This document shows positions 1 to 64,000 of a DNA stretch of 64,000 bases, one piece after another. How positions within the stretch are numbered: position 1 is the stretch's first letter; every line of letters starts with the position of its first letter. The translations under genes were made by a program, and so were the position numbers. The notes below the pieces were generated by a model. That model saw only the letters and a list, made by a program, of their open reading frames with translations, did not search any database and had not been told where the DNA came from. This stretch comes from Trypanosoma brucei (taxonomy: Eukaryota), in contig CH464491.1 of NCBI GenBank assembly GCA_000002445.1, forward strand, positions 5,152,001 to 5,216,000. The letters run 5' to 3'.

Positions 1-249
1 ATCATTCTTTTTTACAAGATGATTCTGTCTCTTCTCAGCTCCTCTTTTGAGAGTACTTATAATCTTGGCCCCTGTTTTGCTTTCGTTTAATAATAATATG
101 CCTGTTCCACCAGCGTTAGCCTGTCATATTGCCTTAATGCCACATAAGACTTTTCATTTTTCAAGTACTTTTCTTTTAGTCGTGGATCTATTCACACCAC
201 CACGTTTATTTATATGCCGGAAAATAAACACTCACAACATTCTTCTGTA

Positions 250-400
250 ATTATCATTATTATTATTATTATTACAATTATTATTATTACTGCTCTTATT
301 ATAATATTCGTATAAACACACTCACAACACACTCTCATCATTATTATTATCATTACAATTATTATTATTATTACTGCTCTTATTATAATATTACTGTCAT
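250..400 (-). repeat. 70-bp repeat, two units, VSG upstream recombination repeat
   Basis: Reverse complement matches the 70-bp consensus core GTGTTGTGAGTGTGTATATACGAATATTATAATAAGAGCAGTAATAATAAT plus a TAA/TGA triplet run. Confidence 0.85.
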
Positions 401-631
401 AACCCTTATATTCACAAAGTAAACAAAATCAACAAAATTGTAGAGTAGCATTTTTTTAAATACCATGTCACACTATCACTTTTCACTTATAGGTCACTAT
501 CACACTCAGTTTTATAAAAATTTTAGACTTTCAAGTGTTTCAAATTTTCATAAAAAAAGTGTTAAAGTATAACAAATGGTTGAAAATATATTAGAAAGCT
601 TTATAAATTTAGCAAAATTGAATACGAATCT

Positions 632-2237
632 TTAAAATGCTTGAATGATACCAAACTCATAAAAGAAGCAGAAATCAGTGAAATTTTTTTATTGACAAGA
701 AAACTGGAATTCATACATTTGCCTTCGATCCATCCACAAGCAGCTTTTTCATTTTTCGGAATTTCACCTTTCACTGCAGCACATTCTTCAGGGGTTTTGC
801 TTGGCCAAACTTATCTGTTTTTTGTTTCTCCATTTCCTTCAGCTGTTTCTGCCTGTGTTGTTTGTTGTGCTACGTGTGTGCCGTATTCAATTTGCAGTAT
901 TCTCCATTCTCGTCATTTTTACCTTTCCATTCGCAGATTGGTTTCTTTCCTTTGCACTCAGTTGCCACTTTTATCGCTTAGCACTGTTCTTTTTGCTTTT
1001 GCTCTTGTGCTTTACTTCCTGTTGGTGATGGGTTTGGTGTTGTCGCCGGTGCTAGTGTTGTCTCATCCTCGTCGAATAGTAGGTTGGTGGAATCATTGAG
1101 TAGCTGTAAACTGCGTGTAATGGCTGTCATTTCCTTATTGGCGTCTGCCGCTGCTTCTTTGGCTAACGCCGCGTCGCGTAGATTTCTAAGCCACTCTATT
1201 TCTTTGGCTGGGCCGGTCACATCTGACTCTTTGTACTTCACGCACCTGCCGCCATTGCTATCTTTATTTCCTTTGCAGCCTTCGCTTCCGTCGCCTCTTA
1301 TTGAGCCCAGTACATATTTATGAGTTTTCGCCGTTGCCGGCGTTTGTCGCCCGAGCAGTTCTGCCAGTCTGAGTCTGATCGCTTCTACGGCTGCCAGAGT
1401 TAATTTTACCTGCGTTTTCCTCTTCTGACAAGCGGTCTTCAAAGGTGTCCAGTTTGCTTGTGTCTTTGAGTTTCCTCCACAGTTATCGTTGCTGCCGCTC
1501 CCGGTAGCTGCTGTGTCTGTCCCGCACACCTTGGCGCCATTGGTCGCGTCACCATTGTCATATGCACAAAGGCAAAGAAGGTCTAGTTTGAGTGAGCTCC
1601 CTGCTTTGAGGTGAGTAGGCGTTGTTGTCCCCTAGCAAATGACTGCGCGGTTGCCTGGCCCATAGTTTGTTGTTGCTTCTGTGTTGCCCGCTCCGAAGCC
1701 GGCGTTATTTAAAAGTGTCAGAATGTTTGTTTCCTGGGCGATTTTTAGTGTTGTCTGGGCCGCTTTGTAAAATTCAAAGGCCCTTTCGGTGTTCAAACGT
1801 AATTTCGCGAGCTGGCCCTTGCTAAGCTTTTTCGTCGACCACTTTGCGTAGTCGGCTTTGTTGGGGTCTGTTTCGATTGCATTCTTATATTTTTTCCAGA
1901 AGGTATAGTATTTTTCCCACCGTCCATTTTCGGTTCCTGTTTTGGGTACGGCAGGTTTGTCTTGCAGTTCACTTAAATCCTTTGTGTGGTCGATGTCGGC
2001 TTTAAAAGTGCTGGCTGCAATTGACATGTTTATGGAACCTATGTTAATTGCTACTGCACTAGCGCTGTCTGTTGCCGGTGCTAGGTCGGGTGCTGCTGTT
2101 GCTGTGTGAAATGCGTCGCATAGCAGAGCGAACTCTTGAGCGTTTTCGTCGGCTTGCGAATTTGCCGCTGTCTGGTGCGGTGTCTGGAAAGTCGTCGGTA
2201 GTAACACAAATACCGCTACTTTTAGCATAGAATACAT
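632..2237 (-). pseudogene. VSG: VSG pseudogene (frameshifted)
   Basis: Minus-strand ORFs 1632-2333 and 978-1529 give a VSG N-terminal domain with signal peptide MYSMLKVAVFVLLPTT. The C-terminal domain and GPI signal (GWIEGKCMNSSFLVNKKISLISASFMSLVSF) lie in a third frame at 632-800. Confidence 0.8.
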
Positions 2238-3925
2238 GGCTTGAATCCTTGTGTCTTCCTTAATCATGTAAGTGAGTAAACAGTTATGCGACTCGCCTTT
2301 GCGTTGCAGCGATTTATCTGGTTGCCTCCCCATGTCAGTTCCAGAAACAAGCTCGTAGACTTCACATCGTTGTCATATGTCTGGATCTTTTGCCTTTAAA
2401 GCAACATTTGATTATGTGGCCGTGGTGTTCTTCCTTTCTATGCTGTGGCGACGTTAAATTCCGCCACTCCATTTATATAAATTTTCAACCAAGGATCGGT
2501 CTCTATATCGCTGTCAGTTTGGTGAGTGCACAAAACAAAATGATAAAACCGCTGCAAACAAGTGAATAGCATGTATTAAAAGAAAAAAACGCAAAATAAA
2601 AAAATTGGCATAAAGATATACATACATATGTAAATTACCACACTAAATGGTATCGTTTTTTTACGTGTTTAACTTGTAAAAAGGTTAGTTCCACCGTAGA
2701 AAGAGGTGAAAATTCTAAAAACGTTTAACGTAAATTTTGTTTTTTGCTAATGTCTTTTGCTAATTTCAACCTATATCATACTGTGTTCATTTATATAGTT
2801 CTTTCATACACGACTAGAATTTTCTTTCTGGCATTCTTTAAAATACCGCAGATTTTGGCATACCTAAGACATTTTATATTTGTGTTTTTAAATGTCTTCT
2901 ACCATCTAGTAGTTTCAATGTATCCTCATGACTCCGAGTGACCAGACACCGCTGTTGCTTAACTTTGAGTCGGACGGTGTTGTGCTTCTTTTTTAGATCT
3001 TTTAGTATGGATATGGTTCACTTTTTCTTAAGACTTGGAATTTTGGAGAAAGAAAGTGCTTTCCTTACTGCTTCCACCTTGTTAATACGATACATTATTT
3101 TTGCATCAATCAAAACTCTTACGTTAATTATTCGTTTCTTGAGAGGTCTTAATGTCTGGCCTTTATACATGTCTTAAATTTGTGGAGTATCAGCATTGAT
3201 TGTCTTTACTTAATATAGATCCTTCATTATTTCATATACGTGTGTTCTTCTTCTTATATCGCCGGTCTTTACTGGATCTTTAGTCAGCTTTTTCTTTTGC
3301 TTCATTTCCTTTCAGTTTCTGACAAAAAAGTAACTCAACTACTTTTGCAAGGTTTACTTTTGTCATTAATGATTTACGTATCCTTCGTTTTGTGTGTAAT
3401 AATGTACATTGCCTTTAATGTGTTTGAAACTTTGCATATTCCATCTTTTTCCATTTGTCTTTTTGCATTTCCTTTCATAACAATATTCCTCGCGCTCTCT
3501 CGCTCATCCACTGCCCCACTCACACTGCACCACTGTCGTTGTCTTAAGCCCTTCTATATTTGTCATCTATTTAGTCTCTACCACTAACCTTACTATAATA
3601 TTAGTAAAGACACACTGACAATACACTCCTATTGTTATCACCTTTATAGTCTCAATTGACATCTATAAAATGAAGAATAATAAACAAAAATTAACTAAAT
3701 TAGAATAGCACTCATTTTCACACCACATTACCTTACTTTGTTACATCTTTGTTCCTAGAGGTCGCTTTCGTATAAAAATTACGTATTCATTTAAAAACAA
3801 TTCATTATTTTTCATATTTCGCAAAGGTTTAAAAAAAGTGATATAATATATTAAATTTCATAAAAATTTAACAAATCCTTTCAACATAGAAGAGTTTCAC
3901 AAAATTCATGAAATTCAAAAAATCA

Positions 3926-4377
3926 TTAAAGTACTATAATTTTATAATTATAGAGTGCAGCCAAACCCGTCAAAGCAGCAGCTATATTCATAGCCGATTT
4001 CTCATTGACAAGAAAAACTGGAAGAGCGGCACTCGGACTTGAGAAGCTTTCCCGTACCATCAACACGGTCAATTCATCAACATACTGCTTTCTGACCCGG
4101 TTTGGCATCCTTTTTTTTTTGCCTCACATGCTTTCTGGGATCGGTGTTTATTTTAATCTACCACAGTGCTTGTCTCTTTCGTTCCTGCTGCTGTATTTTC
4201 TGCTCCTGGTTTGGATTTGCATTCCTCTTTGTTGCCGTCATAATTGCAGTGCTCGCTTGGGCATTCGTCAGCTGTTGTGTTTTTTAGCTTGCATTTATTC
4301 TGTTCTTCTATTGTTGGATTGTTGCTTTTTTTTTTTTGCGGTGGATTTATGCCCGTGGTGATTATGGAGCCCTGCAT
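3926..4377 (-). pseudogene. VSG: VSG C-terminal fragment
   Basis: ORF 4153-4377 encodes a cysteine-rich VSG C-terminal domain (NKCKLKNTTADECPSEHCNYDGNKEECKSKPG). 3926-4108 carries a GPI-signal-like tail (SSPSAALPVFLVNEKSAMNIAAALTG). There is no N-terminal domain. Confidence 0.6.
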
Positions 4378-4619
4378 TAAGGTGCTTTACATCTGCTGCC
4401 GGAGCTGTTGCGGCATGGCAATGTGCACGCATTGGCCTGCTGACACACAAGTTAACTGCTCGCCGCACCCGACTGCTTTGGCCAGGCTGCTATGTCGGCT
4501 GGCTTTAGCCGCCAAACTCCATATTCTGCCCTTTCTAAATATTAAGATTGTTTTGCTAGCGCCCCTTGAAAGGAAAATTGTATACCGGAGCGAAACTGCC
4601 ACAAGCCAGCGTTTAAAAT

Positions 4620-4900
4620 AAATTTGAAGTCGCGCGCAGTGCAAAATGCAGAGATGAAATTCACCAAAGCAGAAAGAGTAACAAACACCACTGCGCGGGT
4701 AGTTTCTGAATATAAAAGGAGCCGCTGCATCACTGAAAAAATTAAAAAAAACAATGTGCTGCAAAAAAAAAAACAGAACAGCCGCTGTATCATTAAGAAA
4801 ATTGCAAAGAGAAGCAATCCAATACGGAAGAGCTGCGTAAAAAAAATGTAACCCTAACCAAGTAACCCTAACCCTAACCCTAACCATTCCTACCTACCCC
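4620..4900 (-). repeat. interstitial telomere-like block: (CCCTAA)4 plus degenerate GCCGCTGCATCACT-type short repeats
   Basis: 4851-4890 reads taaccctaaccaagtaaccctaaccctaaccctaacc. 4700-4800 carries repeated ggagccgctgcatcactgaaaaaa / cagccgctgtatcattaagaaaa units. Homologous blocks occur at 28270-28640 and 44700-45110. Confidence 0.75.
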
Positions 4901-5019
4901 CAACTTCCACAAAAACTCAAAAAAAAACGGGAAAAGAAAAAACAAATTAAGTTATCAGAAAATCAAAAAAATTACAGAATCAGACAGTCAATTTACAAAA
5001 ACAGTTCGATTTTTTCGGT

Positions 5020-5035
5020 TAAATTAAAGGTGTTA
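5020..5035 (-). promoter_or_regulatory. VSG 3'UTR conserved 16-mer (reverse complement gtgttaaaatatgtca)
   Basis: Matches the conserved VSG 3'UTR 16-mer TGATATATTTTAACAC with one mismatch, about 75 nt downstream of the VSG stop, followed by aagttttcaagtagcaa. Confidence 0.7.
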
Positions 5036-5106
5036 AAATATGTCAGAAGTTTTCAAGTAGCAAAAAATTTTAGAAAAATTAAAAAAAAAAATTGAGGGGG
5101 AAAAAT

Positions 5107-6651
5107 TTAAAAAAGCAAGGCCACAAATGCAGCAGAAACAATGCTGAGGGCGAATTTCTTGTTTAGGAGAATAGAGGAATCCTGGCACTTTCCTTCAATC
5201 CAACCGCAAACAGCGTTTTTGCCCTCCTTCTTTTTTCCTGGGGCCTTGGCGCATGTGTCGGGGTCCGTATACTGGCCACAATTAGGGTCTTCTGCCCCTC
5301 CTGCTGCTGCTGCTGTGTTTTCTGTTCCTGCTTTAGGTTTGCACTCGTTTTCCTTTTCGTCATGTTCGCAGCCAAGGCTTTTGCATTCTGTTGCGGTTTT
5401 CTTTGCTGTGTCGCTGCAGTTGCTGTTTGTCGGCTGTTTTTCCTCGGTCTTGTCTGCTTGCTGCTTTTGTTCCGAGGCTGGGCTGTGTCTTTCATCGGTG
5501 ATGGCTGCCGATTTTAGTGCGTAGGCTGTTTTCGCCGCTGCCGCTATGGTCTGCTCCACGGCTGCTAGTTTCGACAGAGCTTGTTCGTGTTCATGTAGCA
5601 GCTTGGCTGCTGTCTGCAGTTGGCTTAGCCATGGGTGAGTTGCTAGAGTTTCCAGTTCCTGCTTTGTTCCTGCTTTGTACATCACGCAGATGCCTTGGTT
5701 CGATTTCCCTGAGCAACCTGTTCCGGTGTAAAAGCCGTAGTAAGTGTCTTTGCCTTTCTGTTGGAATGCGTTGATTAATGCTGTTGCTTTTGCCTGTACT
5801 TCGGCTGCCGTGGCTGGCGTTTTGGGCGATGGTTGTGGGCACTTGCTTAGAAGATCTTTTAGAACTTGCTCCGGTGTGCTGCTCGGGTTGAATGCCGTTG
5901 ACGACTGACTGCTTTCGCAGAGCTTGTTGTTGTCGGTGCCGTCGACTCCGCAAACGCACAGCATAAACTGTGCTATTGTGTTTGCTTTGGCGTCAGTGTT
6001 TGGGGCTCCGCACAGCAATTGTCTGGTCGTTCCGGTGCCTCCCTGGCCTTTGCAGTCGGTGTCTTTCGCACCGGCGGGGGTAAAATCGTCACGGCCGTAG
6101 GCGGCGATCTTCAGCGCTTTGAGTGCATCGTTTGCTTTGTCCTTTTCGGGACCGGTCGCTAGTTGTGTGACGTGTTGCAGCGCTTGAAAAGCGTGTTCCG
6201 CTATCGGGTTTAGCTGCCTTCTGTAGTTTGCTAGCTGTTCTTCCGTTACGTCGGCCAGTCCCGCGGTCTGTAAAATCTGTCGTCTTGTATCGCTGTCTTT
6301 GACCGCGGCTGCTGCTTGTTTCCAGTACTCTTCTCTGGGGTCCGGAGCTGCTGGCTGTGCGGGTGCTGATGCGATCTGTTGTTTGTGCGCCGCTCCCTCG
6401 GTTTTGCTTGCGATTGTGTCGCGCCAACTCTGCGGTGCTACGGAGGCGTTGAGCTTCGCAATGGCCAGATAAGAAACCTGCGCTTGTGCATCTGTGATTT
6501 TTGCCGGAGCTGGTCGCTCTGCTAGGTTGACGAGCTCGCACAGCTGTCGGAAAAGGTGGCCGTGCTCGCCGTCGTCCGGGGCGCTGCTGGCCAGATAAGC
6601 TAGCGTCGCGACAATCGCAGATACTCGGATAAGGTAGCTTGTTTTGATCAT
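5107..6651 (-). CDS. VSG: variant surface glycoprotein, apparently intact (514 aa)
   Basis: Uninterrupted ORF with signal peptide MIKTSYLIRVSAIVATLAYLASSA, a cysteine-containing N-terminal domain and the canonical C-terminus [33 protein letters not shown]. Confidence 0.9.
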   Translation of the reverse strand: MIKTSYLIRVSAIVATLAYLASSAPDDGEHGHLFRQLCELVNLAERPAPAKITDAQAQVSYLAIAKLNASVAPQSWRDTIASKTEGAAHKQQIASAPAQPAAPDPREEYWKQAAAAVKDSDTRRQILQTAGLADVTEEQLANYRRQLNPIAEHAFQALQHVTQLATGPEKDKANDALKALKIAAYGRDDFTPAGAKDTDCKGQGGTGTTRQLLCGAPNTDAKANTIAQFMLCVCGVDGTDNNKLCESSQSSTAFNPSSTPEQVLKDLLSKCPQPSPKTPATAAEVQAKATALINAFQQKGKDTYYGFYTGTGCSGKSNQGICVMYKAGTKQELETLATHPWLSQLQTAAKLLHEHEQALSKLAAVEQTIAAAAKTAYALKSAAITDERHSPASEQKQQADKTEEKQPTNSNCSDTAKKTATECKSLGCEHDEKENECKPKAGTENTAAAAGGAEDPNCGQYTDPDTCAKAPGKKKEGKNAVCGWIEGKCQDSSILLNKKFALSIVSAAFVALLF

Positions 6652-6802
6652 TTCCTTTGTTTAGCCCTAGTGCGGATGGTTGATGGCAGACACCTTGTGT
6701 CGGCAAGGATTGCAACATATGCTGGTGGCTCTTGCGCCTGCATAAGTAAGGTGTTTTTTGGTTGCCTTTCTTCATTGCTTTGTGTAGGTCTTTGTTTATC
6801 TA

Positions 6803-7899
6803 TCACGTTTTATTAGCTTTAAACAAATACCCTTCTTTAAACGCGTCCCCACAAATTCTTTCATATCGAAAATGCCAATTCTCTCCGGACACTGCATAAG
6901 TTTCTATTTTCCCCATATCCTTCGAATTAAATTCTCCTCCTTTCAACCTTTTATACCAAGTAAGATTTTTCACAATTAACTTCGCTTTTTCCTCCCATGC
7001 AATAGGCTGTCCGGGAAAATGAATGAATGGGGCTTCTCCAATCACACCACTACTGGGAATAGTAAAAAATATCTCTTTATAATCCAATTCAATCATTCCT
7101 CTCTTCAAAACAAATCTCTGTCCAACAGCTTCCTCCTGTGTAACACTCCATATTAGCAATGGCGTATAGATACTCTGCTCTGACCACCACTCCTCGCTCC
7201 CTTTAAGCAATTCTCCAAAAGCATATTCAAATTTCTTAAATGCCCAAACTCTTGCGATTATATTACCACCTCCAAGGTAAGGTTTTCCGCTAGGAGGTGA
7301 TTTTAGTAAATGGGGTAATTTTTATCATATTCTTTTTGGTAACCAACATTAAAAAACCAAAAACATCTCTGTACATGCTCCTTGTGATCTGAGTTCATGA
7401 GCAAGTTCAACTGAGGAGCATAACACTCCGGAGTTGCTATAAATAAAATAGGGGAAATATGCTTCTCTTTTACTGTATCCTCTTCACTAAACTTCTCTTC
7501 ATTTTCCGCAGTATTTTGCATAAACTATTACACAGCATTCTCAGACTTCTGTTAACTAACAATAACATCAGATCCATCTGCAGTTATTACAATATTCTCA
7601 TCACTTGCATTCTGGTTTTCTAAAAATTCCATAATCAACTGCGGCCTCTTAACATGCTTATACAAACCTCCCATCGCAATTGAAATAATTTCAACATGGC
7701 TTAGTTTAGCACTCAATATGAGGATACACCATCCTTGTGTTGCGTGAGTTTGAACGGCAACCACAAATACTCTATGTTTCTTATTATTATTCTTTGTCAT
7801 ATTTGTTATGTTATTTGTCTCATTACCGTCATGAGATATTGAGTATAAACACACGAAGTGCAGAAAAGCCAGATAAAGCCCACATAAACTATATTTCAT
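6803..7899 (-). pseudogene. ESAG3-like pseudogene, signal-peptide protein family, tentative
   Basis: ORFs 7552-7899 (MKYSLCGLYLAFLHFVCLYSIS, signal peptide), 7303-7521 and 6803-7210 (WWSEQSIYTPLLIWSVTQEE...FIHFPGQPIAWEE...ICGDAFKEGYLFKANKT) are co-linear fragments of one gene of about 365 aa. A paralogous copy lies at 30731-31832. Assignment to ESAG3 rests on size, signal peptide and array context, not on remembered sequence. Confidence 0.4.
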
Positions 7900-8337
7900 T
7901 TGCTGATAAAACTTTAAAATTTAAATGGATTATGAGGAAAATTTAAAAAAAACTTATGAAAGAAGATTTAAGCCCAAGAAGAATTTTAAATTTCAACAAG
8001 ATTTGAACCTCAACTGCAAAACATACCACTCTTAATCTAAATGTAAAATCCAACCATTTAGCGTTGACAGTGGCCTCTACCATTGTAATTAATATAGAGA
8101 TCCCATAAGCCTTGCTTACTGGACTATATCTAAATCTTATTATCACATCCATAGTACCGTTTTTTATCATTATGTTGACTGTTTTTTTGTGTTTGAACTG
8201 GGCATAGTTTATTTCCTCTCTCCCTCTTCTCTGCCTCTCTTTTAAAAATATTTTTGTTCTGCCAAACAGTGCCATACCTACACCGCCACCTTGCTATTCT
8301 ATAAAGCGTGTCTGGTTTGTGTTTTCATATAGTTTTT

Positions 8338-8420
8338 ACTCCTCTTATTATTATATTCGTATATACACACTCACAACACTCTTCTATCATTTTGTCATTA
8401 TCTTTGTTATTATAACCCCA
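8338..8420 (-). repeat. 70-bp repeat, single degenerate unit
   Basis: tattatattcgtatatacacactcacaacac core plus a short TAA run. Confidence 0.8.
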
Positions 8421-8689
8421 AATTACTCCTAATTTTAATGACATAATCAAAATGAACAAAATACACCAAATTAGAGTAGCGCTAATTTTTCATGCCCTAT
8501 CAAGATTCAACGTAACATGCATAGGTCATAACTATGCATATTTAACTCGAGTTTTTATACTTTAATTAAAAAATCGTAAGTTGTATAAAATTTTAGAAAA
8601 AATTAGCAAATTCTCTCAAAATAGAACTTTTCATAGATTTCAAAAAAATTAAGCGAAAATTCGTATTATCCTTCGAACTCTTAAATTCT

Positions 8690-9770
8690 ATGAAGCCCAG
8701 AAAAGTAGCAGTCATACTCAGAGCCAATTTCTTATTTAAATTAAAGCTACCATTACGGTTCTTTTCTGTTTCCTTTTCATCTTCACCATATTTTTCCTTT
8801 CTCCATGCACAATTTTGTTTGTCTCCTTTTTTGTCATTTTCACAAGCTGTCTTATCAGTGCCTTTCTTTGCACAACTAAATGCTCCTGCTGTCTCTATTT
8901 TTCCACCCGTTCTTGCAGATGCTCTCTACGGTTTTAGCTATGCACTATTTTTTGGTGTCACATTCGCAGCCCGCGGCTGTGCATCCTTCTGCTGTTTTGT
9001 TGGTGGCAGCCTTGCATTTATTCTGTTTTTCTGCTGTTGGTTGCTTGTTGACTGCTGTTTCGACTGAACTTTGAGCTCGTTCTAACAAATTTCTCAGCAT
9101 CAGAGCTACTATCATTTGTTGCTCCAGATCGTTTGCTGCACTTACCAACGCCGTCGCTTTCTGCGTTATATAATGTATTTCACCTAGCTTCGCGACTACT
9201 GTCCGCGCCGCTTCCACCAAAGGTATGCCAGTCTGGCTTCCCAGAAACTTCTTGTGGTTGACGCAGATGCCTTTGCTCGCCGCTCCTATTACATCCCTAT
9301 TACTTTGAGTATCAACGCAGTCTGGTTCTCCGTTGTGCAGTCCGTGTGCCACCAGAATTGTGTTTGATACGCTTCCCGATTGTGTTTGCGCGTTAGGGGC
9401 CGTTTCCGAGATTATCGCTCCTTTCCCTCGGCTGGCGAAGATTATGCTGATCTGATTTTCCACTGTTTGTGCGGTGAGCGCGGGGTCCTTTTCATTGATG
9501 CTTTTGATGCATTCGCCGTGTATTTTTGTTTTCCAGTCGTTGGCTGCAGCTGTTTGTGTGCCTCCTGTTGTTAGGCCGCTTAATGCCGCTGAGAAACAAA
9601 AGTTTGCCGTTTGACCCTTGCTTCCTTCGCATAGGCATACAATATTCGTTGCAAGGCAGCCGCCGCCTTTGCCCGGTTTGCCGTCCGCTGCTGATCCTGC
9701 GCAGGTGAATGAATGCTATACTGCTGCTAGCCACAGAAAATCGCTCTCCGCCGGCTATTTTGCCTAGGGT
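8690..9770 (-). pseudogene. VSG: VSG fragment (C-terminal two thirds), 5' end truncated at the ingi junction
   Basis: Translation running down from 9770 gives ...GGGCLATNIVCLCEGSKGQT...ATALVSAANDLEQQ...CECDTKK. A C-terminal-domain-like stretch with a hydrophobic tail (SFNLNKKLALSMTATFLGF) lies in another frame at 8700-8945. The sequence stops abruptly at the ingi 5' end. Confidence 0.65.
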
Positions 9771-9996
9771 CCCCTGGCGATGCCGGCCACCTCAACGTGG
9801 TGCCAGGGTCCAGTACCCCGTATCATCGGGGGAAGCCAAGAGCCAGCAGAGTTCCTTTCATGAGGAACACTGCTGTGCTCCGGCTACGGCATCATACAGC
9901 ACAGGGATCAGCAGCGTCTTGCTGGGACACCGTTCTTCATTTGTCGGTCCCTGGGCACGTGGCTAGCGTGCCATCAGCATTGTCACCCGCACTAAG

Positions 9997-10035
9997 ATGC
10001 TGCTGTCCGGTGATGTGGAAGAGAATCCCGGCCCG
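9997..10035 (+). other. 2A-like self-processing peptide MLLSGDVEENPGP at the ingi ORF N-terminus
   Basis: Exact D-x-E-x-NPGP motif, in the same frame as the downstream endonuclease and RT ORFs. An identical motif lies at 50988-51026 in copy 2. Confidence 0.8.
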
Positions 10036-10590
10036 TCGTTGCGCGGGATGCAGTGGAACTGCGCCGGGCTATTTTAAGGAAAGAGATTAGCACTCCACAA
10101 AACCCTTGTTGATGAGCGGATCGCCTTTTGTCTGTTGAGCGAGACAAGGATGACGCCTGGAGAGGCGGCTTGCTTTAGCGTTTCTGGCTACCAACATCAC
10201 GGAATAGCTCGTAACTGCAAAGGAGGTGGTGTATCAATACTAGTGAGGGGGGACCTACCAGTCGAGACCGGTATGGCCGTTGTTGGTCGCATTGAACAAG
10301 TGCATGCAACAATTCACCTTGCACGTGGAACGGCGCTGACTGTCACGTCGGCATACATCCCACCAAAACACACCTTCACGGCAACTGACCTAGATACGCT
10401 TCTGACAACTGACGGTGCCCAGCTCATCGGTGCAGACGCTAACGCACACGCGTTGGCATGGGATCGCGCGAGCCCACCAAATACCAAGGGTGAAACCCTC
10501 ACACAGTGATGCATTGACAATTAGTTTCTGGTCTGCAACACTGGTGAGTGCACCAGGTACGCGCGCCACCACGGGGAGTCCACCCCTGAT

Positions 10591-13500
10591 GTGACACTGT
10601 CAAGGAATTGCACAGTGTACACGTGGACATCGCTGTATTCTCCCGATAGCGATCACCATCACATATTTTTCGACGTTATCGTTGGAGACGACACAGATGC
10701 ACTGAGTTGCCCGCGGCTTCGAAAGCCCATGTACGCATGGCTAAAAGCTGACTGGAGGAATATCCGTCTCAAGGTTGACGAGCTCTGCAGGAAAATTAAT
10801 AGAGAGAAGAACGTCAACACCCTGGAACAGAAATTGAGCTTCGCCATCCGCATTGCGACGAAGGTCTCCGTCCCCCGTGGCTGCAGAGCAACGCCACCAC
10901 ATTGGACACCTGAGCTCGCGAAACTCGATGAAGAGATCGCTGGATGCGGACCCTCCCACCGAAGGGAAAAGTTTATAGCCACGCGTAAGCAGATCCTGGA
11001 CCGTACCACAAAGAAGAGATGGAGCACGCTATGCTCCAGACTTGCGGTGTCAGACCGCTGCAGTTGGCACATTGTCAAGAAGGTATATCCGCCACGACCA
11101 CTAACCACACCGGCTGTACTTGTTGATAACGCGGCCATCACGGACTACCGTCAAGCTGAGAGGTTCATTAAACTGTACTCGTCCCGCGCAAGAAGGTACC
11201 CCGACTCACACACACCGGCACCAATAAAGACGATAGAGAGTGAGTTCAGTCCCATCACGATGGCTGAACTACAGAGATCGATCAAACTGCTACCGAGTGG
11301 ATCCGCAGCCGGACATGATTGCTTATACAACGAGGCACTACAACATCTCGGTAGAACAGCGTTGAATGTTGTGCTGAGGCTATTCAATGAGAGCCTACGA
11401 ACGGGAGTCGTGCCGCCTGCATGGAAGACTGGTGTTATCATCCCCATCCTGAAGGCCGGAAAAAAGGCGGAGGACCTCGATTCTTACAGGCCTGTGACGC
11501 TCACGAGCTGTCTCTGCAAAGTCATGGAGCGCATAATTGCCGCGAGACTTAGAGACACTGTTGAGTCCCAGCTGACGCCGCAGCAATCAGGCTTTCGCCC
11601 CGGTTGCTCAACGCTCGAACAACTCCTGCACGTCCGCGCTGCCCTCCGCCGTCCCACGCACCAATCTCGTACGGGTGCTGTATTTGTCGACTACGAGAAG
11701 GCATTCGATACAGTAGACCACGACAAAATTGCGAGGGAAATGCACAGAATGAAGGTATCACCCCACATTGTGAAGTGGTGCGTATCATTTCTGAGTAACC
11801 GAACTGGCAGAGTGAGATTCAAGGAGAAGCTTTCCAGAAGCAGAACATTTGAGCGAGGAGTGCCACAAGGAACTGTCCTTGGCCCAATCATGTTCATTAT
11901 TGTCATGAACTCGTTGAGCCAACGCCTTGCAGAAGTGCCGTTACTGCAGCACGGATTCTTTGCAGACGACCTGACGCTACTTGCGAGGCACACAGAGAGG
12001 GATGTCATCAACCACACGCTGCAATGCGGCCTAAACGTGGTGTTACAGTGGTCAAAAGAGTACTTCATGTCTGTCAACGTAGCGAAAACAAAGTGCACAC
12101 TCTTCGGGTGTATAGAGCGTCACCCCCTTACATTACAACTGGACGGCGAAAGAATAGGAGCTGACAGGACACCGAAGCTTCTAGGAGTAACATTCCAGTG
12201 TCTGCAGGGGATGGCAACACATGCGGCCGAGACGAGACGCAAGATGGATTTCAGACTACTGCAGATAGCAGCCATCTCAGCTTCTACATGGGGGCCAAGA
12301 CGACAAGTACTGAGAGCTTTTTATCTAGCACTCGTACAGGCACACACCATGTATGGCATTGAGGTATGGTACTGGGACGCTTCGGAACGAAGTCGCGACC
12401 TCCTTGTATCAGCACAACACAAAGCCAGTCACATCATAGCCGGCATACCGCATGGGACGCGCAAAGAGGACTCTCTGCTGGAAGCAAACCTCCTGCCACT
12501 CAAGACGACCACTCTTGTGCGCAGCATGAAATTCATGCTGATGTGTGAGTCACGAGGCGGATGTTTGCGGCGCAGTGCTGAAGAAGTATACCACAGCAAA
12601 CACCCAGTCAGAGCCCTACATTCCCGCATCATGCGGTCCTATCCCCAACTCCGCATTGAGCCACGCGAGCACCCACTAGAGACATCGACGCTCCGCCACA
12701 GCTGCCGACCGATATTTCACACGCAGATAAAGCCTGTGTGCGCTGATGACCCTGACGATGTCAAAAGGGAGGCTTCCGAAAAGTGGATTGAACGGCATTT
12801 TGCACGGAGGGGGAAGGAGCCACCGCGGCGAGAGCACTACGAATTGTGGACTGATGGATCCGTGTCCCTCGGTGAGAAGTCCGGAGCAACTGCCCTGCTC
12901 TACAGAAGCAACACGCTGATTTGCGCACCCAAAACCGGAGCAGGGGAACTCTCATGCAGTTACAGAGCGGAATGCGTAGCATTAGAGATAGGACTGCAAC
13001 GGCTGCTGAAATGGCTTCCGGCATACAGAAGCACAACGAGCAGGTTGTCCATCTTCTCTGACTCGCTGTCAATGTTAACAGCACTGCAGACAGGCCCCCT
13101 AGCCGTAACGGACCCAATTCTAAGACGACTATGGAGGCTTCTGTTTCAAGTTCAGAGAAGGAAGATACGTATCCGACTGCAATTTGTGTTTGGCCATTGT
13201 GGCGTGAAACGGAATGAGGTTTGTGACGAAATGGCCAAAAAGGCCGCAGATTTACCACAGTTGCGAGACACATGGATCCCCAACATCATTGCTTATGCGA
13301 AGCGAGTGCTTAGGTCGGAAGAAGTCTATGAGAACACTCATAGGTTTGGTATCACGGGCAACCACTTTCCAACAAAACCTAAGAAAGAAGAACTGACGAG
13401 GGAGGAAGAAACGGCACTGGCACGCTTTCGGGTTGGGTCCTCAAGACACTATGGCTGGATGTTGCGAAAGATCAACCCGAGTGTGCCTCCACAGTGCCGA

Positions 13501-14757
13501 TGGTGCAACCCGCAACATGCAGAGATAGGGCCAACAATACAAACAGCCCTACCTGTTGCGACACGCACTCTTCAGAGAACCTCCGAACCGACCAAATGTA
13601 CGGAATGTGATGCCACATACCAATGCCGCTCGAGTGCTGTAACGCACATGGTAAACAAACATGGCTTTGTGCGAGCTGATGCCCTCCGGAGAATCAAATA
13701 CGGCGATGCAACACCTGCAGTGGACATCCCCCCGGAGCCCCCTCCAGTGGTGGCGATCGTTCCTCTACCATCGAGCACACGAGTCCTGATAAGACCGCAG
13801 GTGCTTCATTGTACCCTCTGTGCCTCCAAATTCGCAGTGCCAGGCCGACTATTACACCACCTTAGAACAATACATGGCATAGGCAGCGGTAGTTGCCGCG
13901 TGAAAAGGGGTCGAGAGAACGAAGACTCATTGCAAGGAGATGGTAGAGCTCCAGCAGCGCTAGCCTCTCAGGATACACGGAAGCTGCCGTTTCAATGTGA
14001 CCTGTGCGAGCCGAGCTTCGGTACACGTTCTTCCCTGTCACTACACAAGAAATTCAAACATAAGGGCATGGTGACGGAGGACGGTACCGTGGTGTTGGTG
14101 CAATTCCCTCGTAAGCGTGCCCGTGAGGGAAACGTTGACGTCCCGGGGAAAGGCGAGGTGCAGTGTGGTGTGTGCCAAAAAGTGCTCAGTTGCAGGGACT
14201 CCCTCATCCGACACTGTAAGGCTTTCCACAAAGGTGAGGGAGTGGAGCTTAAATGCAGCAAAAGCACAAAATTGTGTGCCACTGATTCCCCGCATACAAA
14301 CGCATCCATCTTGGTGTGCCCGACATGCGGAAGGCAGTGTGCTAGCAAAACTGGCCTCACCCTACATCAAAAGAAGATGCACGGTATGAAGGTAGAGCGC
14401 GCTGTTACCAGCCAACGCGGCGAATGCGAAGAAACGTCGCTGCACTTGATGAGCTGTCCCGGTTTGAAGGAGTTACGTGTCAGGTTTGCGGTAGAATGTG
14501 AGTGTGTGCAGGATGTATGTTTCTCTAAAAGGCTGGCGCAGTTTCTCATTGCGGTTGAACGGAGCCGGCCGCAGGTGAAGTCCTCACCTAAGGTAACAGT
14601 CATACAACCCACTCTCCCTTCTGCAACTTCCCCCCTTATTGCCGAGTGTGGAGCCAGCAGGAAAAGCACCGGACGCAGGAATAGTCCAGACACCCTCAGA
14701 GACAGAGAGGGTATGCAGTCAACAAGCAACAGAAACAGAAAGAGGGAGAGAGAATAA
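10591..14757 (+). CDS. ingi polyprotein remnant (RT, RNase H-like region, five C2H2 zinc fingers), 1388-aa ORF
   Basis: RT motifs (FVDYEKAFDTVDHDKI, FFADDLTLLA), an RNase H-like region (TDGSVSLGEKSGATALL...) and fingers (CTECDATYQCRSSAVTHMVNKHG, FQCDLCEPSFGTRSSLSLHKKFKHKG, VQCGVCQKVLSCRDSLIRHCKAFHKG, CPTCGRQCASKTGLTLHQKKMHG). The upstream AP-endonuclease segment (10135-10509) is cut off by in-frame stops. Confidence 0.85.
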   Translation: MTLSRNCTVYTWTSLYSPDSDHHHIFFDVIVGDDTDALSCPRLRKPMYAWLKADWRNIRLKVDELCRKINREKNVNTLEQKLSFAIRIATKVSVPRGCRATPPHWTPELAKLDEEIAGCGPSHRREKFIATRKQILDRTTKKRWSTLCSRLAVSDRCSWHIVKKVYPPRPLTTPAVLVDNAAITDYRQAERFIKLYSSRARRYPDSHTPAPIKTIESEFSPITMAELQRSIKLLPSGSAAGHDCLYNEALQHLGRTALNVVLRLFNESLRTGVVPPAWKTGVIIPILKAGKKAEDLDSYRPVTLTSCLCKVMERIIAARLRDTVESQLTPQQSGFRPGCSTLEQLLHVRAALRRPTHQSRTGAVFVDYEKAFDTVDHDKIAREMHRMKVSPHIVKWCVSFLSNRTGRVRFKEKLSRSRTFERGVPQGTVLGPIMFIIVMNSLSQRLAEVPLLQHGFFADDLTLLARHTERDVINHTLQCGLNVVLQWSKEYFMSVNVAKTKCTLFGCIERHPLTLQLDGERIGADRTPKLLGVTFQCLQGMATHAAETRRKMDFRLLQIAAISASTWGPRRQVLRAFYLALVQAHTMYGIEVWYWDASERSRDLLVSAQHKASHIIAGIPHGTRKEDSLLEANLLPLKTTTLVRSMKFMLMCESRGGCLRRSAEEVYHSKHPVRALHSRIMRSYPQLRIEPREHPLETSTLRHSCRPIFHTQIKPVCADDPDDVKREASEKWIERHFARRGKEPPRREHYELWTDGSVSLGEKSGATALLYRSNTLICAPKTGAGELSCSYRAECVALEIGLQRLLKWLPAYRSTTSRLSIFSDSLSMLTALQTGPLAVTDPILRRLWRLLFQVQRRKIRIRLQFVFGHCGVKRNEVCDEMAKKAADLPQLRDTWIPNIIAYAKRVLRSEEVYENTHRFGITGNHFPTKPKKEELTREEETALARFRVGSSRHYGWMLRKINPSVPPQCRWCNPQHAEIGPTIQTALPVATRTLQRTSEPTKCTECDATYQCRSSAVTHMVNKHGFVRADALRRIKYGDATPAVDIPPEPPPVVAIVPLPSSTRVLIRPQVLHCTLCASKFAVPGRLLHHLRTIHGIGSGSCRVKRGRENEDSLQGDGRAPAALASQDTRKLPFQCDLCEPSFGTRSSLSLHKKFKHKGMVTEDGTVVLVQFPRKRAREGNVDVPGKGEVQCGVCQKVLSCRDSLIRHCKAFHKGEGVELKCSKSTKLCATDSPHTNASILVCPTCGRQCASKTGLTLHQKKMHGMKVERAVTSQRGECEETSLHLMSCPGLKELRVRFAVECECVQDVCFSKRLAQFLIAVERSRPQVKSSPKVTVIQPTLPSATSPLIAECGASRKSTGRRNSPDTLRDREGMQSTSNRNRKRERE

Positions 14758-15589
14758 TAAACGAATAACAAAAATCAAAATAAAAGGATTGCTAATTCAC
14801 ATCTTTTGGAGAGTCCGGGGTGGGGGGTTTCTCGCCCCATCTGCTGTATTCCGTTCAACTGCGGAGCTACAACAAAAAATTATAGAGAGTGTGTTAGGCT
14901 GAATAAAAAAGGGAGACTCTGCCACAGTCGCCAGACCGATAGCATCTCAGGGCTCTACGGTGATGGCTGATGGCCGCGCCAGTGGGGGGAAACTCCCACG
15001 AAGGCACGAAGAAAATTTGAAAAATATTTCTGTGTCTTCGTCTTTTCCTTTTTTATTTTGTGTTTTTTCCGTCGGTGATGTAGAGATCGTTTTACCGGTA
15101 GATTTTGTAGGTACATACGCTCGGTTGCCGTTGTGATCTGTTTCGTAATACTTACAGCATGTATGCTTATTGTTATTATGATCATTTTTCCATTTGAGCG
15201 TTTAAAATTGCATATAATCAATAAACATTCCTGTTTTTATGTTAATCGTTATCACTAAATTAAGATTGTTACGAGTTCACTGTTGTTTACGTGCTTTTTT
15301 GTTCTATCATTCGATTTCTCCTGCTTCTTTTATAATTATATTAATATGTAATGAAAACACGCTCCTCTAATTATTACGGTTACTATATTATTATAACGCT
15401 ACACAATATCCACAAGGAAAATAAGTCATGTTCGAAAATGTTTTCTAATTTACACTTTATATGAAAAACTATTGATATTTATCAAGTGTGAGTAATTTTA
15501 GAAAGTTCTTTCAAAAACGAAAACTTTCATAGTTTCCACAATTTTCATATAATTTAGCAAAAATCTTTTAAAAATAATTCTTTAAAGTG

Positions 15590-17071
15590 TTATACTATAA
15601 TAAAAAATGCAAGCAAAAAAGGGGCATTATTAATTAAAAGAAAATTGCTTCCTGTGTTGTTTGTTTTTCCATCTTTATCTTCTTGGTTTGCTTTTTCTAG
15701 TGCTTGTTTTCTTTCCTTGATCAATGTACACTTTTTGTCCTTCTCGCCATCTTTGTTGAAAACGCACTCCTTATCCTTTAGTTTTTCGCATGCTTCTTGG
15801 TCATCTCCTGCTGCATTGCAAACTTTCTCCTTGTCTTGCACACTTGGAACTTTGCACTTAGAATTTTCCGTTGCCTTTTGTAATTCCTTGCCCTTCGCAG
15901 CTAGCTCCTGAACTCTTTGTCTCTCATAGTGCGTTAATATTAGGTTTAGTTGCCTAAGCTCTTTTATCTTACCGAGTTCTGTGTTTCCGTCTTTTTGGTC
16001 TGTGAATAGGCTATTGGGTATTGAGTTGCTGTCAATTGTGGCCCACAATTTGGCTAGGTCATGTTTTTTCGTTGCGCCGTACGTATTGGTAATTGTGTTT
16101 TCCGCTGCAGTTTTGTGGCTGACGTCGCTGTAGTCGTCGGTGTTGTTGAGCAGGCTGTCGTGCACTGCGGCTTTCGTTCGCTTACTTCTTTTCAAGTTGC
16201 TAATTTCTGTTTTTTCTTGCGTGCTGAGCTGTAGCATTCTGCTCTGCAGGTGTTCAGCCAGTGCCTTTCTGGCGTTAAAGTAAAGCACCGGTGTGTTTGA
16301 GGTTGCCTGTTTGTCGAAGGTTTGTAGGTCTTTGGTTGAAAGGTCGGCGCCGTTTGGCGGCAGTTCAAAGAAACCCCCGGCGTAAGGTACGGCCGCGGCT
16401 GTCTGTCCGCCGTTGGTGATACCGCCGCCGCCGGTTTGCCCTTTCGTTAGGGCGCAGTTTTTGCTAGCGTCTGTGTGGCCGCCGGCGGCGCCGGTTATTC
16501 TAGCGGCTTTGAAAAGCGCTTCTGGCGTGTGGCCGTAGTCTTGGGGCGGTTCTGTCGCTCCTTCCGTAACAGCCAGCTTGCATTGCCCGAGGTTGGCCGC
16601 CCCTTGGGTTGCGTCGCCCGTCCCGGCCTCTATAAGACAGCCGTGCGTACCGCTGGACGAATGAGCTTGTGCTGCTATTGTTAGAAATTCAGTTATTCCG
16701 CCGTGAAGGAAATTTGAGTGCGCAGTTGACTTGATTGCCTTGTCTACGCCATCTTTAAGGTCCGCGATAGAGGTCCCTTGTAGTTCGTCTTGAGCTAGCA
16801 GAATTGGAAAGAGCTCCAGTGCTTGTTGCGCCGGCTGCCTGGCTACGTATATGCGCAACTTTAAGTCGGCCACCGCTTGGTTATGTAACTGGTCGAGCTT
16901 GCTACTGACGTCGGCTCGTACTTTCTGAGTCAGGCCTGCCAGCGTCGCTGAAATGTCGCAAAGGGGCTTCCACGCCGCTGCTGAGATGCCGTTGCCGCCT
17001 GTTGCTGCACCGCGCCTGGTCGCTATACCGAGCACTAGCGCAGTTGCTACCATCGCCTGGTGCGGCTTCAT
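15590..17071 (-). CDS. VSG: variant surface glycoprotein, apparently intact (493 aa)
   Basis: Uninterrupted ORF with signal peptide MKPHQAMVATALVLGIATRRGAATG, a cysteine-rich C-terminal domain and a hydrophobic GPI-signal tail TGSNFLLINNAPFLLAFFIIV. Confidence 0.85.
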   Translation of the reverse strand: MKPHQAMVATALVLGIATRRGAATGGNGISAAAWKPLCDISATLAGLTQKVRADVSSKLDQLHNQAVADLKLRIYVARQPAQQALELFPILLAQDELQGTSIADLKDGVDKAIKSTAHSNFLHGGITEFLTIAAQAHSSSGTHGCLIEAGTGDATQGAANLGQCKLAVTEGATEPPQDYGHTPEALFKAARITGAAGGHTDASKNCALTKGQTGGGGITNGGQTAAAVPYAGGFFELPPNGADLSTKDLQTFDKQATSNTPVLYFNARKALAEHLQSRMLQLSTQEKTEISNLKRSKRTKAAVHDSLLNNTDDYSDVSHKTAAENTITNTYGATKKHDLAKLWATIDSNSIPNSLFTDQKDGNTELGKIKELRQLNLILTHYERQRVQELAAKGKELQKATENSKCKVPSVQDKEKVCNAAGDDQEACEKLKDKECVFNKDGEKDKKCTLIKERKQALEKANQEDKDGKTNNTGSNFLLINNAPFLLAFFIIV

Positions 17072-17943
17072 GTCGGTCGTGTCGGGCTGTTATTTTTTTC
17101 GCTTGCTTGTATTTGCTGTTAGTTTTGCCCTTCAAGTAAAAAGACTTGCGGCTGGCCTGCGCATGCCGTGAACCATTAGGTACGCCGTTTGTTTCCGAAA
17201 TGTATATTAAAAGAATAAAAATATATAAAAACAGCTATTTGACATCCACTTTGCTTCGTTAGCTACACATTTCCGTCATTTTTTGCTTTTCCCTGTATAC
17301 ACGCCGCTTGTCGCTTGAGTTTGAACAAACACTCACATATTGCCGATCTACTACCCTTCCTTTTGTACATTCTCAATAATGTTTTAACTTACCCATAAGC
17401 CCCCGCTTAAACCCCCGAATTTTTTACTCCACCTTGTCTTGCTGTTTCAACCTTAACCAGACTTACAGAGTATGTGCTGAGTGCCTGTGGCTCTGCTGTC
17501 CGCTTTTTAACGTTTGTACTGACGCCTGATTAAAAACCGCAGTTATTATCATTATCTCGCCAATGAAATTTGTCAATTTGTAAGTGAAATTTGAGGCACA
17601 ATATCCTCATGTATTATTATCTTCTTTGCCGAGTTTTTGCAAGTTCTGCGGTTGCCTTATATGTCCCCTTTTTTTACCTGTCGCTTAACTCGCTACAATT
17701 AGCGGAGCTCCGTCGCCTTACTTTCACACTGCAGCCTCCGCCCTCATTACTCCCACTTCAAAGATTATACTTGACACCTCACAAATTTCATATATATTTT
17801 CCTCTGTGTTACTCTGCGGCATCGTCCCTAATAGTCCTTGCACCTGGTGTTCCACATAGTATTAGTTACTCATCTTCGTTGTTTACTGATCATTCAGCTT
17901 GTCGTTTCGACATTCAGCTGCAGTGTTACCTTCCCTACTGAAT

Positions 17944-17981
17944 TTATTATATTTGTATATACACTCTCACAACAAACTCCT

Positions 17982-18058
<77 letters not shown>

Positions 18059-18064
18059 TTTATC
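17944..18064 (-). repeat. 70-bp repeat with (TAA)n tract
   Basis: tatttgtatatacactctcacaacaaac core followed by about 25 ATT triplets. Confidence 0.85.
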
Positions 18065-18243
18065 CCAATTTTATTTTAATAGTCATGAAAAATGAATTGA
18101 ATAAAATAAAAAACCGTTCATTTTTCATGACTATTACCATATTAATTTGCACCCATAGGATACTATCATACGAATTTTACTGAAATTATAATTTTTTAAT
18201 ACTTTTAAATTTCTCAAAAAAGCAAAATTTAACACATTTTTTA

Positions 18244-19460
18244 TCATCTAAGCAAAACTGCAAGCAAAAGATGCACCTCATTAATTACAAACGAATTACT
18301 TCCTGTGGTGTTTGTTTTACCTGTTGTCCCCGTTGTCCCTTCCACTTTAGCCTTGCACTCCCCATCTTTGAATTCACAGCCATCCTTTTCGTTGCATTTA
18401 GTTTCGTCTATTCATTCCTTGCATTCCTTGTTCTTTGTCCGTGTTTTTTTTGCGTTTGATTCAAATTTATTCTGCGCTTTCTCTTTTCTGTATTAGTCTC
18501 CTAAAAAAAACCCCATTGCCCAAGCGTAGTCTCTGCATGTACTTAATGAGATTAAACCGCTGCTAATTTTTTTACTGCTGATTTAGAAGTCCATCTTGTT
18601 GTCTTCCAGCTCTTTTAAAAATCTTTCATTCACTGTACCATCGGTGGAGCCCAGGAGCTCCTAGACAGCTTTCTTCAAGGCTTTACTTTGAAGTGCTGAT
18701 TCTTGTGGCCGAGCTGTTATTAGAAACGCCGCCGTTGCAACATCTACTTCTCTGTGTAGGTCCCCTAATTTTTGGTGGATAACTTGTCTAGTAGATTTAA
18801 GGTTATGATCTTGCCTGTGCATATTGCGAAGGCTGATGCTTTTTGGCTGACATACGATTGTTTGTCTTTGGTTTCGTCGTGCTAGCAAGCCACGCCAGCG
18901 CCGGTTGGTCTGAGTTCTAAACGGCTGACAGTGTCCCAGGCCGCCGTTCTCGTTAGCGGTTATAGCAACAGGCCGTCTTCGACCCTGCTGATGTCCGCCG
19001 CGCCGGTTTGCGCGTATGCCGCGTTGTCTGGCGTTTGTGGGGTTATTGCGGTGCCGAATTTCCCTATCGTAAAAATCTTGGCTCTCAGCCCTGTTTGCCT
19101 GAAGCCTTCATCTTTTACTGCTACGAAGTGCGTCAGTGTTGGTGATTTGTCCGCATTCTCTTTTTTTTGCATCGGTTGAGGGTTCATCGGCGCAATTGTG
19201 TGGTATGGGTGCTTTCCGGCTGATTGTTACCGTGCAGAGTTTACCTGCCGCTCCTCCGATGTTAGAACCGCTTGGTACGCTGCTCGCATGGGTCAGCTTT
19301 GACGTTGGTGAAAACTGCAGACCACTCGCTGCTTTAAGCTGTGCGATTCTGACATGTACTCTGTTTATCGTCGATTGTAGATTTGGTTCCTTGTCGCTGA
19401 CATCTTGTTGTAGCCTGTTCTCCCGTCTTGTCGCTGCCGCCGCGAGAGCGGTCCGCATGA
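18244..19460 (-). pseudogene. VSG: VSG pseudogene, degenerate
   Basis: The C-terminal domain plus GPI signal is clear at 18244-18480 (CNEKDGCEFKDGECKAKVEGTTGTTGKTNTTGSNSFVINEVHLLLAVLL). Upstream ORFs 18661-18888, 18960-19187 and 19108-19458 are VSG-like only in composition (GSNIGGAAGKLCTVT...) and sit in different frames. Confidence 0.45.
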
Positions 19461-21054
19461 TTTTATTTTTTCCACTGCTGGCCAGACATGCCGCCGCTTG
19501 CTACGCCACTGCTTCCTGCTGCAATTCTCTGGCGCGCTAATCTGCGGCGCTTAGCCGCGCTTGGAAGTTCGTTTCGATGTGCTCTAGGAACTTGATTTTT
19601 TGGCAGCCATTCGTTTCCGCTTTTGCAGCAGTTTCTGAACCTTGTGATCGATGCATCAGAAAAAATCAGCGTGACGAAGGCGATTTTCAGGAAATTTTGC
19701 TGTCTAGCGGCTTATCCATGTTTTAAGCTTTGGATTTCGGTCTTATTCCTCTGTCTTAGAGCAGACAATTTTAGAAGAAACGTTGCTCCGACTTTCCGTG
19801 CTACGGTTTCTGTAAGGCCACCAAAGCCGCTGGCTTACTTACCTTATTCAATTACCTCGGTTGTTGGTTCTTTGCTGGTTTCGTATTCTACTGCTATGCG
19901 CTCGAGGTTCTTAGTGTTTGCTTTGCTGGAGGTTTAAAACGTGAAAAAAATGGAAATAAGTTAAGACACAGAATCTCCATTTTAAAACTCAACCAATATC
20001 ACCCCACATTTATATGTGAAACAAGTAAAATTTATGTTTGGTGTGTTCCTCTAATGTGTCTCAACTCGTGTTGTGTTGATGTATCATCAATAACTATATA
20101 ACAGTGACGCTTTGTCTTTACGAATGAGCTTGAGTATTTCACGCAGCCTCTCTGACTGTTTTTTGCCTCTTTAGCTTCCTTGTCGATCACCGGGGCCCTT
20201 TTTGCAGTGATTCTCTTTTAATTTGTTGTTACAGTCCTTTACTGCCGTATCAGGGTATATTTTAACGTTAATTAGTTGTTAATTGAAAGGCTGGAGCGTC
20301 TATTCTCTGTATCAATGGAGCGCGGATAGAGTGCAATTTTCAACACTCTGCACTTCATACAAAGTTCGCCAGAAACTGCATATATGAGCAATTCAAAGCA
20401 TTGTCCGAGTTCTCTTTCCTCTTTTTCTCTGCACTGTAATCCATTTATATTTCCGTTATAAAATGTCCCACATGACTAAATTATATTGTGTTCCATAAAT
20501 GGTATACATTATTACAATATCTGATGGAAGGATAAATTAGACGTTACCTCGTATTTACACAACACTTTTATGCGTTAGCTTCTTCGTTTCTGGACATTAT
20601 GGCCCGCCATCACATTAACAAACTACAGTTGTCAACATCTCCGCTGTTGAATCTCTCCATCTTTGGGGAAAATGTAGAGCACAACATCCTTCCGTATTAC
20701 TTCTCCGCTACACTACAGCTCATCCTGTTACTTCACTCTGCATTTTCTTTCCTTTATCGTTTACTATTTCTAGTTCTGAAAATAACGTAGTGACTCGATT
20801 TTGTCTGAACACTTGTTTTAACTCTAAATATTTTTTCATACCTCCATCAGCTCCATATGTGTGATTTTGGGAAGCTTCATGTTTTATGTTGGAAAATGCG
20901 CATATGCTATCTCCTCCACCTTTACTCTACTCTTTCTTTCAAATTCTTCTCATGCCTTCACTTCCCACTCAACAGCTGACACACATACTCACAGTACACC
21001 TCGATGTTGTTCTAAGTGCTTCAACTTTGTGCTTCCAGTTGTTTTCCACCACCG

Positions 21055-21112
21055 CTCTTATTATAATATTCGTATATACACACTCACAAAACTTTCCTAT
21101 TATTATTATAAA
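21055..21112 (-). repeat. 70-bp repeat, single unit
   Basis: ttattataatattcgtatatacacactcacaaaac core. Confidence 0.8.
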
Positions 21113-21375
21113 CCTAACTAATATGTATAAAAGACTCAAATTAATAATAGTAATAATTTTGCTAACACTAACACCTTGTTTCTATACACGCACAGGCCAC
21201 AATTTTACACATATTACTTTTATTATTCAAAATTTTCAAAATTTCACATTTTAATCAAAAAGTGTAAGAATATGTCAAATTGTATCAAATTATCCAAAAT
21301 TATCTTAAAATAGCAATTTTTGATAAATATCATAAAGTTTCATTAAATTGGGAAAAAATACTTTAAAGTTCTTAA

Positions 21376-22803
21376 ATGCTGCCAAAACTAACGCAGCAAA
21401 CACCTGAGGAAAAAACTCTCAAATTACTAAAAAACGACTTTTCAGCTTTTTTGTCAGTTAAAACTTTAGGAAAGCATTTCGGGTCTTTTTTCTTATCAAA
21501 ATCACAGCCTTTTTCATCCTTGCAGGGTTTTTCTGTGGTATGTTTTTTGCATTCGTCTGCTGTTTTGGTTGGGCAAGAGAAACTTTCCTGTTTTTAATTC
21601 TTTTTTTCTTCTTCGACGATGAGGCTTTTGACAGTGTGATAAGTTTGAGCTGCCGCTAGTTCTTTGGGGTCAGTTATTGTTGACAGCTGCTTGTTTCCAT
21701 CTCTTCCAACTGCCGCTTTTGCGGGTTTTAGGTCGTTCAGTTCTTTGATTATTGTATTTTTAACAGCCTCGTTATTATTTCCGAACGCTGATTTAAGGAA
21801 TGCGTCGACTTTTGGTGTTTTTTGCTATCTGAGTATGTTGCGTCGTCACCGTCAATCGCCTTGGCTATTAGTTCCTTTAGTTTCTGCTCAGTGGCTAACG
21901 TTGTAATCGGTGTTTCTGTTGTTGCAGCTTCTAGTGCCGCTTCTGCGTTTTGCATCTTTAATATTTCTGCCAGTTCCATTTTTATTGTTTTCGCTGATGG
22001 GATCGCGGTTTTTAATCCGACTTCGCTGTAGGCCTGGGTGCCGCCTCTGGCTTGCAGCTTCACCTCTACCTGCTGATTTTTGAAGAGCTTGCCGCCTTTA
22101 ATGCCTATCCCGGTTGCTGTTCCCGACGTACAGCGGCTCCTACCAGTTACACTGCCGCTTGTGCTGCCCTTCCCCACAAAGTTAGGTCGTCACAGGCGTT
22201 AGTGCCGGGCGTCGCTTCAACTGCTGTGTATAAGATGACTGTTGGCTGTGCTGGAGCAGGCGTGTCGGCGAGTGTTGTAGCCGCTCTTGCCTCTTCGTTT
22301 TTCATCCACACTCCATGGGGTTGCATGCTGATATGTGGTGTTATCTTGGTGTCTGTGGTGTCCGTTACCGCCGCACTTGCCGTTTTCAAGGCGGCGTCTT
22401 GTATCTTGGCGTTGCCAATTTCTTGCAATGTCTCCTGGCTGCAGGCTAAGTTCCCTGCCGCTATAAGCCCTGACAATATTTTTCTAGCGTCAGCAGCAAC
22501 CGCCTTCATGATCTTTTGTGCCTCACGTTGCTTTGCTTGTGCTAGGATCGCTGCGCCGGCGCCGTAGTAACCAGAACGCGTTGCTGCTATTACCTGTAGT
22601 CGGCTTGCCTCCTGAGTTTGCCTTAGGGCTGTGGTTAGGGCATTGGTTAGCAAGGTTTCCGCAGATTTGGCTATCTTCCTCAGTTGTGCCGTCGCATCGC
22701 ATGGCGTGACTGCCTTCAGCTTCGCCGGTTTCGCCTCGACGAGAGTATGCAGCATTGTTGTTAGCAGTACCGCTAGAAATACTACATTTTGCACCTTTGC
22801 CAT
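21376..22803 (-). pseudogene. VSG: VSG pseudogene (frameshifted)
   Basis: N-terminal ORF 22147-22803 with signal peptide MAKVQNVVFLAVLLTTMLHTLVEA, a middle ORF at 21749-22177, and a C-terminal domain plus GPI signal (ADECKKHTTEKPCKDEKGCDFDKKKDPKCFPK...SFFSNLRVF) in another frame at 21400-21580. Confidence 0.8.
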
Positions 22804-24140
22804 CGCTTTTTCGTTGTTTCTATCTACTGAACGCTTTCTTGATTTAGCCTTTGGAGTTGTATAAGCCTTTTTCCTGACCCTGTCATAATTTTTATGGGGG
22901 TGCGAAGAAATGTTGTGTTGCTCCCTTTAGTTGTTCGGTATGCCCCGTTGGTTCTATTTTATGTATTCCAATCTATGCGTCCGCACCGGCAGCAGTACAT
23001 TATTATGGTGTTGAAGAGCGTGGATGCCGCTTGGCGAATATCGCTTTAATCTCTGGCCTGTCTTTTAGTATCTGAAAGTACAAATCTCATCTGGGAGCCT
23101 ACCTGTCTCTTGCTAGCTATTATCAAAGCGGCTGCACAACCCGACATTTTGCTTGCAACCAGAATCAGCTTGTGCACCTACATTTACTGGGTTGGTTTCC
23201 CTTGAGTTTTAGTGCAATCCGCGGTTCATTCTTCTAAATTTACTTGATTTAGTCTTACTATCGGTCTTATGCATCTCAGTTGAGAGTTATTGAGTTTGCA
23301 TCTATTACTACGTAAATCCAGTCCTACGATCCTTTGAAAGAACATTCCTCTCTCTTCCCTTGGTGTTCCCGTGGTTGTCAGCCCTCTGCAAAACTTTCGA
23401 AACTTTGTTATGTGGTTGATACGCTCTATCAAATGTGGCTTGGACTTGGTTTCGATATGGATTACTGGTTCGTTGAAATCTCATAGTCACTGGACAGTAT
23501 ATATTCACAATTGATGGCATATTCTCATTGATCTTCTCCACTTTGTATGGATTATCCATTAGTTTATATATTTGTTATTTTAAGCATTTTCAGATTTGTT
23601 TTTATTTCCATTTTTAATTACACAGTAATCAAATAGTCTCAGTTTTAAAATTCTCCTCCCATAATATAATATTGTTTCACCCAAATATTGACAACTTTTA
23701 CTATAATCAATGAGAGTATAATTTTAATAGTACCGAAAATTTACACAATCCTTTTCATTTCTTTGTTCTACTTCAGCGCTGGACACTAGGATTCACCATA
23801 AGATTAAAAACCACAAATACCACCAATATCTCGGCTGCAGCACTTATCCATTTTTGAGTTAAATACGGCCCACAATGCCTTCTTCCTCTACTATTTTCTT
23901 TTGTACCTGAAGACGGCGCGCTACTTAGTAACTCTATTTGGCAATCAAATATTGTCCTCTCCACCATCTCCTTGTGTGCGGTAATGGCCATCAATATGTT
24001 TATGTTGATCACCGTGCACATTCCATCTCTACTTCTCTCTTTTACCCTCTCCCACTAATTTACTCGATCACTCTCGTTTCGCCTTTTCTATTATTTTAAC
24101 TTCTTTTATTTTGGGATTGTAATTCGTTATCACCACCACT

Positions 24141-24210
24141 TTTATTATAATATTCTTTTATACACACTCACAACACACTCTCCTCTTCCTTATTATTACT
24201 ATTTCTTTTT
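24141..24210 (-). repeat. 70-bp repeat, single unit
   Basis: ttattataatattcttttatacacactcacaacacac core. Confidence 0.75.
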
Positions 24211-24463
24211 AATATTCATAAAAGAAAAAAAAGAAACATAATTTAAATGACACTTATTTTTCATACCCTCTCACTCCACTACTTTACATCCATAAGCCAT
24301 AATTATGAACATTTTAGTAAAAATTACATATTTTAGAGTTTTTATATTTCCTAAAGATTTTACAAAAGTATGAAAATGTATCATATCTTATGTAATTTAG
24401 AAAATTGTCTCAAAATAAAATATTTAATTGTTTTCATAAAATTGAGTACAAATCTTTATAATT

Positions 24464-25957
24464 CTAGAATTCTACAAGAAAAATCATGACAAATATATGA
24501 ATAACAAAAACTCTCAAATTACTAAAAAACGACTTTTCAGCTTTTTTGTCAGTTAAAACTTTAGGAAAGCATTTCGGGTCTTTTTTCTCATCAAAATCAC
24601 AGCCTTTTTCATCCTTGCAGGGTTTTTCTGTGGTATGTTTTTTGCATTCGTCTGCTGTTTTGGGTGGCTCTGACGCTTTTCCTGCATTGGATTCTGTGGT
24701 ATATGGCTGTTTGTCTGCTTGAGATGTCGACTTCTGGAAGCTGTCGGTAATGTGTTGTACCATTATTCGCGTAGCTAATCCTATGCTGTCAACGTCCTTT
24801 AGCGTCATCTCTTTCTTTTCTCCAAGGACTGTTGCTGGCACTTTCAGCTCCTTAATTTCGTCCCAAATCTTGGTTTTGAAGTTTTCTTGTTTACCAAAAT
24901 TGTTTGTGATAAGGTTGGATACTGTATTTTTTTTCCTCTCCCGTTTCTTTGTCTCGGGGTAAATTGGCGTAGATGCTTCCGACAGCCGCTATGAAGTCGT
25001 CATCGTTTATAAAGCTGTTTAGATCGTCAGGGTTAAACCTGCTCGCTGCTGCTCCTAGTGTTGTAGCTGCTGCTGTGATGTCGATTGCCGCTTGTTTTAA
25101 ATAGTGATCTTGGTTGGTTTCGTTATAGCTTGCCAGTTTCTTTAGGCCGTAGTCGCCTGCTTGACCTGCGTCTAGGGACGTTTGTGTTGCTTGAAATACT
25201 TTACCGCCTGCTATGCAGATATTGTCGTTGCTTGCTACTGCTGCTGCCACCGCTGTGCCGCCTGCCGGAGTGCACGTGTTAGTGGAGTTCTGTTGGCCGG
25301 CTCCTACCGCCGGCGCCCTTGTTGCGCCCCCTGCTGCATCTGCTACCGGCGACGCTACGAAAATCGTGAATTTCTTAAGTTTTGCTGGTGTTGCCCAACT
25401 TCCGAACTCTGCTGCATTCTTGGCGTTTACTGAGCGTTGACAGGTTGCGAGGCCGTTTTTTTGTAGTTTTTGAAGTTTATTGAGCCCGCTACACCGGTGA
25501 TTGATGCTGCAGCGGTCTGCCACGCATCCGCTGTTTTTATCTCTAGTTTTTCTACTGAAGCCGTTGCCAGCTGGTGGCCTGTTATATTTGCAGCGGCTAC
25601 TACGCCGCGAATGGACTGCCGTGCGTGTTTCAGGCTGGTAGCAGTGGCCACCTGCAGTTCCCTCTGTAGAGTGGGTAGCATGGCCCTTGCGGCCTTGGCC
25701 AGGGACGGGTTATAGGGTTGAACAACAGCCGCTGTCGCCTGCTTCGTCCTTTTTAGCAGTAGCTCGTTTTGTGTTAACCGCGTTGTGAGCTTCCCCTCTA
25801 ATTTTGCGATGATGACATTCAGAACTGATGCTGAGGCACAGGCATCTGTTGTTTCGCTGCTGAGTTCGTTGGAAGCTAGGGCTTCTGTCGGTTTCAGCAG
25901 CAAAAGTAATAGTACTGCGGACACTGTTGTAGTTTTAGCCGCTTTCTTGCTTAGCAT
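24464..25957 (-). pseudogene. VSG: VSG pseudogene (frameshifted)
   Basis: Three co-linear minus-strand ORFs. 25427-25957 carries signal peptide MLSKKAAKTTTVSAVLLLLLLKPTEALA. 24891-25523 is the middle. 24464-24841 is the C-terminal domain ending SFFSNLRVFVIHIFVMIFLVEF. The 3' 150 nt are identical to 21418-21567. Confidence 0.8.
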
Positions 25958-27929
25958 TGGTTTCTTCCTTCGTGTTATACATAGCTGAGCTACTGTTTTG
26001 TGGGTTTCAACAAGTATTTTTCTTTTGAAGCTTATGCATTACATTTCTAGCTGCTGCCGCGGTAAATCTCTGTTGCGCACGTCATGTGCTTACTATTATC
26101 AAATACACCTAAAAATCAACACGAGAAATTTTACACTATCCCGCCTGCACCTGTATGTGAAATACACTCAGTCCGTGCCACTTTCTCTTCGAAGTACTGA
26201 TGGAATACCTTTTGCAGTTACCATTTTTCTGAGTAATAGTATCCAAACGAGTTAAGCTTCTCAGGTTACCCAGTGCTAAATAACGTACAGCTGCTTTCCA
26301 GTTACCTGTATTGCTATTCTCTTGTTCACTTGGAGCTCCCAGGCTCATGCTGGATCCAACTCTACAGTTAGCTGTACCTCATATATTGTTTATATTTTGA
26401 ATTCACTTTGACTTCATATGCTATTGCTGTCGTGTGTGATACTGATGCTGGACTCCTTTTCATATGTTTCTTACCGTCGAACCAATAGGTGGAAGATTAC
26501 GTCTTTTTTTTTGTAATTTAAACTCCAATGTACCTCACTTTATAAAAATCTAACCCTTCTTCATCCATATCTATCTATGAAGTTCCCATTTGTGCTCCGG
26601 CATTCAAGCACACCCTGTGTCTAAATTATTAAAGAAACTTTTTACACCTTAAAATTTAATATTTATGTCTATTACTCCGTTCTGTTTTTTTACACTTTCA
26701 TATATGCTTGCATTTTCTGGAATAACAAAGTAACAGTGAACTTTTTACAGGTGGTGATTTCTTTTCTGCCTGTGACCTCAATCATTTTTCGTCTGTTTAG
26801 CTCTTTATCGTTTAACGCTTAGTAATTCCAGATGTAGAAGTGGCCTTCTTGCAGTTTTTCTTTGTTAATTTTTGCTAGTTTTCTTTTGTTAGAGACTACA
26901 TTTATATGGATTGTTCGTTCTTTGAAAGGTGAATGTGTCTTGCTAGTATATAAACAAGGCATTTTTGGTGTATCACTGCCAATTCTATCCACTTCAAAGA
27001 ACAACCCAACGTTTCATACATGGGATATTTTAAACAAATTTTCGCATTTTTATCAATCTTCTATTCATCACTGTAATCCATTGGTTCTCCCAGCTTTAAA
27101 ATCATTTGCCAGATCCCATCATATTGTTTCATACAAACATTAGCGTTCATTATTACTATATATATATAATTAGAAGCTTTAGATGTTACCTCACATTTAC
27201 CCAATCCCTTCTCACTGTTGACCTTTTTGTTGTCTTTCTTTACATCTGGTTATTAATATCTACAATAAGATCAAACACAACGGTCTATACATTCATCTAT
27301 ACAGTAGTATACATACATTTTAAAAATCAAATACGGGGAAGCATTGCCTTTCCTCTTCATCCTTCTAACGTATTATTGTTCTCTTTGTTATGCTGTTATT
27401 CTGTTTTGTGTTCATTTGTTCGAATCTTTATTTTTCTCTCTTCTTTTTTGTCTACTACTAGTGCTACTAATTACGTAACAACACCATTTAGCTAGGAAAA
27501 TGACGTTTTGTTCTCCCTAATTTTTTTCTCCTCGCGCACAATGATAGAGGTTGTCATAACTGCGTTTATAACTGCGCATATTCGATTTATTTCCATTTCT
27601 TTTCCTTTCTGTATCTCCTTTACTAATATTCCTCTTTTTCCCTCTAGCTACCTATAACTGATAATACAATCTTTCGATTGTTTAAGTGCTTTACTTTGGG
27701 TCACAACTCTAGTCTTTATTACTTCACTTAGTATTATATACACAATTACAATACTTACGTGCCTTTATTATCATCAATAAAATAAACAAAATAGGAACTT
27801 TTATGATGGTACTATCTTTTTAACCATATCACTATACTATAATACACCCAAAGTCTACTTCCACATAAAATTTCGTATCCTAGATTTCTTTTTAAATAAT
27901 TTAAATATATTTTTCATCCTTAAATAAAA

Positions 27930-28080
27930 AATTCAAGCAACAGAGGGGCATTAATCAAAGCAGAATTGCTTCCTGTGGAGCCTGTAGGGTTTCTATCATT
28001 TCCACCAGTTCACTTTTTTTTTTTACTTCCTTCTTTGTTTTCTTACTCAATGTGCACAGTTTACCCTAGACGGCTTTTGG
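27930..28080 (-). pseudogene. VSG: VSG C-terminal fragment (GPI-signal remnant)
   Basis: Reverse complement of 27940-27990 encodes TGSNSALINAPLLLE, of the same type as GSNSFVIHKAPLLIAVLLF. No upstream VSG body is present. Confidence 0.5.
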
Positions 28081-28269
28081 GTTAAAAACGTACCTCCGGA
28101 AGTCTAGCACCTTTGGATGGTGGGTGCCAAAGACAGAGTGTGTAGCTACTCCTTAGTTGCTTATTTTAATTAGCGGCTATCCCCTAAATATTAGTATATT
28201 TCCTTAATTTCCCCCTTTAAAAAACAAACCGCGTTCAAAACCATAGGACACGCGCCAGCTTTTTAAAAG

Positions 28270-28640
28270 AATTTAAGAGTCGCACAGCGCAAAATGCAGA
28301 GATGAAATTCACAAAAGTGTAAAAGTAAAATTATAACAAATCTGCAGAGAGGTTGAGTCGGCAAACTTAAGCAAAGATGTTTGTCGCGTAAATAAGGGTT
28401 GGGGTCCGCATAACAAAATAGCCGCTGCATGACTATAAGAATAAAAAAGCATCAACCAGGTACAAAAAAAGCATAATAAATCGTATCACCAGCGGCGGGG
28501 CACATAAAAAAAAAGGAGCCGCTGCATCACTAAAAGACTAAAAAAACAAAAAAAGAAAAGGAGAAAAAATTAACCCTAACACACTACCCCTAAGCATAAG
28601 CCGGAAAACCCCCTAACTAACTAACCTACCTACCCACAAA
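28270..28640 (-). repeat. interstitial telomere-like block (degenerate CCCTAA and AGGGTT hexamers plus GCCGCTGCATCACT short repeats)
   Basis: aaccctaacacactacccctaagcataagcc at about 28571. ataagggttggggtcc at about 28393. ggagccgctgcatcactaaaagactaaaaaaa and tagccgctgcatgactataagaataaaaaa units. The flanks are homologous to 4620-4900. Confidence 0.7.
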
Positions 28641-28759
28641 AACTCCAAAAAACGGGAAAAAGGAAAAAAATTTTAGTTGCCAGAAAAACACAAAATATTT
28701 TTACAGAGTCACAATTTTACAAACTTACAAAAACAGTTCAATTTTTTCGGGTAAGTTAC

Positions 28760-28775
28760 GTGTTAAAATATATCA
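28760..28775 (-). promoter_or_regulatory. VSG 3'UTR conserved 16-mer (reverse complement gtgttaaaatatatca)
   Basis: Exact reverse complement of TGATATATTTTAACAC about 60 nt downstream of the VSG stop, followed by aagttttcaaatagcaa. Confidence 0.75.
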
Positions 28776-28834
28776 AAAGTTTTCAAATAGCAAAAATTTT
28801 TAGCAAAAATTTAGCAAGAAAAATAGGGGAAAAT

Positions 28835-30265
28835 TTAGAAAAGCAACACTGCAATCAAAAGAGGAGCCTTGTGAATGACAAAAGAATTGCTTCCTGTGGT
28901 GTTTGTAGCTTTGGCATAATCCCCATTTTTCTTGTCGTCTTTGCTCTTTTTCGGAAAACATTTTGGCGTTTTGTTTTCATCCAAATAACAGCCTTCTTTT
29001 TGACAGTGTTCTGGGGTTGTTTGGCTTCCACATTGTTGTGGTTTTTGTGTGGAGGTCTCTGTTTTACAGCTAGGCTTGTTTTTTCTTTGAGAGGCATGGT
29101 ATGCTAAAACTAATCCTCTGTTAGTGTCGGTAGAAAGTTGTTCGATTTTGCTGTCAATGTCTGTTCCCGCTATTTTCTGCTTTACTGAGTTTGCCTTCAC
29201 CTTCTCCCATATCTTAGCATTGAATTCTGTCTCAGTGCCTCCGAACATGGCTTTTATGCCGTCTGTTATGGCTTTCTTTTGCGAATCACTGCTTGCGTCG
29301 TATTTGGCTGCCGGGCCTTGTAATTCTATCAGAACTGCTTTTCTCACGCCTTCGTCGTTTTGTACAACTGCCATGTTACGGACTGAGGCCATATCTGCGT
29401 CGCATGGTTTGTTTTTGAGAAAGTCGTAGAGGCGGTGTTCTATGCTCGTTTGGTGTTTCTCCAATTCTTTTTTTAGTCCTTGCGGTGTGTCTGAGCGTTT
29501 GGGCTTAGCGTCGGTTGTTTTCACCGCTAGCTGCGCAAGTTCTCCTGCCTTAAAAAGTGTTGCTGCCGCTGATGAAACTTTGATGTTGGTCTCGGCTGTG
29601 CTGCAGGCAGCGCCTACACATGCGACCTGGCAGACACCGGCGGCGGTGTCTGCGGTGGTTTTGCCTTCCAGTTTGTGTATTCTGATCGACTCTAGCTGCC
29701 GCGTGTCTGGGTCGTTATCTGTATTTGCCGCCGTCGCCGTGTATGTCTTTGCACATGAATCGTCGGTCAGTTTGTCCAGTTTTAGGTGACCTGAGACTGA
29801 CTGCCCTTGGCCGGTGTTTGACATCGCCTGAGCTGTCCCTGTCGCTGATTTGATTTCCGTTGCAGATGATAGCGCCAAGTTTTTGCCGGCTTCGATGTTG
29901 AGCGTTCGTGTTAGTTGGCTTACTGCTTGCGCGCACGTTACAGCCGCTTTTGCTAAAGTCGCTGTGCGCCTTGATGCGTATTCTGACAGCCCGGCTATTG
30001 CTGCGTTGGCTGCCCCCGTATCTGTTGTTGCTGCGTAGACCTCAAGCGCCCTGTGCTCATCTACCGCTTCCGTTGTTTTCTCCAGCAGACTCTTCAGTTT
30101 CCCCTCCGCTGCCGCAGCGAGCTTGATTAGGTAATGCGCCGATTTGCATGGCGTGTCTTGTTTTGTGAGTTCCGCTGCGGGGTCAGCTTGTGTGCCGCGA
30201 CTTAGCAGCAGTGTTGCCACAACTAAGCCAATAAAAGTCGCAATTATATTGCTAACTGCGGTCAT
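28835..30265 (-). CDS. VSG: variant surface glycoprotein, apparently intact (476 aa)
   Basis: Uninterrupted ORF with signal peptide MTAVSNIIATFIGLVVATLLLSRGTQA and a C-terminus ...CYLDENKTPKCFPKKSKDDKKNGDYAKATNTTGSNSFVIHKAPLLIAVLLF. Confidence 0.9.
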   Translation of the reverse strand: MTAVSNIIATFIGLVVATLLLSRGTQADPAAELTKQDTPCKSAHYLIKLAAAAEGKLKSLLEKTTEAVDEHRALEVYAATTDTGAANAAIAGLSEYASRRTATLAKAAVTCAQAVSQLTRTLNIEAGKNLALSSATEIKSATGTAQAMSNTGQGQSVSGHLKLDKLTDDSCAKTYTATAANTDNDPDTRQLESIRIHKLEGKTTADTAAGVCQVACVGAACSTAETNIKVSSAAATLFKAGELAQLAVKTTDAKPKRSDTPQGLKKELEKHQTSIEHRLYDFLKNKPCDADMASVRNMAVVQNDEGVRKAVLIELQGPAAKYDASSDSQKKAITDGIKAMFGGTETEFNAKIWEKVKANSVKQKIAGTDIDSKIEQLSTDTNRGLVLAYHASQRKNKPSCKTETSTQKPQQCGSQTTPEHCQKEGCYLDENKTPKCFPKKSKDDKKNGDYAKATNTTGSNSFVIHKAPLLIAVLLF

Positions 30266-30730
30266 TTAAGTCCTTTCGGCTCTTTCTGTTTTTGCGTTGG
30301 TGGTGGTTTCCGCTCTTTATTTTGCACTCCTTCTTTTGCTTTTGCCTAGAGTTGAGTGTTTAGTCAGGTATAAAGCCAACTGTGTGAAAAGTGTGACAGA
30401 CGTTTTGTCGATATTATGTTTAATTTCGCAATTGTGCTCGGCGGTTGCGGCGTAACAATAAATTGAGGTTTTTACGTCAGTTACCTTTCTCCGTTTCAAA
30501 CTCGCTCCTTGTGTATTCCATCTGTCGCTTATTTCCCAAAAGAGACACTATATGCATTAAAAGCATAAACATGTTGTGAAATAAACTTTTTCGATACCAC
30601 TGGGTTGGGAAATTGTCTGGTCGCACCTGTTGTGATATTGCAAGAGATGCAAGAATTCTCCGAAGAGTGTATTAAAAACTATAAGCCGCACTTTGCGCCG
30701 CCGTTAGTCAGTTGTATTCGGTGCTTCGTC

Positions 30731-31832
30731 TCACAATTTCTTTGCTTTAAACAAATCCCCGTTTTTGAAAGCATCGCCACAAATTTTCTCATATACAAGG
30801 CTTAAATATTTTCCATTTATTGTATAGACTTCTGTCGCCCCTAAGTTAGAAATAGTAAAATTAGATTTATTGAAATTTCTGTAACAACCGAGGTGCTGGA
30901 ACAGCTGCTTTGCAAACTCCCGCCATGCCAGTGCGATGCCAGGGAAGTGGATGAAAGGCGCATTTCCAGGTACTGGCGCGGTCGGCACCGAAAAAAATCT
31001 CTCGTTATAGTCCAAGGAAATCAAACCCCTGCGTAAAATAAATCTTTTACTGATGCTTCCTTCCTGAGTTACGCTCCACAACCACAAAGGCATGAAAATA
31101 CTTTGATCAGACCACCAGTCGTCACTTGTTTTCAATAACTCATTAAATGCTACGTTTAAGCTCCTGAATGCCCAAACTCTTGCGATTATATTACCACCTC
31201 CAAGGTAAGGTTTTCCGCTAGGAGGTGATTTTAGTAAATGGGGTAATTTTTTATCCTCCTCTTTTTGGTAACCAACATTAAAAAGCCAGTAGCATCTCTC
31301 CACATGTTCTTTGTGATCTGAATTAATAAGCAAATCCAATTGAGGTGCTGTGCAATCTGGGGTTGTGATAAACTGAACCGGAGATATTTGATTTTCTTTA
31401 ACTATTTCATCTTCCCTAAACTTACCTTCATTTGCCGCAGTATTATGTATAAAATATTCCACCGCATTTTCATATTTTTCTCTGTCAGAAACAATAACAT
31501 TAGATCCGCCTGAATGAATTACAATATCCTCATCACTGCCATTCTGTCATTATAAATATTGCATAACCCACCTAGTTCCTCTTAACATGGCTGTACAAAC
31601 CTCCTATTGCAATTGTAGTAATTTCAACATGGCTTAGATTGGCGCTCAGTATGAGTCTGCACCATCCTTGAGTTGCATGAGTTTGAACTGCAACGACAAA
31701 GACCCTTGGGTCCTTACGGTCTGTCTTTGTCATATTTGTTATTCTATTTGGCTCATCCCCATCAAGAGACATTGAGCCTAAACACACGAAATGCAGAAAA
31801 GACAAATAAAGTTCACATAAACTATATTTCAT
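30731..31832 (-). pseudogene. ESAG3-like pseudogene, paralogue of 6803-7899, tentative family assignment
   Basis: 31572-31832 (MKYSLCELYLSFLHFVCLGSMS...) and 30731-31462 (...DWWSDQSIFMPLWLWSVTQEG...FIHFPGIALAWREFAK...ICGDAFKNGDLFKAKKL) are co-linear with the 6803-7899 copy but not in one continuous frame. Confidence 0.4.
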
Positions 31833-32254
31833 TTCTTAATATGACTTTAAAATTTGAATGCATTATGAGGAAAAATGAAAAAAACTTAGGAAAGAAGTGA
31901 GCAGCACAACGTATATTTTTATTTTCGATAAGTTTAAAAATTCAATTTCAAAACACACCTTGTTGTATCTAAAGTAAAACATCAACATTTAGCGGTGTCA
32001 GTTGCTTATCCACATATACCAAAGATAGAAATTTCATAAGGCTTCTTCACTAGACTATGTCTAAATCTTATGATCACAATTATCATACCTTTTGGTATCA
32101 TCATAACCACACTTATTTATGTGTTTAAAACTGCGTATATTTTATTTCTCCGCTCCCTCTGTGTCTTTCTTTTAATAATATTCTTGACCTTCCAAACGGT
32201 CACATACTTACACCGCAACCTTGTTATTGTATAAAGCGTGTCTGGTTTTTATTA

Positions 32255-32323
32255 TCATCTACATTATTATAATTACTACTCTCATTATAATATTCGTATA
32301 TGCACACTCACAACACTTTCCTA

Positions 32324-32378
<55 letters not shown>

Positions 32379-32380
32379 TT
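32255..32380 (-). repeat. 70-bp repeat with (TAA)n tract
   Basis: ctcattataatattcgtatatgcacactcacaacac core followed by about 22 ATT triplets. Confidence 0.85.
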
Positions 32381-32638
32381 CAGCTTCTATTACGACTATA
32401 ACACTACATTACAACTATATCTATAAAATAAAAAAAATACATATTTAGCAAATTAGGACAGTAATCACTTTAAATACTTTATTTCTATATTATGTTACAC
32501 CTACAGACCACTTTCATACAAAAATTTCATATTTTCGAGGTTTTCAAAATTGTCAAGAATTTTCAAAGGTTTATGAAAGTTTTAAGATATATCAAAATAT
32601 TCAAGAATTGCGAATTTTTGTAAATTTTCAAGAAATTC

Positions 32639-34159
32639 TCAAAGTTCCAGCAGACTCACAAATGCAGCAGAAACCATGAGGGCGAAGTGTTTGTTTGCTA
32701 GAATAGAGGAATCTTTGCATTCTTTTCCATCCCATTTGCAGTTAGGAGATTTGCACTCCTCTTCTTTTTTTTTATCGGAGCACTTTTTGGCTGCCGTATC
32801 TGATGCTCCTGCATCTCCTGCTCCAGCTGCACTTGTCTCTCCTTCTCCCTCTTTAGGTTTGCATGTTCCTTCTGTTTCAGATTTTCCACCTTTTGCTTCC
32901 CATTTGCAATTCTTTTCTTCACAGGTCTTTTTGGATTTGTGCTTATTGCATTCTTCTTGTGCTATAGGCGGAATTTTTTCCTTTGTTGGTTCGCCTTTCA
33001 CTGTGCTGGCACTCGCAAAACCAGCTTCATATAGGTGCCAAACACTTAGGTTCATTGTCGTTAGCGTGTTGATGGTGGCAGTAATGTCTGATTCGGTTGT
33101 TGCTGTCGGCGCTGCTTCGATCGCTTCGCGGACTTCCTCTTGCCACCGTATCTCGGTGTTTGCTGCCGTTTTTCTCCATGGTGCATAGTTTACACAAATC
33201 TGTTTGGTCGCGCCGTTGCAGCCTGTCGCCGTCGCATCTGCCCAGCCGAGAATGTATTTGTTGTTTTGGGTTGGTGTTGTTTTGCTGTGAGTGTTTCCTC
33301 CAATGAGCGAGAGCAGGCTTGTAAGCGCTGCCTGTAGCGCACCTGGATTGACTTTCGCTTGCGCTTGTGGGCATTCGTCTATCAGTGCGTCCCATGCGCT
33401 GTTTATTGCGCTATGTGGCGTCCGGAAGTTGTTCTGTGCTGTGGTTACGCCGTGTGGTGTTGCCGCGCAGTTTTTCATCCCGGTTTGGCCGTCGATGCAG
33501 ATACATACTAAGTCGTTAATTAGTGTTTTGCCGACGTTCGTGTCGCTTTGGGAGCTGAACTGACTGCCGCCGCAGTTGGTTGTTCGTGTGTTTGAGCTGG
33601 TGTCGCCGAAAATGCTGCTGGCGTTGGCCCCTGCAAAGAGGGCAGCTCCAGGTTTGAGTGCCGGAGGCTTTTCCTCTTTGCCCCACACTGCCTTGTAAAG
33701 GTGTTTGTTTGCCGTGGCCGTGTCCGCTTCGACCTTTTTGATCTTGTCCTTCAGTGCCGATATCAAGGCTGCTGCCGCCTTTGCCGTTTCATTTATTTTC
33801 TGTGCTGCTGCTATGCCATCCGCAGTCTGTGGTAGCGCCTTGTCACCTTTTTTGAGTCCTTCTGTGCCTTCCTTTGCCCTTTTTTCGATTTCTGTTTTGT
33901 TGTCGTAAGCTAGTATTTCCGCTCGCTGTATGTCGGTTTCTAGCTCCGTTAGTTTGTTGTTAATTTTTATTTCTGTACTATCGAAGCCCTTAGAGGCTAG
34001 CTGAATTAAGTTACAGAGCGCTCCAAATTCTTGGGCGTTTTCGGCCTCCTGGTCATCCGCTGCCTGTCCGACGTTCGATCCGTGGAATATCATTGCGGCT
34101 GTTGCCGCTAGGTACATGAGCTTGGTCATCTCTTTTGCTCTTTGTTTTTGAATAAACAT
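32639..34159 (-). CDS. VSG: variant surface glycoprotein, apparently intact (506 aa; true start probably the internal Met at about 34129)
   Basis: Uninterrupted ORF with ...MTKLMYLAATAAMIFHGSNVGQA signal peptide, ...DDQEAENAQEFGALCNLIQLA N-terminal motif, and C-terminus CKWDGKECKDSSILANKHFALMVSAAFVSLLEL. Confidence 0.88.
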   Translation of the reverse strand: MFIQKQRAKEMTKLMYLAATAAMIFHGSNVGQAADDQEAENAQEFGALCNLIQLASKGFDSTEIKINNKLTELETDIQRAEILAYDNKTEIEKRAKEGTEGLKKGDKALPQTADGIAAAQKINETAKAAAALISALKDKIKKVEADTATANKHLYKAVWGKEEKPPALKPGAALFAGANASSIFGDTSSNTRTTNCGGSQFSSQSDTNVGKTLINDLVCICIDGQTGMKNCAATPHGVTTAQNNFRTPHSAINSAWDALIDECPQAQAKVNPGALQAALTSLLSLIGGNTHSKTTPTQNNKYILGWADATATGCNGATKQICVNYAPWRKTAANTEIRWQEEVREAIEAAPTATTESDITATINTLTTMNLSVWHLYEAGFASASTVKGEPTKEKIPPIAQEECNKHKSKKTCEEKNCKWEAKGGKSETEGTCKPKEGEGETSAAGAGDAGASDTAAKKCSDKKKEEECKSPNCKWDGKECKDSSILANKHFALMVSAAFVSLLEL

Positions 34160-34909
34160 GTACAGAAGGTTGGCTGTTGTTCAGAAAGAAGGGGTTGGAC
34201 CAAGACTGTGAGCTCAGTGTTTTTTTTGCGATGTCCCATCAGCGGTGTTTGGTATCTGGGTTCAACAGCGAACGGTGAGCTTCTTTTTCGAAGATTTTTA
34301 GGCAAAAAAGAGGGTGTTGTTTTTTCATGCAGGAAGTTTGATCTCCGTGCTGTGCTGTGATGCCTGTGCCTGCTTGAACTGCCCTTGGTGTCCGCTGCTA
34401 TTAGTTTTTATGGAATTTCTTATGCTTACACAAACAAATTCACAAAATAAACTCTACCACATCTGAGGGTCCCCTCTATGCATTTCTACTGTCATCTGTT
34501 TGAAACATCATAGACATTGCCTAATTCTGTTGGAGATCCCAGCAGTTTTGACAGCCAACAATATAGGTACATTATATCCGCAAAAACACGTTCTATTGTT
34601 GAGTCCGTATTGGTTTCTGGCTTTTTTGCTCTAACATTGCTGTTTTGACCGGTACCTGTGCCGCTATTTTTAGTTTTTTCCTATTACAGCTGATTTGGCG
34701 CTATTAATCTATCCTCCAAAGCCGCTTCCATCACTTGCAGTTCTTTCGCTGAGTTTTTGGTGTATATGCTTTGGTTTCTTTGTTTTCTGAAAGAGCAGAA
34801 GGTACTACTTTTCTAATACTATCAGTGTCATAAAAGTGTGATTCAACAGTTTCTATCACCTACAATTCGGCTGTTAGTCCTGGATTTGAATCACTATCGT
34901 TACAAAAAT

Positions 34910-34934
34910 GATACACACTCACAACACTCTTCTA

Positions 34935-34999
<65 letters not shown>

Positions 35000-35065
35000 G
35001 TTGCTCTTATTATAATATTAGTATATAAACACTTACAACACTCTTCTATCATTATTATGGTTATG
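34910..35065 (-). repeat. 70-bp repeats (two units) with a (TAA)n tract
   Basis: Two cores (atgatacacactcacaacactc... and ttattataatattagtatataaacacttacaacac) flank about 27 ATT triplets. Confidence 0.85.
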
Positions 35066-35329
35066 ACAGTTGTTATTTCCATTTTTACCATTACTATTTA
35101 TTTTACTAACAAACATACGTAATGCAAATTAGAATAGCAGTCCTTTGCATACCATATCACCTTACTACTTTACACCCATAGGATATTTGCATGCATATTT
35201 TGTTTAAAAAAAGTTTTCAAACGTCATTAAATGTGTTATAAAATATATATTTAGCAAAGCGTGTAAAAAAACAAAAGTCCATACATTTCACAAATTTGAG
35301 AAAAAATCCTTAATATGCTACAAAACTCA

Positions 35330-36836
35330 CAAAAGAAGCAACAACTAGAGCCAATTTCTTATTGACAAGAGAGCTGGAATCTTTGCAAGTTTGGCCCTCC
35401 CATTTGCAATCCGGAGATTTGCAGTCTGCTTGCGATTTCCCTTTTCATTTTTCTATTTTTGTTTCAGCCCCTCCTGTTTGAGTTTGTGTTTCAGGGACTC
35501 CCTGTGCTGTGGCTTTTGAGGCATTATATTTGCACTTTTTACCTGTTTCAAGTTCAGTCGAATTGTAACTGCATTTAGGATCAGTATTGCATTCAGTCTC
35601 ATCTTTCATTTTGTTGCATTGCTCCTCCGGTGTTTTGATTTTGTCGGCCACTTGTTGCCCTTGAGCTGCCAATACGGCTGCCTTATCATCAGTCCGGTCG
35701 AGGTGTGCGACAATCATTGCCGCTTGTTTCTGAAGCGCCTTTATGGCGGCTGTTACTCGCTTTCTTTCCCTTGTGAGCTCGGCATCCCGTTCTAATCGTT
35801 TCTTTGCAGTTTCTAAGGTTCGGAGCCACGTTAGGTCTTGGGTTGGCGCTGTTGCTGTTTTTATCTGCATGTCCTCGAGGTTTACGCATGCTTTACCGTC
35901 TGCTTTGTCGCAGTTTGGGTTGTTGTCTGGTGTGCCGATTACTAGCGATTCACCGTTGCTGTGGCTGTGATGCTTGATTATCCTTTGGACTGCGTTTATG
36001 GCTGCTGTTAGTGAGTGCTCGGTAAGCGCTGTCGGGCGTGCCGTTTTGCACACACTGTGTATGTGGCCCCAGATCGCCGGTTTTCCGGTTTCTGCCCATT
36101 GCCAGCCATTCGGATTTGGGCTCGCGGTCGTGCCACAGACTTCCTTGTTCTGTGTGCCGTCTTGTGCACACAGACATAACATCGAAATACATACTGCCTC
36201 ACCCGCTTTCGGTAGCTTGCAGTCGGTCGTTTTTGTGCCGGTGAGCGTCGGGGCGCAGGTTGGCGCCGGGCCGGCCGTCGGCGTTTTTGTTCCGTAGACT
36301 GCCTGCTTTACGTATTCTGCTGCTGTCGCCGCTAGTTCTGGTGGGCTTTCCGCTAGCTCACGGTTGTAACTGTCTTTTAGCTCTATTGCTTGTTCTAGTG
36401 CTGCACTGACAGCGATGGTGGCCGCTATGCCGGCGGGTGAAAAAAGCTTGGCGTCGCTAAATTTCTTATATTTCTTGCTGTTGTCTGGCTTATGCATCGC
36501 AATGTTCAGTGCTTCCCAGCGCTTGTATTGTGTTGAGCAGGTCTCTGCTTTGGGTGTTTGAAGGCAAGGGTCCGGCTCCTTGGTGGGTGTTGTAGCCACT
36601 GCCTTCAGTTTTCCCCGCCACGAGTTTGGTGCTACCGATAAGTTCAGTCTTTAGAGTTCGTCTCTTACCTCTTCCGTTAATGGTTTTGGCAGTTCATCGC
36701 TTATGCCCGCATCGGCGAGGATAACCAGCTGGCACAGGGTTTGTAGTTCTAGTACGTTCACATGGTGGTCGTTAGCTGTGAACGCTACGTCTGGCGCTAG
36801 AAGCACCGCTATTAGTGCTGCTGTTTTTGTATACAT
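35330..36836 (-). pseudogene. VSG: VSG pseudogene (frameshifts at the N- and C-terminal ends)
   Basis: A signal peptide and N-terminal segment in ORF 36651-36836 (MYTKTAALIAVLLAPDVAFT...), the main body in 35445-36599, and the GPI-signal segment ([27 protein letters not shown]) in a different frame at 35330-35440. Confidence 0.8.
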
Positions 36837-37784
36837 TTGTTTTATTTATTTGCTTTTTCTGTTATTGATGACAGCTTTTGATGCTAGGAGCAGTGAGCTG
36901 TTGAGGTCGCGGGCATGAATTTAGTGTAGAATGGTAAAATATAGAGGGAGTTTTGTACCTTATTGCGCTTGGAATATTTCGTTGAAGGAACTTCTGGTTT
37001 TCAATTTTCTTCCCAGTTTGCTTTGCCGTCAGCTGTTATACATGTTGTATTTTTCACCGGTTATCCTTCAGATGTCGTATCTGCAGTGTGGTGGGTTTAC
37101 TTCCACATCTATTCGACGTTCTTTCGAAGCAACTCTCTCTGTGTTTGCCGCGTTTTCTATTTAAACTTCAAATTTTAAACTGTTGTAGGCTATAAAATTC
37201 TGAGGCATCACCGGTGAAAACCTATTAAATCACGCCATGTTACCGTTACGCGCATTTGTAAGTTATTCTAGAAAACATCAAAAGACTGTCGATACTAATA
37301 AGTATACTTGTAAAAATTTATGATGCTGCCTAATTGTTGTCATCCTACCAGCCGCTGATTCCATACGTTTTCGTAGTTCACATGTCGCTTCCACGGTTGC
37401 TTTTTTTGTTCTATTGTTTTTTTAACTAACAGCGTGTAAGCATTATGTCTCTGAAAATAAGGTACCTTACTAACCGTACTGTATGTCTCACCCAGGTTGA
37501 GGTAACGCTTATTTACGGGATTCGCATCTGCGTTGGTGTCCCTATGGTTTTTTCACTTCCTTTGCTATAGCGGTTGTACTTTTCGCTGCAAAATTCGACT
37601 CAAAAGTTGCTACTTCCTTTGCCGGGTACCATATTTCCTACCATTTAGTTGCTGCAGGACTTTCACAATCTGCAGCTGAACATCTCTTTATACGCTGTCC
37701 GTATTCAAATTAAGCATGATATTTTCTTTCACATACACCTCGCATTTCAATTCTTGTATTACAGGATATTTTATTCCAACAATG

Positions 37785-37895
37785 ACACACACTCACAACA
37801 TCATTATATTAATACTGCTCTTACTATAATATTCGTATATACATACTCACAATACTTTCCTATAATTATCATCATCATAATCATTATCATTAGTC
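37785..37895 (-). repeat. 70-bp repeat
   Basis: cacacactcacaacatc...ctcttactataatattcgtatatacatactcacaatac cores. Confidence 0.8.
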
Positions 37896-38066
37896 TATCC
37901 TAGTATCCATAAAATAAACGGAATAAATCATATTATAATAGCATTAATTTTTCATATTCTATCACTCTGATACTTTATACCTATATGCTAGCATTGCGCA
38001 CATTGTCAAAATTTTCATATTTTTATAATTCTGGAGTTTTTGAAAATTTGCACATTTCATCAAAAA

Positions 38067-38082
38067 GTGTTAAAATATATCA
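38067..38082 (-). promoter_or_regulatory. VSG 3'UTR conserved 16-mer (reverse complement gtgttaaaatatatca)
   Basis: Exact match about 100 nt downstream of the VSG C-terminus at about 38170. Confidence 0.7.
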
Positions 38083-38169
38083 AATGTCAGTAAGATTTAC
38101 GAAATTCTCTCAAAATATCAAATTTTCATCTGTCTAATAAATTTGAGCAAAAATTCTCAAAATGCTACA

Positions 38170-39584
38170 AAACTCACAAGAGCAGCCCCATCACAGCCAA
38201 TTTCTTATTGATGATGAAACTGGAATCTTTGCACTTGTTATCTTCCCATTTGCAGCTGGTGTCCTTCAGTGCTGGTATCCTCCGCTTTAACTGCATATTT
38301 CTCTTCTTTCTTTTCTTCCGCTTTCACTCCCTCTTTAGGTTCGCACTTTCCATTTTTGTCTGTTCCTTTCCATACACAAGGCTCATTGCACTCACTTTTA
38401 CCCTTTGAATCGCAGCCTTTATCTGCTTGCGTGTTTGTATTACTTTTTTTGGCTGCCTCCGTTGCTGCTGGTGTCTCCGGACACTTTTTACTTGCGCTGG
38501 ATATCAGTGATTTTGAAGAAGTGAGAAGTTTTGTCTTTCTCTTGCTTTTGTATTCGTTGCCGTCCCGCATTGTTTCCAGTGCTGCTTGTAGGTGTTGAAG
38601 TTGTGCCTCTTCAACGTCGTAGTTGCTTGCTGGATCGTTAGTGTCGAAAAATGATTTCGGTATTTGGAGTTTGCCTGTTATTTTTGGTTTCTTGCTGTCT
38701 AGCCGCAGCAGTTGCGTTGCCAGGTTTGGAGGGTCTGCGAGCTGCTGTTCTAGTTGCTCCATTTTTGTTTTGCACGGGTTGAAGTCAGTACTATCTATTG
38801 TTTGTTTGCTATAGGCCGGCCAGTCCGTGTGAGTAGCTGTTGCGCCCTTAGCGGCGACCTTAAATAGTCCGTTGCCCCAGACCGTCTCCTGTTCTTGGCT
38901 GTCTGCAGCGTAAGCTTCACCGCCGTTGGTGCCGTGTTGTGTTAGTTTGCAGTTTTTGCCGTCTGCGCTCTGAAAGTCTGCTTGCGTTGCCATCGCTCCT
39001 TTGAACGCGGTGTCGTAGTTTATCGCTGTTTCTAGAGCTTTCTCGTCAAAAGTTACTTGCTTGCCGCTGGCGTCTAGGCAACCTGCGAGCTTATTGACCC
39101 CTTGATGGTTGTATGCGTTGTTTTCGTCAGCGATGCAGTAGTTGCTCGATCCAATTGCCGCTTTGAATATGCCGACAAAATCGTCTACCCTGCCCGCGAA
39201 CAAATTGCACGTTGCTGGTGCGTAGACTGCCGTTGCAGCATTTGTGTGGAGTGTCTTTATCATGGCCGCCGTCGTCGTCTTAACTGCCAGGGATATTATC
39301 TGCAGCCATTCAGAACCGTTGATGTGGTCTTCTGTTACAAGCATTTGCAGGTCACCATCTAAGTTCTGAAGTCTCTGTATTACACCCACGTAGATGCTTA
39401 AAACCGTTGCCGCACGAGGGGCTGACCTTTTTAGCTCGTTGTTAAAGCTGCAAATTTTGCTCATGCCGCTGATCTTCAGTGCCCCTTTGTGCCCCGTGGC
39501 AGTGTTGGCAAAAACGCTGACAACTAAAAATATCAGCTTCATTTGTAGACCTCGGACCAAACTTTTGGCTGCTGTTTTTTTCAT
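38170..39584 (-). pseudogene. VSG: VSG pseudogene (C-terminal frameshift)
   Basis: The 448-aa ORF (38238-39584) has signal peptide MKLIFLVVSVFANTATG and an N-terminal domain but ends ...GHQLQMGR*. The expected C-terminus ...TSCKWEDNKCKDSSFIINKKLAVMGLLL* is read in the +1 frame across 38170-38265. Confidence 0.75.
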
Positions 39585-40663
39585 TCTTTGTTCTTATATG
39601 CGGGCTGCCTTGCTTTAAGAAGAGTGAGTTAAAAATTACGAGTTTCACCTCTGGTATATGGGGTCTTGGTTAGCTGTTCCATTTCTTCGTCGACAATGAA
39701 TTCCACTTATTTTGCACAGGCGGCCGCTGCGAGGTGCACCGCCGTGGGATGACAACATTGAGTAAGCTTGCGCTTAACCTTCGGTCGAGTCGCTGCTTTT
39801 GACAAGCTTAGGAAGAGTTTCCTAGTGTCCTGCTATTGTCTTCGTTACACCGGCTTCGCGTCGAGTTTGTGGTTACTTTTATGCTGTTTTACATCTTCCG
39901 TACTACACTGTTAAGTTGTCTGTTTCTGTTTACAGGGGTTACTAGTAGTAGTAACAAAAGGGTATATATACGTCGTGAGGTTTGTCGAGCGCTGCAACGC
40001 AAAACATGGTACTCTTTCTGATTGATCTTGAACTCAGAGTTATATGTCTAATTTATGCCCGCGTACAATAGCCAAATAAGCTTACCAAGTCATCTATAAA
40101 AAGTCCTGCGTCATCGGTTGATAACACCTAAACAAAATACCCCACATTTATTATATACACAGCGTACCCTTGACACAGTGTCTAATGTAAGTATTAGCAA
40201 TCAGATTTAAAAACGCTTGACGTCATCGTCGCTGCAGTAGAATCTATGCATTTTTAAGTGTAATATTTGGAATAATCCGCTCCTTCTGATATCATATTTT
40301 TTCTGTTTGGTGCTGCTACGTATCTCGTTCCTCCACTATGCATTTTTTGCTTTCTTTTTTTCCTTTTTCGTTCCTTCACCGGATAACGTACCGACAGCAT
40401 TTGGTCTTTACTATGAACTATGTCTCCTCCACATTGAACCCACTATCATTTCCTTCCGTATAATGCTGCCTATCGTTACGCTTTCTTGAAACGGCACATA
40501 TTCTATATCCTTCACTATCCTTCCACCTCTGCCTTAATCATATTCTTCTTACCTCCTCTTACTTTCTCTTTTGCTTACTGTCTCATTCAATCACTTAATC
40601 TGATTGTATACTTGAAATTGCTTTAATTGCTTCTATTTTGCCGTAGATTTAGCCTTGATCACC

Positions 40664-40760
40664 ACTATTATTATAATATTCGTATATGCACACTCTCACA
40701 ACACTCTCCTATTATTACTATTATTATTATCATTATCACTATTATTACACTAGTTAATAT
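40664..40760 (-). repeat. 70-bp repeat
   Basis: ttattataatattcgtatatgcacactctcacaacactc core plus a TAA/TGA run. About 100 nt here are near-identical to 61328-61440. Confidence 0.85.
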
Positions 40761-41015
40761 CCATAAAATAGGCAAACAAATTAAATTAGAGTAGCACTCA
40801 TTTTCCATCCCCTTTCACCCTTCGGCTTTGCACCCACAGGTCAGTATCATACGAAATTTTCATATTTTAAAGGTTTTCAATATCCTCACATTTTTTATTA
40901 ATTTGTACATTTTAATAAAAAAGTTAAAATTTAGTAAATTTACTCCAAATAGAAAATTTTACAAACTTTAGTAAAACGTTTTTGAGAACTTAATTATAGA
41001 AGCAAAACTTCAAGC

Positions 41016-42487
41016 AAAAGAGGGGCCTTGTTAATGACAAAAGAATTGCTTGCTGTGGTGTTTGCGGATTTACCATCTTTCCCTTCTTGGTTTGCTTTTT
41101 CTGCTGCTTGTTTGGCTTCCTCACTCAATGTGCACTTCTTTTTTCCACCTTCTTCTTCAACCTCTTTGCATGGGGGTGTGCATTTATTCCCTGGCCCCTT
41201 TTTCTTGCAAGTTGCGTCTGTTTTTAGTTATTTTTGTGGTTGCTGTGTTGGCTTTTTTGCTATTTCTTCCTGAAATTGCTTTCTCAAGTTTTCAAAGGTT
41301 TCCTTGTTTTTTATGTGTCTGAGAAGCAAACTTTTTCTCATGTCTTCGGGGTCGCTGTTAGTTTTTATTGTCTTTTCTGCCATCTTGTCCACTTGGACCT
41401 GTGTTACAGGGAGGCTGTCTATTTTGGTTTTTATCTTTTCGGCCTGGTTCTTAGAGTCCCCGGCTACGCTGTCTAGCAACGTGGCTGCTCCGTAGTCGTT
41501 TTTGCTATTTTTGGCCGTTAGTTTGGCGCCTTGTCGAACGCTTGTTATAAGCTGGGCTGCCTTGCCTTCGCCGATTACGTGAGTTAGTATGTCGTCCTTT
41601 GTTTGGCCACAGCCGTTATACTCGGCTTTGATTAGATGGACGATGGCATTGAACAATTTTTCTGGTGCTGTTTGTGGATTTGATTTTTCCCAGTTGTCTC
41701 CAATGCTGTCAAACTTCTGTTGCGTGATCGTTTCCGAGCCTGCGCTGTTGTGTGCTTTTACTTTGAGAAACCCAAACATGATTGGCTTTGACAATACTGT
41801 ATTTGTCTGCCAGACGTTGACGGCCGATGTGGCACCGTTAGTTTTCAGGAGAAAGCATTTCGTGTAAGCAGATCCCTCGGTTTTATGTGCTGTGCCGCTG
41901 GTCATTTCGTCATACCCGGTCGGCTTTAGTGCACTATTTTCTAGGAATTCTGTTGCTTTGACGTCGTCGGTTGTTTTAGCTGGGTTACAAAGTCGTGTTT
42001 ATGTGTTAGTCCCGCTTGAGTTTCCACCCGCCGCCGCCAAGCAAGTTTCTGTACTTCCTCCTGCGGAGACCGCTATTAAGAAATCGACAAATTCGTTTAT
42101 CGCTCCTGTCGCCTTGCTCGCGTTAACTGTCGCCAATAAAGCCACCTTCTGCATTTCCTGTAGTTGCTCCGCTGTTGCTGCTCCGCATGCGCCCGAAGCA
42201 GCCGCTGCTGCCTTGTAGACTGTTTACGCATCAGCATCGCCTCTGCTTCGCCTACCAGAAAAGTGATCAGCTCCGCCTCATAAGCAGCTTTGACTTCCTT
42301 TATGAGAGCCTCTTGCTTTTGTAGTGCTACTGAAGGTATTTTTTCGAGCTCAGTTGCGACCCTACAAATTTTTGTACCTCCGCTTCGTCAAACGCCTTTG
42401 CTGACGCCTCCGCAAGCTGAATTGCTGTCGCTAGCGCTGCCATGAGGCCTATGTAGCTGCGCACCGCTGGCTTTGAGCTTATCATTA
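41016..42487 (-). pseudogene. VSG: VSG pseudogene (in-frame stop and frameshifts)
   Basis: The N-terminus MISSKPAVRSYIGLMAALATAIQLAEA... at about 42487 hits a stop after 50 codons. The central ORF is 41228-41905. The C-terminal GPI signal TTASNSFVINKAPLLLEVLLL lies at about 41016-41080 in another frame. Confidence 0.75.
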
Positions 42488-44149
42488 TTTTTTTATTTAC
42501 TGGATTATTGTGCGTTGTGTGTTTGTCTATGTAATATTTGCGAAAAGATGGTTTTTAGATCGGCACAGTGGAGTTGATTGATCTGATTGTTGTTCTGGCT
42601 TACTACCGTTCAATTGGGAGAAGTTTATTAGATTTTTTTTTGCAGCTTGTGGATTGCAGCCCACGCCGCCCGGTACAGCTGTCGATAAGCTCGATATATT
42701 CGGCTGTCAACGCTTTTCAGAAGCAGCCTGCTGTGCCACCAAAACCGCATTCTGGTAGCTGCCTTCTTATGAGACCACTTAAATTTACGGTATTGAATTA
42801 AAAATTTTGCTAACATCAATTATTTCATGTCCAGCCTCCATCCAAAAATTTTCCATAGTTGCCAACATTATTTCGGATATTGATCCAAAATTACATCTAA
42901 AGTACTCTCCTTGTTTCTTCTCTGCACAATGTAAATGCATATACCTCCCTTTCTTTGATATTTGTTTTCAAATGCATCACAACTTGTTCTTTGTACAGCT
43001 TCTGACTATTCGAACCATATTTGACACTCAGAAGCTCGCCGTTCAAAAATTTTCTTGTACTAGTGCTGCAAACATCTGCGTTATTTTCCGCGTTCATTTT
43101 GTTCAAAGATGGTTTGTGGATCTGTCAAATTTGCTATCGATCGCCTCTTTGCCTCGCGTTCTCAAAGTATTGCAGCTGACAGCCTGCCGACTAAAGTTGG
43201 TACGAACATTGCTACACGCGGCATCAGTCGCCCTGACGCAGATCCGTGGCTTTTGCTGCTTTTTCAGACTCTGTGATTGCAAATCTTTTAACACAAAGAG
43301 TTTTTAACAAGTACAAACTAACACTAGCTCTTAGTTGTATTTGTCTTCGCTACTTACTTTCTTCTTTCTCACTTAACGATACAGAAAGCTGCAGGGTCAA
43401 GAAATACATATGGGAAGTCGATGCTATTTACTGTTTTCTTACTGGTTGATTCGAACCACTTGCACTTTTCCATGTTTTTTAGCTTATAGTATGCCAAATC
43501 TGCAGCTTAGACTTGCTTTTTACGTTTTGGATGCTAATACAGAAAATAAAGAAATATTTTCGCCCATACAATACCTTGCCAATTTGGCTACGTCTCAAAA
43601 GAACAACGACTCGGTGTTTCCACACTATCTTCTCACTCAAAAACGCTTTTATCACCGATATACCTTGTCGGTTTCTACTAATTTTTTTATCTGCTTCTAT
43701 TTTTACTAATTTAGCGCTACTTTTGTTTCTTTCTGTCAGTTCAACTGTGGCCATTGTACGCTTGCCCCTGAATAAACTTTCTAGCTGTCGTTAATACAGA
43801 TACCAAAAGCACTTTAAGATGAGTTATACGCTCTTTATCTCGTCAATTACCTCCAATGTTGCTATAAGGTACAAAGGTATTATATTCCTTATATTCCTTT
43901 CTTCCTTTCCGCTTTCTGTCACTGTTTCTACAGATTCCGTAGTTACTCTCCTTAGCTTATACACTGGAATTCGACTCTCCCTGATTGTTCTTTCTACCAT
44001 CTAGTTATGTATAATAATATCCATAATCATGTTTGAGTATGAACTGCCTATATTTCATCTCCTCATTCTCCTCTTCACTCTTCTACTTACTCTCATTGCA
44101 TCCTTGGAATTTTTAAAAATGTTTCTATTTATCGAATCCACTTCGTACT

Positions 44150-44222
44150 CTCATTATTGCTCTCATTATAATATTCGTATATACACACTCACAACGCACT
44201 TCTATTATTATTATTATTATAG
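44150..44222 (-). repeat. 70-bp repeat
   Basis: ctcattataatattcgtatatacacactcacaacgcac core plus a TAA run. Confidence 0.85.
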
Positions 44223-44384
44223 CCCTAAATAATTTGCATTAAAAAAATACAAGAAAAGTTAGAATATCACTCATTTTCACATTTTCATCAGAAAGTGTAA
44301 AGGTATATAAAATTTAGATAAATTTATAAATTTTATAAAATCAAGAAAAGGTTTTAAAAGTTGTTGAATGCTACAAAAATAGTA

Positions 44385-44700
44385 AAAGCAGCAGCCATCA
44401 GAGCCGATTTGTTATTTAAAAGTAAACTATAATCACTTCAAGCTTTATTATTCCATTTGAAGTTATCGCCCTTTTGTACAGGCATCCGATGTAATGTGGC
44501 TAGTGCAATTTGCAGTTGCAGTTGTTTTATCCCCGTCTTTCTTTTCTCCTGTTTCGTCTCCTGTATTTTTTTGTCTCCTTCTTGTTTGGCTCCTTCTACA
44601 GCTGTTGTTAGTTTTTGCATTTTCTGAACATAGTAATAAGCCATTGTCTTCCCGAAGTTGTTCTTGTTGCAATGCTTACCAGCTCTAAAAAAACGGCGGT
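44385..44700 (-). pseudogene. VSG: VSG C-terminal fragment
   Basis: ORF 44463-44672 encodes a cysteine-rich C-terminal-type segment (CSENAKTNNSCRR...KKDGDKTTATANCTSHITSDACTKG). A GPI-like hydrophobic tail (LNNKSALMAAAFTIFVAF) lies at 44390-44440. There is no N-terminal domain. Confidence 0.5.
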
Positions 44701-45110
44701 GCAGCGCCATAGGCCACGCACCAGGGTCTTAAAAAAAAGTTTGAAGCCTGTCCCTACGAAAAGTGCAGAAGCGAAACTCTCGAAAGCTACAAGAGTATAA
44801 TTGTAACAATGTGGGGATTAAATGAATATGAGAAAAATTTAAGCGAAGATGGCTGCCGTCCAAATAAGGGTTAGGGTTTCACCAAAAAGAGAGCTACTGT
44901 GCCACTGAAAAAAAATTAAATTAAAAAATGGGTCGATGTGAAGATGGAAATTTAAGCTGCAGATGTAAACGTGAACAAAAATGTCTGCTGCGTCAATAAG
45001 GGTTAAGGCCACATCTAAAAAAAAAGGACAAAATCATGACGGGTCACTGGTAGTAGAAAACAAGAAAAAATAAAAATAATAACCCTAACCCTAACCCTAA
45101 ACCTAAGCCT
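44700..45110 (-). repeat. interstitial telomere-like block (CCCTAA x3, TAAGGGTTAGGG, subtelomere-like short repeats)
   Basis: aaccctaaccctaaccctaaacctaagcc at 45081-45109. gtccaaataagggttagggtttcacc at about 44858. gtcaataagggttaaggccac at about 44990. Confidence 0.7.
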
Positions 45111-45215
45111 GGAAAACTTCCCTAACGTACCTCCTTCCTACCTTTTTTGTTTGCTGTACAAAAAAAATTCAAAAAGAAAAAAAAGGATAAAAATTTTCAG
45201 CTATCAGAAAAAAAT

Positions 45216-46930
45216 TTACAGATTTAGACAGCTTAACAAAAATATTACCGGGATATTTTTACGTGTTAAAATATACCAAACAACAAAATTCTTTAAGAAA
45301 GGGAGGGGGAAAAATTTAAAAAGAAAGGCCGCAAATGCAGAAACCATGAGGGCTAATTGCTTTTCTGCTAGAAAACTGGAGGAGCGGCAACCAGGAGTTA
45401 CTGGACCCTGACCATCAATATAGGTAATCCATCCACAAAAGTCTTTCTTTCCTTGGGGGATCGGGCCAGTTTTTTGGCGCAATTCTTAGAATTTTTGTGC
45501 GGCAGAGCACTTATCTTTTCCCCCTGAAGCTCCTTCTCCTTCTCCTGCTGCTGTGTCTTCTGTTCTATCTTTAGGTTTGCATTTGTTCTCTTTTCATCGT
45601 AATTGCATTTGTTTTTAGGGCATAACTTCTGATTTCCATTGTGCTCGGCACAAAGCTCCGCTGCCTGTTGATCTGACTGTGTCTTTGCTCCAGTTGTTTT
45701 GGGGAAAACAGCTTTGTTGGTTTTCATAGCGTTTATGTTTTCTATTGCCTCCGCTATTGCATATTGTAGTTGATCGTCGTTAATTTGAAACAGTTTTTTG
45801 GTTTGTTTTGTGTTGCCCTGCGTCGGTACCTCCGCGTTTATGGCTTTGATCGCCATTATGTAACCGCCTTCTTCGTTATCTGCGTTGACTTCGAAAAAAC
45901 TTTTAACTAGTTCGTCTGCGTTGTTTGCCTCAGCTGCCGCTTGCCACGCCTGCGCCTTCTGTGCAGCTGTTGCCAGTGCTGCCCGAGTTGTTCTGTCTTT
46001 TAGTAGGCCCTTTACTGCCGTTTCGTCCGTTGGTGTTTTTGTTACTGCTTGCCGCAGCTTGTTTGCTACTGCAGCGCGCTTTTCGCTGAGCGCCTTGAGA
46101 AGGTTATTTGTGACTGCGGCCGTGTGTATCGATGGCATGTTCTGGAAGTCTCCAGCAGCTGCTACCTGTATTAGTCCGTTTAGTGGGTGTATTGGCTGCG
46201 TTACACTGCTGTATGCTGTGTTTGGGTTTTCCGATATTCGGCATTTTGGTGCAGCTGCTCCGGTTGTTTCAGGGATTCCTGTGTCTTGAAGGGTTGTTTT
46301 GATTTCGGTTGCCAGATCTGTGATAACTGCTGTTAGTGTTGTCGTGTCTGCCGTGCCGCACTTTGTGTCAACGATTTTAGCTGCAGCGTTGCCGTCGTTG
46401 TCACCGCCAATGCACCCATTTTGTGCTGTTGGTGTCGTTTGTTGGTGGTTTTGCAGTAAGTGCATCAGTTCATCGACACGGCCTGAAGCGTACATTGCTT
46501 GTCCTACTATTTTGGTGTTCTCGCCTTCCCAGTTGACGAGGTTGCTGGTCGCTTCGTCTAGGTTTGTCGCCGCATACAGCTTGAACGTTTCTGCTGCAAG
46601 CTTCAGCGCCGGCATTTTTAGTGCTGCTAGCGAATGCTGAAGGTACGCGTGCTTGGCGGTGATCACTGCATCTTTGCCATGCTTGATCGAGTCTGCTAGG
46701 GACGCGGCTAAGGCCTTGGCTTTGGACGAAAAGGCACATAACTTTGTCCCAACACTGGCTTTGATTGGGCGTTTGTCGGTCGCGCCTTCGATACCGGTCG
46801 GCAGCGCAAGGACTAGAGCCACTAGTCTCGCCTGTTTGCTGCTCCGCTGTCGCCAGTTGTTAATGCTTTTTCGCTCCACGTCGTCTTTTCCGGCATGTTG
46901 GGCTAGTTCAGTGCCTGTGACTGCAAACAT
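45216..46930 (-). pseudogene. VSG: VSG pseudogene (C-terminal frameshift; aberrant N-terminus)
   Basis: The 510-aa ORF 45398-46930 holds the signal peptide core ARLVALVLALPTGIEGA but lacks a proper initiator just upstream, and ends ...LPILMVRVQ*. The GPI signal SSSFLAEKQLALMVSAFAAFLF is read in another frame at 45216-45482. Confidence 0.75.
45264..45279 (-). promoter_or_regulatory. VSG 3'UTR 16-mer-like element (reverse complement gtgttaaaatatacca)
   Basis: 15 of 16 positions match the reverse complement of TGATATATTTTAACAC, downstream of the VSG C-terminus. Confidence 0.55.
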
Positions 46931-47684
46931 GTATTATAGTGATTGCTTGTGCTTTTTACATGGTATAGGTTGAAACAAAAACGGTCTGCGTCTGCTGCTG
47001 TCACATTCCATGAGACGGTAAACAGCACATAGGTAAAACGGAAATAAATACACATTTAAAAAATTCGACTCCCTATTGACAACCCCTTATTTAAAATCCC
47101 CCTCTGCCACTTTCATTCTGTCTTTTTTTCCAAATAGGGAATGTTCTGCCAGAGTAGCGGCTACATCCGTCTTCCTTTGCACATTTGAGTCTGCTATCGC
47201 ATTTTTGCCATTGATACAGCCATTTCAACTGCGATACGAGTCAATTCTGAGTAAAATACGGTGCATCATTGTCATCATTATCTCCTGTTTGTCTCTAGAT
47301 GTATTATTTCTGTTATGAAAAATATACAGTCACCTCAGTCTTAATTTCCTCCATTTTGGTCATCTCTCGCTTCTTCCGCCGATGATGTAGGGGCTTGACG
47401 TGACCTATACACGGAATCTGTTTCTCGGTAATAATTCTCCACATATTTTCCTTGTGCATAATGATGCCAAACATCATATATGTGTTTAAAACGCACGTAT
47501 TCACTCTTCTCTCTCATTTTCTTTCTTTTTGCATATTCCTTAATAATCTTCATTCTACTCTTCTTTACTCCCAGGATAACCCACTGTCCGACCAGCTCAT
47601 TTACTCTTAATATACTTTAACCGTTGTTTTAAGTGCTTTTATTTTATTTCTTCTATTGACTATAATTGCTTCCCTCCTCTATAG

Positions 47685-47923
<239 letters not shown>

Positions 47924-48229
47924 GACATAACTAATATGCATAAAATAATGGATACAAACAAAAAATACTTATCATATCACTAATTTTTTATCCTATCTCA
48001 ATACCACTTTTCACCAGGTTTATACAATTATACACGTCTTAATAAAATTTTAGATTTTCAGATTTTGCAATGTTTTTACAACAGTGTTAAAGTAACTCAT
48101 ATTTTAGTAAATTTGGTATTTTCTCTCTTTAAAGAAAATCTTCTTGAATTTCATAAAGCTGAGCAAAAATTATAAAGTGCCACCAAACTCACAAAAGAAG
48201 GGGCCACGATAACAAATTTCTTATTAACT

Positions 48230-49779
48230 AGGATACTGAAATCACGGCATTTTGTTTTAGCTTTTCCCTTTCCATCAATGAAATCACTTCATCCGCAAAC
48301 AGATTTCTTTCCCTCCTTCGGTTTACCTGGCGCCTTGGAACATTTTTCGGGGTCATTATACTGGCCACAATTAGGGTCTTCTCCGCTTGTTGCTCCTTCT
48401 CCTTTTCCTGCTTGGGTTGCTTGCTGTTCTGCTGCTGTCGCATTCAATTTGCAGTGGGGGCCATCTTTCGCGTCACCTCCCTCCCATTTGCACTCTCCAT
48501 TGTTTTTGCAGTCTGTTGCTTTTTCTATTACTGCGCAGTTTGCCTTTGCTTTTGCCGTTTTGGGGCGCGCTCTTGTCGTGTTTTGGCGTTTCTATTTGTT
48601 GCTGGCGCTCGCTGTAGAGCAGTGTTTGCACTAGTTGCTTTTTGGCTTTCAGCTGTCTTGCCGCCTCCTTCCTTATTTGCACTGCTTGCTCGTGCTTGCG
48701 CAGTTGCTTTGCTATTGCAGAGAGTCCGTTGATCCACGGGATGTCCGTCACTTTTGCCGTGGCGCCCGTGCCGAGGTCAGTGTATTTTACACACATGCCT
48801 CCTCCCTGTTTTCCGTCGCAGTTCCCGTTTATGGTCTTTCCTAGTGTCGCTGCTCCCGAACGTCGAGCAATGAGCGCTGTAACCGCTGCTACCGAGTCTG
48901 CAGTAGTTCGCTCGTTAGCTGCGTTTTGGAGTTGAGGTCGCATAAGTTAAGGGCAGCCCCGATTGCTGCGGTTCCTGGGTCGGTGGAGGCGGTCCATTTG
49001 TTCGTTAGTCCTGTTTGGTATTCGCACGCTTTGACTTCGTTGTTGCTTGCACTGTTGTCGGCGATGCACACGCATATCAGGGTACCGGCGACCGTTTTGG
49101 CTGGGTTGGCTGCTGCCGTCCCCGAGCATGTGTTGGTTCGGCTGCCTCCCGTTGATGTGAACAGCTTTGTACCAGCCACCGGTGGTTCTGCTGCTGGTGT
49201 TTCTCCGTAGACGTGCTGGTTTATGAGTGTTTTGATCTTATCATCTGTCAGTAGATCGCTTTCCGGGGCTTTGGCTAATGCTAACGTTTCTATTGCTTCA
49301 GCCTCGGCGGCTAGTCTAGTGACTGCCGGTCGTATTGACAGACGCTGGTCCTGTGTTAGTCCCTGTAGTTTGTGCTTTTTTAAGACGTTTTGGTCTCCGG
49401 TTTTCTTTAATAGCGGTTCAGCCGCCTTTTTCCAGATCGGCCACTTTCCGGGCCAATCTTTGTGGTCCGTGAAATCTGCTTGCGGAAAGTCACGCGGCTT
49501 TTCCCTGGCGTCTGGCTGCCGGAAAATGTCAAGCCAGACGCTATCTGCCAGCGACATATTTAGCTCTAGCAGATCTGCCAGGTCTGTATCGAGCGCTGTC
49601 TCCGCCGATTCCAGCTTTGCGCGTCCATTTGCTAACTCGATTAAGCCACAGAGGGCTCCTCTCTCCCGCTCATTGTCTCCCGCCGCTACGTTTCCTCGCG
49701 CGGTGTCTGTTGTTAGAACTATGGCAATAAGTATCGCCACTTGTAGATGACTGCCGCGTCTTTGTGGCAGTGGCGGCAT
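48230..49779 (-). pseudogene. VSG: VSG pseudogene (multiple frameshifts)
   Basis: N-terminal ORF 48889-49779 (signal peptide region HLQVAILIAIVLTTDTARG, then ...ERGALCGLIELANG...) and a middle ORF at 48473-48943 (GGGMCVKYTDLGTGATAK...). The C-terminal and GPI-coding remnant at 48230-48420 is homologous to 5110-5300 but out of frame. Confidence 0.75.
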
Positions 49780-50763
49780 TACGACGTTTACTAGTTTCTT
49801 CTTTTTAAAGGATGTGCGTTCAAGCTGAGTCGTTGGTTTTTTTGTTACAGTTTGGTGCTATAGAAGATTGCCATTTGCTGTTCAGTGCCTTGCCAACCTT
49901 TTAGAGCAGCCACAGCTAGAGTTCTTTTGTTTAACGCTGAATCGGTAACTATTATAAAATGGAAGTGCTTATCTTTTGTGCTGGTTTAGTAAGATGATCT
50001 TGCCGCATTAAAGAAGATAAATGTGACCTTCTATGGGCAATCTCCATAAGTTAAAAACTAATTGAGCTTTTGGTGTCTTTTTTACACCTACAGCAGCCAA
50101 CGCATCCTTTGAACACTGGATTTATTAAATTACACTCACAAACGTCTTAAATATTGGTTTTAGGTATATTTTAACTCTTAATTCTAATATACGTCACTCT
50201 ATATCTATAACTATTGCATCTTTCCTTCACATTCCCAATTTCCTACCTGTTTGCTTTTAAAAAAGTTTAGATAGGTCTGTAAATGTAAAAAAATTAGAAT
50301 TTATGATTTTCACTCTCTTCTATCAACTTATTCCTCCTATGTTTTTCCTGAACTTCGAAGAACAAGATAACACTGTTGCTTCTCGCACACGTGGCCCCTC
50401 TTTCCCTCTTTTTTTTTGGATGGTGATACTGAGTTCCTCAGACGTTCGAAATTGGAAATTTATGTGCTGACGCGTACTGCTAATCTTGGTCTTGCGGCTA
50501 GCCTTATATAAGATACGCTTGTTTTAAACTGTTTTATCGTCGGCCCGTATATCAACACGGATTTTTTGGTATCGCCATTAATTTTCTATACTTTATAGAA
50601 ATAGGCTGCGGTTCCATCTGCGTGAATTATTCCTCCCTCATTGCTTCTGCCAGTCGGGGGTTTGGTCGGCTGCCTACTCCTAAGTATTCACCGTACCCGC
50701 CGTGCTATATGCATTGCCTGCGCCGCTTCGATGTGTTTCGCCGTGGTCTAGTTTTGGCTTTAT

Positions 50764-53700
50764 CCCTCGCGATGCCGGCCACCTCAACGTGGTGCCAGGG
50801 TCCAGTACCCCGTATCATCGGGGAAAGCCAAGAGCCAGCAGAGTTCCTTTCATGAGGAACACTGCTGTGCTCCGGCTACGGCATCATACAGCACAGGGAT
50901 CAGCAGCGTCTTGCTGGGACACCGTTCTTCATTTGTCTGTCCCTGGGGACGTGCCAGCGTGCCATCAACAGTATCATCCGCACTAAGATGCTGCTGTCCG
51001 GTGATGTGGAAGAGAATCCCGGACCGTCGTTGCGCGGGATGCAGTGGAACTGCGCCGGGGTATCTCAAGGAAAGAGATTAGCACTCCACAAAACCCTTGT
51101 TGATGAGCGGATCGCCTTTTGTCTGTTGAGCGAGACAAGGATGACGCCTGGAGAGGCGGCTTGCTTTAGCGTTGCTGGCTACCAACATCACGGAATAGCT
51201 CGTAACTTCAAAGGAGGTGGTGTATCAATACTAGTGAGGGGGGACCTACCAGTCGAGACCGGTATGGCCGTTGTTGGTCGCATTGAACAAGTGCATGCAA
51301 CAATTCACCTTGCACGTGGAACGGCGCTGACTGTCACGTCGGCATACATCCCACCAAAACACACCTTCACGGCAACTGACCTAGATACGCTTCTGACAAC
51401 TGACGGTGCCCAGCTCATCGGTGCAGACGCTAACGCACACGCGTTGGCATGGGATCGCGCGAGCCCACCAAATACAAGGGGTGAAACCCTCACACAGTGG
51501 TGCATTGACAATTAGTTTCTGGTCTGCAACACTGGTGAGTGCACCAGGTACGCGCGCCACCACGGGGAGTCCACCCCTGATGTGACACTGTCAAGGAATT
51601 GCACAGTGCACACGTGGACATCGCTGTATTCTCCCGATAGCGATCACCATCACATATTTTTCGACGTTATCGTTGGAGACGACACAGATGCACTGAGTTG
51701 CCCGCGGCTTCGAAAGCCCATGTACGCATGGCTAAAAGCTGACTGGAGGAATATCCGTCTCAAGGTTGACGAGCTCTGCAGGAAAATTAATAGAGAGAAG
51801 AACGTCAACACCCTGGAACAGAAATTGAGCTTCGCCATCCGCATTGCGACGAAGGTCTCCGTCCCCCGTGGCTGCAGAGCAACGGCATCACATTGGACAC
51901 CTGAGCTCGCGAAACTCGATGAAGAGATCGCTGGATGCGGACCCTCCCACCGAAGGGAAAAGTTGGTAGCCACGCGTAAGCAGATCCTGGACCGTACCAC
52001 AAAGAAGAGATGGAGCACGCTATGCTCCAGACTTGCGGTGTCAGACCGCTGCAGTTGGCACATTGTCAAGAAGGTATATCCGCCACGACCACTAACCACA
52101 CCGGCTGTACTTGTTGATAACGCGGCCATCACGGACTACTGTCAAGCTGAGAGGTTCATTAAACTGTACTCGTCCCGCGCAAGAAGGCACCCCGACTCAC
52201 ACCCACCGGCACCAATAAAGACGATAGCGAGTGAGTTCAGTCCCATCACGATGGCTGAACTACGGAAATCGATCAAACAACTTCCGAGTGGATCCACAGC
52301 CGGACCTAATTGCTTATACAACGAGGCACTACAACATCTCGGTAGAACAGCGTTGAATGTTGTTCTGAGGCTATTCAATGAGAGCCTACGAACGGGAGTC
52401 GTGCCGCCTGCATGGAAGACTGGTGTTATCATCCCCATCCTGAAGGCCGGAAAAAAGGCGGAGGACCTCGATTCTTACAGGCCAGTGACGCTCACGAGCT
52501 GTCTCTACAAAGTCATGGAGCGCATAATTGCCGCGAGACTTAGAGACACTGTTGAGTCCCAGCTGACGCCGCAGCAATCAGGCTTTCGCCCCGGATGCTC
52601 AACGCTCGAACAACTCCTGCACGTCCGCGCTGCCCTCCGCCGTCCCACGCACCAATCTCGTACGGGTGCTGTATTTGTCGACTACGAGAAGGCATTCGAT
52701 ACAGTAGACCACGACAAAATTGCGAGGGAAATGCACAGAATGAAGGTATCACCCCACATTGTGAAGTGGTGCGTATCATTTCTGAGTAACCGAACTGGCA
52801 GAGTGAGATTCAAGGAGAAGCTTTCCAGAAGCAGAACATTTGAGCGAGGAGTGCCACAAGGAACTGTCCTTGGCCCAATCATGTTCATTATTGTCATGAA
52901 CTCGTTGAGCCAACGCCTTGCAGAAGTGCCGTTACTGCAGCACGGATTCTTTGCAGACGACCTGACGCTACTTGCGAGGCACACAGAGAGGGATGTCATC
53001 AACCACACACTACAATGCGGTCTAAACGTGGTGTTACAGTGGTCAAAAGAGTACTTCATGTCTGTCAACGTAGCGAAAACAAAGTGCACACTCTTCGGGT
53101 GTATAGAGCGTCACCCCCTTACATTACAACTGGACGGCGAAAGAATAGGAGCTGACAGGACACCGAAGCTTCTAGGAGTAACATTCCAGTGTCTGCAAGG
53201 GATGGCAACACATGCGGCCAAAACGAGACGCAAGATGGATTTCAGACTACTGCAGATAGCAGCCATCTCAGCTTCTACATGGGGGCCAAGACGACAAGTA
53301 CTGAGAGCTTTTTATCTAGCACTCGTACAGGCACACACCATGTATGGCATTGAGGTATGGTACTGGGACGCTTCGGAACGAAGTCGCGACCTCCTTGCAT
53401 CAGCACAACACAAAGCCAGTCGCATCATAGCCGGCATACCACATGGGACGCGCAAAGAGGACTCTCTGCTGGAAGCAAACCTCCTGCCACTCAAGACGAC
53501 CACTCTTGTGCGCAGCATGAAATTCATGCTGATGTGTGAGTCACGAGGCGGATGTTTGCGGCGCAGTGCTGAATAAGTATACCACAGCAAACACCCAGTC
53601 AGAGTCTTACATTCCCGCATCATGCGGTCCTATCCCCAACTCCGCATTGAGCCACGCGAGCAACCACTAGAGACATCGACGCTCCGCCACAGCTGCCGAC

Positions 53701-56028
53701 CGCTATTTCACACGCAGATAAAGCCTGTGTGCGCTGATGACCCTGACGATGTCAAAAGGGAGGCTTCCGAAAAGTGGATTGAACGGCATTTTGCACGGAG
53801 GGGGAAGGAGCCACCGCGGCGAGAGCACTACGAATTGTGGACTGATGGATGCGTGTCCCTCGGTGAGAAGTCCGGAGCAACTGCCCTGCTCTATAGAAAC
53901 AACACGCTGATTTGCGCACCCAAAACTGGAGCAGGGGAACTCTCATGCAGTTACAGAGCGGAATGCTTAGCATTAGAGATAGGACTGCAACGGCTGCTGA
54001 AATGGCTTCCGGCATACAGAAGCACAACGAGCAGGTTGTCCATCTTCTCTGACTCGCTGTCAATGTTAACAGCACTGCAGACAGGCCCCCTAGCCGTAAC
54101 GGACCCAATTCTAAGACGACTATGGAGGCTTCTGTTTCAAGTTCAGAGAAGGAAGATACGTATCCGACTGCAATTTGTGTTTGGCCATTGTGGCGTGAAA
54201 CGGAATGAGGTTTGTGACGAAATGGCCAAAAAGGCCGCAGATTTACCACAGTTGCGAGACACATGGATCCCCAACATCATTGCTTATGCGAAGCGAGTGC
54301 TTAGGTCGGAAGAAGTCTATGAGAACACTCATAGGTTTGGTATCACGGGCAACCACTTTCCAACAAAACCTAAGAAAGAAGAACTGACGAGGGAGGAAGA
54401 AACGGCACTGGCACGCTTTCGGGTTGGGTCCTCAAGACACTATGGCTGGATGTTGCGAAAGATCAACCCGAGTGTGCCTCCACAGTGCCGATGGTGCAAC
54501 CCGCAACATGCAGAGATAGGGCCAACAATACAAACAGCCCTACCTATTGCGACACGCACTCTTCAGAGAACCTCCGAACCGACCAAATGTACGGAATGTG
54601 ATGCCACATACCAATGCCGCTCGAGTGCTGTAACGCACATGGTAAACATGGCTTTGTGCGAGCTGATGCCCTCAGGAGGATCAAATACGGCGATGCAACA
54701 CCTGCAGTGGACATCCCCCCGGAGTCCCCTCCAGTGGTGGCGATCGTTCCTCTACCATTCGAGCACACGAGTCCAGATGAGACCGCAGGTGCTTCATTGT
54801 ACCCTCTGTACCTCCAAATTCGCAGTGCCAGGCCGACTATTACACCACCTTAGAACAATACATGGCATAGGCAGCGGTAGTTTGCCGCGTGAAAAGGGGG
54901 CGAGAGAACGAGGACTCAGTGCAAGGAGATGGTAGAGCTCCAGCAGCGCCAGCCTCTCAGGATACACGGAAGCTGCCGTTTCAATGTGACCTGTGCGAGC
55001 CGAGCTTCGGTACACGTTCTTCCCTGTCACTACACAAAAAATTCAAACATAAGAGCATAGTGACGGAGGACGGTACCGTGGTGGTGGTGCAACTCCCTCG
55101 TAAGCGTGCCCGTGAGGGAAACGTTGACGTCCCGGGGAAGGGCGAGGTGCAGTGTGGTGTGTGCCAAAAAGTGCTCAGTTGCAGGGACTCCCTCATCCGA
55201 CACTGTAAGGCTTTCCACAAAGGTGAGGGAGTCGAGCTTAAATGCAGCAAAAGCACAAAATTGTGTGCCACTGATTCCCCGCATACAAACACATACATGT
55301 ACATCCATCTTGGTGTGCCCGACATGCGGAAGGCAGTGTGCTAGCAAAACTGGCCTCACCCTACATCAAAAGAAGATGCACGGTATGAAGGTAGAGCGCG
55401 CTGTTACCAGCCAACGCGGCGAATGCGAAGAAACGTCGCTGCACTTGATGAGCTGTCCCGGTTTGAAGGAGTTACGTGTCAGGTTTGCGGTAGAAGGTGA
55501 GTGTGTGCAGGATGTATGTTTCTCTAAAAGGCTGGCGCAGTTTCTCATTGCGGTTGAACGGAGCCGGCCACAGGTGAAGTCCTCACCTAAGGTAACAGTC
55601 ATACAACCCACTCTCCCTTCTGCAACTTCCCCCCTTATTGCCGAGTGTGGAGCTAGCAGGAAAAGCACCGGACGCAGGAATAGTCCAGACACCCTTAGAG
55701 ACAGAGGAGGTATGCAGTCAACAAGCAACAGAAACAGAAAGAGGGGGAGAGAATAATAAACGAATAACAAAAATCAAAACAAAAGGATTGGTAATTGACA
55801 TCTTTGAGAGAGTCCGGGGTGGGGGGTTTCTCGCCCCATCTGCTGTATTCCGTTCAACTTCGGAGCTACAATAAAAAATTATAGAGAGTGTGTTAGGGTG
55901 AATAAAAAAGGGAGACTCTGCCACAGTCGCCAGACCGATAGCATATCAGTGCTCTACGGTGATGGCTGATGGCCGCGCCAGTGGGGGGAAACTCCCACGA
56001 AGGCACGAAGAAAATTCCAAAAAAAAAA
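50764..56028 (+). mobile_element. ingi: ingi non-LTR retrotransposon, copy 2, degenerate, 3' poly(A) of about 10 nt
   Basis: Co-linear with copy 1 at about 97-98 % identity from ccctcgcgatgccggccacctcaacgtgg to ...cacgaaggcacgaagaaaattccaaaaaaaaaa. The ORF is broken by a nonsense change at about 53577 (GAA to TAA) and by later indels. Confidence 0.9.
50988..55756 (+). pseudogene. ingi polyprotein pseudogene (AP endonuclease, RT, RNase H-like region and zinc fingers split into several ORFs)
   Basis: ORFs 50988-51515 (2A plus endonuclease), 51582-53576 (RT), 53622-54935, and 54889-55344 / 55106-55756 (zinc fingers) are co-linear with the copy 1 ORF but sit in different frames or are separated by stops. 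Confidence 0.85.
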
Positions 56029-56030
56029 TG

Positions 56031-57056
56031 CCTCTGTTTTTCTGCTTCGACGAGCATTTTTTGGGCAGCAAGAAACTGTCCCACCCAGGGGAGTTTTGTA
56101 ATATCCTTGTTCCGTACGACGCCATTGTAGTCTATGCAAGCGGATGCTTCGTCTTGTCCGTCGAAGTCGTTGTTGGTTTCTCCGCCTCCTATCACGTTCT
56201 CTGTGTTTGCGCCGGTGGATGGTGCTGTGCCAAACAAACTTGCGAATTGGGCAAGCGCCGCGTCGATGGTTGATGGTGTCACATGCCGCTGGGTTGCTGA
56301 GGGTGGACACTTTGTTACTATCGTTTGTAGTGCTCTCTTAGCGCTCTGTGCTGTGTCTCCACCGCTGTTTTTGTAGCTTTGTTCGTTGCCGCCTGCCACA
56401 CACAGGTTGGTCGCACCCGCTGAGGAACACAGGCAAGCCAAATCCGATGCTAGGCTGGCTCCCTGCTCGGCCGGACTGTCCTTTTTGCACCTGTTCGCGT
56501 GGTTGCCATATATGCTGTCGTCCGTAGTCTCCTTGTTTGTATCACCCGTTAGCGCTTGCTTCAGGTGGCTTCTTACACCGCCAGCCAAAGCTGTTATTGC
56601 TTGTTGTGCATCGTTGAGCCGTTTTCTGGTTTCGGCTGCTGCTGTTCGAATTTTGTCCATCGCACATTGTACACGCTGCCGGGTTTCTTCGTCTCCGATA
56701 CGTAAATATTTTGTTTTTGCTTCTGGTGTATGTGCCTCCAGCAAACTTTTCTTTTTTTGCTCCCACGCTTGCTTGTTGAACGTCGAAAAAATTTTTGCTG
56801 TGAAATTAACTGTTGGCAGCGTTACAATGTACAAATCCTCTATGTCGTCTGGCGGTTCAGGTGTGTCGCTCCGCGTTAAGTCTGTTGTGTTTGGTTCCGA
56901 TGTGCACAGCTTGTAAATTTCGCAAAATACAGAGAATTCTTTGCCGTTCTTTGTGGTCGCTGCGGCGCCAAGTTGAGCTGCCAATAGTAGAAGGGCCAAT
57001 GCTTTTGATATGGCGAATATAGCGCATCCCGACATTGCATACCCGTATCTGATCAT
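56031..57056 (-). pseudogene. VSG: VSG N-terminal-domain fragment, 3' end truncated by ingi copy 2
   Basis: ORF 55893-57056 begins with signal peptide MIRYGYAMSGCAIFAISKALALLLLAAQLGAAA and has a VSG N-domain (DLACLCSSAGATNLCVAGG). After ...KMLVEAEKQRH the reading runs straight into the ingi poly(A) tail (FFFGIFFVPSWEF), and no C-terminal domain follows. Confidence 0.8.
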
Positions 57057-58564
57057 CCCTACCTTTCAGTCGTGACTTCTTAACTCTGGATGTTCAGAAA
57101 CAAAGTAAGAATCGAGTGCCCTTAGTGGCTACAAGAAAGTCCACTGCTTTTCTTGCAAGCTGCTGTTGATTATCGCCCGTTGCTTTTGGATTGATGAATA
57201 CGATTTATATCCATTCACATTATTTCTAGCCACCTATACCCCTCATCTACGAAATATCCTCTTTCGACACCCTATTTTTCCACTAAAATAAAAGCTTTAT
57301 ATGCTCACTATTACTTTCCCCCACTTGAAATCAATACATAACATGAGAATCAAATAATAGATTAAGAAATACAGTCACAACCATCGTCGCTGTTGCGCCC
57401 ATTCATTTTTGTGATGTGGTGTTTTCTTTTGAGTGCACATGGTACTTCCATCCGCCGCATCATATGTTAATTTGCAATTTCGGCCCCCAGTTGTGCCGCC
57501 AATCCCCCTTTATACTTTATGTGCTTTATGCTGTGCTTTGTGTATGGACAATTATGAGCATTGAGGAAGGGTATTTGACTCTATCTTCCTAGAAACTTCT
57601 TACATTTGTAACTTAGATTGTCACTTTTGTTTCATTTGTTTTACTTTAAATAATTATCTGATACTTGGTGCTTTTTCGAAGATAAACGATAGAGAAAGCT
57701 GCAACAGGATAAAAGTCTCATGAGAAATGGCTCAACTATGGTGATTTATTCCCTCTGTGTTAGATTTGCTTGTATTGTTTTACGTCACCTCATTTCTAAT
57801 CTACTAAATAAGCTATTCAAGTTGTGCCTACACACCTCTAATGGCTTGGCCATAGAAAAACAATGAAATTCTTAGTTCTATCGAATATTTTTACCAACTC
57901 TACTTTATAGGGTGTTAATAAGGTTAAATGTTTCTACACTGCCTTTCAATGCAATAATTTTATTTTCGTCTCTTTTCATTTGCCGTTTCTATGGTTTTCC
58001 GGATAGTTTTCAACATCTTTAAATGTTGTGATATTTTTTTGAGCTTTACACGTATGTTTAGGTACAATCATTAGCTGCTTGTTTGTTCACTTCTCTCAAG
58101 TTCCAAATTCTGTTCATAGCTGCACTTTTACAAGAATTGTGCACAATTTATAAGCTAAATTCTCTACATTAGATCGGTTTGCATCCATGACGACGATTTC
58201 AGTAAAAATAATGTATTTTTCAAAGAGTTATTGAGAACATATTAGTAATAGTGGTTTTATATCTTTTGTACCCCTAGTGCTTGTTTGTGTAACATGTAGC
58301 GCTTTATGTTGGTCTATACATTGCGTTTTTCCAATCATCATTGTCCCCTCGGGGTTACGTTGTGTATCATAATACCCATCATCATGTTAAAGTTTGAGAG
58401 TATGCATATTACATCTCCTTCATTTCATTTCCTTTAAAAATAATTATCCTGGACCCTATCCATCCATATTTTTCACTTTTCCGTTCACTTACTCACTTAC
58501 TCTGATTGCGCTCTTGTCATTGTTTTAAGTTTTTGTACTTTTTTCCATTTGATCTTCACCACCA

Positions 58565-58625
58565 CCTTTGTAATATTAGTATAAACACACTCACAACACA
58601 TTCATATCATTATCTTTACGTTTTT
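58565..58625 (-). repeat. 70-bp repeat, single degenerate unit
   Basis: tttgtaatattagtataaacacactcacaacac core. Confidence 0.7.
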
Positions 58626-58892
58626 CACTACTTATTATAACCCTAAATAATGTTGATTAAATTAAAAATTTAAAATAGCACTCATCCTTCATACAATATA
58701 GCGCTACTACTTTACAGACACAGGCCACAATGATATCTAATTTTAAATTTGAGTTTTTCAGTGGTTTTACTAAAAAGCGTTAAAACATATCAAATCTTGG
58801 AAAATTTGTTAATTATATTAAATTCTATCAAAGCAGCAAAATTACGTAAATTTTTATAAAATTGAGCAAAAAACCTCAATATGCTAAGAAAC

Positions 58893-60405
58893 TCATGTAA
58901 GATGCAGCATTTGCAGAAATTTTCTTATTTGCAAGAATACTGTAATCTTTGTATTGTTTTCCCCCAAATTTACATTTATGAGCTTTGGTGCAGTCTGGTT
59001 CCAATTTTTATGTGCACTTAGGGTCAGTTTTCTCATCTTTTCCTGTTTCTTGCCTTTATTTTCTTTATTTTTCACTTTTTGTCAAGTTACATTTTGGTTT
59101 ATCTCTTTTTTCGTCGTAAGTACATCCTGTTTTCTTTCTACATTCATTTTTATCGTCTTCTGCTTTGTTGCACTCTTTCTCTTCACTTATTTCTGCTTTC
59201 TTGTTTTCCTTATCCTCTTTTAGCTTTTTAAGTTCAGCTTCCAGTTTTTTCAATTCGGCCGCTTTTGCTCGCATGTAGTAACTCATAGTTGCTTGCAGTG
59301 TTTCTATTCCTGTCACCGCATCGATCTCTTTGGCTTTGGCTCCAGTTGCGGTTATATCGGCTACTGGTGTTTTTTTTGCTACTTTCCATATTTCTGGGGC
59401 GTTGCTTCCATCAGCTTTAAATAACTCTGTTAGTTTTTTGGGGGCCGCCGTTTCCAAGCCTGCTACTGTTATATCTGGGTTTGTGTCTTTAAGTGCGCGT
59501 TTTACCTCCGCTAGAGCTGCCGCGTCGAGTGCAGCTGCTTTTAGGAGGGTGTCGACATCGGTTGATGCGCTTGTCGTTTCCTTTGCCTGCACTGCTAGGC
59601 GGTCAAAATGTACCTTTTCTAGAAGCGTTGTTGCTGCTTGGCGATTGGCTCTGTTTATCTGCTGCAGGCTGTTCCGGGTTACTTGCTCGTTTGCCGTGAC
59701 CTTTAGTAGGCCAAATTCGAGGAGCGGCGTGGCTGCCGTTGAATGTCCCGCGCCGCCGCTGAGCGCCTGCTTTTTCCACATACCGCATTTGTCGGAGTCT
59801 GCGACTCCGTTGGTTGCTGTCACTGTGTCAATTTGTGCGTACCCTGTGGCTGACAGGACCGTATCTGTTATGCTCGGTTCAGTGCCGTCAAGCTGCGGTT
59901 CGCCACCCTCGCAGCCGTTTGCTTTTGTTGTAGCCGAGCCGCTGCTACTTGCCGTTTCGTCCGCACCGAGGCAATACTCTCCCACGGTTGCGCTCGTTTT
60001 TAGTAGTTGGATCGCGTCTTCAATCCCGCCCACTGCTTCCATTGCTGTGGCCGTTGCCCTCATCGCCACTGTCGTGAAAGTTTCTACTGCTGACGCCTTT
60101 GCATCTGCTTGTGCTGTCAGTCCTGCGGCAAGAGCCACGAACGCCGTGTTTTTGCTTTCTGGTGCTGTTTGTTCTGCTAGTATTTCCAGTTTTAGTGCCA
60201 GCTCCCGTCCTGCCTTGGCGCTTTCCTGTAATTTTTTTATTTTTCCATGTGCTATTGTTGGGATTTTCCTTAGTTCGCCGGCGATCCTACATAAAGGTTT
60301 CCACATTTTGTCTATAAGAGCAGGCTGGGCTGTGTCGGCATGGTTGCTGTACATAAAAACTAAAAGCGCCAGTGCCGCTGCTGCTTGGGCCACCGTCGCT
60401 TTCAT
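58893..60405 (-). pseudogene. VSG: VSG pseudogene (two C-terminal frameshifts)
   Basis: The 446-aa ORF 59065-60405 has signal peptide MKATVAQAAAALALLVFMYSNHADTAQ and ends ...CTYDEKRDKPKCNLTKSEK*. The remaining C-terminal domain and GPI signal (LEPDCTKAHKCKFGGKQYKDYSILANKKISANAASYMSFLAY*) are spread over two other frames at 58893-59075. Confidence 0.75.
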
Positions 60406-61297
60406 CCCTTGTTTTGCAATCGTATCTTCGATGAAGAAACTTTATTTAGGTGACAATTAAATGTGGGTAATGAATGAATGTGAACAGGCAGTAAGGTACC
60501 ACAAGCATGAAACAAACTACAATTTAGACTACTTTTCAAGGGACAATTACCGCATAGCCACGTTATCGCGAAACTATAGTCTAGCATACTGTCTGCAAAG
60601 AGTCATCGGGTCTTCCACCTGTTCTATATTTAGCGCCGCCCCTCAAAGACCGGAAAGTGCTACTTTTGCTCGCTAAGTATGCGTTTTCCTTTGAAATTCT
60701 AATCATTTAACGATTGCACTACTCTACCCACCTTTCCCTCTAATCTAAAAATTCCCTTTATATCCCCTCTACTGTACCGCTAAAATAAAAAGATCAAATT
60801 CTCTCTATGCTCGTACAACTCCCTTACCTTGAAGTTTAACATTTTAATAGACTATGAGATTGAAAACTACTGCGCACACTATTGCCGCTGCAGCATCTTA
60901 TTCATTCCGCATAACATTTAGCGCATCACTTCTTTCTCTTCCTGTATCATTTTGTTGTATGTTGTGCTGCTCATTATTTATCAGTTTATACGGTGTTTTT
61001 TGTACCTATTTTTTGCTTTTATGTCAGTAGTTGTGTTGATAAAGAAGAAACTTCATTATGATTGTACACTGTTTTTAGTCACTTACTGATTGTCCCCTTT
61101 CTCAACCTCCTTTTTATAGTATTTACAATTGTCATGTTCGTGTTTGGAATTGTTCATATATCTAATCTCCATTTCCGCCCTTCCGTTAATAGAATTATTC
61201 AGGTTCTTATATTGCCTCAAGTACTCTCTTCGCTCATTCAACCATTTATACTGTTTTATTTTCTTCTACACCGTTACTCAATTTAGTTTCCCATATT

Positions 61298-61380
61298 TAT
61301 TATAATATTCGTATATACACACTCACAACACTCTCCTATCACTATCATTATTATCATTATCACTATTATTACACTAGTTA
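61298..61380 (-). repeat. 70-bp repeat
   Basis: ttattataatattcgtatatacacactcacaacactctcc core plus a TAA/TGA run. Confidence 0.85.
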
Positions 61381-61659
61381 ATATCCATAAAATAGGCAAA
61401 CAAATTAAATTAGAGTAGCACTCATTTTCAAACCACATTACCATATTTCGGTACACTTTTGTTCCAAGATGTCACTTTCATATGAAAATTTCAGATATTT
61501 TTAAAAAATGTTTCACATTTTTTAAAGGTTTATGAAAAGTAATATAATATATTATTTTTTTTTAGAAAATATTATATATTCTACAAAAAAAAATATTTCC
61601 GGGAAATTTTATTATATTGAGCAAAATTTCTTTAAGAAAAAGAGGGGGAAATTTTTGTT

Positions 61660-63252
61660 TTAAAAAAGCAAGGCCACAAATGCAGCAGAAACCACGCTGA
61701 GGGCGAATTTTTTGTTGACTAGAATGGAGGAATCTTTGCAAGCATTATTCTCCCATTTGCATTCAGGAGCCTTAGTGCATTCGGGTTCTAGTTTCCCTTT
61801 GCATTTCTCTGTTGCTGCCGCTCCTCCTGCAGTTCCATCTCCTGTTGCTGGTGTTTCTGATCCCTCTACCGTTTTGATTGGATTGCACTTCTTTTCTTTT
61901 TCATCGTACGTGCATCTGTCTTTTGGGCAAGTGGCATTTTTATTGTCATGCTTGTGGCAATCCGTGGCGTCTTCTTTGGTTTCTTTTGATGCTGCTCCGC
62001 TTGCGTGTGGTTTCGACGCCGCCAACGGCATTTTTGGTCTGGTGGCGAGGTACTTGGCTTGGTGTTTTAGTGCTTCTAGTTGTATTGCTACGTGCTGTGC
62101 CTGTTGTTGTCGAGCCTCTGTTGTTTTTAATTGTTCTAGTGTTTGTGTTAGCTTAATGTACCAGTTCATCTGTTTGAGTGCTGCCGCTTGTCCTGCTGCG
62201 TAATTTGGTATTTCGACGCAAACTCCGTTGGTCGCTGCGCCGTTGCAGTTGGTGTTTTTGAATGTCCCGATATATCCTGCTGTGCTGACCGTTGTTATGC
62301 CGTTAGTAACCCCGTGAATTAATTTTTCAACACTTGCGGCCGTTGCTATGAAAGTATCTTGTTTGCCGCAAAGCTGTATTATGTCCTTAGCTTGTGTTGG
62401 CTCCGGTTGCTGAGATGCACCTGCGTTCCATGGTGTCCCGGCCGTCTTGGTTACTATGCAGGGGTCCGCTAGCCCGGCGTTATTGTCGTAGCAGATGCAT
62501 GTTATGACCGCCGATATGGATTTTGGGTTGGCGCCGCCGTTACCTGCCTTGCATGTGGCTTCCCGCGCGGCGCTTCCTGCTGGTGTCGTCCCGAACATTT
62601 GAGCGAGTGTTACTGACGTTGCTGTTGTCGAGCTGTCGCCGTATGCCGCTTCCTTCAGTGTTGCCTCGATGCTGGTTGCTGTCGGTTCGCTTTCTGGTTT
62701 GGTTTGGGCGCGGAAGTGGCTTATTAGGGCTTCCGCTTGTCGTGTTACGTCTGCCATTACGGCCCTCACTTCCGACTTGTCGTCGTCGTTTAGCTTAAGG
62801 AAGCCGCTGTTTCTTAACTCTTCGTCGGGCTGTTTGTCTTTCACAGCTGTTATTGCGGCCATCCAGTCTTGCCAGCTGCCTTCGAAACCCCGTCCTTTGA
62901 CGGATGCCTTTGTTGGGTCTGTGTGCAATTCTAGCGGGTCCGGTTTGGAAACAAACATGTCCTGCCAAGTTTTGGTTGCAACGCTCATGTTTAACTTCTG
63001 AATGTATTGGTACAATTTTTGTGGGTCAACAGATGTTGCCGGCACCTCTACTGTCGCCTCGGCTGCCCGGAAGATCGCGCAAAGGGCCTCAAACGTGTGC
63101 CGGTTGTCGCCGCTTGCTACATCGCCTGCTTCGACAGCTCTGTTACACGTTGCGACTGCCACAACTAACACAACTGCGGCTGTTTTAAATTTCTGGTGCA
63201 TCTCTCTGGCTATCTTTGAACTTTCTCGAGATTGTAGGTTGAATCGAGTCAA
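61660..63252 (-). CDS. VSG: variant surface glycoprotein, apparently intact (530-aa ORF; likely start at the internal Met at about 63201)
   Basis: Uninterrupted ORF with signal peptide [25 protein letters not shown], an N-terminal domain with conserved cysteines, and the canonical C-terminus ...[33 protein letters not shown]. Confidence 0.9.
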
Positions 63253-64000
63253 AATCTTCCTCCTGTTTCAGCAATATAGAATCAGAACTGATCGGTTGAT
63301 CGCATATAAAACACAGAAAATGAACAAATTACATGCGTTACCAATCTTAACTCTCTTCATTGCGTTCTTTTCTTTTCTCCAGCATGATCGTCACAGCCCC
63401 TCAGTCATTTGTACCTTTTGCACAGACATGCAGTTGGCCTGCCAACTGGCTCTTCATATTTCATTTTTATCCTCTACATGGAGGTTGCACGTGTATATTT
63501 TGCACAATTGTGGCTTTAAGCTGTAATTGCCCATTGTATATTCCCATTATTTACAAAAAATACTACATACATACTTTGTCTTTGGCTGTAATTTTATATT
63601 GTTTCCGTTTTTGCTGGTCCTATCCTCATTGGTTTGGAGTCCTGCCAATCCTAGTCTCTTGTTCACTCAACAGTCCGCCAATATTATGTTTTTACGTGCA
63701 AGGTCTGCCTGAACATCCGCTGCTGCTCTTTACCATTTTTTGTAAACACTGTGTGCGCGTGTTACGTTGGTGCTGGTAAGGAAGGCTAGTCGCGACCGTC
63801 CTTGCTATATGCTGTCAGACGTTTTCTTTCCTGTTTTTTCCAGTGCTCGATGTGATATAAGTGACTAATCTAAATGCCACTGGTTGACCTTTTCTAAATA
63901 TAACCTGTTCTTTCTTCCTTCTCTCAAATTTCTCCTCGTCGCTGCGGTGGTAACGTTTGCTAACGAAGCATAAACATAAAAAGAAGATGAAATACTCGTG

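What the first reader, a model, noticed from the sequence alone, without database searches (positions are those of the whole stretch)
3926..5106. Fossil telomere junction downstream of an intact VSG: VSG, 3'UTR, (TTAGGG)4, subtelomere-like short repeats, then an orphan VSG C-terminal fragment
In the sense of VSG 5107-6651 (minus strand), about 217 nt after the stop codon come four telomeric hexamers, at 4851-4890. Their G-strand runs 5' to 3' away from the gene, the same polarity as a telomeric VSG. Next come repeated GCCGCTGCATCACT(G/A)AAAA units reminiscent of telomere-adjacent short repeats. Then comes a separate VSG C-terminal domain plus GPI-signal remnant at 3926-4377, with no N-terminal domain. 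The order looks like a former chromosome-end or expression-site-like VSG locus. It may have been internalised, or healed and then fused, and later overwritten at the 5' side by gene conversion whose 3' boundary lay inside the C-terminal coding region.
Basis: partly seen in the sequence, partly recalled or inferred. Interest (0 to 1): 0.7.

Follow-up and report, generated by a model that had tools for sequence, protein, structure and literature searches.

The report
Telomere-like relic in VSG flank
Just downstream of an intact trypanosome surface-antigen (VSG) gene sits a short, decaying run of telomere repeats; it is real, but it is one copy of an old, multi-copy "telomeric-type" gene flank carried inside the gene array, not the scar of a chromosome end that once stood at this spot.

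Summary
The window is a Trypanosoma brucei subtelomeric VSG array. VSG 5107-6651 is 100% identical to a TREU927 reference VSG. On the VSG sense strand, 3+1 perfect TTAGGG units (4883-4866 and 4857-4852) start about 220 nt after the stop codon, preceded by degenerate telomere-like units. A frameshifted VSG C-terminal remnant lies at 3926-4377.

The structure is not specific to this locus. Two other VSGs in the window (28835-30265 and 45398-46930) carry the same collinear 0.5-0.7 kb flank, with the hexamer block in register. All three are followed by a degenerate VSG 3' remnant, an ordinary array-type flank and a 70-bp repeat. A T. b. gambiense locus carries the distal half plus a remnant. Copies are 57-69% identical and the VSG coding regions are unrelated.

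Published work reports TTAGGG-like repeats 3' of telomere-proximal VSGs, and VSG-to-telomere distances from 200 nt. My reading is that an ancient telomeric-type VSG 3' flank was fused once to a truncated VSG and then spread by cassette duplication, while the coding regions were swapped by gene conversion. The "subtelomere-like short repeats" are only two copies of a 15-mer. Interest is moderate to low: a new member of a known kind.

The parts
5107..6651 (-). Intact B-type VSG gene with a type-2-like C-terminal domain and GPI signal. Identical to TREU927 VSG EAN80680.1.
4913..5106 (-). Proximal flank: the VSG 3'UTR, including the conserved 16-mer at 5030-5045, plus a T-rich tract. It is 81-87% identical over aligned columns to the same segment after VSG 28835 and VSG 45398. 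The other VSG flanks in the window share only the 16-mer region.
4849..4912 (-). Telomere-like block. The proximal part is degenerate (GTGGAAGTTGGGGGTAGGTAGGAATGG). It is followed by TTAGGG x3 (4883-4866), an 8-nt variant unit TTACTTGG, one more TTAGGG (4857-4852) and TTA. The G-strand runs 5'->3' away from the VSG.
4598..4848 (-). Distal module of non-telomeric, T-rich DNA shared with the paralogous flanks. It holds two AGTGATGCAGCGGCT units (4720-4734 and 4780-4794) and a 24-nt island at 4641-4664 that is identical to 28289-28312. The inverted CCCTAACCCTTATTT element seen in the other copies is deleted here.
4378..4597 (-). GC-richer link region (about 52% GC). It aligns with the equivalent stretch of the 28835 copy and of the T. 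b. gambiense copy. It is probably degenerate VSG coding sequence upstream of the C-terminal domain; this is inferred and no significant protein match was found.
3926..4377 (-). Orphan VSG C-terminal-domain pseudogene remnant. It covers the whole Pfam Trypan_glycop_C profile but has an in-frame stop, frameshifts and a degenerate GPI signal.
3576..3925 (-). The remnant's own ordinary array-type 3' flank (3662-3925), homologous to the flanks after other array VSGs. It leads into the 70-bp repeat of the next cassette (3576-3661).
   Evidence: (families D3, D17, D19, D20)
6809..7899 (-). Full-length ESAG3 pseudogene lying between the cassette's 70-bp repeat (8331-8416) and the VSG. A paralogous copy sits at 30734-31832, upstream of VSG 28835.
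28222..28834 (-). Paralogous copy 2 of the flank, after an unrelated A-type VSG (28835-30265). Its hexamer block is degenerate (TTATGC TTAGGG GTAGTGTG TTAGGG TTA). It is followed by the link region and a type-1-like GPI-signal remnant near 27930-28030.
44687..45317 (-). Paralogous copy 3 of the flank, after the frameshifted A-type VSG pseudogene 45398-46930. TRF finds 5.2 hexamer copies at 45080-45110. An inverted telomeric 12-mer lies at 44867-44878. The flank is followed by a C-terminal-domain remnant at about 44360-44640 and a 70-bp repeat at 44149-44234.

Best explanation
The region is one copy of an old, multi-copy composite 3' flank of T. brucei VSG cassettes. In order, the composite is:
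- VSG 3'UTR and T-rich tract
- about 65 nt of telomere-like repeats, degenerate proximally and near-perfect distally
- a 250-400 nt non-telomeric distal module
- a 5'-truncated, decaying VSG 3' part with its own ordinary array-type flank
- the next 70-bp repeat

The first two parts have the architecture described for telomere-proximal VSGs. The most likely history (inferred) is as follows. A telomeric VSG had a repeat tract starting about 200 nt after its stop codon. That tract was cut down to a few repeats and joined, once and long ago, to other subtelomeric DNA ending in a truncated array VSG. The composite then spread through the arrays by cassette duplication. The VSG coding regions upstream were repeatedly replaced by gene conversion, with boundaries in the upstream flank (70-bp repeat or ESAG3 pseudogene) and in the C-terminal coding region or 3'UTR.

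Today the hexamers are most likely a neutrally decaying interstitial telomeric relic with no required function.
For: Shown:
- The hexamer block is non-random and correctly oriented.
- Three flanks in the window are collinear homologues with the block in register (alignment A1; blastn). Other VSG flanks share only the 16-mer region.
- Both junctions of the block, and the junction from distal module to link and remnant, are shared. The T. b. gambiense copy L004 1704-2420 shares the distal ones.
- Copies 5107 and 28835 share an 8-nt variant unit at the same repeat position (TTACTTGG versus GTAGTGTG). This indicates common descent of the block rather than independent capture.
- Identity within the block (77-85%) is no higher than in the proximal flank (81-87%). 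One copy is badly degenerate. Both fit neutral decay.
- Cassettes 5107 and 28835 also share 1.27 kb of upstream flank, an ESAG3 pseudogene, at 76% identity. Their VSG proteins are unrelated, so the coding regions were swapped between conserved flanks.
- Proteins in nr from T. brucei are about 99% identical to this VSG up to roughly residue 428 and then carry a different C-terminal tail. A recombination boundary inside the C-terminal coding region would give this pattern.

From the literature:
- The VSG-to-telomere-repeat distance in 17 expression-site clones is 200-1590 nt (PMC2567434). Here the block starts 190-225 nt after the stop.
Against: - No genuine T. brucei chromosome-end sequence could be reached with these tools. 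Homology of this flank to real telomeric VSG flanks rests on architecture, distance and polarity plus a literature statement, not on an alignment.
- I could not determine whether the distal module and remnant also occur at true telomeres. If they do, the composite would be a standard telomeric flank and could have entered arrays several times.
- The longest exact string shared by the 5107 and 45398 flanks is the 21-nt hexamer run, although the flanks are only about 57% identical. This could mean homogenisation, re-copying from telomeres, or constraint.
- The C-terminal remnants differ in type and length among copies. A single ancestral fusion then requires later overwriting or deletion.
Confidence: 0.6

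Rival explanations
1. Locus-specific fossil. A chromosome end or expression-site-like telomere once stood at 4850-4890. It was internalised, or healed and then fused, at this site. The incoming DNA overwrote the 5' part of a resident VSG and left the orphan C-terminal fragment.
For: The order and polarity of the elements are correct. An ESAG3 pseudogene sits directly upstream of the VSG, an expression-site-associated gene in the same orientation. The hexamer distance equals the shortest VSG-to-telomere distance reported for expression sites.
Against: The same composite, with the same junctions, follows two other unrelated VSGs 24 and 40 kb away and occurs in T. b. gambiense, at 57-76% identity. 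The event therefore predates this locus. ESAG3 pseudogenes upstream of array VSGs also occur with ordinary array-type flanks (L004), so the pseudogene is weak evidence.
Confidence: 0.07
2. The site was never a chromosome end. In an ancestral VSG 3' flank, a double-strand break was repaired with telomerase adding a few TTAGGG units. This is how short interstitial telomeric sequences are thought to arise in vertebrates (from my own knowledge, not checked here). The modified flank was then duplicated.
For: The block is short (5-6 units) and is flanked on both sides by non-telomeric T-rich DNA conserved among copies. No long tract and no 29-bp subtelomeric array is present.
Against: The block has a degenerate proximal part (GGTAGGTAGG..TTAGTTAGTTAGGG) grading into near-perfect distal units, like a natural subtelomere-to-telomere transition. 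Its position and polarity match those of telomeric VSGs. No 'empty' homologous flank was found in the window.
Confidence: 0.12
3. The block and its flank are kept because they are useful. Three roles are conceivable:
- an internal binding site for the telomere proteins TRF and RAP1, helping silence array VSGs
- downstream homology with expression-site telomeric flanks during duplicative activation
- a seed for new telomere addition after subtelomere breakage
For: Three perfect tandem hexamers survive in two of three copies although the flanks are about 57% identical, and they form the longest shared exact string. [quoted passage not shown]
Against: One copy is degenerate. Block identity is no higher than that of the neighbouring flank. 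The same RAP1 study reports only sparse binding in subtelomeric arrays. The nr relatives of this very VSG differ from it from about residue 428 onward. That places a recombination boundary upstream of the block, so the block was not needed as downstream homology (the link to Hall 2013 Set_08 is my inference).
Confidence: 0.12
4. A chance hexamer run in AT-rich, low-complexity DNA.
For: The surrounding DNA is T-rich and of low complexity.
Against: There are 6 hits against 0.18 expected, and no shuffle reaches 6. All clusters sit at the same distance after VSG stop codons and in register within a conserved flank.
Confidence: 0.01

Closest known systems
[quoted passage not shown] 2013, PMC3708902). 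Also the VSG-to-telomere spacing of bloodstream expression sites (Hertz-Fowler et al. 2008, PMC2567434).
   Same: It lies immediately 3' of a VSG with the canonical 3'UTR 16-mer. The G-strand polarity points away from the gene. The block begins about 190-225 nt after the stop, equal to the shortest distance reported for expression sites (200 nt).
   Different: The block is only about 65 nt long. It is followed by non-telomeric DNA and further VSG cassettes, so it is chromosome-internal. Sequence-level homology to genuine telomeric flanks could not be tested here.
Short interstitial telomeric sequences (ITS) of other eukaryotes (review PMC6410037, listed but not read).
   Same: A few telomere repeats at an internal site, decaying by point mutation and flanked by non-telomeric DNA. 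They are interpreted as relics of rearrangement or repair.
   Different: It is part of a duplicated gene-cassette flank in a recombining antigen-gene array. It sits at a fixed distance from a gene, and several diverged paralogous copies exist.
Head-to-head telomere fusion relics, such as the one at human 2q13 (from my own knowledge).
   Same: Copy 45398 has a G-strand run and an inverted C-strand 12-mer.
   Different: The arms are 202-214 nt apart and do not abut. The inverted arm is only two units long. It is absent from the copy in the finding.
VSG gene fragments encoding only C-terminal domains in T. brucei arrays. I recall this from Berriman et al. 2005 and Marcello & Barry 2007, which were not available in the library.
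   Same: 3926-4377 is a C-terminal-domain-only, frameshifted remnant with its own 3' flank and a downstream 70-bp repeat.
   Different: Here the remnant is consistently coupled to the telomeric-type flank of the preceding VSG. I have not seen this described, and could not check.
Conserved non-coding elements CNE3 and CNE4 between telomeric VSGs and the telomere in T. congolense (PMC6152948).
   Same: Conserved non-coding sequence in a fixed orientation downstream of telomere-proximal VSGs.
   Different: A different species with no sequence relationship tested. Those elements are reported at true telomeres, not inside arrays.

Membership tests
Telomere-proximal VSG 3' flank | Lies directly 3' of a VSG gene that has the conserved 3'UTR 16-mer | tested here: met
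   16-mer at 5030-5045 (1 mismatch), 62-77 nt after the stop of VSG 5107-6651
Telomere-proximal VSG 3' flank | TTAGGG or TTAGGG-like repeats with the G-strand 5'->3' pointing away from the VSG | tested here: met
Telomere-proximal VSG 3' flank | Repeats begin 200-1590 nt after the VSG (range in expression-site clones, PMC2567434) | tested here: met
   About 190-225 nt in the three copies (for the published range)
Telomere-proximal VSG 3' flank | Repeats continue into a long terminal (TTAGGG)n tract at a chromosome end | tested here: not met
   The block ends after about 37 nt. It is followed by non-telomeric DNA, a VSG remnant, a 70-bp repeat and more cassettes
Telomere-proximal VSG 3' flank | Sequence homology to flanks of bona fide telomeric VSGs (expression-site, metacyclic or minichromosomal) | not testable with these tools
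   No T. brucei telomeric DNA was reachable. Window proteins and TREU927 proteins are not in the gene index. Metagenome scans gave 0 hits
Short interstitial telomeric sequence (ITS) | A short run of canonical telomere repeats at an internal position, flanked by non-telomeric sequence | tested here: met
Short interstitial telomeric sequence (ITS) | Origin by telomerase-mediated repair: an 'empty' homologous site exists | tested here: inconclusive
   No homologous flank lacking the block exists in the window or the fetched loci. The sample is far too small to decide
Head-to-head telomere fusion | (TTAGGG)n directly abutting (CCCTAA)n | tested here: not met
   Inverted 12-mers occur only in copy 45398, 202-214 nt apart. 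No inverted repeat was found in 4380-5110
29-bp (telomere-derived) subtelomeric repeat array | Tandem array of about 29-bp units next to the telomere repeats | tested here: not met
   TRF finds no such period in any of the three flanks. The GCCGCTGCATCACT unit occurs only twice, 60 nt apart. I did not have the 29-bp consensus, so sequence identity to it was not tested
VSG C-terminal-domain gene fragment | Matches the VSG C-terminal domain profile with no N-terminal domain | tested here: met
   Stitched translation scores 22.4 bits against a cut-off of 21.4, over profile positions 1-103 of 104. There is no significant N-terminal-domain match upstream. Caveat: frames were stitched by hand
Bloodstream VSG expression site | Promoter, ESAG7/6 through ESAG1, a long 70-bp repeat tract, VSG and terminal telomere | tested here: not met
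   Only an ESAG3 pseudogene is present, and it lies between a single 70-bp repeat and the VSG. There is no terminal tract

The most novel reading that the evidence does not exclude
Array VSG cassettes that carry this telomeric-type flank form a distinct class that keeps exchanging with chromosome ends. Under this reading, the TTAGGG-like block and conserved flank give downstream homology with expression-site or minichromosome telomeric flanks. Alternatively they give a ready seed for new telomere addition after a subtelomeric break. Either way the whole intact VSG plus its own 3'UTR could become telomeric or be copied without needing homology in the C-terminal domain. This would influence which archive VSGs are activated early. 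The composite (block, distal module, C-terminal remnant) might also be the standard content of the 'long' (about 1.3-1.6 kb) VSG-to-telomere intervals seen in expression sites.
Probability: 0.12. Interest if true: 0.6.

Novelty: new member of a known kind. Interest (0 to 1): 0.33.

Why it matters
How silent VSGs move between internal arrays and telomeres is central to trypanosome antigenic variation. So is the question of which flanking homologies set the order in which they are activated. A recognisable telomeric-type 3' flank on about a quarter of the array VSGs in this window (3 of about 13) gives a simple sequence marker for cassettes of telomeric ancestry. It also gives a concrete set of internal TTAGGG sites to check in existing TRF and RAP1 ChIP-seq, base J and VSG-seq data. 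If the flank is only a neutral relic, which I think most likely, it documents array evolution: flanks persist while coding regions are swapped. That would not change current models.

Tried and rejected
- The spurious ORF across the module (4387-4887) was used as a protein query to find other copies through 'hypothetical protein' gene calls. It gave no hits.
- Exact-protein look-ups of three window VSGs, and of TREU927 proteins, failed. TREU927 is not in the gene-position index, although the protein cluster table lists its contig.
- T. equiperdum contigs L001-L003 and T. b. gambiense loci L005-L006 contain no module and no hexamer runs.
- A C-terminal-domain profile search returned only 4 short proteins without contigs.
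- Two metagenome scans, for the 16-mer plus hexamers and for the extended 3'UTR motif, found nothing.
- An Rfam scan of the whole window found nothing.
- The head-to-head fusion and 29-bp repeat array readings were rejected.
- An N-terminal-domain tail in 4378-4597 was tested. Only weak, non-significant matches were found.
- The ESAG3 pseudogene was considered as evidence of expression-site origin and then downgraded. A T. b. gambiense pair of ESAG3 pseudogene and VSG pseudogene has an ordinary array-type flank.
- Literature searches found no description of hexamers after array VSGs. Marcello & Barry 2007, Cross et al. 2014 and Wickstead et al. 2004 are not held. Prior description therefore cannot be excluded.

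Full report
**What the window is.** All large minus-strand ORFs are VSGs, with Pfam hits to VSG_B, Trypan_glycop and Trypan_glycop_C. Each is preceded by 70-bp repeats (families D1-D3). Two ingi retroelements lie on the plus strand. The VSG in the finding (5107-6651) is 100% identical over 514 aa to TREU927 VSG EAN80680.1/XP_829792.1. The window is therefore, or equals, a subtelomeric VSG array of the T. brucei reference strain.

**Checking the observation.**
- Hexamers. Read on the VSG sense strand, the stop is followed by the 3'UTR with the conserved 16-mer (5030-5045) and a T-rich tract. Then comes GTGGAAGTTGGGGGTAGGTAGGAATGG TTAGGG TTAGGG TTAGGG TTACTTGG TTAGGG TTA. The perfect units are 4883-4866 and 4857-4852. 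TRF.8 units at 81%.
- Chance. The 12-mer TTAGGGTTAGGG with <=1 mismatch occurs 6 times against 0.18 expected, and no shuffle reaches 6. Clusters of this hexamer occur at only three places in 64 kb, each 190-225 nt after a VSG's GPI-signal-frame stop.
- Short repeats. The 'GCCGCTGCATCACT' repeats are two copies 60 nt apart, not an array. No 29-bp-type tandem array exists.
- Orphan fragment. The fragment at 3926-4377 is real. A hand-stitched translation covers the whole Trypan_glycop_C profile just above the Pfam cut-off. tblastn homology to a VSG starts near 4362. It carries a stop, frameshifts and a decayed GPI signal.
Only the 'short repeats' are overstated.

**The key result: the structure is a repeat family.**
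- The 3' flanks of VSG 28835-30265 and of the VSG pseudogene 45398-46930 are collinear homologues of 5106-4598. The telomere-like block is in register in all three (alignment A1; blastn).
- MAFFT-wide identities are 57-69%. Over aligned columns, identity is 81-87% in the proximal part, 77-85% in the block and about 70% in the distal module.
- The consensus block is GGTAGGTAGG-TTAGTTAGTTAGGG-GGTTTTCCGGC-(TTAGGG)~5-TTA. It is degenerate near the gene and nearly perfect distally, and it ends abruptly in T-rich DNA at the same point in all copies.
- Copies 5107 and 28835 share an 8-nt variant unit at the same repeat position. The block was therefore inherited, not captured independently.
- All other VSG flanks in the window share only the 16-mer region with this flank. 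They reach the next 70-bp repeat within about 250-450 nt. So there are two flank classes, 'array-type' and 'telomeric-type', and the latter follows 3 of about 13 VSG genes or pseudogenes.

**What follows the module.**
- In each copy the distal module runs into a GC-richer link and a degenerate VSG 3' remnant. The remnant has its own array-type flank and then a 70-bp repeat.
- A T. b. gambiense DAL972 locus (FN554968.1; L004 1704-2420) carries the distal module, link and C-terminal remnant in the same order. It is 76% identical to copy 28835 and lies directly after an assembly gap.
- The junction from distal module to degenerate VSG part is thus shared across copies and subspecies.
- The remnants themselves differ. 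Copy 5107 has a two-subdomain type-2-like remnant, copy 45398 a short type-2-like one, and copy 28835 only a type-1-like GPI signal. I attribute this to later 3' gene conversion or deletion (inference).

**Flanks persist while coding regions are swapped.**
- Cassettes 5107 and 28835 also share 1.27 kb upstream at 76% identity.
- That upstream region is a full-length ESAG3 pseudogene (7899-6809 and 31832-30734). It was identified through the 1.84-billion-protein representative search and the cluster names.
- The two VSG proteins are unrelated.
- Proteins in nr are about 99% identical to this VSG up to residue 428 and then switch to another C-terminal tail. This matches the '3' donation' pattern of Hall et al. 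2013. Their Table S1 lists an intact B-type, CTD-2 array donor with 3' donation (Set_08), but I could not verify that it is this gene.

**Comparison with what is known.**
- Hall et al. [quoted passage not shown] They used these repeats to flag minichromosomal donors.
- Hertz-Fowler et al. [quoted passage not shown]
- The position (190-225 nt), polarity and proximal-degenerate-to-distal-perfect gradient of the block fit a telomeric VSG flank whose tract was truncated. It fails the defining feature of a real telomeric flank, continuity with a terminal tract. Sequence homology to genuine chromosome ends could not be tested.
- It is not a head-to-head fusion. Inverted 12-mers occur only in copy 45398, 202-214 nt apart.
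- It is not an expression site.

**Most likely explanation (confidence about 0.6).** An ancient telomeric-type VSG 3' flank was fused once to other subtelomeric DNA ending in a truncated VSG. The composite was then propagated by cassette duplication, and it now decays neutrally.

**Rivals.**
- Locus-specific healing or fusion is largely refuted by the paralogues.
- Telomerase-mediated insertion of an ITS into an ancestral flank is not excluded.
- A maintained function (TRF or RAP1 binding, downstream homology, or telomere seeding) is hinted at in two ways. The 21-nt perfect run is the longest exact match between two flanks that are otherwise about 57% identical. RAP1 binds telomeric and G/T-rich DNA downstream of VSGs in expression sites (PMC10686619). 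Three points count against it: one copy is degenerate, the block is no better conserved than its surroundings, and RAP1 binding in arrays is sparse.

**Limits.**
- No T. brucei telomeric or genome-wide DNA could be searched.
- The key older papers are not in the library.
- Both the telomeric homology and the novelty claim therefore remain provisional.

**Verdict.** This is a real, non-random feature. It is a new member of a known kind, of moderate to low interest.

Noticed in passing
window 6809-7899 and 30734-31832 (minus strand): Full-length ESAG3 pseudogenes lie between the 70-bp repeat and the VSG in two of the three cassettes that carry the telomeric-type flank. The 5107 copy is mosaic. 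Residues 197-367 are 88% identical to expression-site ESAG3, but residues 1-202 are only 67% identical. This suggests a gene-conversion patch running into the VSG.
   Followed up: partly
L004 (T. b. gambiense DAL972 FN554968.1) 1704-2420, next to the N-gap at 1604-1703: The distal half of the module, the link and a C-terminal remnant are present, 76% identical to window copy 28835. They lie directly after a 100-N assembly gap and beside an ISG65 gene on the opposite strand. The gap may hide the VSG and the hexamer block.
   Followed up: partly
window 44867-44878 versus 45081-45104: Perfectly complementary inverted telomeric 12-mers (AGGGTTAGGGTT / AACCCTAACCCT) lie 202-214 nt apart within flank copy 45398. 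A weaker CCCCAACCCTTATTT element sits at the same place in copy 28835. The element is deleted in the copy of the finding.
   Followed up: partly
window 5107-6651 compared with proteins P0001, P0070, P0072 and P0073 (AGQ50265 etc.): Proteins in nr match this array VSG at about 99% up to residue 428 and then carry a different type-2 C-terminal tail. This is the signature of 3' donation. They possibly correspond to Set_08 (Tb09.v4.0077) of Hall et al. 2013, which I did not verify.
   Followed up: partly
window 45317-46930: The VSG upstream of flank copy 3 is frameshifted in its C-terminal domain. The long ORF ends at 45398 in the wrong frame, while the GPI-signal frame stops near 45317.
   Followed up: partly
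window 9772-14757 and 50764-55591 (plus strand): Two ingi-type retroelements (RVT_1, RNase H and zinc-finger ORF) are 96-98% identical and sit about 41 kb apart, opposite in orientation to the VSGs. The second copy has its ORF split.
   Followed up: no
window 21411-21572 and 24506-24667: A 162-nt direct repeat at 99% identity, 3.1 kb apart, next to short VSG-like fragments. It is much younger than the other duplications in the window.
   Followed up: no
window 47649-47943: An unusually long, almost pure (TAA/ATT)n expansion lies within the 70-bp repeat tract upstream of VSG 45398.
   Followed up: no
window 4641-4664 and 28289-28312: A 24-nt island (GTGAATTTCATCTCTGCATTTTGC on the VSG strand) is perfectly conserved between two module copies whose surroundings are about 70% identical. 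The reason is unknown.
   Followed up: no

What the first reader, a model, noticed from the sequence alone, without database searches (positions are those of the whole stretch)
6652..8420. Paralogous ESAG3-like pseudogene placed between the 70-bp repeat and the VSG, duplicated with a second cassette at 30266-32380
Two units in this window share the layout 70-bp repeat, ESAG3-like pseudogene, VSG, telomere-like block. They share about 1.6 kb of flank, with the ESAG-like gene at 6803-7899 versus 30731-31832 and the pre-70-bp segment at 8283-8340 versus 32221-32260. The two VSG ORFs are unrelated (514 and 476 aa, with different C-terminal classes). Conserved flanks around swapped VSG ORFs are what a cassette uses as recombination homology. 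Pairing an ES-associated gene remnant upstream with telomere hexamers downstream suggests that both cassettes derive from expression-site or telomere-like loci rather than from classical array units.
Basis: partly seen in the sequence, partly recalled or inferred. Interest (0 to 1): 0.6.

Follow-up and report, generated by a model that had tools for sequence, protein, structure and literature searches.

The report
Decayed ESAG3 genes inside VSG cassettes
Two silent trypanosome surface-antigen (VSG) gene cassettes each carry a broken copy of the expression-site gene ESAG3 between their upstream 70-bp repeat and the VSG; this is real but is an already described, ordinary feature of Trypanosoma brucei subtelomeres.

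Summary
The window is a head-to-tail T. brucei-group VSG array on the minus strand. In two of about 15 cassettes an ESAG3 pseudogene lies between a single 70-bp repeat unit and the VSG: 7899-6803 and 31832-30731. Both match bloodstream expression-site (BES) ESAG3 over the full length (E=1.5e-143; 80% and 61% aa identity; about 30% to GRESAG3-type relatives). Both carry stop codons and a frameshift.

The shared flank is mosaic:
- 8413-7239 matches 32351-31167 at about 77% identity.
- That stretch ends in an 85-bp perfect block.
- The ESAG3 3' part is only 59% identical.
- The ESAG3-VSG spacer and the VSG ORFs are unrelated.
- Homology resumes at the last VSG codons and runs through the 3'UTR, a short TTAGGG block and about 350 bp beyond.

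No other pair of upstream flanks in the window shares more than 30 bp.

The expression-site or telomere origin is only partly supported. TTAGGG blocks and ESAG3 pseudogenes also occur separately, in a third cassette here and in a locus from another genome.

ESAG3 pseudogenes in VSG arrays, and "ESAG3 pseudogene 3' of the 70-bp repeat" in BES7 and BES15, are published. Low interest.

The parts
8333..8413 (-). Cassette 1: single 70-bp repeat unit, the upstream boundary of homology with cassette 2
   Evidence: 70-bp core AGAGTGTTGTGAGTGTGT at 8365-8382. 85% identical to the cassette 2 unit. BLAST hits to the other 70-bp units of the window.
7900..8332 (-). Cassette 1: spacer between the 70-bp repeat and the ESAG3 start codon (ESAG3 5' flank), found only in the two ESAG3 cassettes
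   Evidence: 74% identical to 31833-32262. No other match in the window.
6803..7899 (-). Cassette 1: ESAG3 pseudogene (copy 1). 365 codons colinear with the 368-aa ESAG3, with three in-frame stops and a 1-nt deletion near 7324.
   Evidence: tblastn against ESAG3 P0001: aa 197-367 at 87.7%, aa 1-202 at 67.5%. 80% identity to the BES consensus overall. Lesions.
7239..7323 (-). 85-bp block perfectly identical to 31167-31251. Similarity between the two copies drops from 78-96% to 59% directly 3' of it, marking a recombination junction or conversion patch.
   Evidence: The expected longest run at 77% identity is about 21 nt; P(run >= 85) is about 6e-8.
6652..6802 (-). Cassette 1: ESAG3-VSG intergenic region, not conserved with cassette 2
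   Evidence: 37% identity in the global alignment, i.e. unrelated.
5107..6651 (-). Cassette 1: intact VSG ORF, 514 aa, B-type N-terminal domain plus Trypan_glycop_C
   Evidence: Pfam VSG_B 6.2e-72 and Trypan_glycop_C 3.1e-20. 92% identical to T. brucei VSG S5G7S3. Best PDB match is 6ELC, E=3e-45.
4605..5106 (-). Cassette 1: shared 3' flank. It holds the 3'UTR with the 16-mer (5030-5045), a TTAGGG block (4848-4886, starting 221 nt after the stop codon), two AGTGATGCAGCGGCT motifs and a GTGAATTTCATCTCTGCATTTTGC element.
32263..32380 (-). Cassette 2: single 70-bp repeat unit with an expanded TAA/TAT tract (32322-32377)
31833..32262 (-). Cassette 2: spacer / ESAG3 5' flank homologous to 7900-8332
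30731..31832 (-). Cassette 2: ESAG3 pseudogene (copy 2). It has a 1-nt insertion near 31577 and two in-frame stops. Both aspartates of the catalytic DXXD motif are lost (D110G, D113N). The 3' part (31166-30731) is a divergent outlier.
   Evidence: E=1.5e-143 to ESAG3. About 61% identity to BES ESAG3. Catalytic positions, with residue roles taken from bioRxiv 10.64898/2026.01.27.701950. The 3' part has no nucleotide match to L001, whereas copy 1 does.
30266..30730 (-). Cassette 2: ESAG3-VSG intergenic region, unrelated to that of cassette 1
28835..30265 (-). Cassette 2: intact VSG ORF, 476 aa, A-type, unrelated to the cassette 1 VSG
   Evidence: Pfam Trypan_glycop 2.4e-07. BLASTP against the cassette 1 VSG gives E=0.85.
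28254..28834 (-). Cassette 2: shared 3' flank. It holds the 16-mer (28760-28775), a degenerate TTAGGG block (28574-28616, starting 219 nt after the stop codon), two AGTGATGCAGCGGCT-type motifs and the GTGAATTTCATCTCTGCATTTTGC element.
45050..45397 (-). Comparison cassette without ESAG3: the same 3'-flank family, with a TTAGGG block at 45083-45125 behind VSG 45398-46930
   Evidence: No ESAG3 is present there.

Best explanation
These are two old, decayed members of the subtelomeric ESAG3 lineage (Fam53, ESAG3 sensu stricto). Each sits in the 'co-transposed' stretch between the 70-bp repeat and the VSG of an otherwise ordinary silent array cassette, and neither makes a protein.

The two cassettes descend from one ancestral cassette type: 70-bp unit, about 430-bp spacer, ESAG3, VSG, 3'UTR, short TTAGGG block, conserved downstream module. 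That ancestry is inferred.

The middle of the unit differs between the two. It runs from ESAG3 codon ~225, just after the 85-bp identical block, to the last codons of the VSG. A gene-conversion or crossover event with one end inside ESAG3 and the other at the VSG 3' end would leave exactly this pattern. The pattern is shown; the event is inferred.

Because the pseudogene lies downstream of the 70-bp repeat, it would be copied along with the VSG when such a cassette is duplicated into an expression site. That would account for the published 'ESAG3 pseudogene 3' of the 70-bp repeat' in BES7 and BES15 (inferred). It can also serve as an occasional extra stretch of homology to other ESAG3 copies.
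For: Identity as ESAG3:
- Full-length colinear match to ESAG3 at E=1.5e-143.
- The hit cluster holds the Lister 427 BES ESAG3 proteins.
- 80% and 61% identity to the BES consensus, against about 30% to GRESAG3-type representatives.

Pseudogene status:
- Stops and frameshifts in both copies.
- DXXD motif lost in copy 2.

Common ancestry of the 5' module:
- The 70-bp junction, the spacer and a distinctive N-terminus (MKYSLC.LYL.FLHFVCL) are shared by the two copies. They are 28/38 identical to each other there, but each only about 14/38 to BES ESAG3.

Shared 3' module:
-. The motif AGTGATGCAGCGGCT occurs only in these two flanks.

Mosaic structure:
- 78%, then 100% over 85 bp, then 59%; then unrelated spacer and VSGs; homology resumes 11 nt before the VSG stop codon.
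- Copy 1, BES ESAG3 and L001 agree in the 3' part, while copy 2 is the outlier.

Ordinary array context:
- About 15 VSG genes or pseudogenes, with 70-bp units and two ingi elements.
- A further ESAG3 pseudogene lies directly upstream of a VSG in an array of another genome, L001 from GCA_003543875.1.

Literature:
- ESAG3 'is also in VSG arrays' (PMC3607257).
- Most subtelomeric ESAG3 copies are pseudogenes (PMC6152948).
- Recombination breakpoints in BESs coincide with ESAG3 loci, and BES7 and BES15 carry an ESAG3 pseudogene behind the 70-bp repeats (PMC2567434).
Against: - Only two copies are available, so the ancestral-cassette model is not phylogenetically tested.
- No BES ESAG3 nucleotide sequence could be obtained. 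It is therefore unknown whether the spacer 7900-8332 is simply the normal ESAG3 5' flank everywhere, or whether the 85-bp block is also identical in BES copies.
- At the protein level, over aa 41-200, copy 1 is closer to BES ESAG3 (about 82%) than to copy 2 (about 70%). The c1-c2 link therefore rests mainly on the 5' end, the flanks and the 85-bp patch. It could be shared ancestral state rather than a specific duplication.
- The direction of transfer between arrays and expression sites is undetermined.
Confidence: 0.75

Rival explanations
1. One reading: both cassettes were moved into the array from a bloodstream or metacyclic expression site or another telomere. The ESAG3 remnant and the TTAGGG hexamers are the scars of that origin.
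For: - The layout 70-bp / ESAG3 pseudogene / VSG / telomere exists at BES7 and BES15 (PMC2567434).
- The TTAGGG blocks are in the telomeric orientation relative to the VSG.
- They start 219-221 nt after the stop codon. The published BES VSG-to-telomere distance is 200-1590 nt.
- Both ESAG3 cassettes have a block, against 1 of about 13 others (Fisher p = 0.029).
Against: - The features are separable. Window cassette 45398-46930 and L001 VSG 13499-15063 have the block without ESAG3. The L001 ESAG3-VSG cassette has no block.
- The block is followed by a conserved module, present in cassettes 1 and 2 and in L001. In all three window cassettes a VSG C-terminal remnant then follows, so the block is not a terminal scar.
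- The blocks of cassettes 2 and 3 share the same interruption (GTTTTCC.GGCTTA), which implies inheritance.
- The 5' end of both pseudogenes differs strongly from BES ESAG3.
- About 76% identity means any such event was ancient.
- There is a single 70-bp unit and normal array neighbours.
Confidence: 0.3
2. Two independent captures of ESAG3 fragments at similar positions. The shared flank is only family-level ESAG3 similarity, not a duplicated cassette.
For: - Over aa 41-200, copy 1 is nearer to BES ESAG3 than to copy 2, and the 3' parts are only 59% identical.
- ESAG3 pseudogenes are abundant in subtelomeres.
- In L001 an ESAG3 pseudogene sits next to a VSG with a different upstream junction.
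Against: - Homology continues 430 bp beyond the ESAG3 start codon up to, and including, the same junction with a 70-bp unit.
- The 3' flanks of the two VSGs are also each other's best match in the window, and they share private motifs.
Confidence: 0.1
3. The genes are functional ESAG3-like glycosyltransferase genes, and the apparent lesions are sequencing errors.
For: - The copy 1 frameshift lies in an A-run, a typical error site.
- Copy 1 keeps D110, D113, W242, E244, Q245 and H297.
Against: - Copy 1 has three in-frame stop codons and copy 2 has two. These are substitutions, not homopolymer errors.
- Copy 2 has lost both metal-binding aspartates, and D110N alone abolishes activity in the preprint.
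Confidence: 0.02

Closest known systems
ESAG3 pseudogene downstream of the 70-bp repeats in T. brucei Lister 427 BES7 (VSG 427-3) and BES15 (VSG 427-11), Hertz-Fowler et al. 2008 (PMC2567434)
   Same: Same order of elements: 70-bp repeat, ESAG3 pseudogene, VSG, TTAGGG. The VSG-to-TTAGGG distance here (219-221 nt) is at the lower end of the BES range (200-1590 nt).
   Different: - Here the units are internal array cassettes with one 70-bp unit.
- They have 3-4 degenerate hexamers instead of a telomere.
- More cassettes follow downstream.
- Sequence identity to the BES7 and BES15 copies could not be tested, because no BES DNA is available in the tools.
Subtelomeric ESAG3 pseudogenes of VSG arrays (Fam53, ESAG3 sensu stricto; PMC6152948, PMC3607257, PMC4766357)
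   Same: Same family, same pseudogene state, same array location. An independent example next to a VSG was found in L001 (GCA_003543875.1).
   Different: Nothing essential. The specific details are the 70-bp/spacer junction shared by the two copies, and the 85-bp identical patch with a breakpoint.
Functional BES ESAG3, a GT-A fold O-glucosyltransferase acting on VSG (bioRxiv 10.64898/2026.01.27.701950)
   Same: - Colinear 365-367 codons at 61-80% identity.
- A weak GT_PLOD Pfam hit (E=0.047, below the curated cut-off), in line with the preprint's LH3/PLOD3 similarity.
- Copy 1 retains the catalytic residues.
   Different: - Both copies are interrupted.
- Copy 2 lacks the DXXD aspartates.
- The N-terminal 40 residues differ from BES ESAG3.
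- Neither lies in an expression site.
Classical silent VSG array cassette (70-bp repeat, co-transposed region, VSG, conserved 3'UTR 16-mer)
   Same: 70-bp unit upstream, 16-mer TGATATATTTTAACAC in the 3'UTR, head-to-tail arrangement with neighbours.
   Different: The co-transposed region is 1.7-2.0 kb and is occupied by an ESAG3 pseudogene. In the other cassettes of the window it is 0.75-1.1 kb of unique sequence.

Membership tests
ESAG3 (Fam53, ESAG3 sensu stricto) | Full-length sequence similarity to expression-site ESAG3 proteins | tested here: met
   E=1.5e-143 to the cluster that contains the Lister 427 BES ESAG3s. tblastn covers aa 1-368 for both copies. Identity to the BES consensus is 80% and 61%.
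ESAG3 (Fam53, ESAG3 sensu stricto) | Closer to ESAG3 than to the GRESAG3 / ESAG3-like lineage | tested here: met
   Full-length representatives outside the ESAG3 cluster are only about 28-33% identical. No tree was built.
ESAG3 (Fam53, ESAG3 sensu stricto) | Intact ORF of about 368 aa | tested here: not met
   Copy 1 has 3 stops and a 1-nt deletion. Copy 2 has 2 stops and a 1-nt insertion. Both are pseudogenes.
ESAG3 (Fam53, ESAG3 sensu stricto) | GT-A catalytic residues (D110/D113 DXXD, W242, E244/Q245, H297) | tested here: inconclusive
   Copy 1 keeps all of them. Copy 2 has D110G, D113N and E244D (residue roles). This is irrelevant to function because both frames are broken.
ESAG3 (Fam53, ESAG3 sensu stricto) | Location inside a Pol I-transcribed telomeric expression site, upstream of the 70-bp repeats | tested here: not met
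   Both copies lie downstream of a single 70-bp unit inside an array, with further cassettes on both sides.
Silent VSG array cassette | 70-bp repeat upstream of the VSG | tested here: met
   Cores at 8365-8382 and 32302-32319.
Silent VSG array cassette | VSG ORF with recognised N-terminal domain type | tested here: met
   VSG_B 6.2e-72 and Trypan_glycop 2.4e-07.
Silent VSG array cassette | Conserved 3'UTR 16-mer | tested here: met
   TGACATATTTTAACAC at 5030-5045 and TGATATATTTTAACAC at 28760-28775.
Bloodstream/metacyclic VSG expression site | Terminal position with a long TTAGGG telomere tract directly after the VSG | tested here: not met
   There are only 3-4 degenerate hexamers. They are followed by a conserved module, a VSG C-terminal remnant and the next cassette.
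Bloodstream/metacyclic VSG expression site | Other ESAGs and long 70-bp repeat arrays upstream | tested here: not met
   All large ORFs scanned are VSGs or ingi. There are only two ESAG3 matches in the window and single 70-bp units.
Bloodstream/metacyclic VSG expression site | ES promoter | not tested
   No reliable promoter model was available in the tools.

The most novel reading that the evidence does not exclude
ESAG3-VSG dyads in arrays may be relics of an ancestral arrangement in which the gene for the VSG-modifying glucosyltransferase lay directly upstream of the VSG. Examples are the two cassettes here, L001, and BES7 and BES15. On this reading they still act as an alternative upstream homology tract for gene conversion into expression sites. 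VSGs carrying them would then have a distinct activation route or rank in the switching hierarchy. The conserved TTAGGG-plus-downstream module would mark how arrays grew from chromosome ends.
Probability: 0.15. Interest if true: 0.45.

Novelty: already known. Interest (0 to 1): 0.15.

Why it matters
It matters little beyond annotation. It gives a clean example of how non-VSG passengers ride inside VSG cassettes. It also shows that ESAG3 sequences act as recombination junctions outside expression sites as well: there is a sharp breakpoint next to an 85-bp identical patch. ESAG3 was reported in a 2026 preprint to be the VSG O-glucosyltransferase. A genome-wide look at the recurrent ESAG3-VSG adjacency, and at the conserved TTAGGG-containing 3' module, could therefore say something about how the silent archive was built. 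The two loci themselves are ordinary.

Tried and rejected
- Pfam has no ESAG3 family. The only hit was a sub-threshold GT_PLOD match for copy 1.
- A PDB sequence search with ESAG3 found nothing.
- Exact-protein look-ups found nothing on record for the two window VSGs or for the ESAG3 proteins P0001, P0010 and P0009. The source assembly of the window and BES nucleotide sequences could therefore not be obtained, and the comparison with BES7 and BES15 DNA could not be done.
- Marcello & Barry 2007 (tried as PMC1950903) is not held. Searches for literature on degenerate telomere repeats behind array VSGs gave nothing specific.
- L003 (T. b. gambiense FN554968) and L004 (GCA_000227395.2) carry divergent ESAG3-like fragments. 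L003 lies among ISG65/75- and ESAG1-family genes with one short VSG-type ORF. Neither was analysed further.
- The hexamers at 22623-22640 were rejected as a telomere block because they lie inside VSG-like coding sequence.
- The 166-aa ORF 4387-4887, which spans the TTAGGG block, has no family hit and is treated as spurious.
- I first read copy 1 as the recombinant, because its 3' half is BES-like. The comparison with L001 shows that the 3' part of copy 2 is the outlier.
Full report
WHAT THE WINDOW IS

The 64-kb window is a head-to-tail array of VSG genes and pseudogenes on the minus strand.
- Pfam finds A-type or B-type VSG domains in the large minus-strand ORFs.
- Seventeen 70-bp-repeat cores, all on the minus strand, punctuate the array.
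- VSG 3'UTR 16-mers follow several genes.
- Two ingi-type retroelements lie on the plus strand, with RVT_1, RNase H and zinc-finger domains.
- The best match of the VSG at 5107-6651 is a T. brucei VSG (S5G7S3, 92% identity). The sequence is therefore from the T. brucei group.
- The exact source was not found.

CHECK OF THE OBSERVATION

Between the VSG start at 6651 and the 70-bp unit at 8333-8413 lies a 1097-nt ESAG3-like frame (7899->6803). Between the VSG start at 30265 and the 70-bp unit at about 32263-32380 lies a second one (31832->30731).

A conceptual translation of copy 2 hits one protein cluster at E=1.5e-143. Its members are the ESAG3 proteins of the Lister 427 bloodstream expression sites and of T. 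b. gambiense. tblastn of ESAG3 against the window finds exactly these two places and no others.

Both copies are pseudogenes:
- Copy 1 has three in-frame stops and a 1-nt deletion in an A-run near 7324.
- Copy 2 has a 1-nt insertion near 31577 and two in-frame stops.
- Copy 2 has also lost both aspartates of the DXXD metal-binding motif (D110G, D113N). Copy 1 retains all catalytic positions named in the 2026 preprint, which identifies ESAG3 as a GT-A O-glucosyltransferase acting on VSG.

In a search of 1.84 billion cluster representatives, full-length relatives outside the ESAG3 cluster are only about 30% identical. Both copies therefore belong to ESAG3 sensu stricto, not to GRESAG3.

The two VSG ORFs are unrelated: 514 aa B-type and 476 aa A-type, BLASTP E=0.85.

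TTAGGG blocks in the VSG sense lie at 4848-4886 and 28574-28616. They start 221 and 219 nt after the stop codons.

ANATOMY OF THE DUPLICATION

BLASTN aligns 7064-8413 with 30992-32351 at 75.8% over 1366 nt. A global alignment shows that the homology is mosaic:
- Upstream of the 70-bp unit the sequences are unrelated.
- The 70-bp unit is 85% identical.
- The spacer 8332-7900 is 74% identical.
- The ESAG3 5' part is 78% identical.
- An 85-bp stretch is perfectly identical (7323-7239 = 31251-31167).
- The last 436 bp of ESAG3 are 58.7% identical.
- The ESAG3-VSG spacers are unrelated.

At 77% identity the expected longest perfect run is about 21 nt. The next longest runs observed are 25 and 21 nt. 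The probability of an 85-nt run is about 6e-8.

Protein comparisons:
- The first 40 residues are shared by the two copies (28/38) but differ from BES ESAG3 (about 14/38).
- Over residues 200-368, copy 1 is about 90% identical to BES ESAG3.
- Over the same residues, copy 2 is only about 50% identical to either.

A third ESAG3 pseudogene from another genome (L001, below) aligns with copy 1 through the whole 3' part, but with copy 2 only up to the breakpoint. The 3' part of copy 2 is therefore the outlier.

Homology between the cassettes resumes 11 nt before the VSG stop codons. It then runs through:
- the 3'UTR;
- the TTAGGG block;
- two AGTGATGCAGCGGCT motifs, which are found nowhere else in the window;
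- a GTGAATTTCATCTCTGCATTTTGC element.

The pieces are 4841-5118 vs 28564-28846 (75%), 4714-4750 vs 28511-28546 (92%) and 4605-4669 vs 28254-28317 (83%).

The two units thus share both flanks. They differ in a central segment of 2.1-2.3 kb, made up of the ESAG3 3' part, the spacer and the VSG.

ARE THE FLANKS SPECIAL?

An all-against-all comparison of the regions between the 70-bp repeat and the VSG start was made for twelve cassettes. No pair other than this one shares more than about 30 bp, which is the edge of the 70-bp unit. This pair shares 1380 aligned bases.

The other cassettes with a clear VSG start have 0.75-1.1 kb of unique sequence in this position.

THE EXPRESSION-SITE / TELOMERE INFERENCE

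For the inference:
- The layout is the one reported for BES7 ('ESAG3 pseudogene 3' of 70-bp repeat') and BES15.
- The orientation of the TTAGGG blocks fits a telomere.
- Their distance from the VSG fits the published BES range of 200-1590 nt.

Against it as a specific signature:
1. A third cassette (VSG 45398-46930) has the same 3'-flank family and a TTAGGG block at 45083-45125, but no ESAG3.
2. Locus L001 is an array in NCBI assembly GCA_003543875.1, reached through an ESAG3-fragment ORF.
- In L001 an ESAG3 pseudogene truncated at codon 74 lies about 235 bp upstream of a VSG whose 3' flank has no TTAGGG block.
- The neighbouring L001 VSG, which has no ESAG3, is followed by about 14 TTAGGG repeats at the homologous position.
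3. The sequence beyond the block does not look like a chromosome end.
- A conserved module follows it in cassettes 1 and 2 and in L001.
- In all three window cassettes a degenerate VSG C-terminal remnant then follows.
4. The blocks of cassettes 2 and 3 share the same interruption (GTTTTCC.GGCTTA), which points to descent from a common sequence rather than independent telomere capture.
- I cannot exclude that telomeric junctions themselves share this sequence.

With 15 cassettes, the association of ESAG3 with a block is nominal (2/2 versus 1/13, p = 0.029). L001 weakens it further.

MOST LIKELY EXPLANATION

These are two ancient paralogues of the subtelomeric ESAG3 pseudogene lineage, riding as passengers in the co-transposed region of array VSG cassettes. 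Both cassettes derive from one cassette type.

The central part has been exchanged by recombination, with one junction in ESAG3 next to the 85-bp identical patch and the other at the VSG 3' end. The VSG 3' end is the classical downstream boundary of VSG gene conversion (established knowledge).

This agrees with the published remark that recombination breakpoints in expression sites coincide with ESAG3 loci.

A cassette of this type copied from its 70-bp repeat into an expression site would produce the BES7/BES15 arrangement. The published discussion likewise attributes extra sequences behind the 70-bp repeats to incoming cassettes. The opposite direction of transfer is equally compatible with my data.

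At about 76% identity the two flanks are poor substrates for recombination with each other today. That judgement rests on my own knowledge of the homology dependence of T. brucei recombination.

COMPARISON WITH WHAT IS KNOWN, AND VERDICT

All of the following are already in the literature:
- ESAG3 in VSG arrays (PMC3607257).
- The prevalence of pseudogenic ESAG copies in subtelomeric arrays (PMC4766357).
- The statement that most subtelomeric ESAG3 copies are pseudogenes (PMC6152948).
- ESAG3 pseudogenes behind the 70-bp repeats of two BESs (PMC2567434).

The only added details are the mosaic structure with the 85-bp patch, and the evidence that the TTAGGG block belongs to a conserved 3' module that is independent of ESAG3. 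Interest is low.

Noticed in passing
window 7239-7323 and 31167-31251: An 85-bp perfectly identical block sits inside two ESAG3 pseudogenes that are otherwise 59-78% identical. Similarity collapses directly on its 3' side, and the copy 1 frameshift lies at its 5' edge. It looks like a short gene-conversion patch or recombination junction.
   Followed up: partly
window 4605-4886, 28254-28616, 44800-45125; L001 15270-15700 and 16478-16560: The short TTAGGG blocks behind some array VSGs are part of a conserved module. Upstream lies a GGTAGG-type lead-in. Downstream, in cassettes 1 and 2 and in L001, lie AGTGATGCAGCGGCT motifs and a GTGAATTTC...ATTTTGCGC element. AACCCTTATT-type motifs occur in cassettes 2 and 3 and in L001. 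In L001 the tract is about 14 repeats long. What this module is, and how it relates to array growth from chromosome ends, is unexplained.
   Followed up: partly
window about 4000-4330, 27920-28060, 44350-44560: Each of the three TTAGGG blocks is followed, about 0.4-0.6 kb further on, by a degenerate VSG C-terminal-domain or GPI-signal remnant before the next 70-bp repeat. It looks as if a telomere-type cassette had been joined onto a truncated resident VSG.
   Followed up: partly
window about 9772-14760 and about 50764-55760 (+ strand): Two ingi-type retroelements are 96-98% identical, on the strand opposite to the VSGs. The first has a 1388-aa ORF (RT, RNase H, zinc finger). In the second the ORF is split into 664 and 437 aa. 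The first is flanked by VSG fragments (8945-9463 and 14900-15022), which suggests insertion into a VSG pseudogene.
   Followed up: partly
window 21411-21572 and 24506-24667: A 162-nt stretch, 99% identical, is repeated 3.1 kb apart. It overlaps VSG C-terminal fragments of two neighbouring cassettes and is much more similar than anything else between cassettes.
   Followed up: no
window 47716-47922 (also 17981-18063, 34933-35024, 32322-32377): The TAT/TAA triplet tracts of the 70-bp repeats vary strongly in length, from about 19 to 69 copies.
   Followed up: no
window 5107-6651: This intact B-type VSG is 92% identical to a deposited T. brucei VSG protein (S5G7S3, 519 aa). No exact copy of it or of the VSG at 28835-30265 is on record in the protein and contig collections, so the source strain or assembly of the window remains unidentified.
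   Followed up: partly
L001 9568-12600 (NCBI GCA_003543875.1, CM010678.1): An ESAG3 pseudogene truncated at codon 74 is fused directly behind a VSG C-terminal remnant and lies about 235 bp upstream of a VSG pseudogene. This is a second, independent kind of ESAG3-VSG adjacency in an array.
   Followed up: partly

What the first reader, a model, noticed from the sequence alone, without database searches (positions are those of the whole stretch)
8690..15022. ingi copy 1 abuts a 5'-truncated VSG on its left and unrelated sequence on its right
The VSG-like reading frame (...GGGCLATNIVCLCEGSKGQT...) starts exactly at the ingi 5' boundary (9770/9771). It lacks about 190 N-terminal codons and a signal peptide. 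The right flank (15023-15589) is non-coding 3'-UTR-like sequence of the next VSG. Together with copy 2, both ingi elements in this window sit at VSG truncation points. That is the pattern expected if ingi elements act as homology for ectopic recombination that creates and deletes VSG segments.
Basis: partly seen in the sequence, partly recalled or inferred. Interest (0 to 1): 0.5.

Follow-up and report, generated by a model that had tools for sequence, protein, structure and literature searches.

The report
Duplication-less ingi retrotransposon bridging broken VSG array
A full-length but dead ingi retrotransposon in a Trypanosoma brucei TREU927 surface-antigen (VSG) gene array joins the back half of a VSG pseudogene to unrelated spacer DNA and lacks the usual insertion footprint, so a rearrangement happened here, but this is an ordinary, already described feature of these arrays.

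Summary
Four intact VSG proteins match T. b. brucei TREU927 exactly, on a 5.26-Mb record, so the window is a silent VSG array.

- **The element.** ingi copy 1 is full length (9772-15024, + strand, A5 tail) and has three premature stops.
- **Left flank.** It abuts a B-type VSG pseudogene fragment (8690-9771, - strand) that begins near residue 210 of a full-length relative.
- **Right flank.** It consists of about 294 nt of spacer, a degenerate 70-bp repeat, and the 3' UTR of an intact A-type VSG.
- **Copy 2** (50764-56028) truncates another VSG at codon 343. Close relatives of that VSG in two other strains continue past this point.
- **Footprint.** Neither ingi has the 12-bp target-site duplication, and the flanks do not cross-match between the copies. 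The flanks are therefore not one pre-insertion sequence.

- The flanks of the two copies do not rebuild a VSG.
- Two of four junctions inside VSG sequence is what chance gives, because at least 42% of the array is VSG-like.
- Insertion-coupled deletion and misassembly remain open.

A probable Lister 427 homologue begins exactly at the left junction, which suggests the junction is old. This is a known kind of feature and of low interest.

The parts
8332..8419 (-). 70-bp repeat unit downstream of the VSG fragment. It marks the normal 3' end of that VSG unit.
   Evidence: nhmmer E=3e-17 with a profile built from the window's own 70-bp repeats. BLAST hits to more than 10 other inter-VSG sites.
8690..9771 (-). 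5'-truncated B-type VSG pseudogene. It holds the second half of the N-terminal domain plus a frameshifted C-terminal domain and GPI-signal-like tail. It lacks about 170-210 N-terminal codons.
   Evidence: Translation. BLASTP to VSG 1053 residues 215-483, E=1e-31. Trypan_glycop_C hit in a second frame. 88% identical to P0001, which begins at the junction codon.
9772..15024 (+). ingi copy 1, full length (5253 bp). It has a complete 5' end, a 2A-like DVEENPGP motif, RT, RNase H and zinc-finger domains, and an A5 tail. It is non-functional, with premature stops at 10075, 10507 and 10522. It has no target-site duplication.
15025..15318 (.). 294 nt of AT-rich spacer lying beyond the 70-bp repeat. 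This is the start of the upstream region of whichever VSG unit once followed. It is unique in the window.
15319..15398 (-). Degenerate 70-bp repeat.
   Evidence: nhmmer E=0.005, 12.6 bits. It aligns with the other 70-bp repeats.
15399..15589 (-). 3' UTR of the intact VSG, with a degenerate 16-mer region.
   Evidence: Alignment with other VSG downstream regions. No 16-mer within 3 mismatches.
15590..17071 (-). Intact A-type VSG (493 aa), identical to TREU927 protein EAN80681.1.
   Evidence: Pfam PF00913 E=2e-83. Exact match.
49780..50763 (.). Left flank of ingi copy 2. It is non-coding DNA upstream of the VSG_B pseudogene at 48473-49779 and contains no 70-bp repeat.
50764..56028 (+). ingi copy 2, full length with an A10 tail. 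It carries stops and a frameshift. It has no target-site duplication.
56029..57056 (-). 3'-truncated B-type VSG holding only the N-terminal domain (codons 1-343). Its ORF runs on into antisense ingi sequence.
   Evidence: Pfam VSG_B profile positions 4-340 of 352. Relatives at 88-90% identity continue 100 aa or more past the junction.

Best explanation
**What is there.** ingi copy 1 is a dead, full-length ingi non-LTR retrotransposon. It lies antisense in a silent VSG array of T. brucei TREU927.

**Proposed origin.** Its two flanks come from two different insertion sites. One ingi had inserted inside a B-type VSG near codon 210. Another had inserted in inter-VSG spacer, about 295 nt past a 70-bp repeat. 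Homologous recombination within the 5.2-kb ingi homology (a crossover or a gene conversion tract ending in the element) then joined the left flank of the first to the right flank of the second. This removed both duplication partners. It also removed either about 1-2 kb of one VSG unit or a whole inter-array segment. Copy 2 went through the same kind of event independently.

**Shown.**
- The element is full length.
- It has no duplication.
- Its flanks are not contiguous.
- The VSG truncations are real.

**Inferred.**
- The cause was ingi-ingi recombination.
- The left junction is old, because it appears to be shared with strain Lister 427.
For: - **No duplication.** Neither copy has a 12-bp duplication, and none cross-matches between the copies. 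The published hallmark of Tbingi insertion is a 12-bp duplication (PMC3820030). The two copies are 97.9% identical, so decay cannot explain the loss of the duplication.
- **Normal ends.** Both elements have complete 5' ends and A-tails, as expected for ordinary insertions that were later recombined.
- **Weak target-site hints.** The two left flanks share CTA(G)TTTTG(C/G)C near the junction (p about 0.03). The two right flanks match at 7/12 positions in register (p about 0.025). Both hint that all four junctions are genuine endonuclease target sites from separate insertions.
- **Patchy divergence.** Differences between the copies are unevenly spread (chi-square p=3e-4), which is compatible with a mosaic history.
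- **Both elements are affected.** Both ingis in 64 kb lack the duplication. This fits frequent recombination better than two rare insertion-coupled deletions.
- **Literature.** PMC2854126 states that ingi and RIME recombine and cause rearrangements. ingi elements lie within VSG arrays (PMC3553974).
- **Age of the left junction.** P0001 is 88% identical to the left-flank fragment and starts at the exact junction codon. Its UniParc id falls in the block of Lister 427 VSGnome entries.
Against: - No reciprocal product or partner duplication could be looked for, because no T. brucei genome is searchable with these tools.
- The two copies' flanks do not complement each other.
- With only two copies, no internal breakpoint can be located.
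- The published ingi target consensus could not be retrieved. The target-site hints are therefore uncalibrated and each is only marginally significant.
- P0001's start at the junction could be a coincidental stop codon in an uninterrupted Lister 427 pseudogene. I estimate this at about 5% per codon.
Confidence: 0.55

Rival explanations
1. Insertion-coupled target deletion. A single ingi retrotransposition event nicked the spacer at 15024/15025. It then resolved its 5' end about 1-2 kb away, inside the neighbouring VSG. The intervening upstream region and the first ~200 codons were deleted, and no duplication was made. This is the behaviour documented for human L1 insertion-mediated deletions (established knowledge, not tested here).
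For: - No duplication is present.
- The element is full length with an A-tail.
- The flank order fits a deletion of less than one VSG unit. The distance from a 70-bp repeat to the next ATG is 741-1681 nt elsewhere in the window. That gives a loss of about 1.1-2.0 kb.
Against: - Any two random phases in a periodic array look like a deletion of less than one unit, so the flank order carries no information.
- Both ingis would need this minority outcome.
- The two left flanks resemble each other near the junction, which is not expected if 5' joins are arbitrary.
Confidence: 0.2
2. Assembly misjoin. The reference assembly joined two different ingi loci through the 5.2-kb repeat, so the two flanks are not adjacent in the real chromosome.
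For: - The signature is exactly what a misjoin would give: no duplication and unrelated flanks, in both copies.
- ingi is a high-copy repeat, with 470 target sites reported in PMC12975129.
Against: - The two copies differ at 96 sites plus 5 indels, so they are distinguishable.
- They are not swapped with each other, because there is no cross-duplication.
- The probable Lister 427 entry P0001 independently ends at the same left junction.
- TREU927 was a clone-based finished assembly (my knowledge, not tested).
Confidence: 0.08
3. Local deletion between two neighbouring ingis. Two ingi copies inserted 1-2 kb apart in the same orientation within one VSG unit, then recombined. This left one element and deleted the DNA between them.
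For: - It leaves the same signature as the best explanation.
- A T. equiperdum paralogue of the copy-2 VSG unit has retroposon sequences about 0.4-1 kb downstream of the equivalent point, so clustered insertions do occur.
Against: With 2 ingis per 64 kb, two same-orientation insertions within 2 kb is unlikely. For it to happen at both loci is more unlikely still (my rough estimate is a few percent each).
Confidence: 0.1
4. The VSG was already truncated and the ingi later inserted normally at that junction, after which its duplication decayed.
For: The window holds many disrupted VSG copies that are not next to any ingi, for example 649-2333 and 48473-49779.
Against: The in-register match is 5/12 for copy 1, whereas about 11-12 of 12 would be expected given the 2% divergence between the ingi copies.
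Confidence: 0.03

Closest known systems
Tbingi / TbRIME non-LTR retrotransposons of T. brucei (ingi clade)
   Same: - About 5.25 kb long.
- Conserved 5' signature starting CCCTGGCG.
- 2A-like DVEENPGP motif.
- RT, RNase H and C2H2 domains.
- A-rich 3' end.
- Location inside subtelomeric VSG arrays.
   Different: - It lacks the 12-bp target-site duplication that defines a pristine insertion.
- Its ORF carries three premature stops.
ingi/RIME-mediated rearrangements reported between T. b. brucei and T. b. gambiense (PMC2854126)
   Same: A dispersed ingi copy sits at the breakpoint of a structural discontinuity.
   Different: Those cases were shown by comparing two genomes. Here only one genome is visible, so the rearrangement is inferred from the missing duplication and the mismatched flanks.
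Human L1/Alu recombination-mediated deletions and L1 insertion-mediated deletions (established knowledge, not tested here)
   Same: An element without a duplication, flanked by non-contiguous DNA, with kilobase-scale loss of target sequence.
   Different: - Different element clade and host.
- T. brucei relies on homologous and microhomology repair.
- No ancestral empty site is available to tell the two human-type mechanisms apart.
VSG pseudogene fragments of the TREU927 silent archive
   Same: - A partial VSG with a frameshifted C-terminal domain.
- A normal 3' UTR.
- A downstream 70-bp repeat.
   Different: Its 5' end is defined to the base by a retrotransposon boundary, not by decay or a conversion boundary.

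Membership tests
Tbingi retrotransposon | Conserved 5' terminal signature (first ~77-79 nt) at the element start | tested here: met
   Both copies begin CCCT(G/C)GCGATGCCGGCCACCTCAACGTGG, and their homology starts exactly there. Identity with the published signature rests on my recall. Rfam has no model that hits it.
Tbingi retrotransposon | About 5.2 kb long, with one long ORF encoding reverse transcriptase, RNase H and a zinc finger | tested here: met
   RVT_1 E=5e-45, RNase_H E=2e-8, and zf-C2H2_4 weak and below its cut-off. Single frame of 1586 codons with 3 premature stops. The endonuclease domain was not scanned separately.
Tbingi retrotransposon | A-rich 3' tail | tested here: met
   A5 in copy 1 and A10 in copy 2.
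Tbingi retrotransposon | 12-bp target-site duplication (PMC3820030) | tested here: not met
   Best match is 8/12 out of position, within the chance range. Copy 1 matches 5/12 in register. The element belongs to the family, but it is not a pristine insertion.
Tbingi retrotransposon | Conserved ~11-bp pattern upstream of the 5' duplication | not testable with these tools
   The consensus is in papers that are not held. Only a weak resemblance between the two left flanks was seen.
VSG (B-type) gene | N-terminal domain homologous to B-type VSGs | tested here: met
   BLASTP E=1e-31 to VSG 1053 residues 215-483. Pfam VSG_B itself gives no hit at E<=0.01, so only the second half of the domain is present.
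VSG (B-type) gene | C-terminal domain and GPI-signal tail | tested here: met
   PF10659 E=3e-12, but in a different frame, so the domain is frameshifted.
VSG (B-type) gene | Signal peptide and complete ORF | tested here: not met
   Homology starts near residue 210. There are stops at codons 2, 5 and 18 from the junction. It is a pseudogene fragment.
Recombinant (chimeric) ingi produced by ingi-ingi exchange | No duplication and non-contiguous flanks | tested here: met
Recombinant (chimeric) ingi produced by ingi-ingi exchange | Partner element(s) elsewhere carrying the matching half-duplications and the missing flank sequence | not testable with these tools
   Not present in the window. No T. 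brucei genome could be searched.
Recombinant (chimeric) ingi produced by ingi-ingi exchange | Internal breakpoint visible as a switch of subfamily-diagnostic sites | tested here: inconclusive
   Mismatches between the two copies are non-uniform (p=3e-4). Two sequences cannot locate a breakpoint.
Insertion-mediated target deletion | An empty-site allele showing both flanks on one contiguous sequence, separated by the deleted segment | not testable with these tools
   No orthologous locus from another strain was obtainable.

The most novel reading that the evidence does not exclude
The module 'ingi 5' end joined to a VSG lacking its first ~210 codons' is an old unit, conserved between TREU927 and Lister 427. 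Duplication-less ingis are then the rule in VSG arrays because the elements serve systematically as portable homology. That homology shuffles array segments and generates partial VSGs usable as mosaic donors. This would make ingi a structural contributor to evolution of the antigen archive, not a passenger.
Probability: 0.2. Interest if true: 0.45.

Novelty: already known. Interest (0 to 1): 0.15.

Why it matters
If ingi elements were shown genome-wide to mark the breakpoints of VSG-array rearrangements, they would help explain how the silent VSG archive is reshuffled. They would also help explain why VSG repertoires diverge so quickly between strains. This single locus only illustrates a documented phenomenon in the fully annotated TREU927 reference. 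It shows no enrichment, direction or activity, so on its own it changes nothing.

Tried and rejected
1. **Own and cross-copy duplication search.** Nothing above chance.
2. **Rebuilding one VSG from copy-1 left plus copy-2 right.** The fragments overlap and are unrelated. The missing N- or C-terminal halves were sought in the window by tblastn and are absent.
3. **Joining copy-1 right to copy-2 left as one spacer.** The combined length is plausible, but there is no duplication match and no shared homology.
4. **Genomic context from other strains.**
   - The look-up of encoding contigs failed for P0001, P0017 and six window ORFs.
   - Two metagenome scans were empty.
   - Only a T. equiperdum contig for a 67%-identical paralogue was obtained. 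It is too distant to serve as an empty site.
5. **Rfam scan of the ingi 5' end for an HDV-like ribozyme, to fix the +1 base.** No hit.
6. **Published ingi target consensus.** The Bringaud 2009 paper and one further cited PMC record are not held, and the Bringaud 2004 consensus was not found in any held paper. Only the L1Tc and ingi6 consensus sequences were found.
7. **Decayed duplication.** Rejected because the ingi copies are only 2% diverged.
8. **A special association of ingi with VSG truncation.** Rejected on base rates.
Full report
**Source and setting**

Four intact VSG ORFs of the window are exact matches to T. b. brucei TREU927 proteins EAN80680-EAN80683, on a 5.26-Mb record. That size fits chromosome 11. 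The ORFs are 5107-6651, 15590-17071, 28835-30265 and 32639-34159.

The window is a silent VSG array:
- GC-rich VSG genes and pseudogenes lie on the minus strand every ~3 kb.
- They are separated by AT-rich spacers, most of which carry a 70-bp repeat unit.
- Many have a 3' UTR 16-mer.
- Two ingi elements lie on the plus strand, antisense to the VSGs and 40,992 bp apart.

**The element**

- Copy 1 spans 9772-15024 and copy 2 spans 50764-56023 plus an A-run to 56028.
- They are 97.9% identical over 5265 aligned columns, with 96 mismatches and 5 indels.
- Both start with the conserved CCCT(G/C)GCGATGCCGGCC 5' end. They end in A5 and A10 respectively.
- Copy 1 encodes RT, RNase H and a zinc finger in one frame of 1586 codons.
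- That frame opens with a 2A-like MLLSGDVEENPGP and is broken by stops at 10075, 10507 and 10522.
- Copy 2 has stops and a frameshift. Neither copy is autonomous.
- No other ingi or RIME fragment is in the window.

**Left flank of copy 1**

- It aligns from six codons inside the junction to residues 215-483 of the 493-aa VSG 1053, at 33% identity and E=1e-31.
- The fragment therefore starts near residue 210 of that relative. Measured against the copy-2 VSG it starts near residue 170.
- There are in-frame stops at codons 2, 5 and 18.
- The C-terminal domain and GPI-like tail are in another frame (PF10659 E=3e-12).
- Downstream come a normal 3' UTR and a 70-bp repeat at 8332-8419.

**Right flank of copy 1**

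Region 15025-15589 is AT-rich, holds only small ORFs of 88 aa or less, and is unique in the window. Read on the VSG strand, it consists of:
- the 3' UTR of the intact A-type VSG at 15590-17071;
- a degenerate 70-bp repeat at 15319-15398 (E=0.005);
- 294 nt of the next unit's upstream spacer.

**Copy 2**

- Its right flank is a B-type VSG N-domain that stops at codon 343, directly against the A-tail.
- The ORF then reads on into antisense ingi.
- The closest relatives are EATRO1125 VSG 1125.4768 (90% identity) and Lister 427 VSG 1271 (88% identity).
- Both continue for 100 residues or more past that point, so the truncation is real and not shared with them.
- Its left flank (49780-50763) is non-coding DNA upstream of a frameshifted VSG_B pseudogene.
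- Only one side of each ingi is therefore inside a VSG.

Tbingi insertions make a 12-bp duplication (PMC3820030).
- For both copies, and for both cross-combinations, the best 12-mer match near the junctions is 8/12 and out of position.
- About 39% of 2000 random position pairs in the window reach at least 8/12.
- Copy 1 matches at 5/12 positions in register.
- With only 2% divergence between the ingi copies, decay cannot explain the loss.
- The flanks also belong to different parts of a VSG unit. They are therefore not one pre-insertion sequence, and a rearrangement occurred.

**What is missing**

Elsewhere in the window the distance from a 70-bp repeat to the next ATG is 741-1681 nt.
- If both flanks of copy 1 came from one unit, about 1.1-2.0 kb is gone.
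- For copy 2 the corresponding figure is about 0.7-1.7 kb.
- This does not discriminate between the models, because any two phases of a periodic array look like a loss of less than one unit.

**Evidence bearing on mechanism**

For ingi-ingi homologous recombination:
- Both elements are complete and tailed like ordinary insertions, yet both lack duplications.
- The two left flanks share CTA(G)TTTTG(C/G)C near the junction (p about 0.03).
- The two right flanks agree at 7/12 positions in register (p about 0.025).
- Both hints suggest that all four junctions are real endonuclease target sites from separate insertions.
- Inter-copy differences are patchy (p=3e-4).
- The literature states that ingi and RIME recombine and cause rearrangements (PMC2854126).
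- The literature also places ingi within VSG arrays (PMC3553974).

Against, or missing:
- The two copies are not each other's partners.
- No missing half is in the window.
- No other T. brucei genomic sequence could be reached.
- The published ingi target consensus was unavailable.
- Insertion-coupled deletion, a local deletion between two nearby ingis, and a misjoin through the repeat all remain possible.

**Age of the left junction**

- The only close database relative of the fragment is P0001 (275 aa, 88% identity).
- It starts with DPRQ. That is the reverse complement of TTGCCTAGGGTC, the last 12 bases before the ingi.
- Its first 58 residues are read in the non-VSG frame.
- Its UniParc id UPI0002C181EC lies in the same id block as two Lister 427 VSGnome entries. 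These are UPI0002C184ED (VSG 1271) and UPI0002C18FAA (VSG 1053).
- If an ingi were read through, the ORF would extend 17 codons further. I worked this out by hand from the sequence.
- The entry therefore probably begins at a contig break at the repeat boundary.
- I infer, with about 0.8 confidence, that Lister 427 has the same junction. That would make it older than the strain split.

**Is the association with VSG truncation meaningful?**

- At least 42% of non-ingi bases are VSG-homologous.
- Two of four junctions inside VSG is then the chance expectation (binomial P of at least 2 is 0.56).
- The window also holds many disrupted VSG copies with no ingi nearby.
- A T. equiperdum paralogue of the copy-2 VSG unit carries retroposon sequences at other positions. 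This shows that such juxtapositions are commonplace.

**Verdict**

The phenomenon is already described for T. brucei, in a fully annotated reference genome. Novelty is rated 'already known' and interest is about 0.15.

Noticed in passing
window 55893-57056 (-): A 387-aa ATG-initiated ORF. It fuses 343 codons of a VSG_B N-domain to 44 codons read from the antisense 3' end of ingi copy 2 (FFFGIFFVPSWEFPPTG...). This is a chimeric ORF created by the junction.
   Followed up: partly
window 9997-10077 and 50988-51070 (+): Both ingi copies open with MLLSGDVEENPGP, a 2A-like DxExNPGP self-cleaving motif. PMC5814959 reports this motif for L1Tc and related elements. In copy 1 a stop follows after 26 codons.
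   Followed up: no
window 7064-8413 vs 30992-32351: A paralogous block of about 1.35 kb at 75-82% identity. Its homology ends at a 70-bp repeat (8332-8419 and 32271-32356). It contains a conserved ORF (6803-7524 and 30731-31462) with no Pfam hit. The VSGs upstream of the two repeats are unrelated. This looks like a duplication or conversion bounded by the 70-bp repeat.
   Followed up: partly
window 21411-21572 vs 24506-24667: A 162-nt direct repeat at 99% identity, 3095 bp apart, inside neighbouring VSG-like units. It is far more similar than the surrounding sequence, which suggests a recent short conversion tract.
   Followed up: no
window ~47700-47960: A long trinucleotide (TAA/ATT)n tract of about 240 nt directly next to the 70-bp repeat at 47671-47754. 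It reads as poly-Ile or poly-Asn ORFs.
   Followed up: no
L001 (T. equiperdum CZPT02000274.1) 5249-6338: This is a 78%-identical paralogue of the copy-2 VSG unit, and here the VSG continues past the point where the window's ingi joins. A retroposon 5'-signature-like sequence follows in the VSG orientation at about 5627-5660. An antisense ingi/RIME 3' end lies at the contig end (6283-6338).
   Followed up: partly
window 38238-39584 (-): A 448-aa ORF in VSG position, with a perfect 3' UTR 16-mer at 38067-38082. It has no Pfam VSG hit at E<=0.01. By eye it looks like an A-type VSG with a frameshifted C-terminus.
   Followed up: no
P0001 (UniParc UPI0002C181EC): The first 58 residues of this database 'VSG' entry are an out-of-frame translation. 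A 1-nt frame difference relative to TREU927 lies near ...KRQNFFFSAALS. The deposited protein is therefore partly artefactual.
   Followed up: partly

What the first reader, a model, noticed from the sequence alone, without database searches (positions are those of the whole stretch)
44385..45215. Third telomere-like composite, with (CCCTAA)3 and oppositely oriented TAAGGGTTAGGG motifs about 230 nt apart
Downstream of VSG pseudogene 45216-46930 there is aaccctaaccctaaccctaaacctaagcc at 45081-45109, in telomeric polarity relative to the VSG. On the same strand, gtccaaataagggttagggtttcacc (about 44858) and gtcaataagggttaaggcc (about 44990) carry the hexamer in the opposite orientation. They sit inside roughly 30-nt units resembling (G/T)CTGC(C/T)G(T/C)C(C/A)AATAAGGGTT. 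An orphan VSG C-terminal fragment follows at 44385-44700, directly abutting the next 70-bp repeat. Inverted hexamer orientation within one block is not expected for a simple terminal tract.
Basis: partly seen in the sequence, partly recalled or inferred. Interest (0 to 1): 0.6.

Follow-up and report, generated by a model that had tools for sequence, protein, structure and literature searches.

The report
Telomere-type VSG flank inside array
Inside a silent surface-antigen (VSG) gene array on Trypanosoma brucei TREU927 chromosome 11, one gene is followed by the kind of downstream sequence, including a few telomere repeats, that is reported next to chromosome-end VSG genes; it is most likely a recombination scar, real but only modestly surprising.

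Summary
A G-strand telomere tract in VSG-sense polarity, TTAGG-TTTAGGG-(TTAGGG)2-TTA, lies at 45081-45109. Two oppositely oriented hexamer-like motifs lie at 44863-44878 and 44995-45008. An orphan VSG C-terminal domain follows, then a 70-bp repeat.

The block is not unique. It is one of three diverged, homologous ~650-bp modules in the window (about 4532-5106, 28181-28834 and 44688-45320). Each follows a VSG 3'UTR and precedes an orphan VSG 3' fragment. From the conserved 3'UTR 16-mer onward, these three flanks form a class distinct from the ordinary array flank. The hexamer tract starts ~195-220 nt after the VSG end, which matches the shortest VSG-to-telomere distance published for expression sites. 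TTAGGG-like repeats 3' of telomere-proximal VSGs are also published.

The "~30-nt units" are the conserved core of a ~133-bp duplication. They are not a tandem 29-bp array.

The best reading is a fossil of a telomere-proximal VSG cassette copied into an array VSG, leaving the recipient's 3' end as the orphan. A mis-join is unlikely but could not be tested with reads. No real telomeric T. brucei sequence could be fetched, so the telomeric origin is inferred. Interest is low to moderate, as a new member of a known kind.

The parts
45398..46930 (-). VSG (A-type N-terminal domain), 510-aa ORF. Its C-terminal tail (about 45318-45397) is frameshifted and the canonical stop is lost (..AAFLF-K instead of ..AAFLF-stop), so it is a pseudogene.
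   Evidence: ORF list. Pfam PF00913 E 2.6e-14. Frame translations. ORF 45216-45482.
45263..45278 (-). Conserved VSG 3'UTR 16-mer (TGGTATATTTTAACAC, 1 mismatch to the TGATATATTTTAACAC consensus).
   Evidence: 12 matches in the window against 0.92 expected.
45126..45262 (-). Segment X: the distinctive flank between the 3'UTR and the hexamer tract. It is shared only with the two sister blocks and is unrelated to ordinary array flanks.
   Evidence: Alignments A1 and A2. Pairwise scores are 46-110 within the class against a background of 20 +/- 3.
45081..45125 (-). TTAGGG-like tract with the G-strand on the VSG-sense strand: TTAGGGAAGTTTTCCAGGCTTAGGTTTAGGGTTAGGGTTAGGGTT. The core, 45081-45109, holds about 4 repeats. 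It starts about 195-210 nt after the expected end of the VSG.
   Evidence: period 6, 5.2 copies, 45080-45110.
44688..45080 (-). Segment Y: A/T-rich sequence with G+C-rich islands, homologous to the sister blocks. It contains a ~133-bp direct duplication (aligned cores 44812-44894 and 44945-45027).
   Evidence: 44687-44877 matches 28222-28405, E 7.5e-8; duplication score 44 against shuffles 24 +/- 3.9.
44995..45008 (+). Inverted hexamer-like motif AATAAGGGTTAAGG. On the VSG-sense strand it reads CCTTAACCCTTATT, 10/12 to (CCCTAA)2. It is the core of duplication copy 1.
44863..44878 (+). Inverted hexamer-like motif AATAAGGGTTAGGGTT. On the VSG-sense strand it reads AACCCTAACCCTTATT, 11/12 to (CCCTAA)2. 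It is the core of duplication copy 2 and is conserved at 28391-28405 in a sister block.
   Evidence: (I11-I12).
44354..44687 (-). Orphan VSG C-terminal domain with GPI signal (..SALMAAAFTIFVAFNNF-stop; stop codon at 44354-44356). It carries frameshifts and has no N-terminal domain.
   Evidence: Translations. Pfam PF10659 E 7.8e-11.
44223..44353 (-). The orphan's own 3'UTR (degenerate 16-mer at about 44295-44310) and ordinary array-type flank.
   Evidence: Alignment A2. Clustering.
44130..44222 (-). 70-bp repeat unit ((TAA)6 followed by GTGCGTTGTGAGTGTGTATATACGAATATTATAATGAGAGCAATAATGA) that starts the next array unit.
   Evidence: (44203-44220, TAT x6).
28181..28834 (-). Sister module 2, downstream of the intact VSG 28835-30265 (XP_829794). 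It holds X, a degenerate TTAGGG tract (about 28570-28625) and Y with one inverted-hexamer core at 28380-28405. An orphan C-terminal fragment follows at about 27940-28180.
4532..5106 (-). Sister module 1, downstream of the intact VSG 5107-6651 (XP_829792). It holds X, (TTAGGG)3-4 at 4849-4886 and Y without an inverted-hexamer core. An orphan VSG 3' fragment follows at about 3945-4530.

Best explanation
The block is a recombination relic. It is the 3' flank of a telomere-proximal-type VSG cassette (3'UTR, then ~140-nt segment X, then 3-4 TTAGGG repeats, then ~400-nt segment Y) that now lies inside a chromosome-internal VSG array of T. brucei TREU927 chromosome 11.

Proposed sequence of events:
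1. A break occurred in or upstream of a resident array VSG.
2. It was repaired by copying from a VSG that carried this telomere-type flank. Copying started in the 70-bp repeats and ran through the donor VSG, X, the short hexamer tract and Y.
3. It resolved non-homologously, or by microhomology, onto the resected far side of the break inside the resident gene.
4. This left the resident gene's C-terminal domain, 3'UTR and ordinary flank as the orphan.

The oppositely oriented hexamer-like motifs are inherited parts of Y. They sit in a conserved 26-nt core, here doubled by a 133-bp duplication, and do not mark a separate event.

Shown: the anatomy, the homology among the three modules, the two flank classes and the internal location.

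Inferred: the telomeric origin of the donor, the direction of transfer and the repair pathway.

The block probably has no dedicated function. At most it could offer a few TRF/RAP1-type binding sites and extra 3' homology to expression-site ends.
For: 1. Source and context. Four intact VSG ORFs in the window are exact matches to TREU927 proteins XP_829792-95 on a 5,261,801-bp record. VSGs, 70-bp repeats and ingi elements fill the window.
2. Three modules are homologous across X, tract and Y (alignment A1). BLAST E-values are 8e-13 and 2e-8 for modules 1 and 2, and 7.5e-8 for modules 2 and 3. The Y motifs occur nowhere else in the window.
3. Right after the 16-mer, the three flanks form their own class (scores 46-110). 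They are at shuffle background (20 +/- 3) against nine ordinary array flanks. The two orphans tested carry the ordinary class. This fits a donor flank joined to a recipient gene.
4. The tract is in telomeric polarity and starts ~195-220 nt after the VSG end in all three. [quoted passage not shown] Hall et al. [quoted passage not shown]
5. The orphans differ in length and type (~590, ~240 and ~330 nt), and homology stops at the distal end of Y. The Y-to-orphan junctions are therefore not one inherited junction.
6. Modules 1 and 2 also share an ESAG3 pseudogene between the 70-bp repeat and the VSG (76% identity to each other; the module-2 copy, ORF 30734-31462, is 60% identical to expression-site ESAG3). 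The same arrangement is reported at some expression-site ends.
7. Two of the three linked VSGs are intact, against 2 of about 12 others. My hand-calculated hypergeometric p is about 0.15, so this is only suggestive.
Against: - No genuine telomeric T. brucei flank could be retrieved (expression site, metacyclic site or minichromosome). Identity of X and Y with real chromosome-end sequence is therefore untested and rests on two literature statements.
- It is unknown whether Y lies between the short tract and the long terminal repeats at real ends.
- The distal ends of Y fall within ~50 nt of each other in the three modules. That could instead mean a single ancestral junction later remodelled.
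- Divergence among the modules (47-79% per segment) shows the events are old, so the junction microhomology cannot be read.
- Expressed relatives of VSG 5107-6651 ended their conversion inside the C-terminal domain, not in X. There is thus no sign that the flank is used in switching.
Confidence: 0.6

Rival explanations
1. There was a single ancestral event followed by spread within arrays. One telomere-type flank was trapped once next to a C-terminal fragment. The whole composite (VSG-X-tract-Y-C-terminal domain) was then copied to other array positions by ordinary homology-driven VSG gene conversion, with 70-bp repeats upstream and C-terminal domain or 3'UTR homology downstream. The ultimate origin is still telomeric, but the three copies are paralogues and not three separate arrivals.
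For: - The distal ends of Y coincide within ~50 nt.
- All three are followed by a C-terminal fragment.
- Modules 1 and 2 share upstream (ESAG3 pseudogene) and downstream flanks around unrelated VSGs, one B-type and one A-type. This is the pattern expected if flanks are inherited and coding regions are swapped.
Against: - Orphan lengths differ (~590, ~240 and ~330 nt), and orphan 1 includes ~190 nt upstream of the C-terminal domain.
- There is no detectable homology across the Y-to-orphan junction.
- Module 3 lacks the ESAG3 pseudogene.
Confidence: 0.22
2. The block marks an ancient chromosome end. A former telomere with a critically short tract was joined to a broken array, or extended by break-induced replication. 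On this reading each composite is a fossil chromosome terminus, comparable to internal telomere tracts between yeast X and Y' elements or between human subtelomeric blocks. The inverted hexamers would be the remains of a head-to-head telomere fusion.
For: - The tract is short and in correct polarity, followed by a truncated gene.
- CCCTAA-like motifs in the opposite orientation lie 75-200 nt away.
Against: - Three such chromosome-scale events within 41 kb, all leaving the array in one orientation, is not parsimonious.
- The ~400 nt after the tract is conserved among the copies, so it is not random captured DNA.
- No inverted homology of the flanks exists; BLAST on both strands gives plus/plus hits only.
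- The G- and C-type hexamers are separated by conserved non-telomeric sequence.
- Module 1 has no inverted motif.
Confidence: 0.07
3. The block is a selected functional module. The internal TTAGGG/CCCTAA motifs recruit telomere proteins (TbTRF, RAP1) or base J to help silence array VSGs or to bound them. Alternatively, they pair as a hairpin in single-stranded DNA or in a transcript.
For: [quoted passage not shown]
- Saha et al. 2021 speculate that TbTRF may bind chromosome-internal TTAGGG repeats (PMC8191777).
- The tract position is conserved in three modules.
Against: - Only 3 of about 15 VSG units in the window carry the module.
- The tract is degenerate in module 2.
- The inverted motif is absent from module 1.
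- Predicted folding is no better than for shuffles (z -0.03 and +1.03).
- There is no Rfam match.
- Per-segment identity is only 47-79%.
Confidence: 0.07
4. The block is an assembly artefact (a chromosome end or clone end mis-joined into the array) or a chance occurrence of hexamers.
For: VSG arrays are repetitive and hard to assemble. No reads were available here.
Against: - The window sits within a 5.26-Mb record with array sequence on both sides.
- The tract is only ~4 repeats long.
- Three diverged copies have the same architecture.
- 6 hexamer-dimer matches are seen against 0.12 expected.
Confidence: 0.03

Closest known systems
Conserved sequence organisation 3' of telomere-proximal VSG genes in T. 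brucei (Aline & Stuart 1989, as cited by Hall et al. 2013, PMC3708902; VSG-to-telomere distance 200-1590 nt in Lister 427 expression sites, PMC2567434)
   Same: - TTAGGG-like repeats lie shortly 3' of the VSG, in G-strand polarity.
- They start ~200 nt after the gene.
- The flank class is distinct from ordinary array flanks.
- In two modules an ESAG3 pseudogene lies between the 70-bp repeat and the VSG, as reported at some expression-site ends.
   Different: - The block is not at a chromosome end.
- The tract stops after ~4 repeats and is followed by ~400 nt of Y, an orphan VSG C-terminal domain, a 70-bp repeat and more array.
- Sequence identity with the published telomeric flanks could not be checked.
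Interstitial telomeric sequences, and internal telomere tracts at boundaries of subtelomeric blocks (my own knowledge: yeast X-(TG1-3)-Y' and human subtelomeric (TTAGGG)n islands; short ITSs inserted at break repair, PMC7215372)
   Same: A short, degenerate telomere tract lies at an internal site, at a junction between two sequence blocks of different origin, in a recombination-prone subtelomere.
   Different: - The tract is not at the junction itself. It is embedded ~400 nt inside a conserved module.
- It was therefore inherited with its flanks and not added by telomerase at the break.
T. brucei subtelomeric 29-bp telomere-derived repeats (my own knowledge: Van der Ploeg 1984, Blackburn & Challoner 1984, Weiden 1991; sequence not retrievable here)
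   Same: Hexamer-derived motifs lie next to a telomere-type tract.
   Different: - There is no tandem array and no ~29-nt periodicity.
- Only two copies are present, 133 nt apart.
- They are in the opposite orientation to the tract.
Plasmodium knowlesi variant-antigen gene islands associated with intrachromosomal telomere-like repeats (described in PMC9131526)
   Same: Variant surface-antigen genes at internal chromosomal positions are accompanied by telomere-like repeats. This is taken as a trace of subtelomeric origin.
   Different: - It is a different organism, gene family and repeat.
- In P. knowlesi the association is genome-wide. Here only 3 of about 15 array units carry it.

Membership tests
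Telomere-proximal VSG 3' flank | TTAGGG-like repeats a short distance 3' of the VSG, with the G-strand on the VSG-sense strand | tested here: met
   The tract at 45081-45125 reads TTAGGG on the minus (VSG-sense) strand. The same holds in modules 1 and 2.
Telomere-proximal VSG 3' flank | VSG-to-repeat distance within the published range (200-1590 nt, PMC2567434) | tested here: met
   The distances are ~220, ~210 and ~195-210 nt (searches compared).
Telomere-proximal VSG 3' flank | Adjacent to the chromosome end, continuing into long terminal (TTAGGG)n | tested here: not met
   The tract ends after ~4 repeats. Y, an orphan C-terminal domain, a 70-bp repeat and ~44 kb more array follow.
Telomere-proximal VSG 3' flank | Sequence similarity of X and Y to flanks of proven telomeric VSGs | not testable with these tools
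   - No trypanosome telomeric DNA is in the searchable collections.
- Aline & Stuart 1989 is not held.
- Three T. equiperdum VSG contigs were fetched. The two with more than 2 kb of downstream sequence (L001, L003) lack the module. The third (L002) ends in the 3'UTR.
- There is no metagenome hit.
T. brucei 29-bp subtelomeric repeat | Tandem array with a period of about 29 nt | tested here: not met
   Tandem Repeats Finder at minimum score 30 reports only the period-6 tract in 44690-45215. The two motif copies are 133 nt apart.
T. brucei 29-bp subtelomeric repeat | Match to the published repeat unit | not testable with these tools
   No held paper gives the sequence.
Head-to-head telomere fusion | Abutting G- and C-strand tracts with flanks that are inverted copies of subtelomere | tested here: not met
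   - The tracts are separated by 75-200 nt of conserved non-telomeric sequence.
- No minus-strand homology was found.
- The following gene fragment has the same orientation as the upstream VSG.
Short interstitial telomeric sequence inserted by telomerase at a break | The tract lies exactly at the junction of otherwise contiguous flanks | tested here: not met
   The tract sits at the same position inside a module whose flanks on both sides are homologous in three copies. The block junction lies ~400 nt away.
VSG array cassette | 70-bp repeat upstream, VSG ORF, 3'UTR 16-mer, next 70-bp repeat | tested here: met
   The (TAT)69 run at 47716-47922 lies upstream. The VSG is at 45398-46930, the 16-mer at 45263-45278 and the next 70-bp repeat at 44130-44222.

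The most novel reading that the evidence does not exclude
The composites record a 'reverse flow' in the VSG system. Functional telomeric cassettes from expression sites or minichromosomes would be archived back into internal arrays by break repair that ends non-homologously at the start of the telomere tract. Each event would leave an orphan C-terminal domain, which might account for some of the orphan C-terminal fragments seen in VSG arrays. The retained telomere-type flank and TTAGGG sites would then give these array genes privileged access to expression sites, or distinct TRF/RAP1 chromatin. As a corollary, 'TTAGGG-like repeats downstream' is not a safe marker of telomeric location.
Probability: 0.2. 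Interest if true: 0.55.

Novelty: new member of a known kind. Interest (0 to 1): 0.3.

Why it matters
If the reading is right, some VSGs in silent internal arrays were once chromosome-end genes. They still carry their old downstream flank and a stub of telomere.

This matters in three small ways:
- It gives a concrete, datable footprint of how arrays gain intact genes and how orphan C-terminal fragments arise.
- It warns that 'TTAGGG-like repeats 3' of a VSG', used in published work to call a donor telomere-proximal, can also be found tens of kilobases inside an array.
- It pinpoints unique-flanked internal TTAGGG sites where binding of telomere proteins could be tested.

It does not change the current picture of antigenic variation.

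Tried and rejected
- Related loci by exact protein look-up. Four window VSGs were queried with the look-up of encoding contigs and are not on record there. Yet three of these four are in the protein collection as TREU927 proteins.
- First homology search (VSG 45401-46930). I set too strict an E-value and it returned nothing.
- Second homology search (VSG 5110-6651). It gave T. brucei and T. equiperdum VSGs. Three T. equiperdum contigs were fetched. Two have more than 2 kb downstream but lack the module. The third ends in the 3'UTR.
- Literature on interstitial telomere repeats in T. brucei and on the 29-bp repeat. Nothing in the held library gives the anatomy or the sequence. Aline & Stuart 1989, Cross 2014 and Marcello & Barry 2007 are not held. 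Müller 2018 is cited for 'internal TTAGGG repeats' but does not describe them.
- Hairpin between the G-tract and the inverted motif. Rejected, because predicted folding is no better than shuffles and is not conserved.
- Known RNA family. None found.
- Coding potential of the module. Only short unconserved ORFs, none of the eight looked up present in the protein collection.
- Large segmental duplication as the source of the three copies. Rejected. Self-BLAST shows only the modules, the ESAG3-pseudogene flanks and the two ingi elements.
- Metagenome scan with a 24-mer from Y. No hits.
- The bacterial promoter/terminator scan is irrelevant to a trypanosome and was ignored.

Full report
**What the window is.** The 64-kb window is a silent VSG array.
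- About 15 VSG genes or pseudogenes lie on the minus strand, separated by 70-bp repeats with TAA runs.
- Two ingi retrotransposon copies are present.
- Pfam confirms A- and B-type VSG N-terminal domains and VSG C-terminal domains.
- Four intact VSG ORFs are exact matches to Trypanosoma brucei brucei TREU927 proteins XP_829792-XP_829795 (EAN80680-83) on a 5,261,801-bp record. From my own knowledge this is chromosome 11. Hall et al.'s table lists chromosome-11 array genes up to about Tb927.11.20570.

**The observation.**
- On the VSG-sense (minus) strand, a G-strand tract, TTAGG-TTTAGGG-(TTAGGG)2-TTA, lies at 45081-45109. One more TTAGGG lies at 45120-45125.
- CCCTAACCCTAA with up to 1 mismatch occurs 6 times in the window against 0.12 expected, always inside two of the three blocks.
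- AATAAGGGTTA occurs exactly only at 44863 and 44995.
- The inverted 12-mers are perfectly complementary to the tract, with 202 nt between the arms.
- The upstream gene is an A-type VSG (ORF 45398-46930) with a frameshifted tail and a lost stop codon.
- The downstream fragment, at about 44354-44687, is a bona fide VSG C-terminal domain with a GPI signal (Pfam E 7.8e-11). It keeps its own 3'UTR and ordinary flank before the 70-bp repeat at 44130-44222.

**What it really is.** The block is one of three homologous modules.
- The three stretches from the VSG stop codon to the orphan were aligned: 4480-5110, 28150-28840 and 44640-45325, all on the minus strand.
- They share one architecture (alignment A1):
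  - the 3'UTR with the conserved 16-mer;
  - segment X, about 140 nt;
  - a tract of 3-4 TTAGGG-like repeats;
  - segment Y, about 400 nt, made of T-rich runs with G+C-rich islands such as CAGTGATGCAGCGGCT, GTGAATTTCATCTCTGCATTTTGCGCTG and CTGGCGCGTGGCCTATGG.
- Homology in Y is statistically solid: modules 1 and 2 at E 8e-13 and 2e-8, modules 2 and 3 at E 7.5e-8.
- The Y motifs occur nowhere else in the window.
- Per-segment identities are 47-79%, so the copies are old.

**The '~30-nt units'.**
- Tandem Repeats Finder finds no array other than the hexamer tract.
- The two AATAAGGGTT motifs are the conserved core of a ~133-bp direct duplication within Y of this module. The alignment scores 44 against 24 +/- 3.9 for shuffles.
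- The same 26-nt core occurs once in module 2 (28380-28405) and not at all in module 1.
- On the VSG-sense strand the cores read CCCTAACCCTTA, CCTTAACCCTTA and CCCCAACCCTTA. That is 11/12, 10/12 and 10/12 matches to (CCCTAA)2. They are plausibly telomere-derived but inverted.
- They are inherited parts of Y and do not mark a second event at this locus.

**Two classes of VSG 3' flank.**
- I aligned the ~270 nt that follow the 16-mer for ten units. I also scored the first 170 nt pairwise for twelve units.
- The three modules cluster together, with scores of 46-110.
- They are at shuffle background (20 +/- 3, maximum 29) against nine ordinary flanks.
- The ordinary flanks resemble each other and run straight into a 70-bp repeat.
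- The two orphans tested carry the ordinary class.
- So each composite is a gene with an unusual flank joined to the 3' end of a gene with the usual flank.

**Link to telomeres.**
- The tract starts ~220, ~210 and ~195-210 nt after the VSG end in the three modules.
- Hertz-Fowler et al. [quoted passage not shown] They mark TREU927 minichromosomal reads '[mc TTAGGG]' (PMC3708902).
- Modules 1 and 2 also share an ESAG3 pseudogene between the 70-bp repeat and the VSG (7064-8413 and 30992-32351). The two copies are 76% identical to each other, and the module-2 copy (ORF 30734-31462) is 60% identical to expression-site ESAG3. Hertz-Fowler et al. report this arrangement at a few expression-site ends.
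- Saha et al. [quoted passage not shown] That paper does not describe them.

**Mechanism (inferred).**
- I propose that a VSG cassette with a telomere-type flank was copied into an array position. Copying began in the 70-bp repeats and ran through the VSG, X, the short tract and Y.
- It resolved without homology onto the resected far side of the break, inside the resident VSG. This left that gene's C-terminal domain as the orphan.
- Copying from a telomere-adjacent donor toward the chromosome end by break-induced replication is the documented outcome when no internal homology is available (PMC12137147). From my own knowledge, trypanosomes rely on homologous and microhomology-mediated joining.
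- The orphans differ in length (~590, ~240 and ~330 nt), and homology stops at the end of Y. This argues for separately resolved junctions.
- The near-coincidence of the distal ends of Y (within ~50 nt) may mark the point where unique subtelomere gives way to terminal repeats in the donors. That point is speculation.
- The main alternative is a single ancestral capture followed by spread within arrays by ordinary gene conversion. It cannot be excluded.

**Alternatives tested.**
- Head-to-head telomere fusion is not supported. There is no inverted homology of the flanks, conserved non-telomeric DNA lies between the G- and C-type hexamers, the orphan has the same orientation as the VSG, and module 1 lacks the inverted motif.
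- Telomerase insertion at a break is not supported. The tract sits at a fixed position inside a conserved module, ~400 nt from the block junction.
- A structural or RNA role is not supported. Folding is at shuffle level (z -0.03 and +1.03), there is no Rfam match and there are no conserved ORFs.
- A mis-join is unlikely, given three diverged copies with array sequence on both sides inside a 5.26-Mb record. I could not check reads.

**Limits.**
- None of the available DNA collections holds trypanosome telomeres.
- The T. equiperdum contigs I could fetch carry ordinary flanks or stop in the 3'UTR.
- A metagenome scan found nothing.
- The key older papers are not in the library.
- The telomeric origin of X and Y therefore rests on position, polarity, spacing, flank class and two literature statements. 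It does not rest on direct sequence comparison.

**Verdict.** The feature is real and non-random, and it is best explained as a relic of a telomere-proximal-type VSG 3' flank trapped inside an internal array. It belongs to a known kind: telomere-proximal VSG flanks and interstitial telomere tracts at subtelomeric block boundaries. It is of modest interest, mainly as a footprint of array evolution and as a caution for using downstream TTAGGG as a marker of telomeric location.

Noticed in passing
window 7064-8413 and 30992-32351 (minus strand): ESAG3-related pseudogenes lie between the 70-bp repeat and the VSG, upstream of the two intact VSGs that carry the telomere-type flank. They are 76% identical to each other. 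The ORF 30734-31462 is 60% identical to expression-site ESAG3. The third module (VSG 45398-46930) has no such pseudogene.
   Followed up: partly
window 9772-15024 and 50764-56023 (plus strand): Two ingi-type non-LTR retrotransposon copies are 97.9% identical over 5.26 kb. The first has a 1388-aa ORF with reverse transcriptase, RNase H and zinc-finger matches; the second is broken into several ORFs. Each abuts what appears to be a truncated VSG ORF (8945-9463 and 55893-57056), not checked against Pfam, so they may have inserted into VSGs.
   Followed up: partly
window 5107-6651 (minus strand): This intact B-type VSG (XP_829792) is 92% identical to four VSG sequences whose accessions (AGQ49853-AGQ50265, 2013) appear to come from Hall et al.'s TREU927 infection study. 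It is essentially identical up to about residue 440 and replaced thereafter. This looks like use of the gene as a donor with replacement of the C-terminal domain (3' donation).
   Followed up: partly
window 47716-47922: There is an unusually long, pure (TAT)69 run (207 nt, 94% matches) in the 70-bp-repeat region upstream of VSG 45398-46930. Other units in the window have runs of only 6-31 triplets.
   Followed up: no
window 4532, 28181 and 44688 (distal ends of segment Y): Degenerate TTAGGG-like strings (TTTAGGGGATAG, TTTAGAAAGGGCAG, TTTAGAGCTGG on the VSG-sense strand) sit right where homology among the three modules ends. They could be the first repeats of a second, once-terminal tract, but the resemblance is weak.
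   Followed up: no
window 15590-17071 (minus strand): This intact A-type VSG (XP_829793) has no 3'UTR 16-mer detectable at 3 or fewer mismatches, unlike most other units.
   Followed up: no

What the first reader, a model, noticed from the sequence alone, without database searches (positions are those of the whole stretch)
50764..57056. ingi copy 2 interrupts a VSG: the N-terminal domain with signal peptide runs directly into the ingi poly(A) tail
VSG ORF 56031-57056 (minus) is in frame up to ...KMLVEAEKQRH. The reading then continues through the reverse complement of the ingi 3' end (ggaaactcccacgaaggcacgaagaaaattccaaaaaaaaaa), giving FFFGIFFVPSWEF. No C-terminal VSG domain is found on the other side of the element (49780-50763). 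The retrotransposon therefore marks a breakpoint where the remainder of the VSG has been lost or replaced. This is consistent either with an insertion followed by ectopic recombination between ingi copies or with 5'-truncating target-primed insertion accompanied by a deletion. The ingi is antisense to array transcription.
Basis: seen in the sequence. Interest (0 to 1): 0.55.

Follow-up and report, generated by a model that had tools for sequence, protein, structure and literature searches.

The report
VSG pseudogene truncated by recombinant ingi
A full-length but dead ingi retrotransposon in a Trypanosoma brucei silent surface-antigen (VSG) array cuts off a VSG gene right after its N-terminal domain, and the two sides of the element do not belong together; this is an ordinary, already understood kind of subtelomeric scar.

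Summary
The window is a VSG array of T. b. brucei TREU927 (5.26-Mb record, presumably chromosome 11). A type-B VSG (57056..56029, minus strand) is open from its ATG to codon 342/343. It then runs into the A10 tail of a full-length 5,265-bp ingi (50764..56028, plus strand). Relatives in other strains (90% and 88% identical) continue with ...QQLDANK... and a C-terminal domain. That continuation is nowhere in the window.

The 984 bp left of the ingi lie upstream of the next VSG. There is no 12-bp target-site duplication: 5 of 12 bases match, against a null mean of 5. Control ingi copies gave 12/12 twice, with the same method.

Both junctions look like normal ingi target sites. The 5' flank has the GG at -19/-18 seen upstream of control elements. 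The VSG-side target, rebuilt from a paralogue, also ranks high.

The two ingi copies in the window are mosaics of each other, with a change-point at about 54643 (p&lt;0.002).

Best reading (about 0.55): two ordinary insertions, followed by ingi-ingi homologous recombination that removed or exchanged what lay between. Insertion with a target deletion remains possible (about 0.2). The element is not 5'-truncated.

This is a known kind of event and of low interest.

The parts
56029..57056 (-). VSG-Z: type-B VSG N-terminal domain with hydrophobic N-terminal leader. It is open from the ATG (57056) to codon 342 plus 2 bases of codon 343. The rest of the gene is missing.
   Evidence: Pfam VSG_B 4-340/352, E=2.3e-38. 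It is 90% identical to VSG 1125.4768 and 88% to VSG 1271, both of which continue past this point. The alignment to T. equiperdum locus L001 stops exactly at 56029.
55893..56028 (-). Spurious ORF extension (FFFGIFFVPSWEF...). It is the reverse complement of the ingi tail and 3' end read in the VSG frame up to the first stop.
50764..56028 (+). ingi copy 2: full-length (5,265 bp) Tbingi non-LTR retrotransposon, coding-dead.
   Evidence: 97.85% identical to ingi copy 1 over 5,265 aligned positions. It is 95.8-97.3% similar, end to end, to ingi copies of T. b. equiperdum. It carries two in-frame stops and frameshifts.
50764..50842 (+). Conserved 5' signature of ingi/RIME (Pr77 region), present from its first base.
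   Evidence: Identical start (CCCTSGCGATGCCGGCCACCTCAAC) in 9 elements. The 79-bp signature is described in PMC2323293.
50856..51512 (+). ingi ORF segment 1: 2A-like peptide (MLLSGDVEENPGP from 50988) and AP-endonuclease domain. It ends at an in-frame stop.
   Evidence: Pfam Exo_endo_phos_2 / Exo_endo_phos; sequence
51516..53573 (+). ingi ORF segment 2: reverse transcriptase. It ends at an in-frame stop.
   Evidence: Pfam RVT_1, E=1.7e-45
53577..54932 (+). ingi ORF segment 3: RNase H. A frameshift follows.
   Evidence: Pfam RNase_H, E=1e-8
55064..55753 (+). ingi ORF segment 4, in another frame: C2H2 zinc-finger region.
   Evidence: Weak Pfam zf-C2H2 hit, E=0.006, below the curated cut-off
54514..54643 (+). 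Change-point inside the ingi. To its left, ingi2 and ingi1 are each other's closest relatives (1.5% divergence). To its right they are no closer than any two copies (4.1%).
   Evidence: Maximum chi-square 16.5 at 54643, exceeded by 0 of 500 permutations. Difference counts per 250 bp are.
56019..56028 (+). ingi poly(A) tail (A10), abutting the VSG.
56029..56040 (+). Orphan 3' target-site copy, TGCCTCTGTTTT. It has no partner at the 5' junction.
   Evidence: The site rebuilt with the paralogue's upstream bases ranks in the top 1.5% for the ingi target profile.
50738..50763 (+). 5' junction flank: an orphan 12-mer, TTTTGGCTTTAT (50752..50763), preceded by a motif-like stretch with GG at -19/-18.
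   Evidence: The profile score is in the top 3.9% of window 26-mers.
49780..50763 (-). Left flank: non-coding region upstream of the next VSG. It holds no VSG C-terminal sequence, no 3'-UTR 16-mer on the VSG strand and no 70-bp-type (TAT)n run.
48889..49779 (-). Next VSG in the array: type B, with its own ATG and leader. The ORF breaks after 296 aa, so it is a pseudogene.
   Evidence: Pfam VSG_B 2-264/352, E=1.1e-43
9772..15024 (+). ingi copy 1: second full-length ingi in the same orientation. It also lacks a target-site duplication and is the recombination or gene-conversion partner of copy 2.

Best explanation
ingi copy 2 is the product of two ordinary ingi insertions followed by homologous recombination between the two elements.

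One ingi inserted by target-primed reverse transcription into a complete type-B VSG, at the end of its N-terminal domain. That event made the poly(A)/VSG junction at 56028|56029. This step is inferred from a clean junction at a target-like site.

Another ingi, in the same orientation, inserted in non-coding DNA about 1 kb upstream of the next VSG. That event made the 5' junction at 50763|50764.

Recombination between the two 5.2-kb repeats then joined the left flank of the second element to the right flank of the first. The possible routes are intrachromatid deletion, unequal sister exchange, or an ectopic exchange or gene conversion with another subtelomere. The result is one chimeric element. 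The VSG's last few N-terminal-domain residues, hinge, C-terminal domain, GPI signal and 3' UTR were removed, along with whatever else lay between.

What remains is a non-functional VSG fragment. It could contribute only as a donor of N-terminal-domain segments.

Shown: the junction, the missing continuation, the missing TSD, the full-length element and the mosaic ingi bodies. Inferred: the order of events and the recombination itself.
For: 1. The junction is exact, and the VSG is otherwise intact up to it. Homologues and a paralogous locus continue beyond it.
2. There is no TSD. The cognate flanks match at 5/12. Cross-pairs with ingi1 match at 6-7/12. The null from 72 non-cognate pairs has mean 5.0 and maximum 9. 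The same procedure gives 12/12 for control elements L006 and L008+, 11/12 with one indel for L003+ and 8/12 for L002. A 12-bp TSD is the rule for Tbingi/TbRIME (PMC3820030, PMC2323293).
3. The 5' flank looks like a real ingi target. In 7 control elements, G occurs at -19 in 6 of 7 and at -18 in 5 of 7, and T at -11 in 6 of 7. Both window ingis have GG at -19/-18 and T at -12/-11. Their profile scores are in the top 3.2% and 3.9% of all window 26-mers. An insertion-coupled deletion would put the 5' end at an arbitrary site.
4. The VSG-side target, rebuilt from the paralogue (TGGCGTTGAGTTGC|TGCCTCTGTTTT), ranks in the top 1.5%.
5. TSD-less control ingis also carry the motif (L004 3.4%, L008- 2.5%). 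The same is reported for about half of T. cruzi L1Tc/NARTc elements (PMC5814959).
6. The ingi bodies have recombined. ingi1 and ingi2 are nearest relatives over the 5' 3.9 kb (60 differences, against 91-174 to other copies). Over the 3' 1.4 kb they are not (57 differences, against 54-79). The change-point is at 54643, p<0.002.
7. ingi/RIME recombination causing rearrangements in T. brucei is documented (PMC2854126).
Against: - The target profile rests on only 7 control flanks, three of which lack a TSD themselves. It was defined after looking at them. The percentile ranks (1.5-4%) are suggestive, not decisive. Three of the 7 controls score poorly in leave-one-out tests.
- The mosaic pattern between ingi1 and ingi2 is patchy. 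Gene conversion without any crossover explains it equally well, so it shows that recombination acts on these copies, not that a crossover produced these flanks.
- Neither reciprocal partner was found. That means a VSG-Z C-terminal half in front of an ingi 5' end, or TTTTGGCTTTAT behind an ingi tail. The rest of the genome could not be searched.
- If the deletion was local, two ingi insertions within about 1-2 kb are required.
Confidence: 0.55

Rival explanations
1. A single ingi insertion accompanied by a target-site deletion. The endonuclease nicked the VSG at codon 343 and primed reverse transcription there. The full-length cDNA was then joined to a top-strand break about 1 kb or more upstream of the nick, instead of 12 bp downstream. 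The VSG 3' part and the intergenic DNA were deleted, and no TSD was made.
For: The geometry fits. The lost DNA lies on the side of the first nick where such deletions occur, the 3' junction is a clean poly(A) junction at a target-like site, and there is no TSD. It needs only one insertion. ingi1 shows a comparable picture, with a missing piece of roughly cassette-internal size. Target deletions at insertion are well known for human L1 (my own knowledge, not tested here).
Against: The 5' junction sits at a site that carries the upstream GG(-19/-18)/T-rich pattern at the correct offset. The same holds for ingi1. The ranks are 3.9% and 3.2%, so jointly about 1e-3 if independent. That is not expected for an arbitrary second break. 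No such event has been documented for ingi in the papers I could read.
Confidence: 0.2
2. Assembly artefact. Two true loci, each with its own ingi, were joined through the 5.2-kb repeat when the reference chromosome was assembled. The flank mismatch, and part of the mosaicism, would then not be biological.
For: ingi copies are 96-98% identical over 5.2 kb, longer than Sanger reads. Both ingis in the window lack TSDs. The record is the TREU927 reference.
Against: TSD-less ingis are also seen in an independent T. b. equiperdum assembly (L003-, L004), so no artefact is required. The two copies differ at 117-119 positions, which would help an assembler keep them apart. No direct evidence of misassembly was obtained.
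Confidence: 0.08
3. The VSG was already a C-terminally truncated fragment lying next to the 49780..50763 sequence, and the ingi inserted exactly at that pre-existing boundary, its TSD having since decayed. Alternatively, a later unrelated deletion removed the DNA next to the ingi 5' end.
For: VSG arrays are rich in fragments and pseudogenes; about 85% of the repository is pseudogenes (PMC3553974).
Against: Either version requires a coincidence of boundaries to the base: at the poly(A) end, or at base 1 of the element. The element is only 2-4% diverged from its relatives, so a 12-bp TSD should have at most about one change, not 7 of 12.
Confidence: 0.04
4. Simple insertion of an ingi into a VSG, with the C-terminal half still present on the other side.
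For: None beyond the clean 3' junction.
Against: No VSG continuation in any frame left of 50764 or anywhere else in the window. No TSD.
Confidence: 0.01

Closest known systems
Tbingi / TbRIME elements of T. brucei that lack target-site duplications (ingi4 subclade; Bringaud et al. 2004, as cited in PMC3820030 and PMC2323293)
   Same: It is a full-length 5.2-kb element with the 79-bp 5' signature, an APE-RT-RNase H-zinc finger ORF and a poly(A) tail. It is preceded by a conserved-looking upstream pattern. It is one of many degenerate copies, and it lies in a subtelomeric VSG array.
   Different: Nothing essential. This copy has no 12-bp TSD, and its flanks come from different parts of a VSG cassette.
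TSD-less L1Tc/NARTc elements of T. cruzi (about half of all copies, still preceded by the endonuclease pattern; PMC5814959 citing Bringaud 2006)
   Same: The signature is the same: a canonical upstream pattern without a TSD, which implies exchange between elements after insertion.
   Different: Different species and ingi subclade (ingi6 against ingi4), and a different upstream consensus.
Recombination-mediated deletions between LINE or Alu copies, and L1 insertion-associated target deletions, in mammals (my own knowledge)
   Same: A chimeric element remains with non-matching flanks and the intervening DNA is lost. The rival mechanism (deletion at insertion) also has its model here.
   Different: The host, the element clade and the genomic context (hemizygous, highly recombinogenic subtelomeres) all differ. 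No pre-event allele is available here.
VSG pseudogenes and fragments of the silent archive
   Same: It is a VSG N-terminal domain without a C-terminal domain, GPI signal or 3' UTR. It sits in an array of mostly defective VSGs and is potentially usable only by segmental gene conversion (PMC3553974, PMC12975129).
   Different: The cause of truncation is visible and exact (a retrotransposon tail), rather than frameshifts or stops.

Membership tests
Tbingi (ingi-clade non-LTR retrotransposon) | Conserved 77-79-bp 5' signature, starting at the first base | tested here: met
   50764 begins CCCTCGCGATGCCGGCCACCTCAACGTGGTGCCAGGG, the same start as 8 other elements. No Rfam family matched this region.
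Tbingi (ingi-clade non-LTR retrotransposon) | About 5.2 kb long, with an endonuclease, reverse transcriptase, RNase H and zinc-finger ORF | tested here: met
   5,265 bp. Pfam Exo_endo_phos(_2), RVT_1, RNase_H and a weak zf-C2H2 hit. The ORF is broken by 2 stops and by frameshifts.
Tbingi (ingi-clade non-LTR retrotransposon) | 3' poly(A) tail | tested here: met
   A10 at 56019..56028
Tbingi (ingi-clade non-LTR retrotransposon) | 12-bp target-site duplication | tested here: not met
   5/12 identity, equal to the null mean. Controls gave 12/12, 12/12, 11/12 with one indel, and 8/12. This is a mark of a pristine insertion rather than of family membership. Two of 6 complete control copies lack it too.
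Tbingi (ingi-clade non-LTR retrotransposon) | Conserved pattern upstream of the 5' direct repeat (endonuclease site) | tested here: inconclusive
   GG at -19/-18 and T at -12/-11, as in most controls. The profile rank is in the top 3.9%. The profile comes from only 7 flanks, and the published consensus could not be read.
Type-B variant surface glycoprotein gene | VSG_B N-terminal domain | tested here: met
   PF13206 positions 4-340/352, E=2.3e-38
Type-B variant surface glycoprotein gene | N-terminal signal peptide | not tested
   A hydrophobic leader (AIFAISKALALLLLAAQLGAAA) is seen in the sequence and conserved in 5 homologues. No signal-peptide predictor was available.
Type-B variant surface glycoprotein gene | C-terminal domain and GPI-anchor signal | tested here: not met
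   Absent after codon 342. Homologue P0001 has a weak Trypan_glycop_C match beyond that point (19.9 bits, below the 21.4 cut-off). There is no counterpart in the window.
Type-B variant surface glycoprotein gene | Conserved 3'-UTR 16-mer TGATATATTTTAACAC downstream | tested here: not met
   Seven minus-strand copies with up to 2 mismatches lie downstream of other VSGs. None lies between 45278 and 58777.
Type-B variant surface glycoprotein gene | 70-bp repeat upstream | tested here: not met
   No (TAT)n-type run between 47922 and 61343
Repeat-mediated (ingi-ingi) recombination product | Flanks that each carry an orphan target site and do not continue each other | tested here: met
Repeat-mediated (ingi-ingi) recombination product | Chimeric element body | tested here: inconclusive
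   There is a significant change-point relative to ingi1 at 54643. Gene conversion without a crossover would look the same.
Repeat-mediated (ingi-ingi) recombination product | Pre-recombination allele or reciprocal product elsewhere | not testable with these tools
   No T. brucei genome can be searched by DNA here.

The most novel reading that the evidence does not exclude
The boundary between the N- and C-terminal domains of this type-B VSG subfamily contains a good ingi endonuclease target (TGGCGTTGAGTTGC|TGCNTCTGTTTT, conserved in a T. equiperdum paralogue). If so, ingi insertion there, followed by ingi-ingi recombination, could be a recurrent route. It would detach N-terminal-domain modules from their C-terminal domains and splice segments of different VSG arrays together. 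The ingi elements would then be the seams of archive reshuffling rather than passive passengers.
Probability: 0.06. Interest if true: 0.4.

Novelty: already known. Interest (0 to 1): 0.13.

Why it matters
It matters little beyond annotation.

- The 387-aa ORF at 55893..57056 should be annotated as a VSG N-terminal fragment fused to antisense ingi sequence, not as a gene.
- It is a clean worked example that ingi elements in silent VSG arrays can mark rearrangement seams. Synteny on the two sides of an ingi should therefore not be assumed.
- If the same junctions were surveyed genome-wide, the share of TSD-less ingis inside arrays would give a rough measure of how much retroelement-mediated recombination shapes the antigen archive.

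Tried and rejected
1. Locating the source locus and orthologous loci by exact protein look-up failed. The VSG-Z ORF, both neighbouring VSG ORFs and an intact VSG are not on record. Only the cluster look-up identified the source as TREU927.
2. Three key papers are not held: Bringaud 2004, Bringaud 2009, and Marcello and Barry 2007. The published Tbingi upstream consensus therefore could not be used. I derived a small profile from 7 control flanks instead.
3. An exact scan of metagenome contigs for the ingi 5' signature gave 0 hits.
4. An Rfam scan of the ingi 5' end gave no family.
5. I tested whether the ingi1 5' flank and the ingi2 3' flank are a split TSD, because both contain TGCCT. The match is 7/12, within the null. 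The ingi1 flank is also a different VSG-like fragment whose positions overlap those of VSG-Z, so it cannot be the continuation.
6. I first read the fragment left of ingi1 as an A-type VSG. Pfam gives no hit, and the weak BLASTP matches are to type-B VSGs. I now call it only 'VSG-like, B-like'.
7. There is a 16-mer-like AGGTATATTTTAACTC on the plus strand at 50162 in the left flank. It has 3 mismatches, and about 1 such match per window is expected by chance. I treat it as chance.
8. I considered arguing that the ingi 5' end sits where a 70-bp repeat 'should' be. I dropped this as evidence, because VSG-Z itself has no such repeat in 1.7 kb of upstream sequence.
9. The T. equiperdum contig L001 initially looked like an 'uninterrupted version' of the locus. 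It is a 78%-identical paralogue with retroposon insertions of its own. It was useful only for placing the break and rebuilding the target.
Full report
**What the window is.**
All long VSG-type ORFs lie on the minus strand. Pfam identifies them as type-A or type-B VSG N-terminal domains, several with the VSG C-terminal domain. Four of them are identical to annotated VSGs XP_829792-XP_829795 of Trypanosoma brucei brucei TREU927, on a 5,261,801-bp record, presumably chromosome 11. The window is therefore a silent subtelomeric VSG array of the reference strain. Seven copies of the VSG 3'-UTR 16-mer lie on the minus strand, and (TAT)n runs typical of 70-bp repeats occur 774-1126 bp upstream of several VSG start codons. 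Two full-length ingi retrotransposons lie on the plus strand: ingi1 at 9772..15024 and ingi2 at 50764..56028. They are 97.85% identical over 5,265 aligned positions.

**Checking the observation.**
The minus-strand ORF 55893..57056 (387 aa) is real. Residues 22-342 match Pfam VSG_B positions 4-340 of 352 (E=2.3e-38), so almost the whole N-terminal domain is present and open.

The VSG-derived DNA ends ...GAAAAACAGAGGCA at window base 56029. Ten T follow, which are the reverse complement of the ingi A10 tail at 56019..56028, and then the ingi 3' end. That reads FFFGIFFVPSWEF... in the VSG frame.

The break is confirmed independently. The nearest relatives are VSG 1125.4768 (90% identity), VSG 1271 of Lister 427 (88%) and three others. 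All align over all 342 residues and then continue ...EAEKQRQQLDANKVILQGLQLQ... into a cysteine-rich C-terminal region. A T. equiperdum contig (L001) carries a paralogue that aligns at 78% from window 58243 down to exactly 56029. It then goes on with gcaactcaacgccaataaag..., which is VSG sequence.

The continuation is absent from the window. All three minus-strand frames of 49700..50763 are full of stops and show nothing VSG-like before the next VSG's own ATG. tblastn of the homologues' remainders gives only 30-44% matches to the C-terminal domains of other VSGs. The 984 bp left of the ingi are unique in the window and lead into another type-B VSG with its own start codon and leader (48889..49779).

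One correction is needed. ingi2 begins at base 1 of the conserved 5' signature, so it is not 5'-truncated.

**State of the element.**
ingi2 has the expected endonuclease, reverse transcriptase, RNase H and weak zinc-finger matches, and a 2A-like MLLSGDVEENPGP start. Its reading frame is broken by two in-frame stops and by frameshifts. It is a dead copy. ingi1 is also interrupted, though less so.

**Target-site duplication, with positive controls.**
Tbingi/TbRIME insertions are flanked by a 12-bp duplication and preceded by a conserved motif (PMC3820030; PMC2323293). To test my reading of the flanks I fetched seven further loci holding ingi copies, from T. b. equiperdum and T. b. gambiense, through ingi proteins. 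I extracted every element end.

| Flank pair | Matches out of 12 |
|---|---|
| L006 (control) | 12 |
| L008+ (control) | 12 |
| L003+ (control) | 11, with one indel |
| L002 (control) | 8 |
| L003- and L004 (controls) | no recognisable TSD |
| 72 non-cognate pairs (null) | mean 5.0, maximum 9 |
| ingi2 | 5 |
| ingi1 | 5 |
| cross-pairs between the two window ingis | 6 and 7 |

Neither orphan 12-mer recurs in the window with one mismatch or fewer at any relevant place. So there is no duplication. The element's 2-4% divergence from its relatives is far too small for a duplication to have decayed.

**Are the two junctions real insertion sites?**
In the seven control 5' flanks, G occupies -19 in 6 of 7 and -18 in 5 of 7. 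T occupies -26 and -11 in 6 of 7, and G occupies -25 and -22 in 5 of 7. This holds for TSD-less controls as well, matching the report that TSD-less L1Tc/NARTc elements are still preceded by the endonuclease pattern (PMC5814959).

Both window ingis have GG at -19/-18 and T at -12/-11. With a profile built from the controls only, their 5' flanks rank in the top 3.2% (ingi1) and 3.9% (ingi2) of all 26-mers of the window.

For the VSG side, the upstream half of the target is lost. Taking it from the paralogue gives TGGCGTTGAGTTGC|TGCCTCTGTTTT, which ranks in the top 1.5%. These ranks rest on a very small, post hoc profile, so I treat them as moderate evidence only. Their direction is consistent: each junction looks like the product of a normal endonuclease-dependent insertion at that very spot, yet the two spots are unrelated.

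**Recombination inside the elements.**
Differences between ingi1 and ingi2 are unevenly spread. There are none in 54014..54513, then 6-12 per 250 bp up to the tail. In a nine-copy alignment, the two window ingis are each other's closest relatives over the 5' 3.9 kb (60 differences, against 91-174 to other copies). Over the 3' 1.4 kb they are no closer than any pair (57, against 54-79). A maximum chi-square test puts the change-point at window 54643, with none of 500 permutations reaching the observed value. The pattern is patchy, with further divergent blocks at the 5' 500 bp and at 52264..52513. It demonstrates gene conversion or recombination among these copies, but it does not by itself prove a crossover.

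**Best explanation.**
Two canonical insertions occurred: one into an intact VSG at the end of its N-terminal domain, and one in non-coding DNA upstream of what is now the next VSG. Homologous recombination between the two co-oriented 5.2-kb repeats followed. This was either a deletion within the array or an exchange or conversion with another subtelomere. It left a single chimeric ingi whose left and right flanks come from different sites. That ingi and RIME recombine and cause rearrangements in T. brucei is established (PMC2854126), and ingis are known residents of VSG arrays (PMC3553974). I put this at about 0.55.

**Rivals.**
- A single insertion coupled to a target-site deletion fits the geometry and needs only one insertion. 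It does not predict a target-like 5' flank (about 0.2).
- Misassembly through the repeat cannot be excluded without reads (about 0.08).
- A pre-existing VSG fragment or a later deletion would need base-exact coincidences (about 0.04).
- A simple insertion is refuted.

**Comparison with the known, and novelty.**
The element meets every defining feature of Tbingi except the duplication, which marks an undisturbed insertion rather than family membership. The VSG meets the N-terminal-domain criterion and fails the criteria for the C-terminal domain, the 3'-UTR 16-mer and the 70-bp repeat, so it is a fragment. TSD-less ingi-clade elements, retroelement-mediated rearrangements and truncated VSG pseudogenes are all described, and the locus lies in the published reference genome. 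I rate it as already known in kind, with low interest (0.13).

The most novel reading not excluded is that the domain boundary of this VSG subfamily is a recurrent ingi target, and that ingi-ingi recombination systematically shuffles array segments. I give that about 0.06.

**Dead ends.**
- Exact-protein look-ups of window ORFs found nothing.
- Three key papers were not held.
- The Rfam scan and the metagenome scan were empty.
- My first label of the fragment next to ingi1 as A-type was wrong.
- A 16-mer-like site in the left flank is at chance level.
- The idea that the ingi replaced a 70-bp repeat is not supportable, because VSG-Z itself has none upstream.

Noticed in passing
window 8945-9771 (minus strand) and 15025-15589: ingi copy 1 is also a breakpoint. 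Its 5' end abuts a divergent VSG-like fragment that starts at about the middle of an N-terminal domain. That fragment has weak BLASTP matches to type-B VSGs and no Pfam hit. Its 3' end lies about 560 bp downstream of the stop of the intact VSG 15590..17071, next to a degenerate 70-bp-repeat-like stretch. No TSD (5/12).
   Followed up: partly
window 51264-54643 compared with 10270-13656: The two ingi copies, 41 kb apart, share a nearly identical internal tract. It includes 500 bp with no difference at 54014..54513, while their ends are as diverged as unrelated copies. This is evidence of gene conversion between ingi copies within one array.
   Followed up: yes
window 4848-4886 and 45080-45110: Short interstitial telomere-type repeats, (TAACCC)5-6 on the plus strand, which read TTAGGG in the VSG sense. 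They lie about 150 bp downstream of the 3'-UTR 16-mers of two VSGs (5107..6651 and 45398..46930). This suggests that these cassettes descend from telomere-adjacent copies.
   Followed up: no
L001 5633-6338 (T. equiperdum contig CZPT02000274.1): The 67%-identical paralogue of the truncated VSG is itself interrupted. A degenerate ingi-related element with a recognisable 5' signature and a decayed 2A-like motif sits in sense orientation inside the GPI-signal coding region. About 650 bp further on lies the 3' end of an antisense ingi.
   Followed up: partly
window 50988-51026 (and 9997-10035 in ingi1): The ingi ORF opens with a 2A-like peptide, MLLSGDVEENPGP, as described for L1Tc and related elements (PMC5814959).
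   Followed up: no
window 47923-61342: There is no 70-bp-repeat-type (TAT)n run in this 13-kb stretch. As a result three consecutive VSG cassettes (48889..49779, VSG-Z, and the region upstream of VSG-Z) lack the usual upstream recombination repeat. Other cassettes in the window have it 774-1126 bp upstream of the ATG.
   Followed up: partly
window 15030-15589: The intact VSG 15590..17071 (XP_829793) has no recognisable 3'-UTR 16-mer (3 mismatches or fewer) between its stop codon and the ingi1 tail. Most other VSGs in the window have one 60-170 bp downstream of the stop.
   Followed up: no
L002 3904-5667 and 8513-13767 (T. b. equiperdum CM010675.1): Here an ingi lies in the same orientation as the neighbouring VSG, with a degenerate TSD (8/12). 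Antisense orientation of ingi relative to array VSGs is therefore not universal.
   Followed up: no
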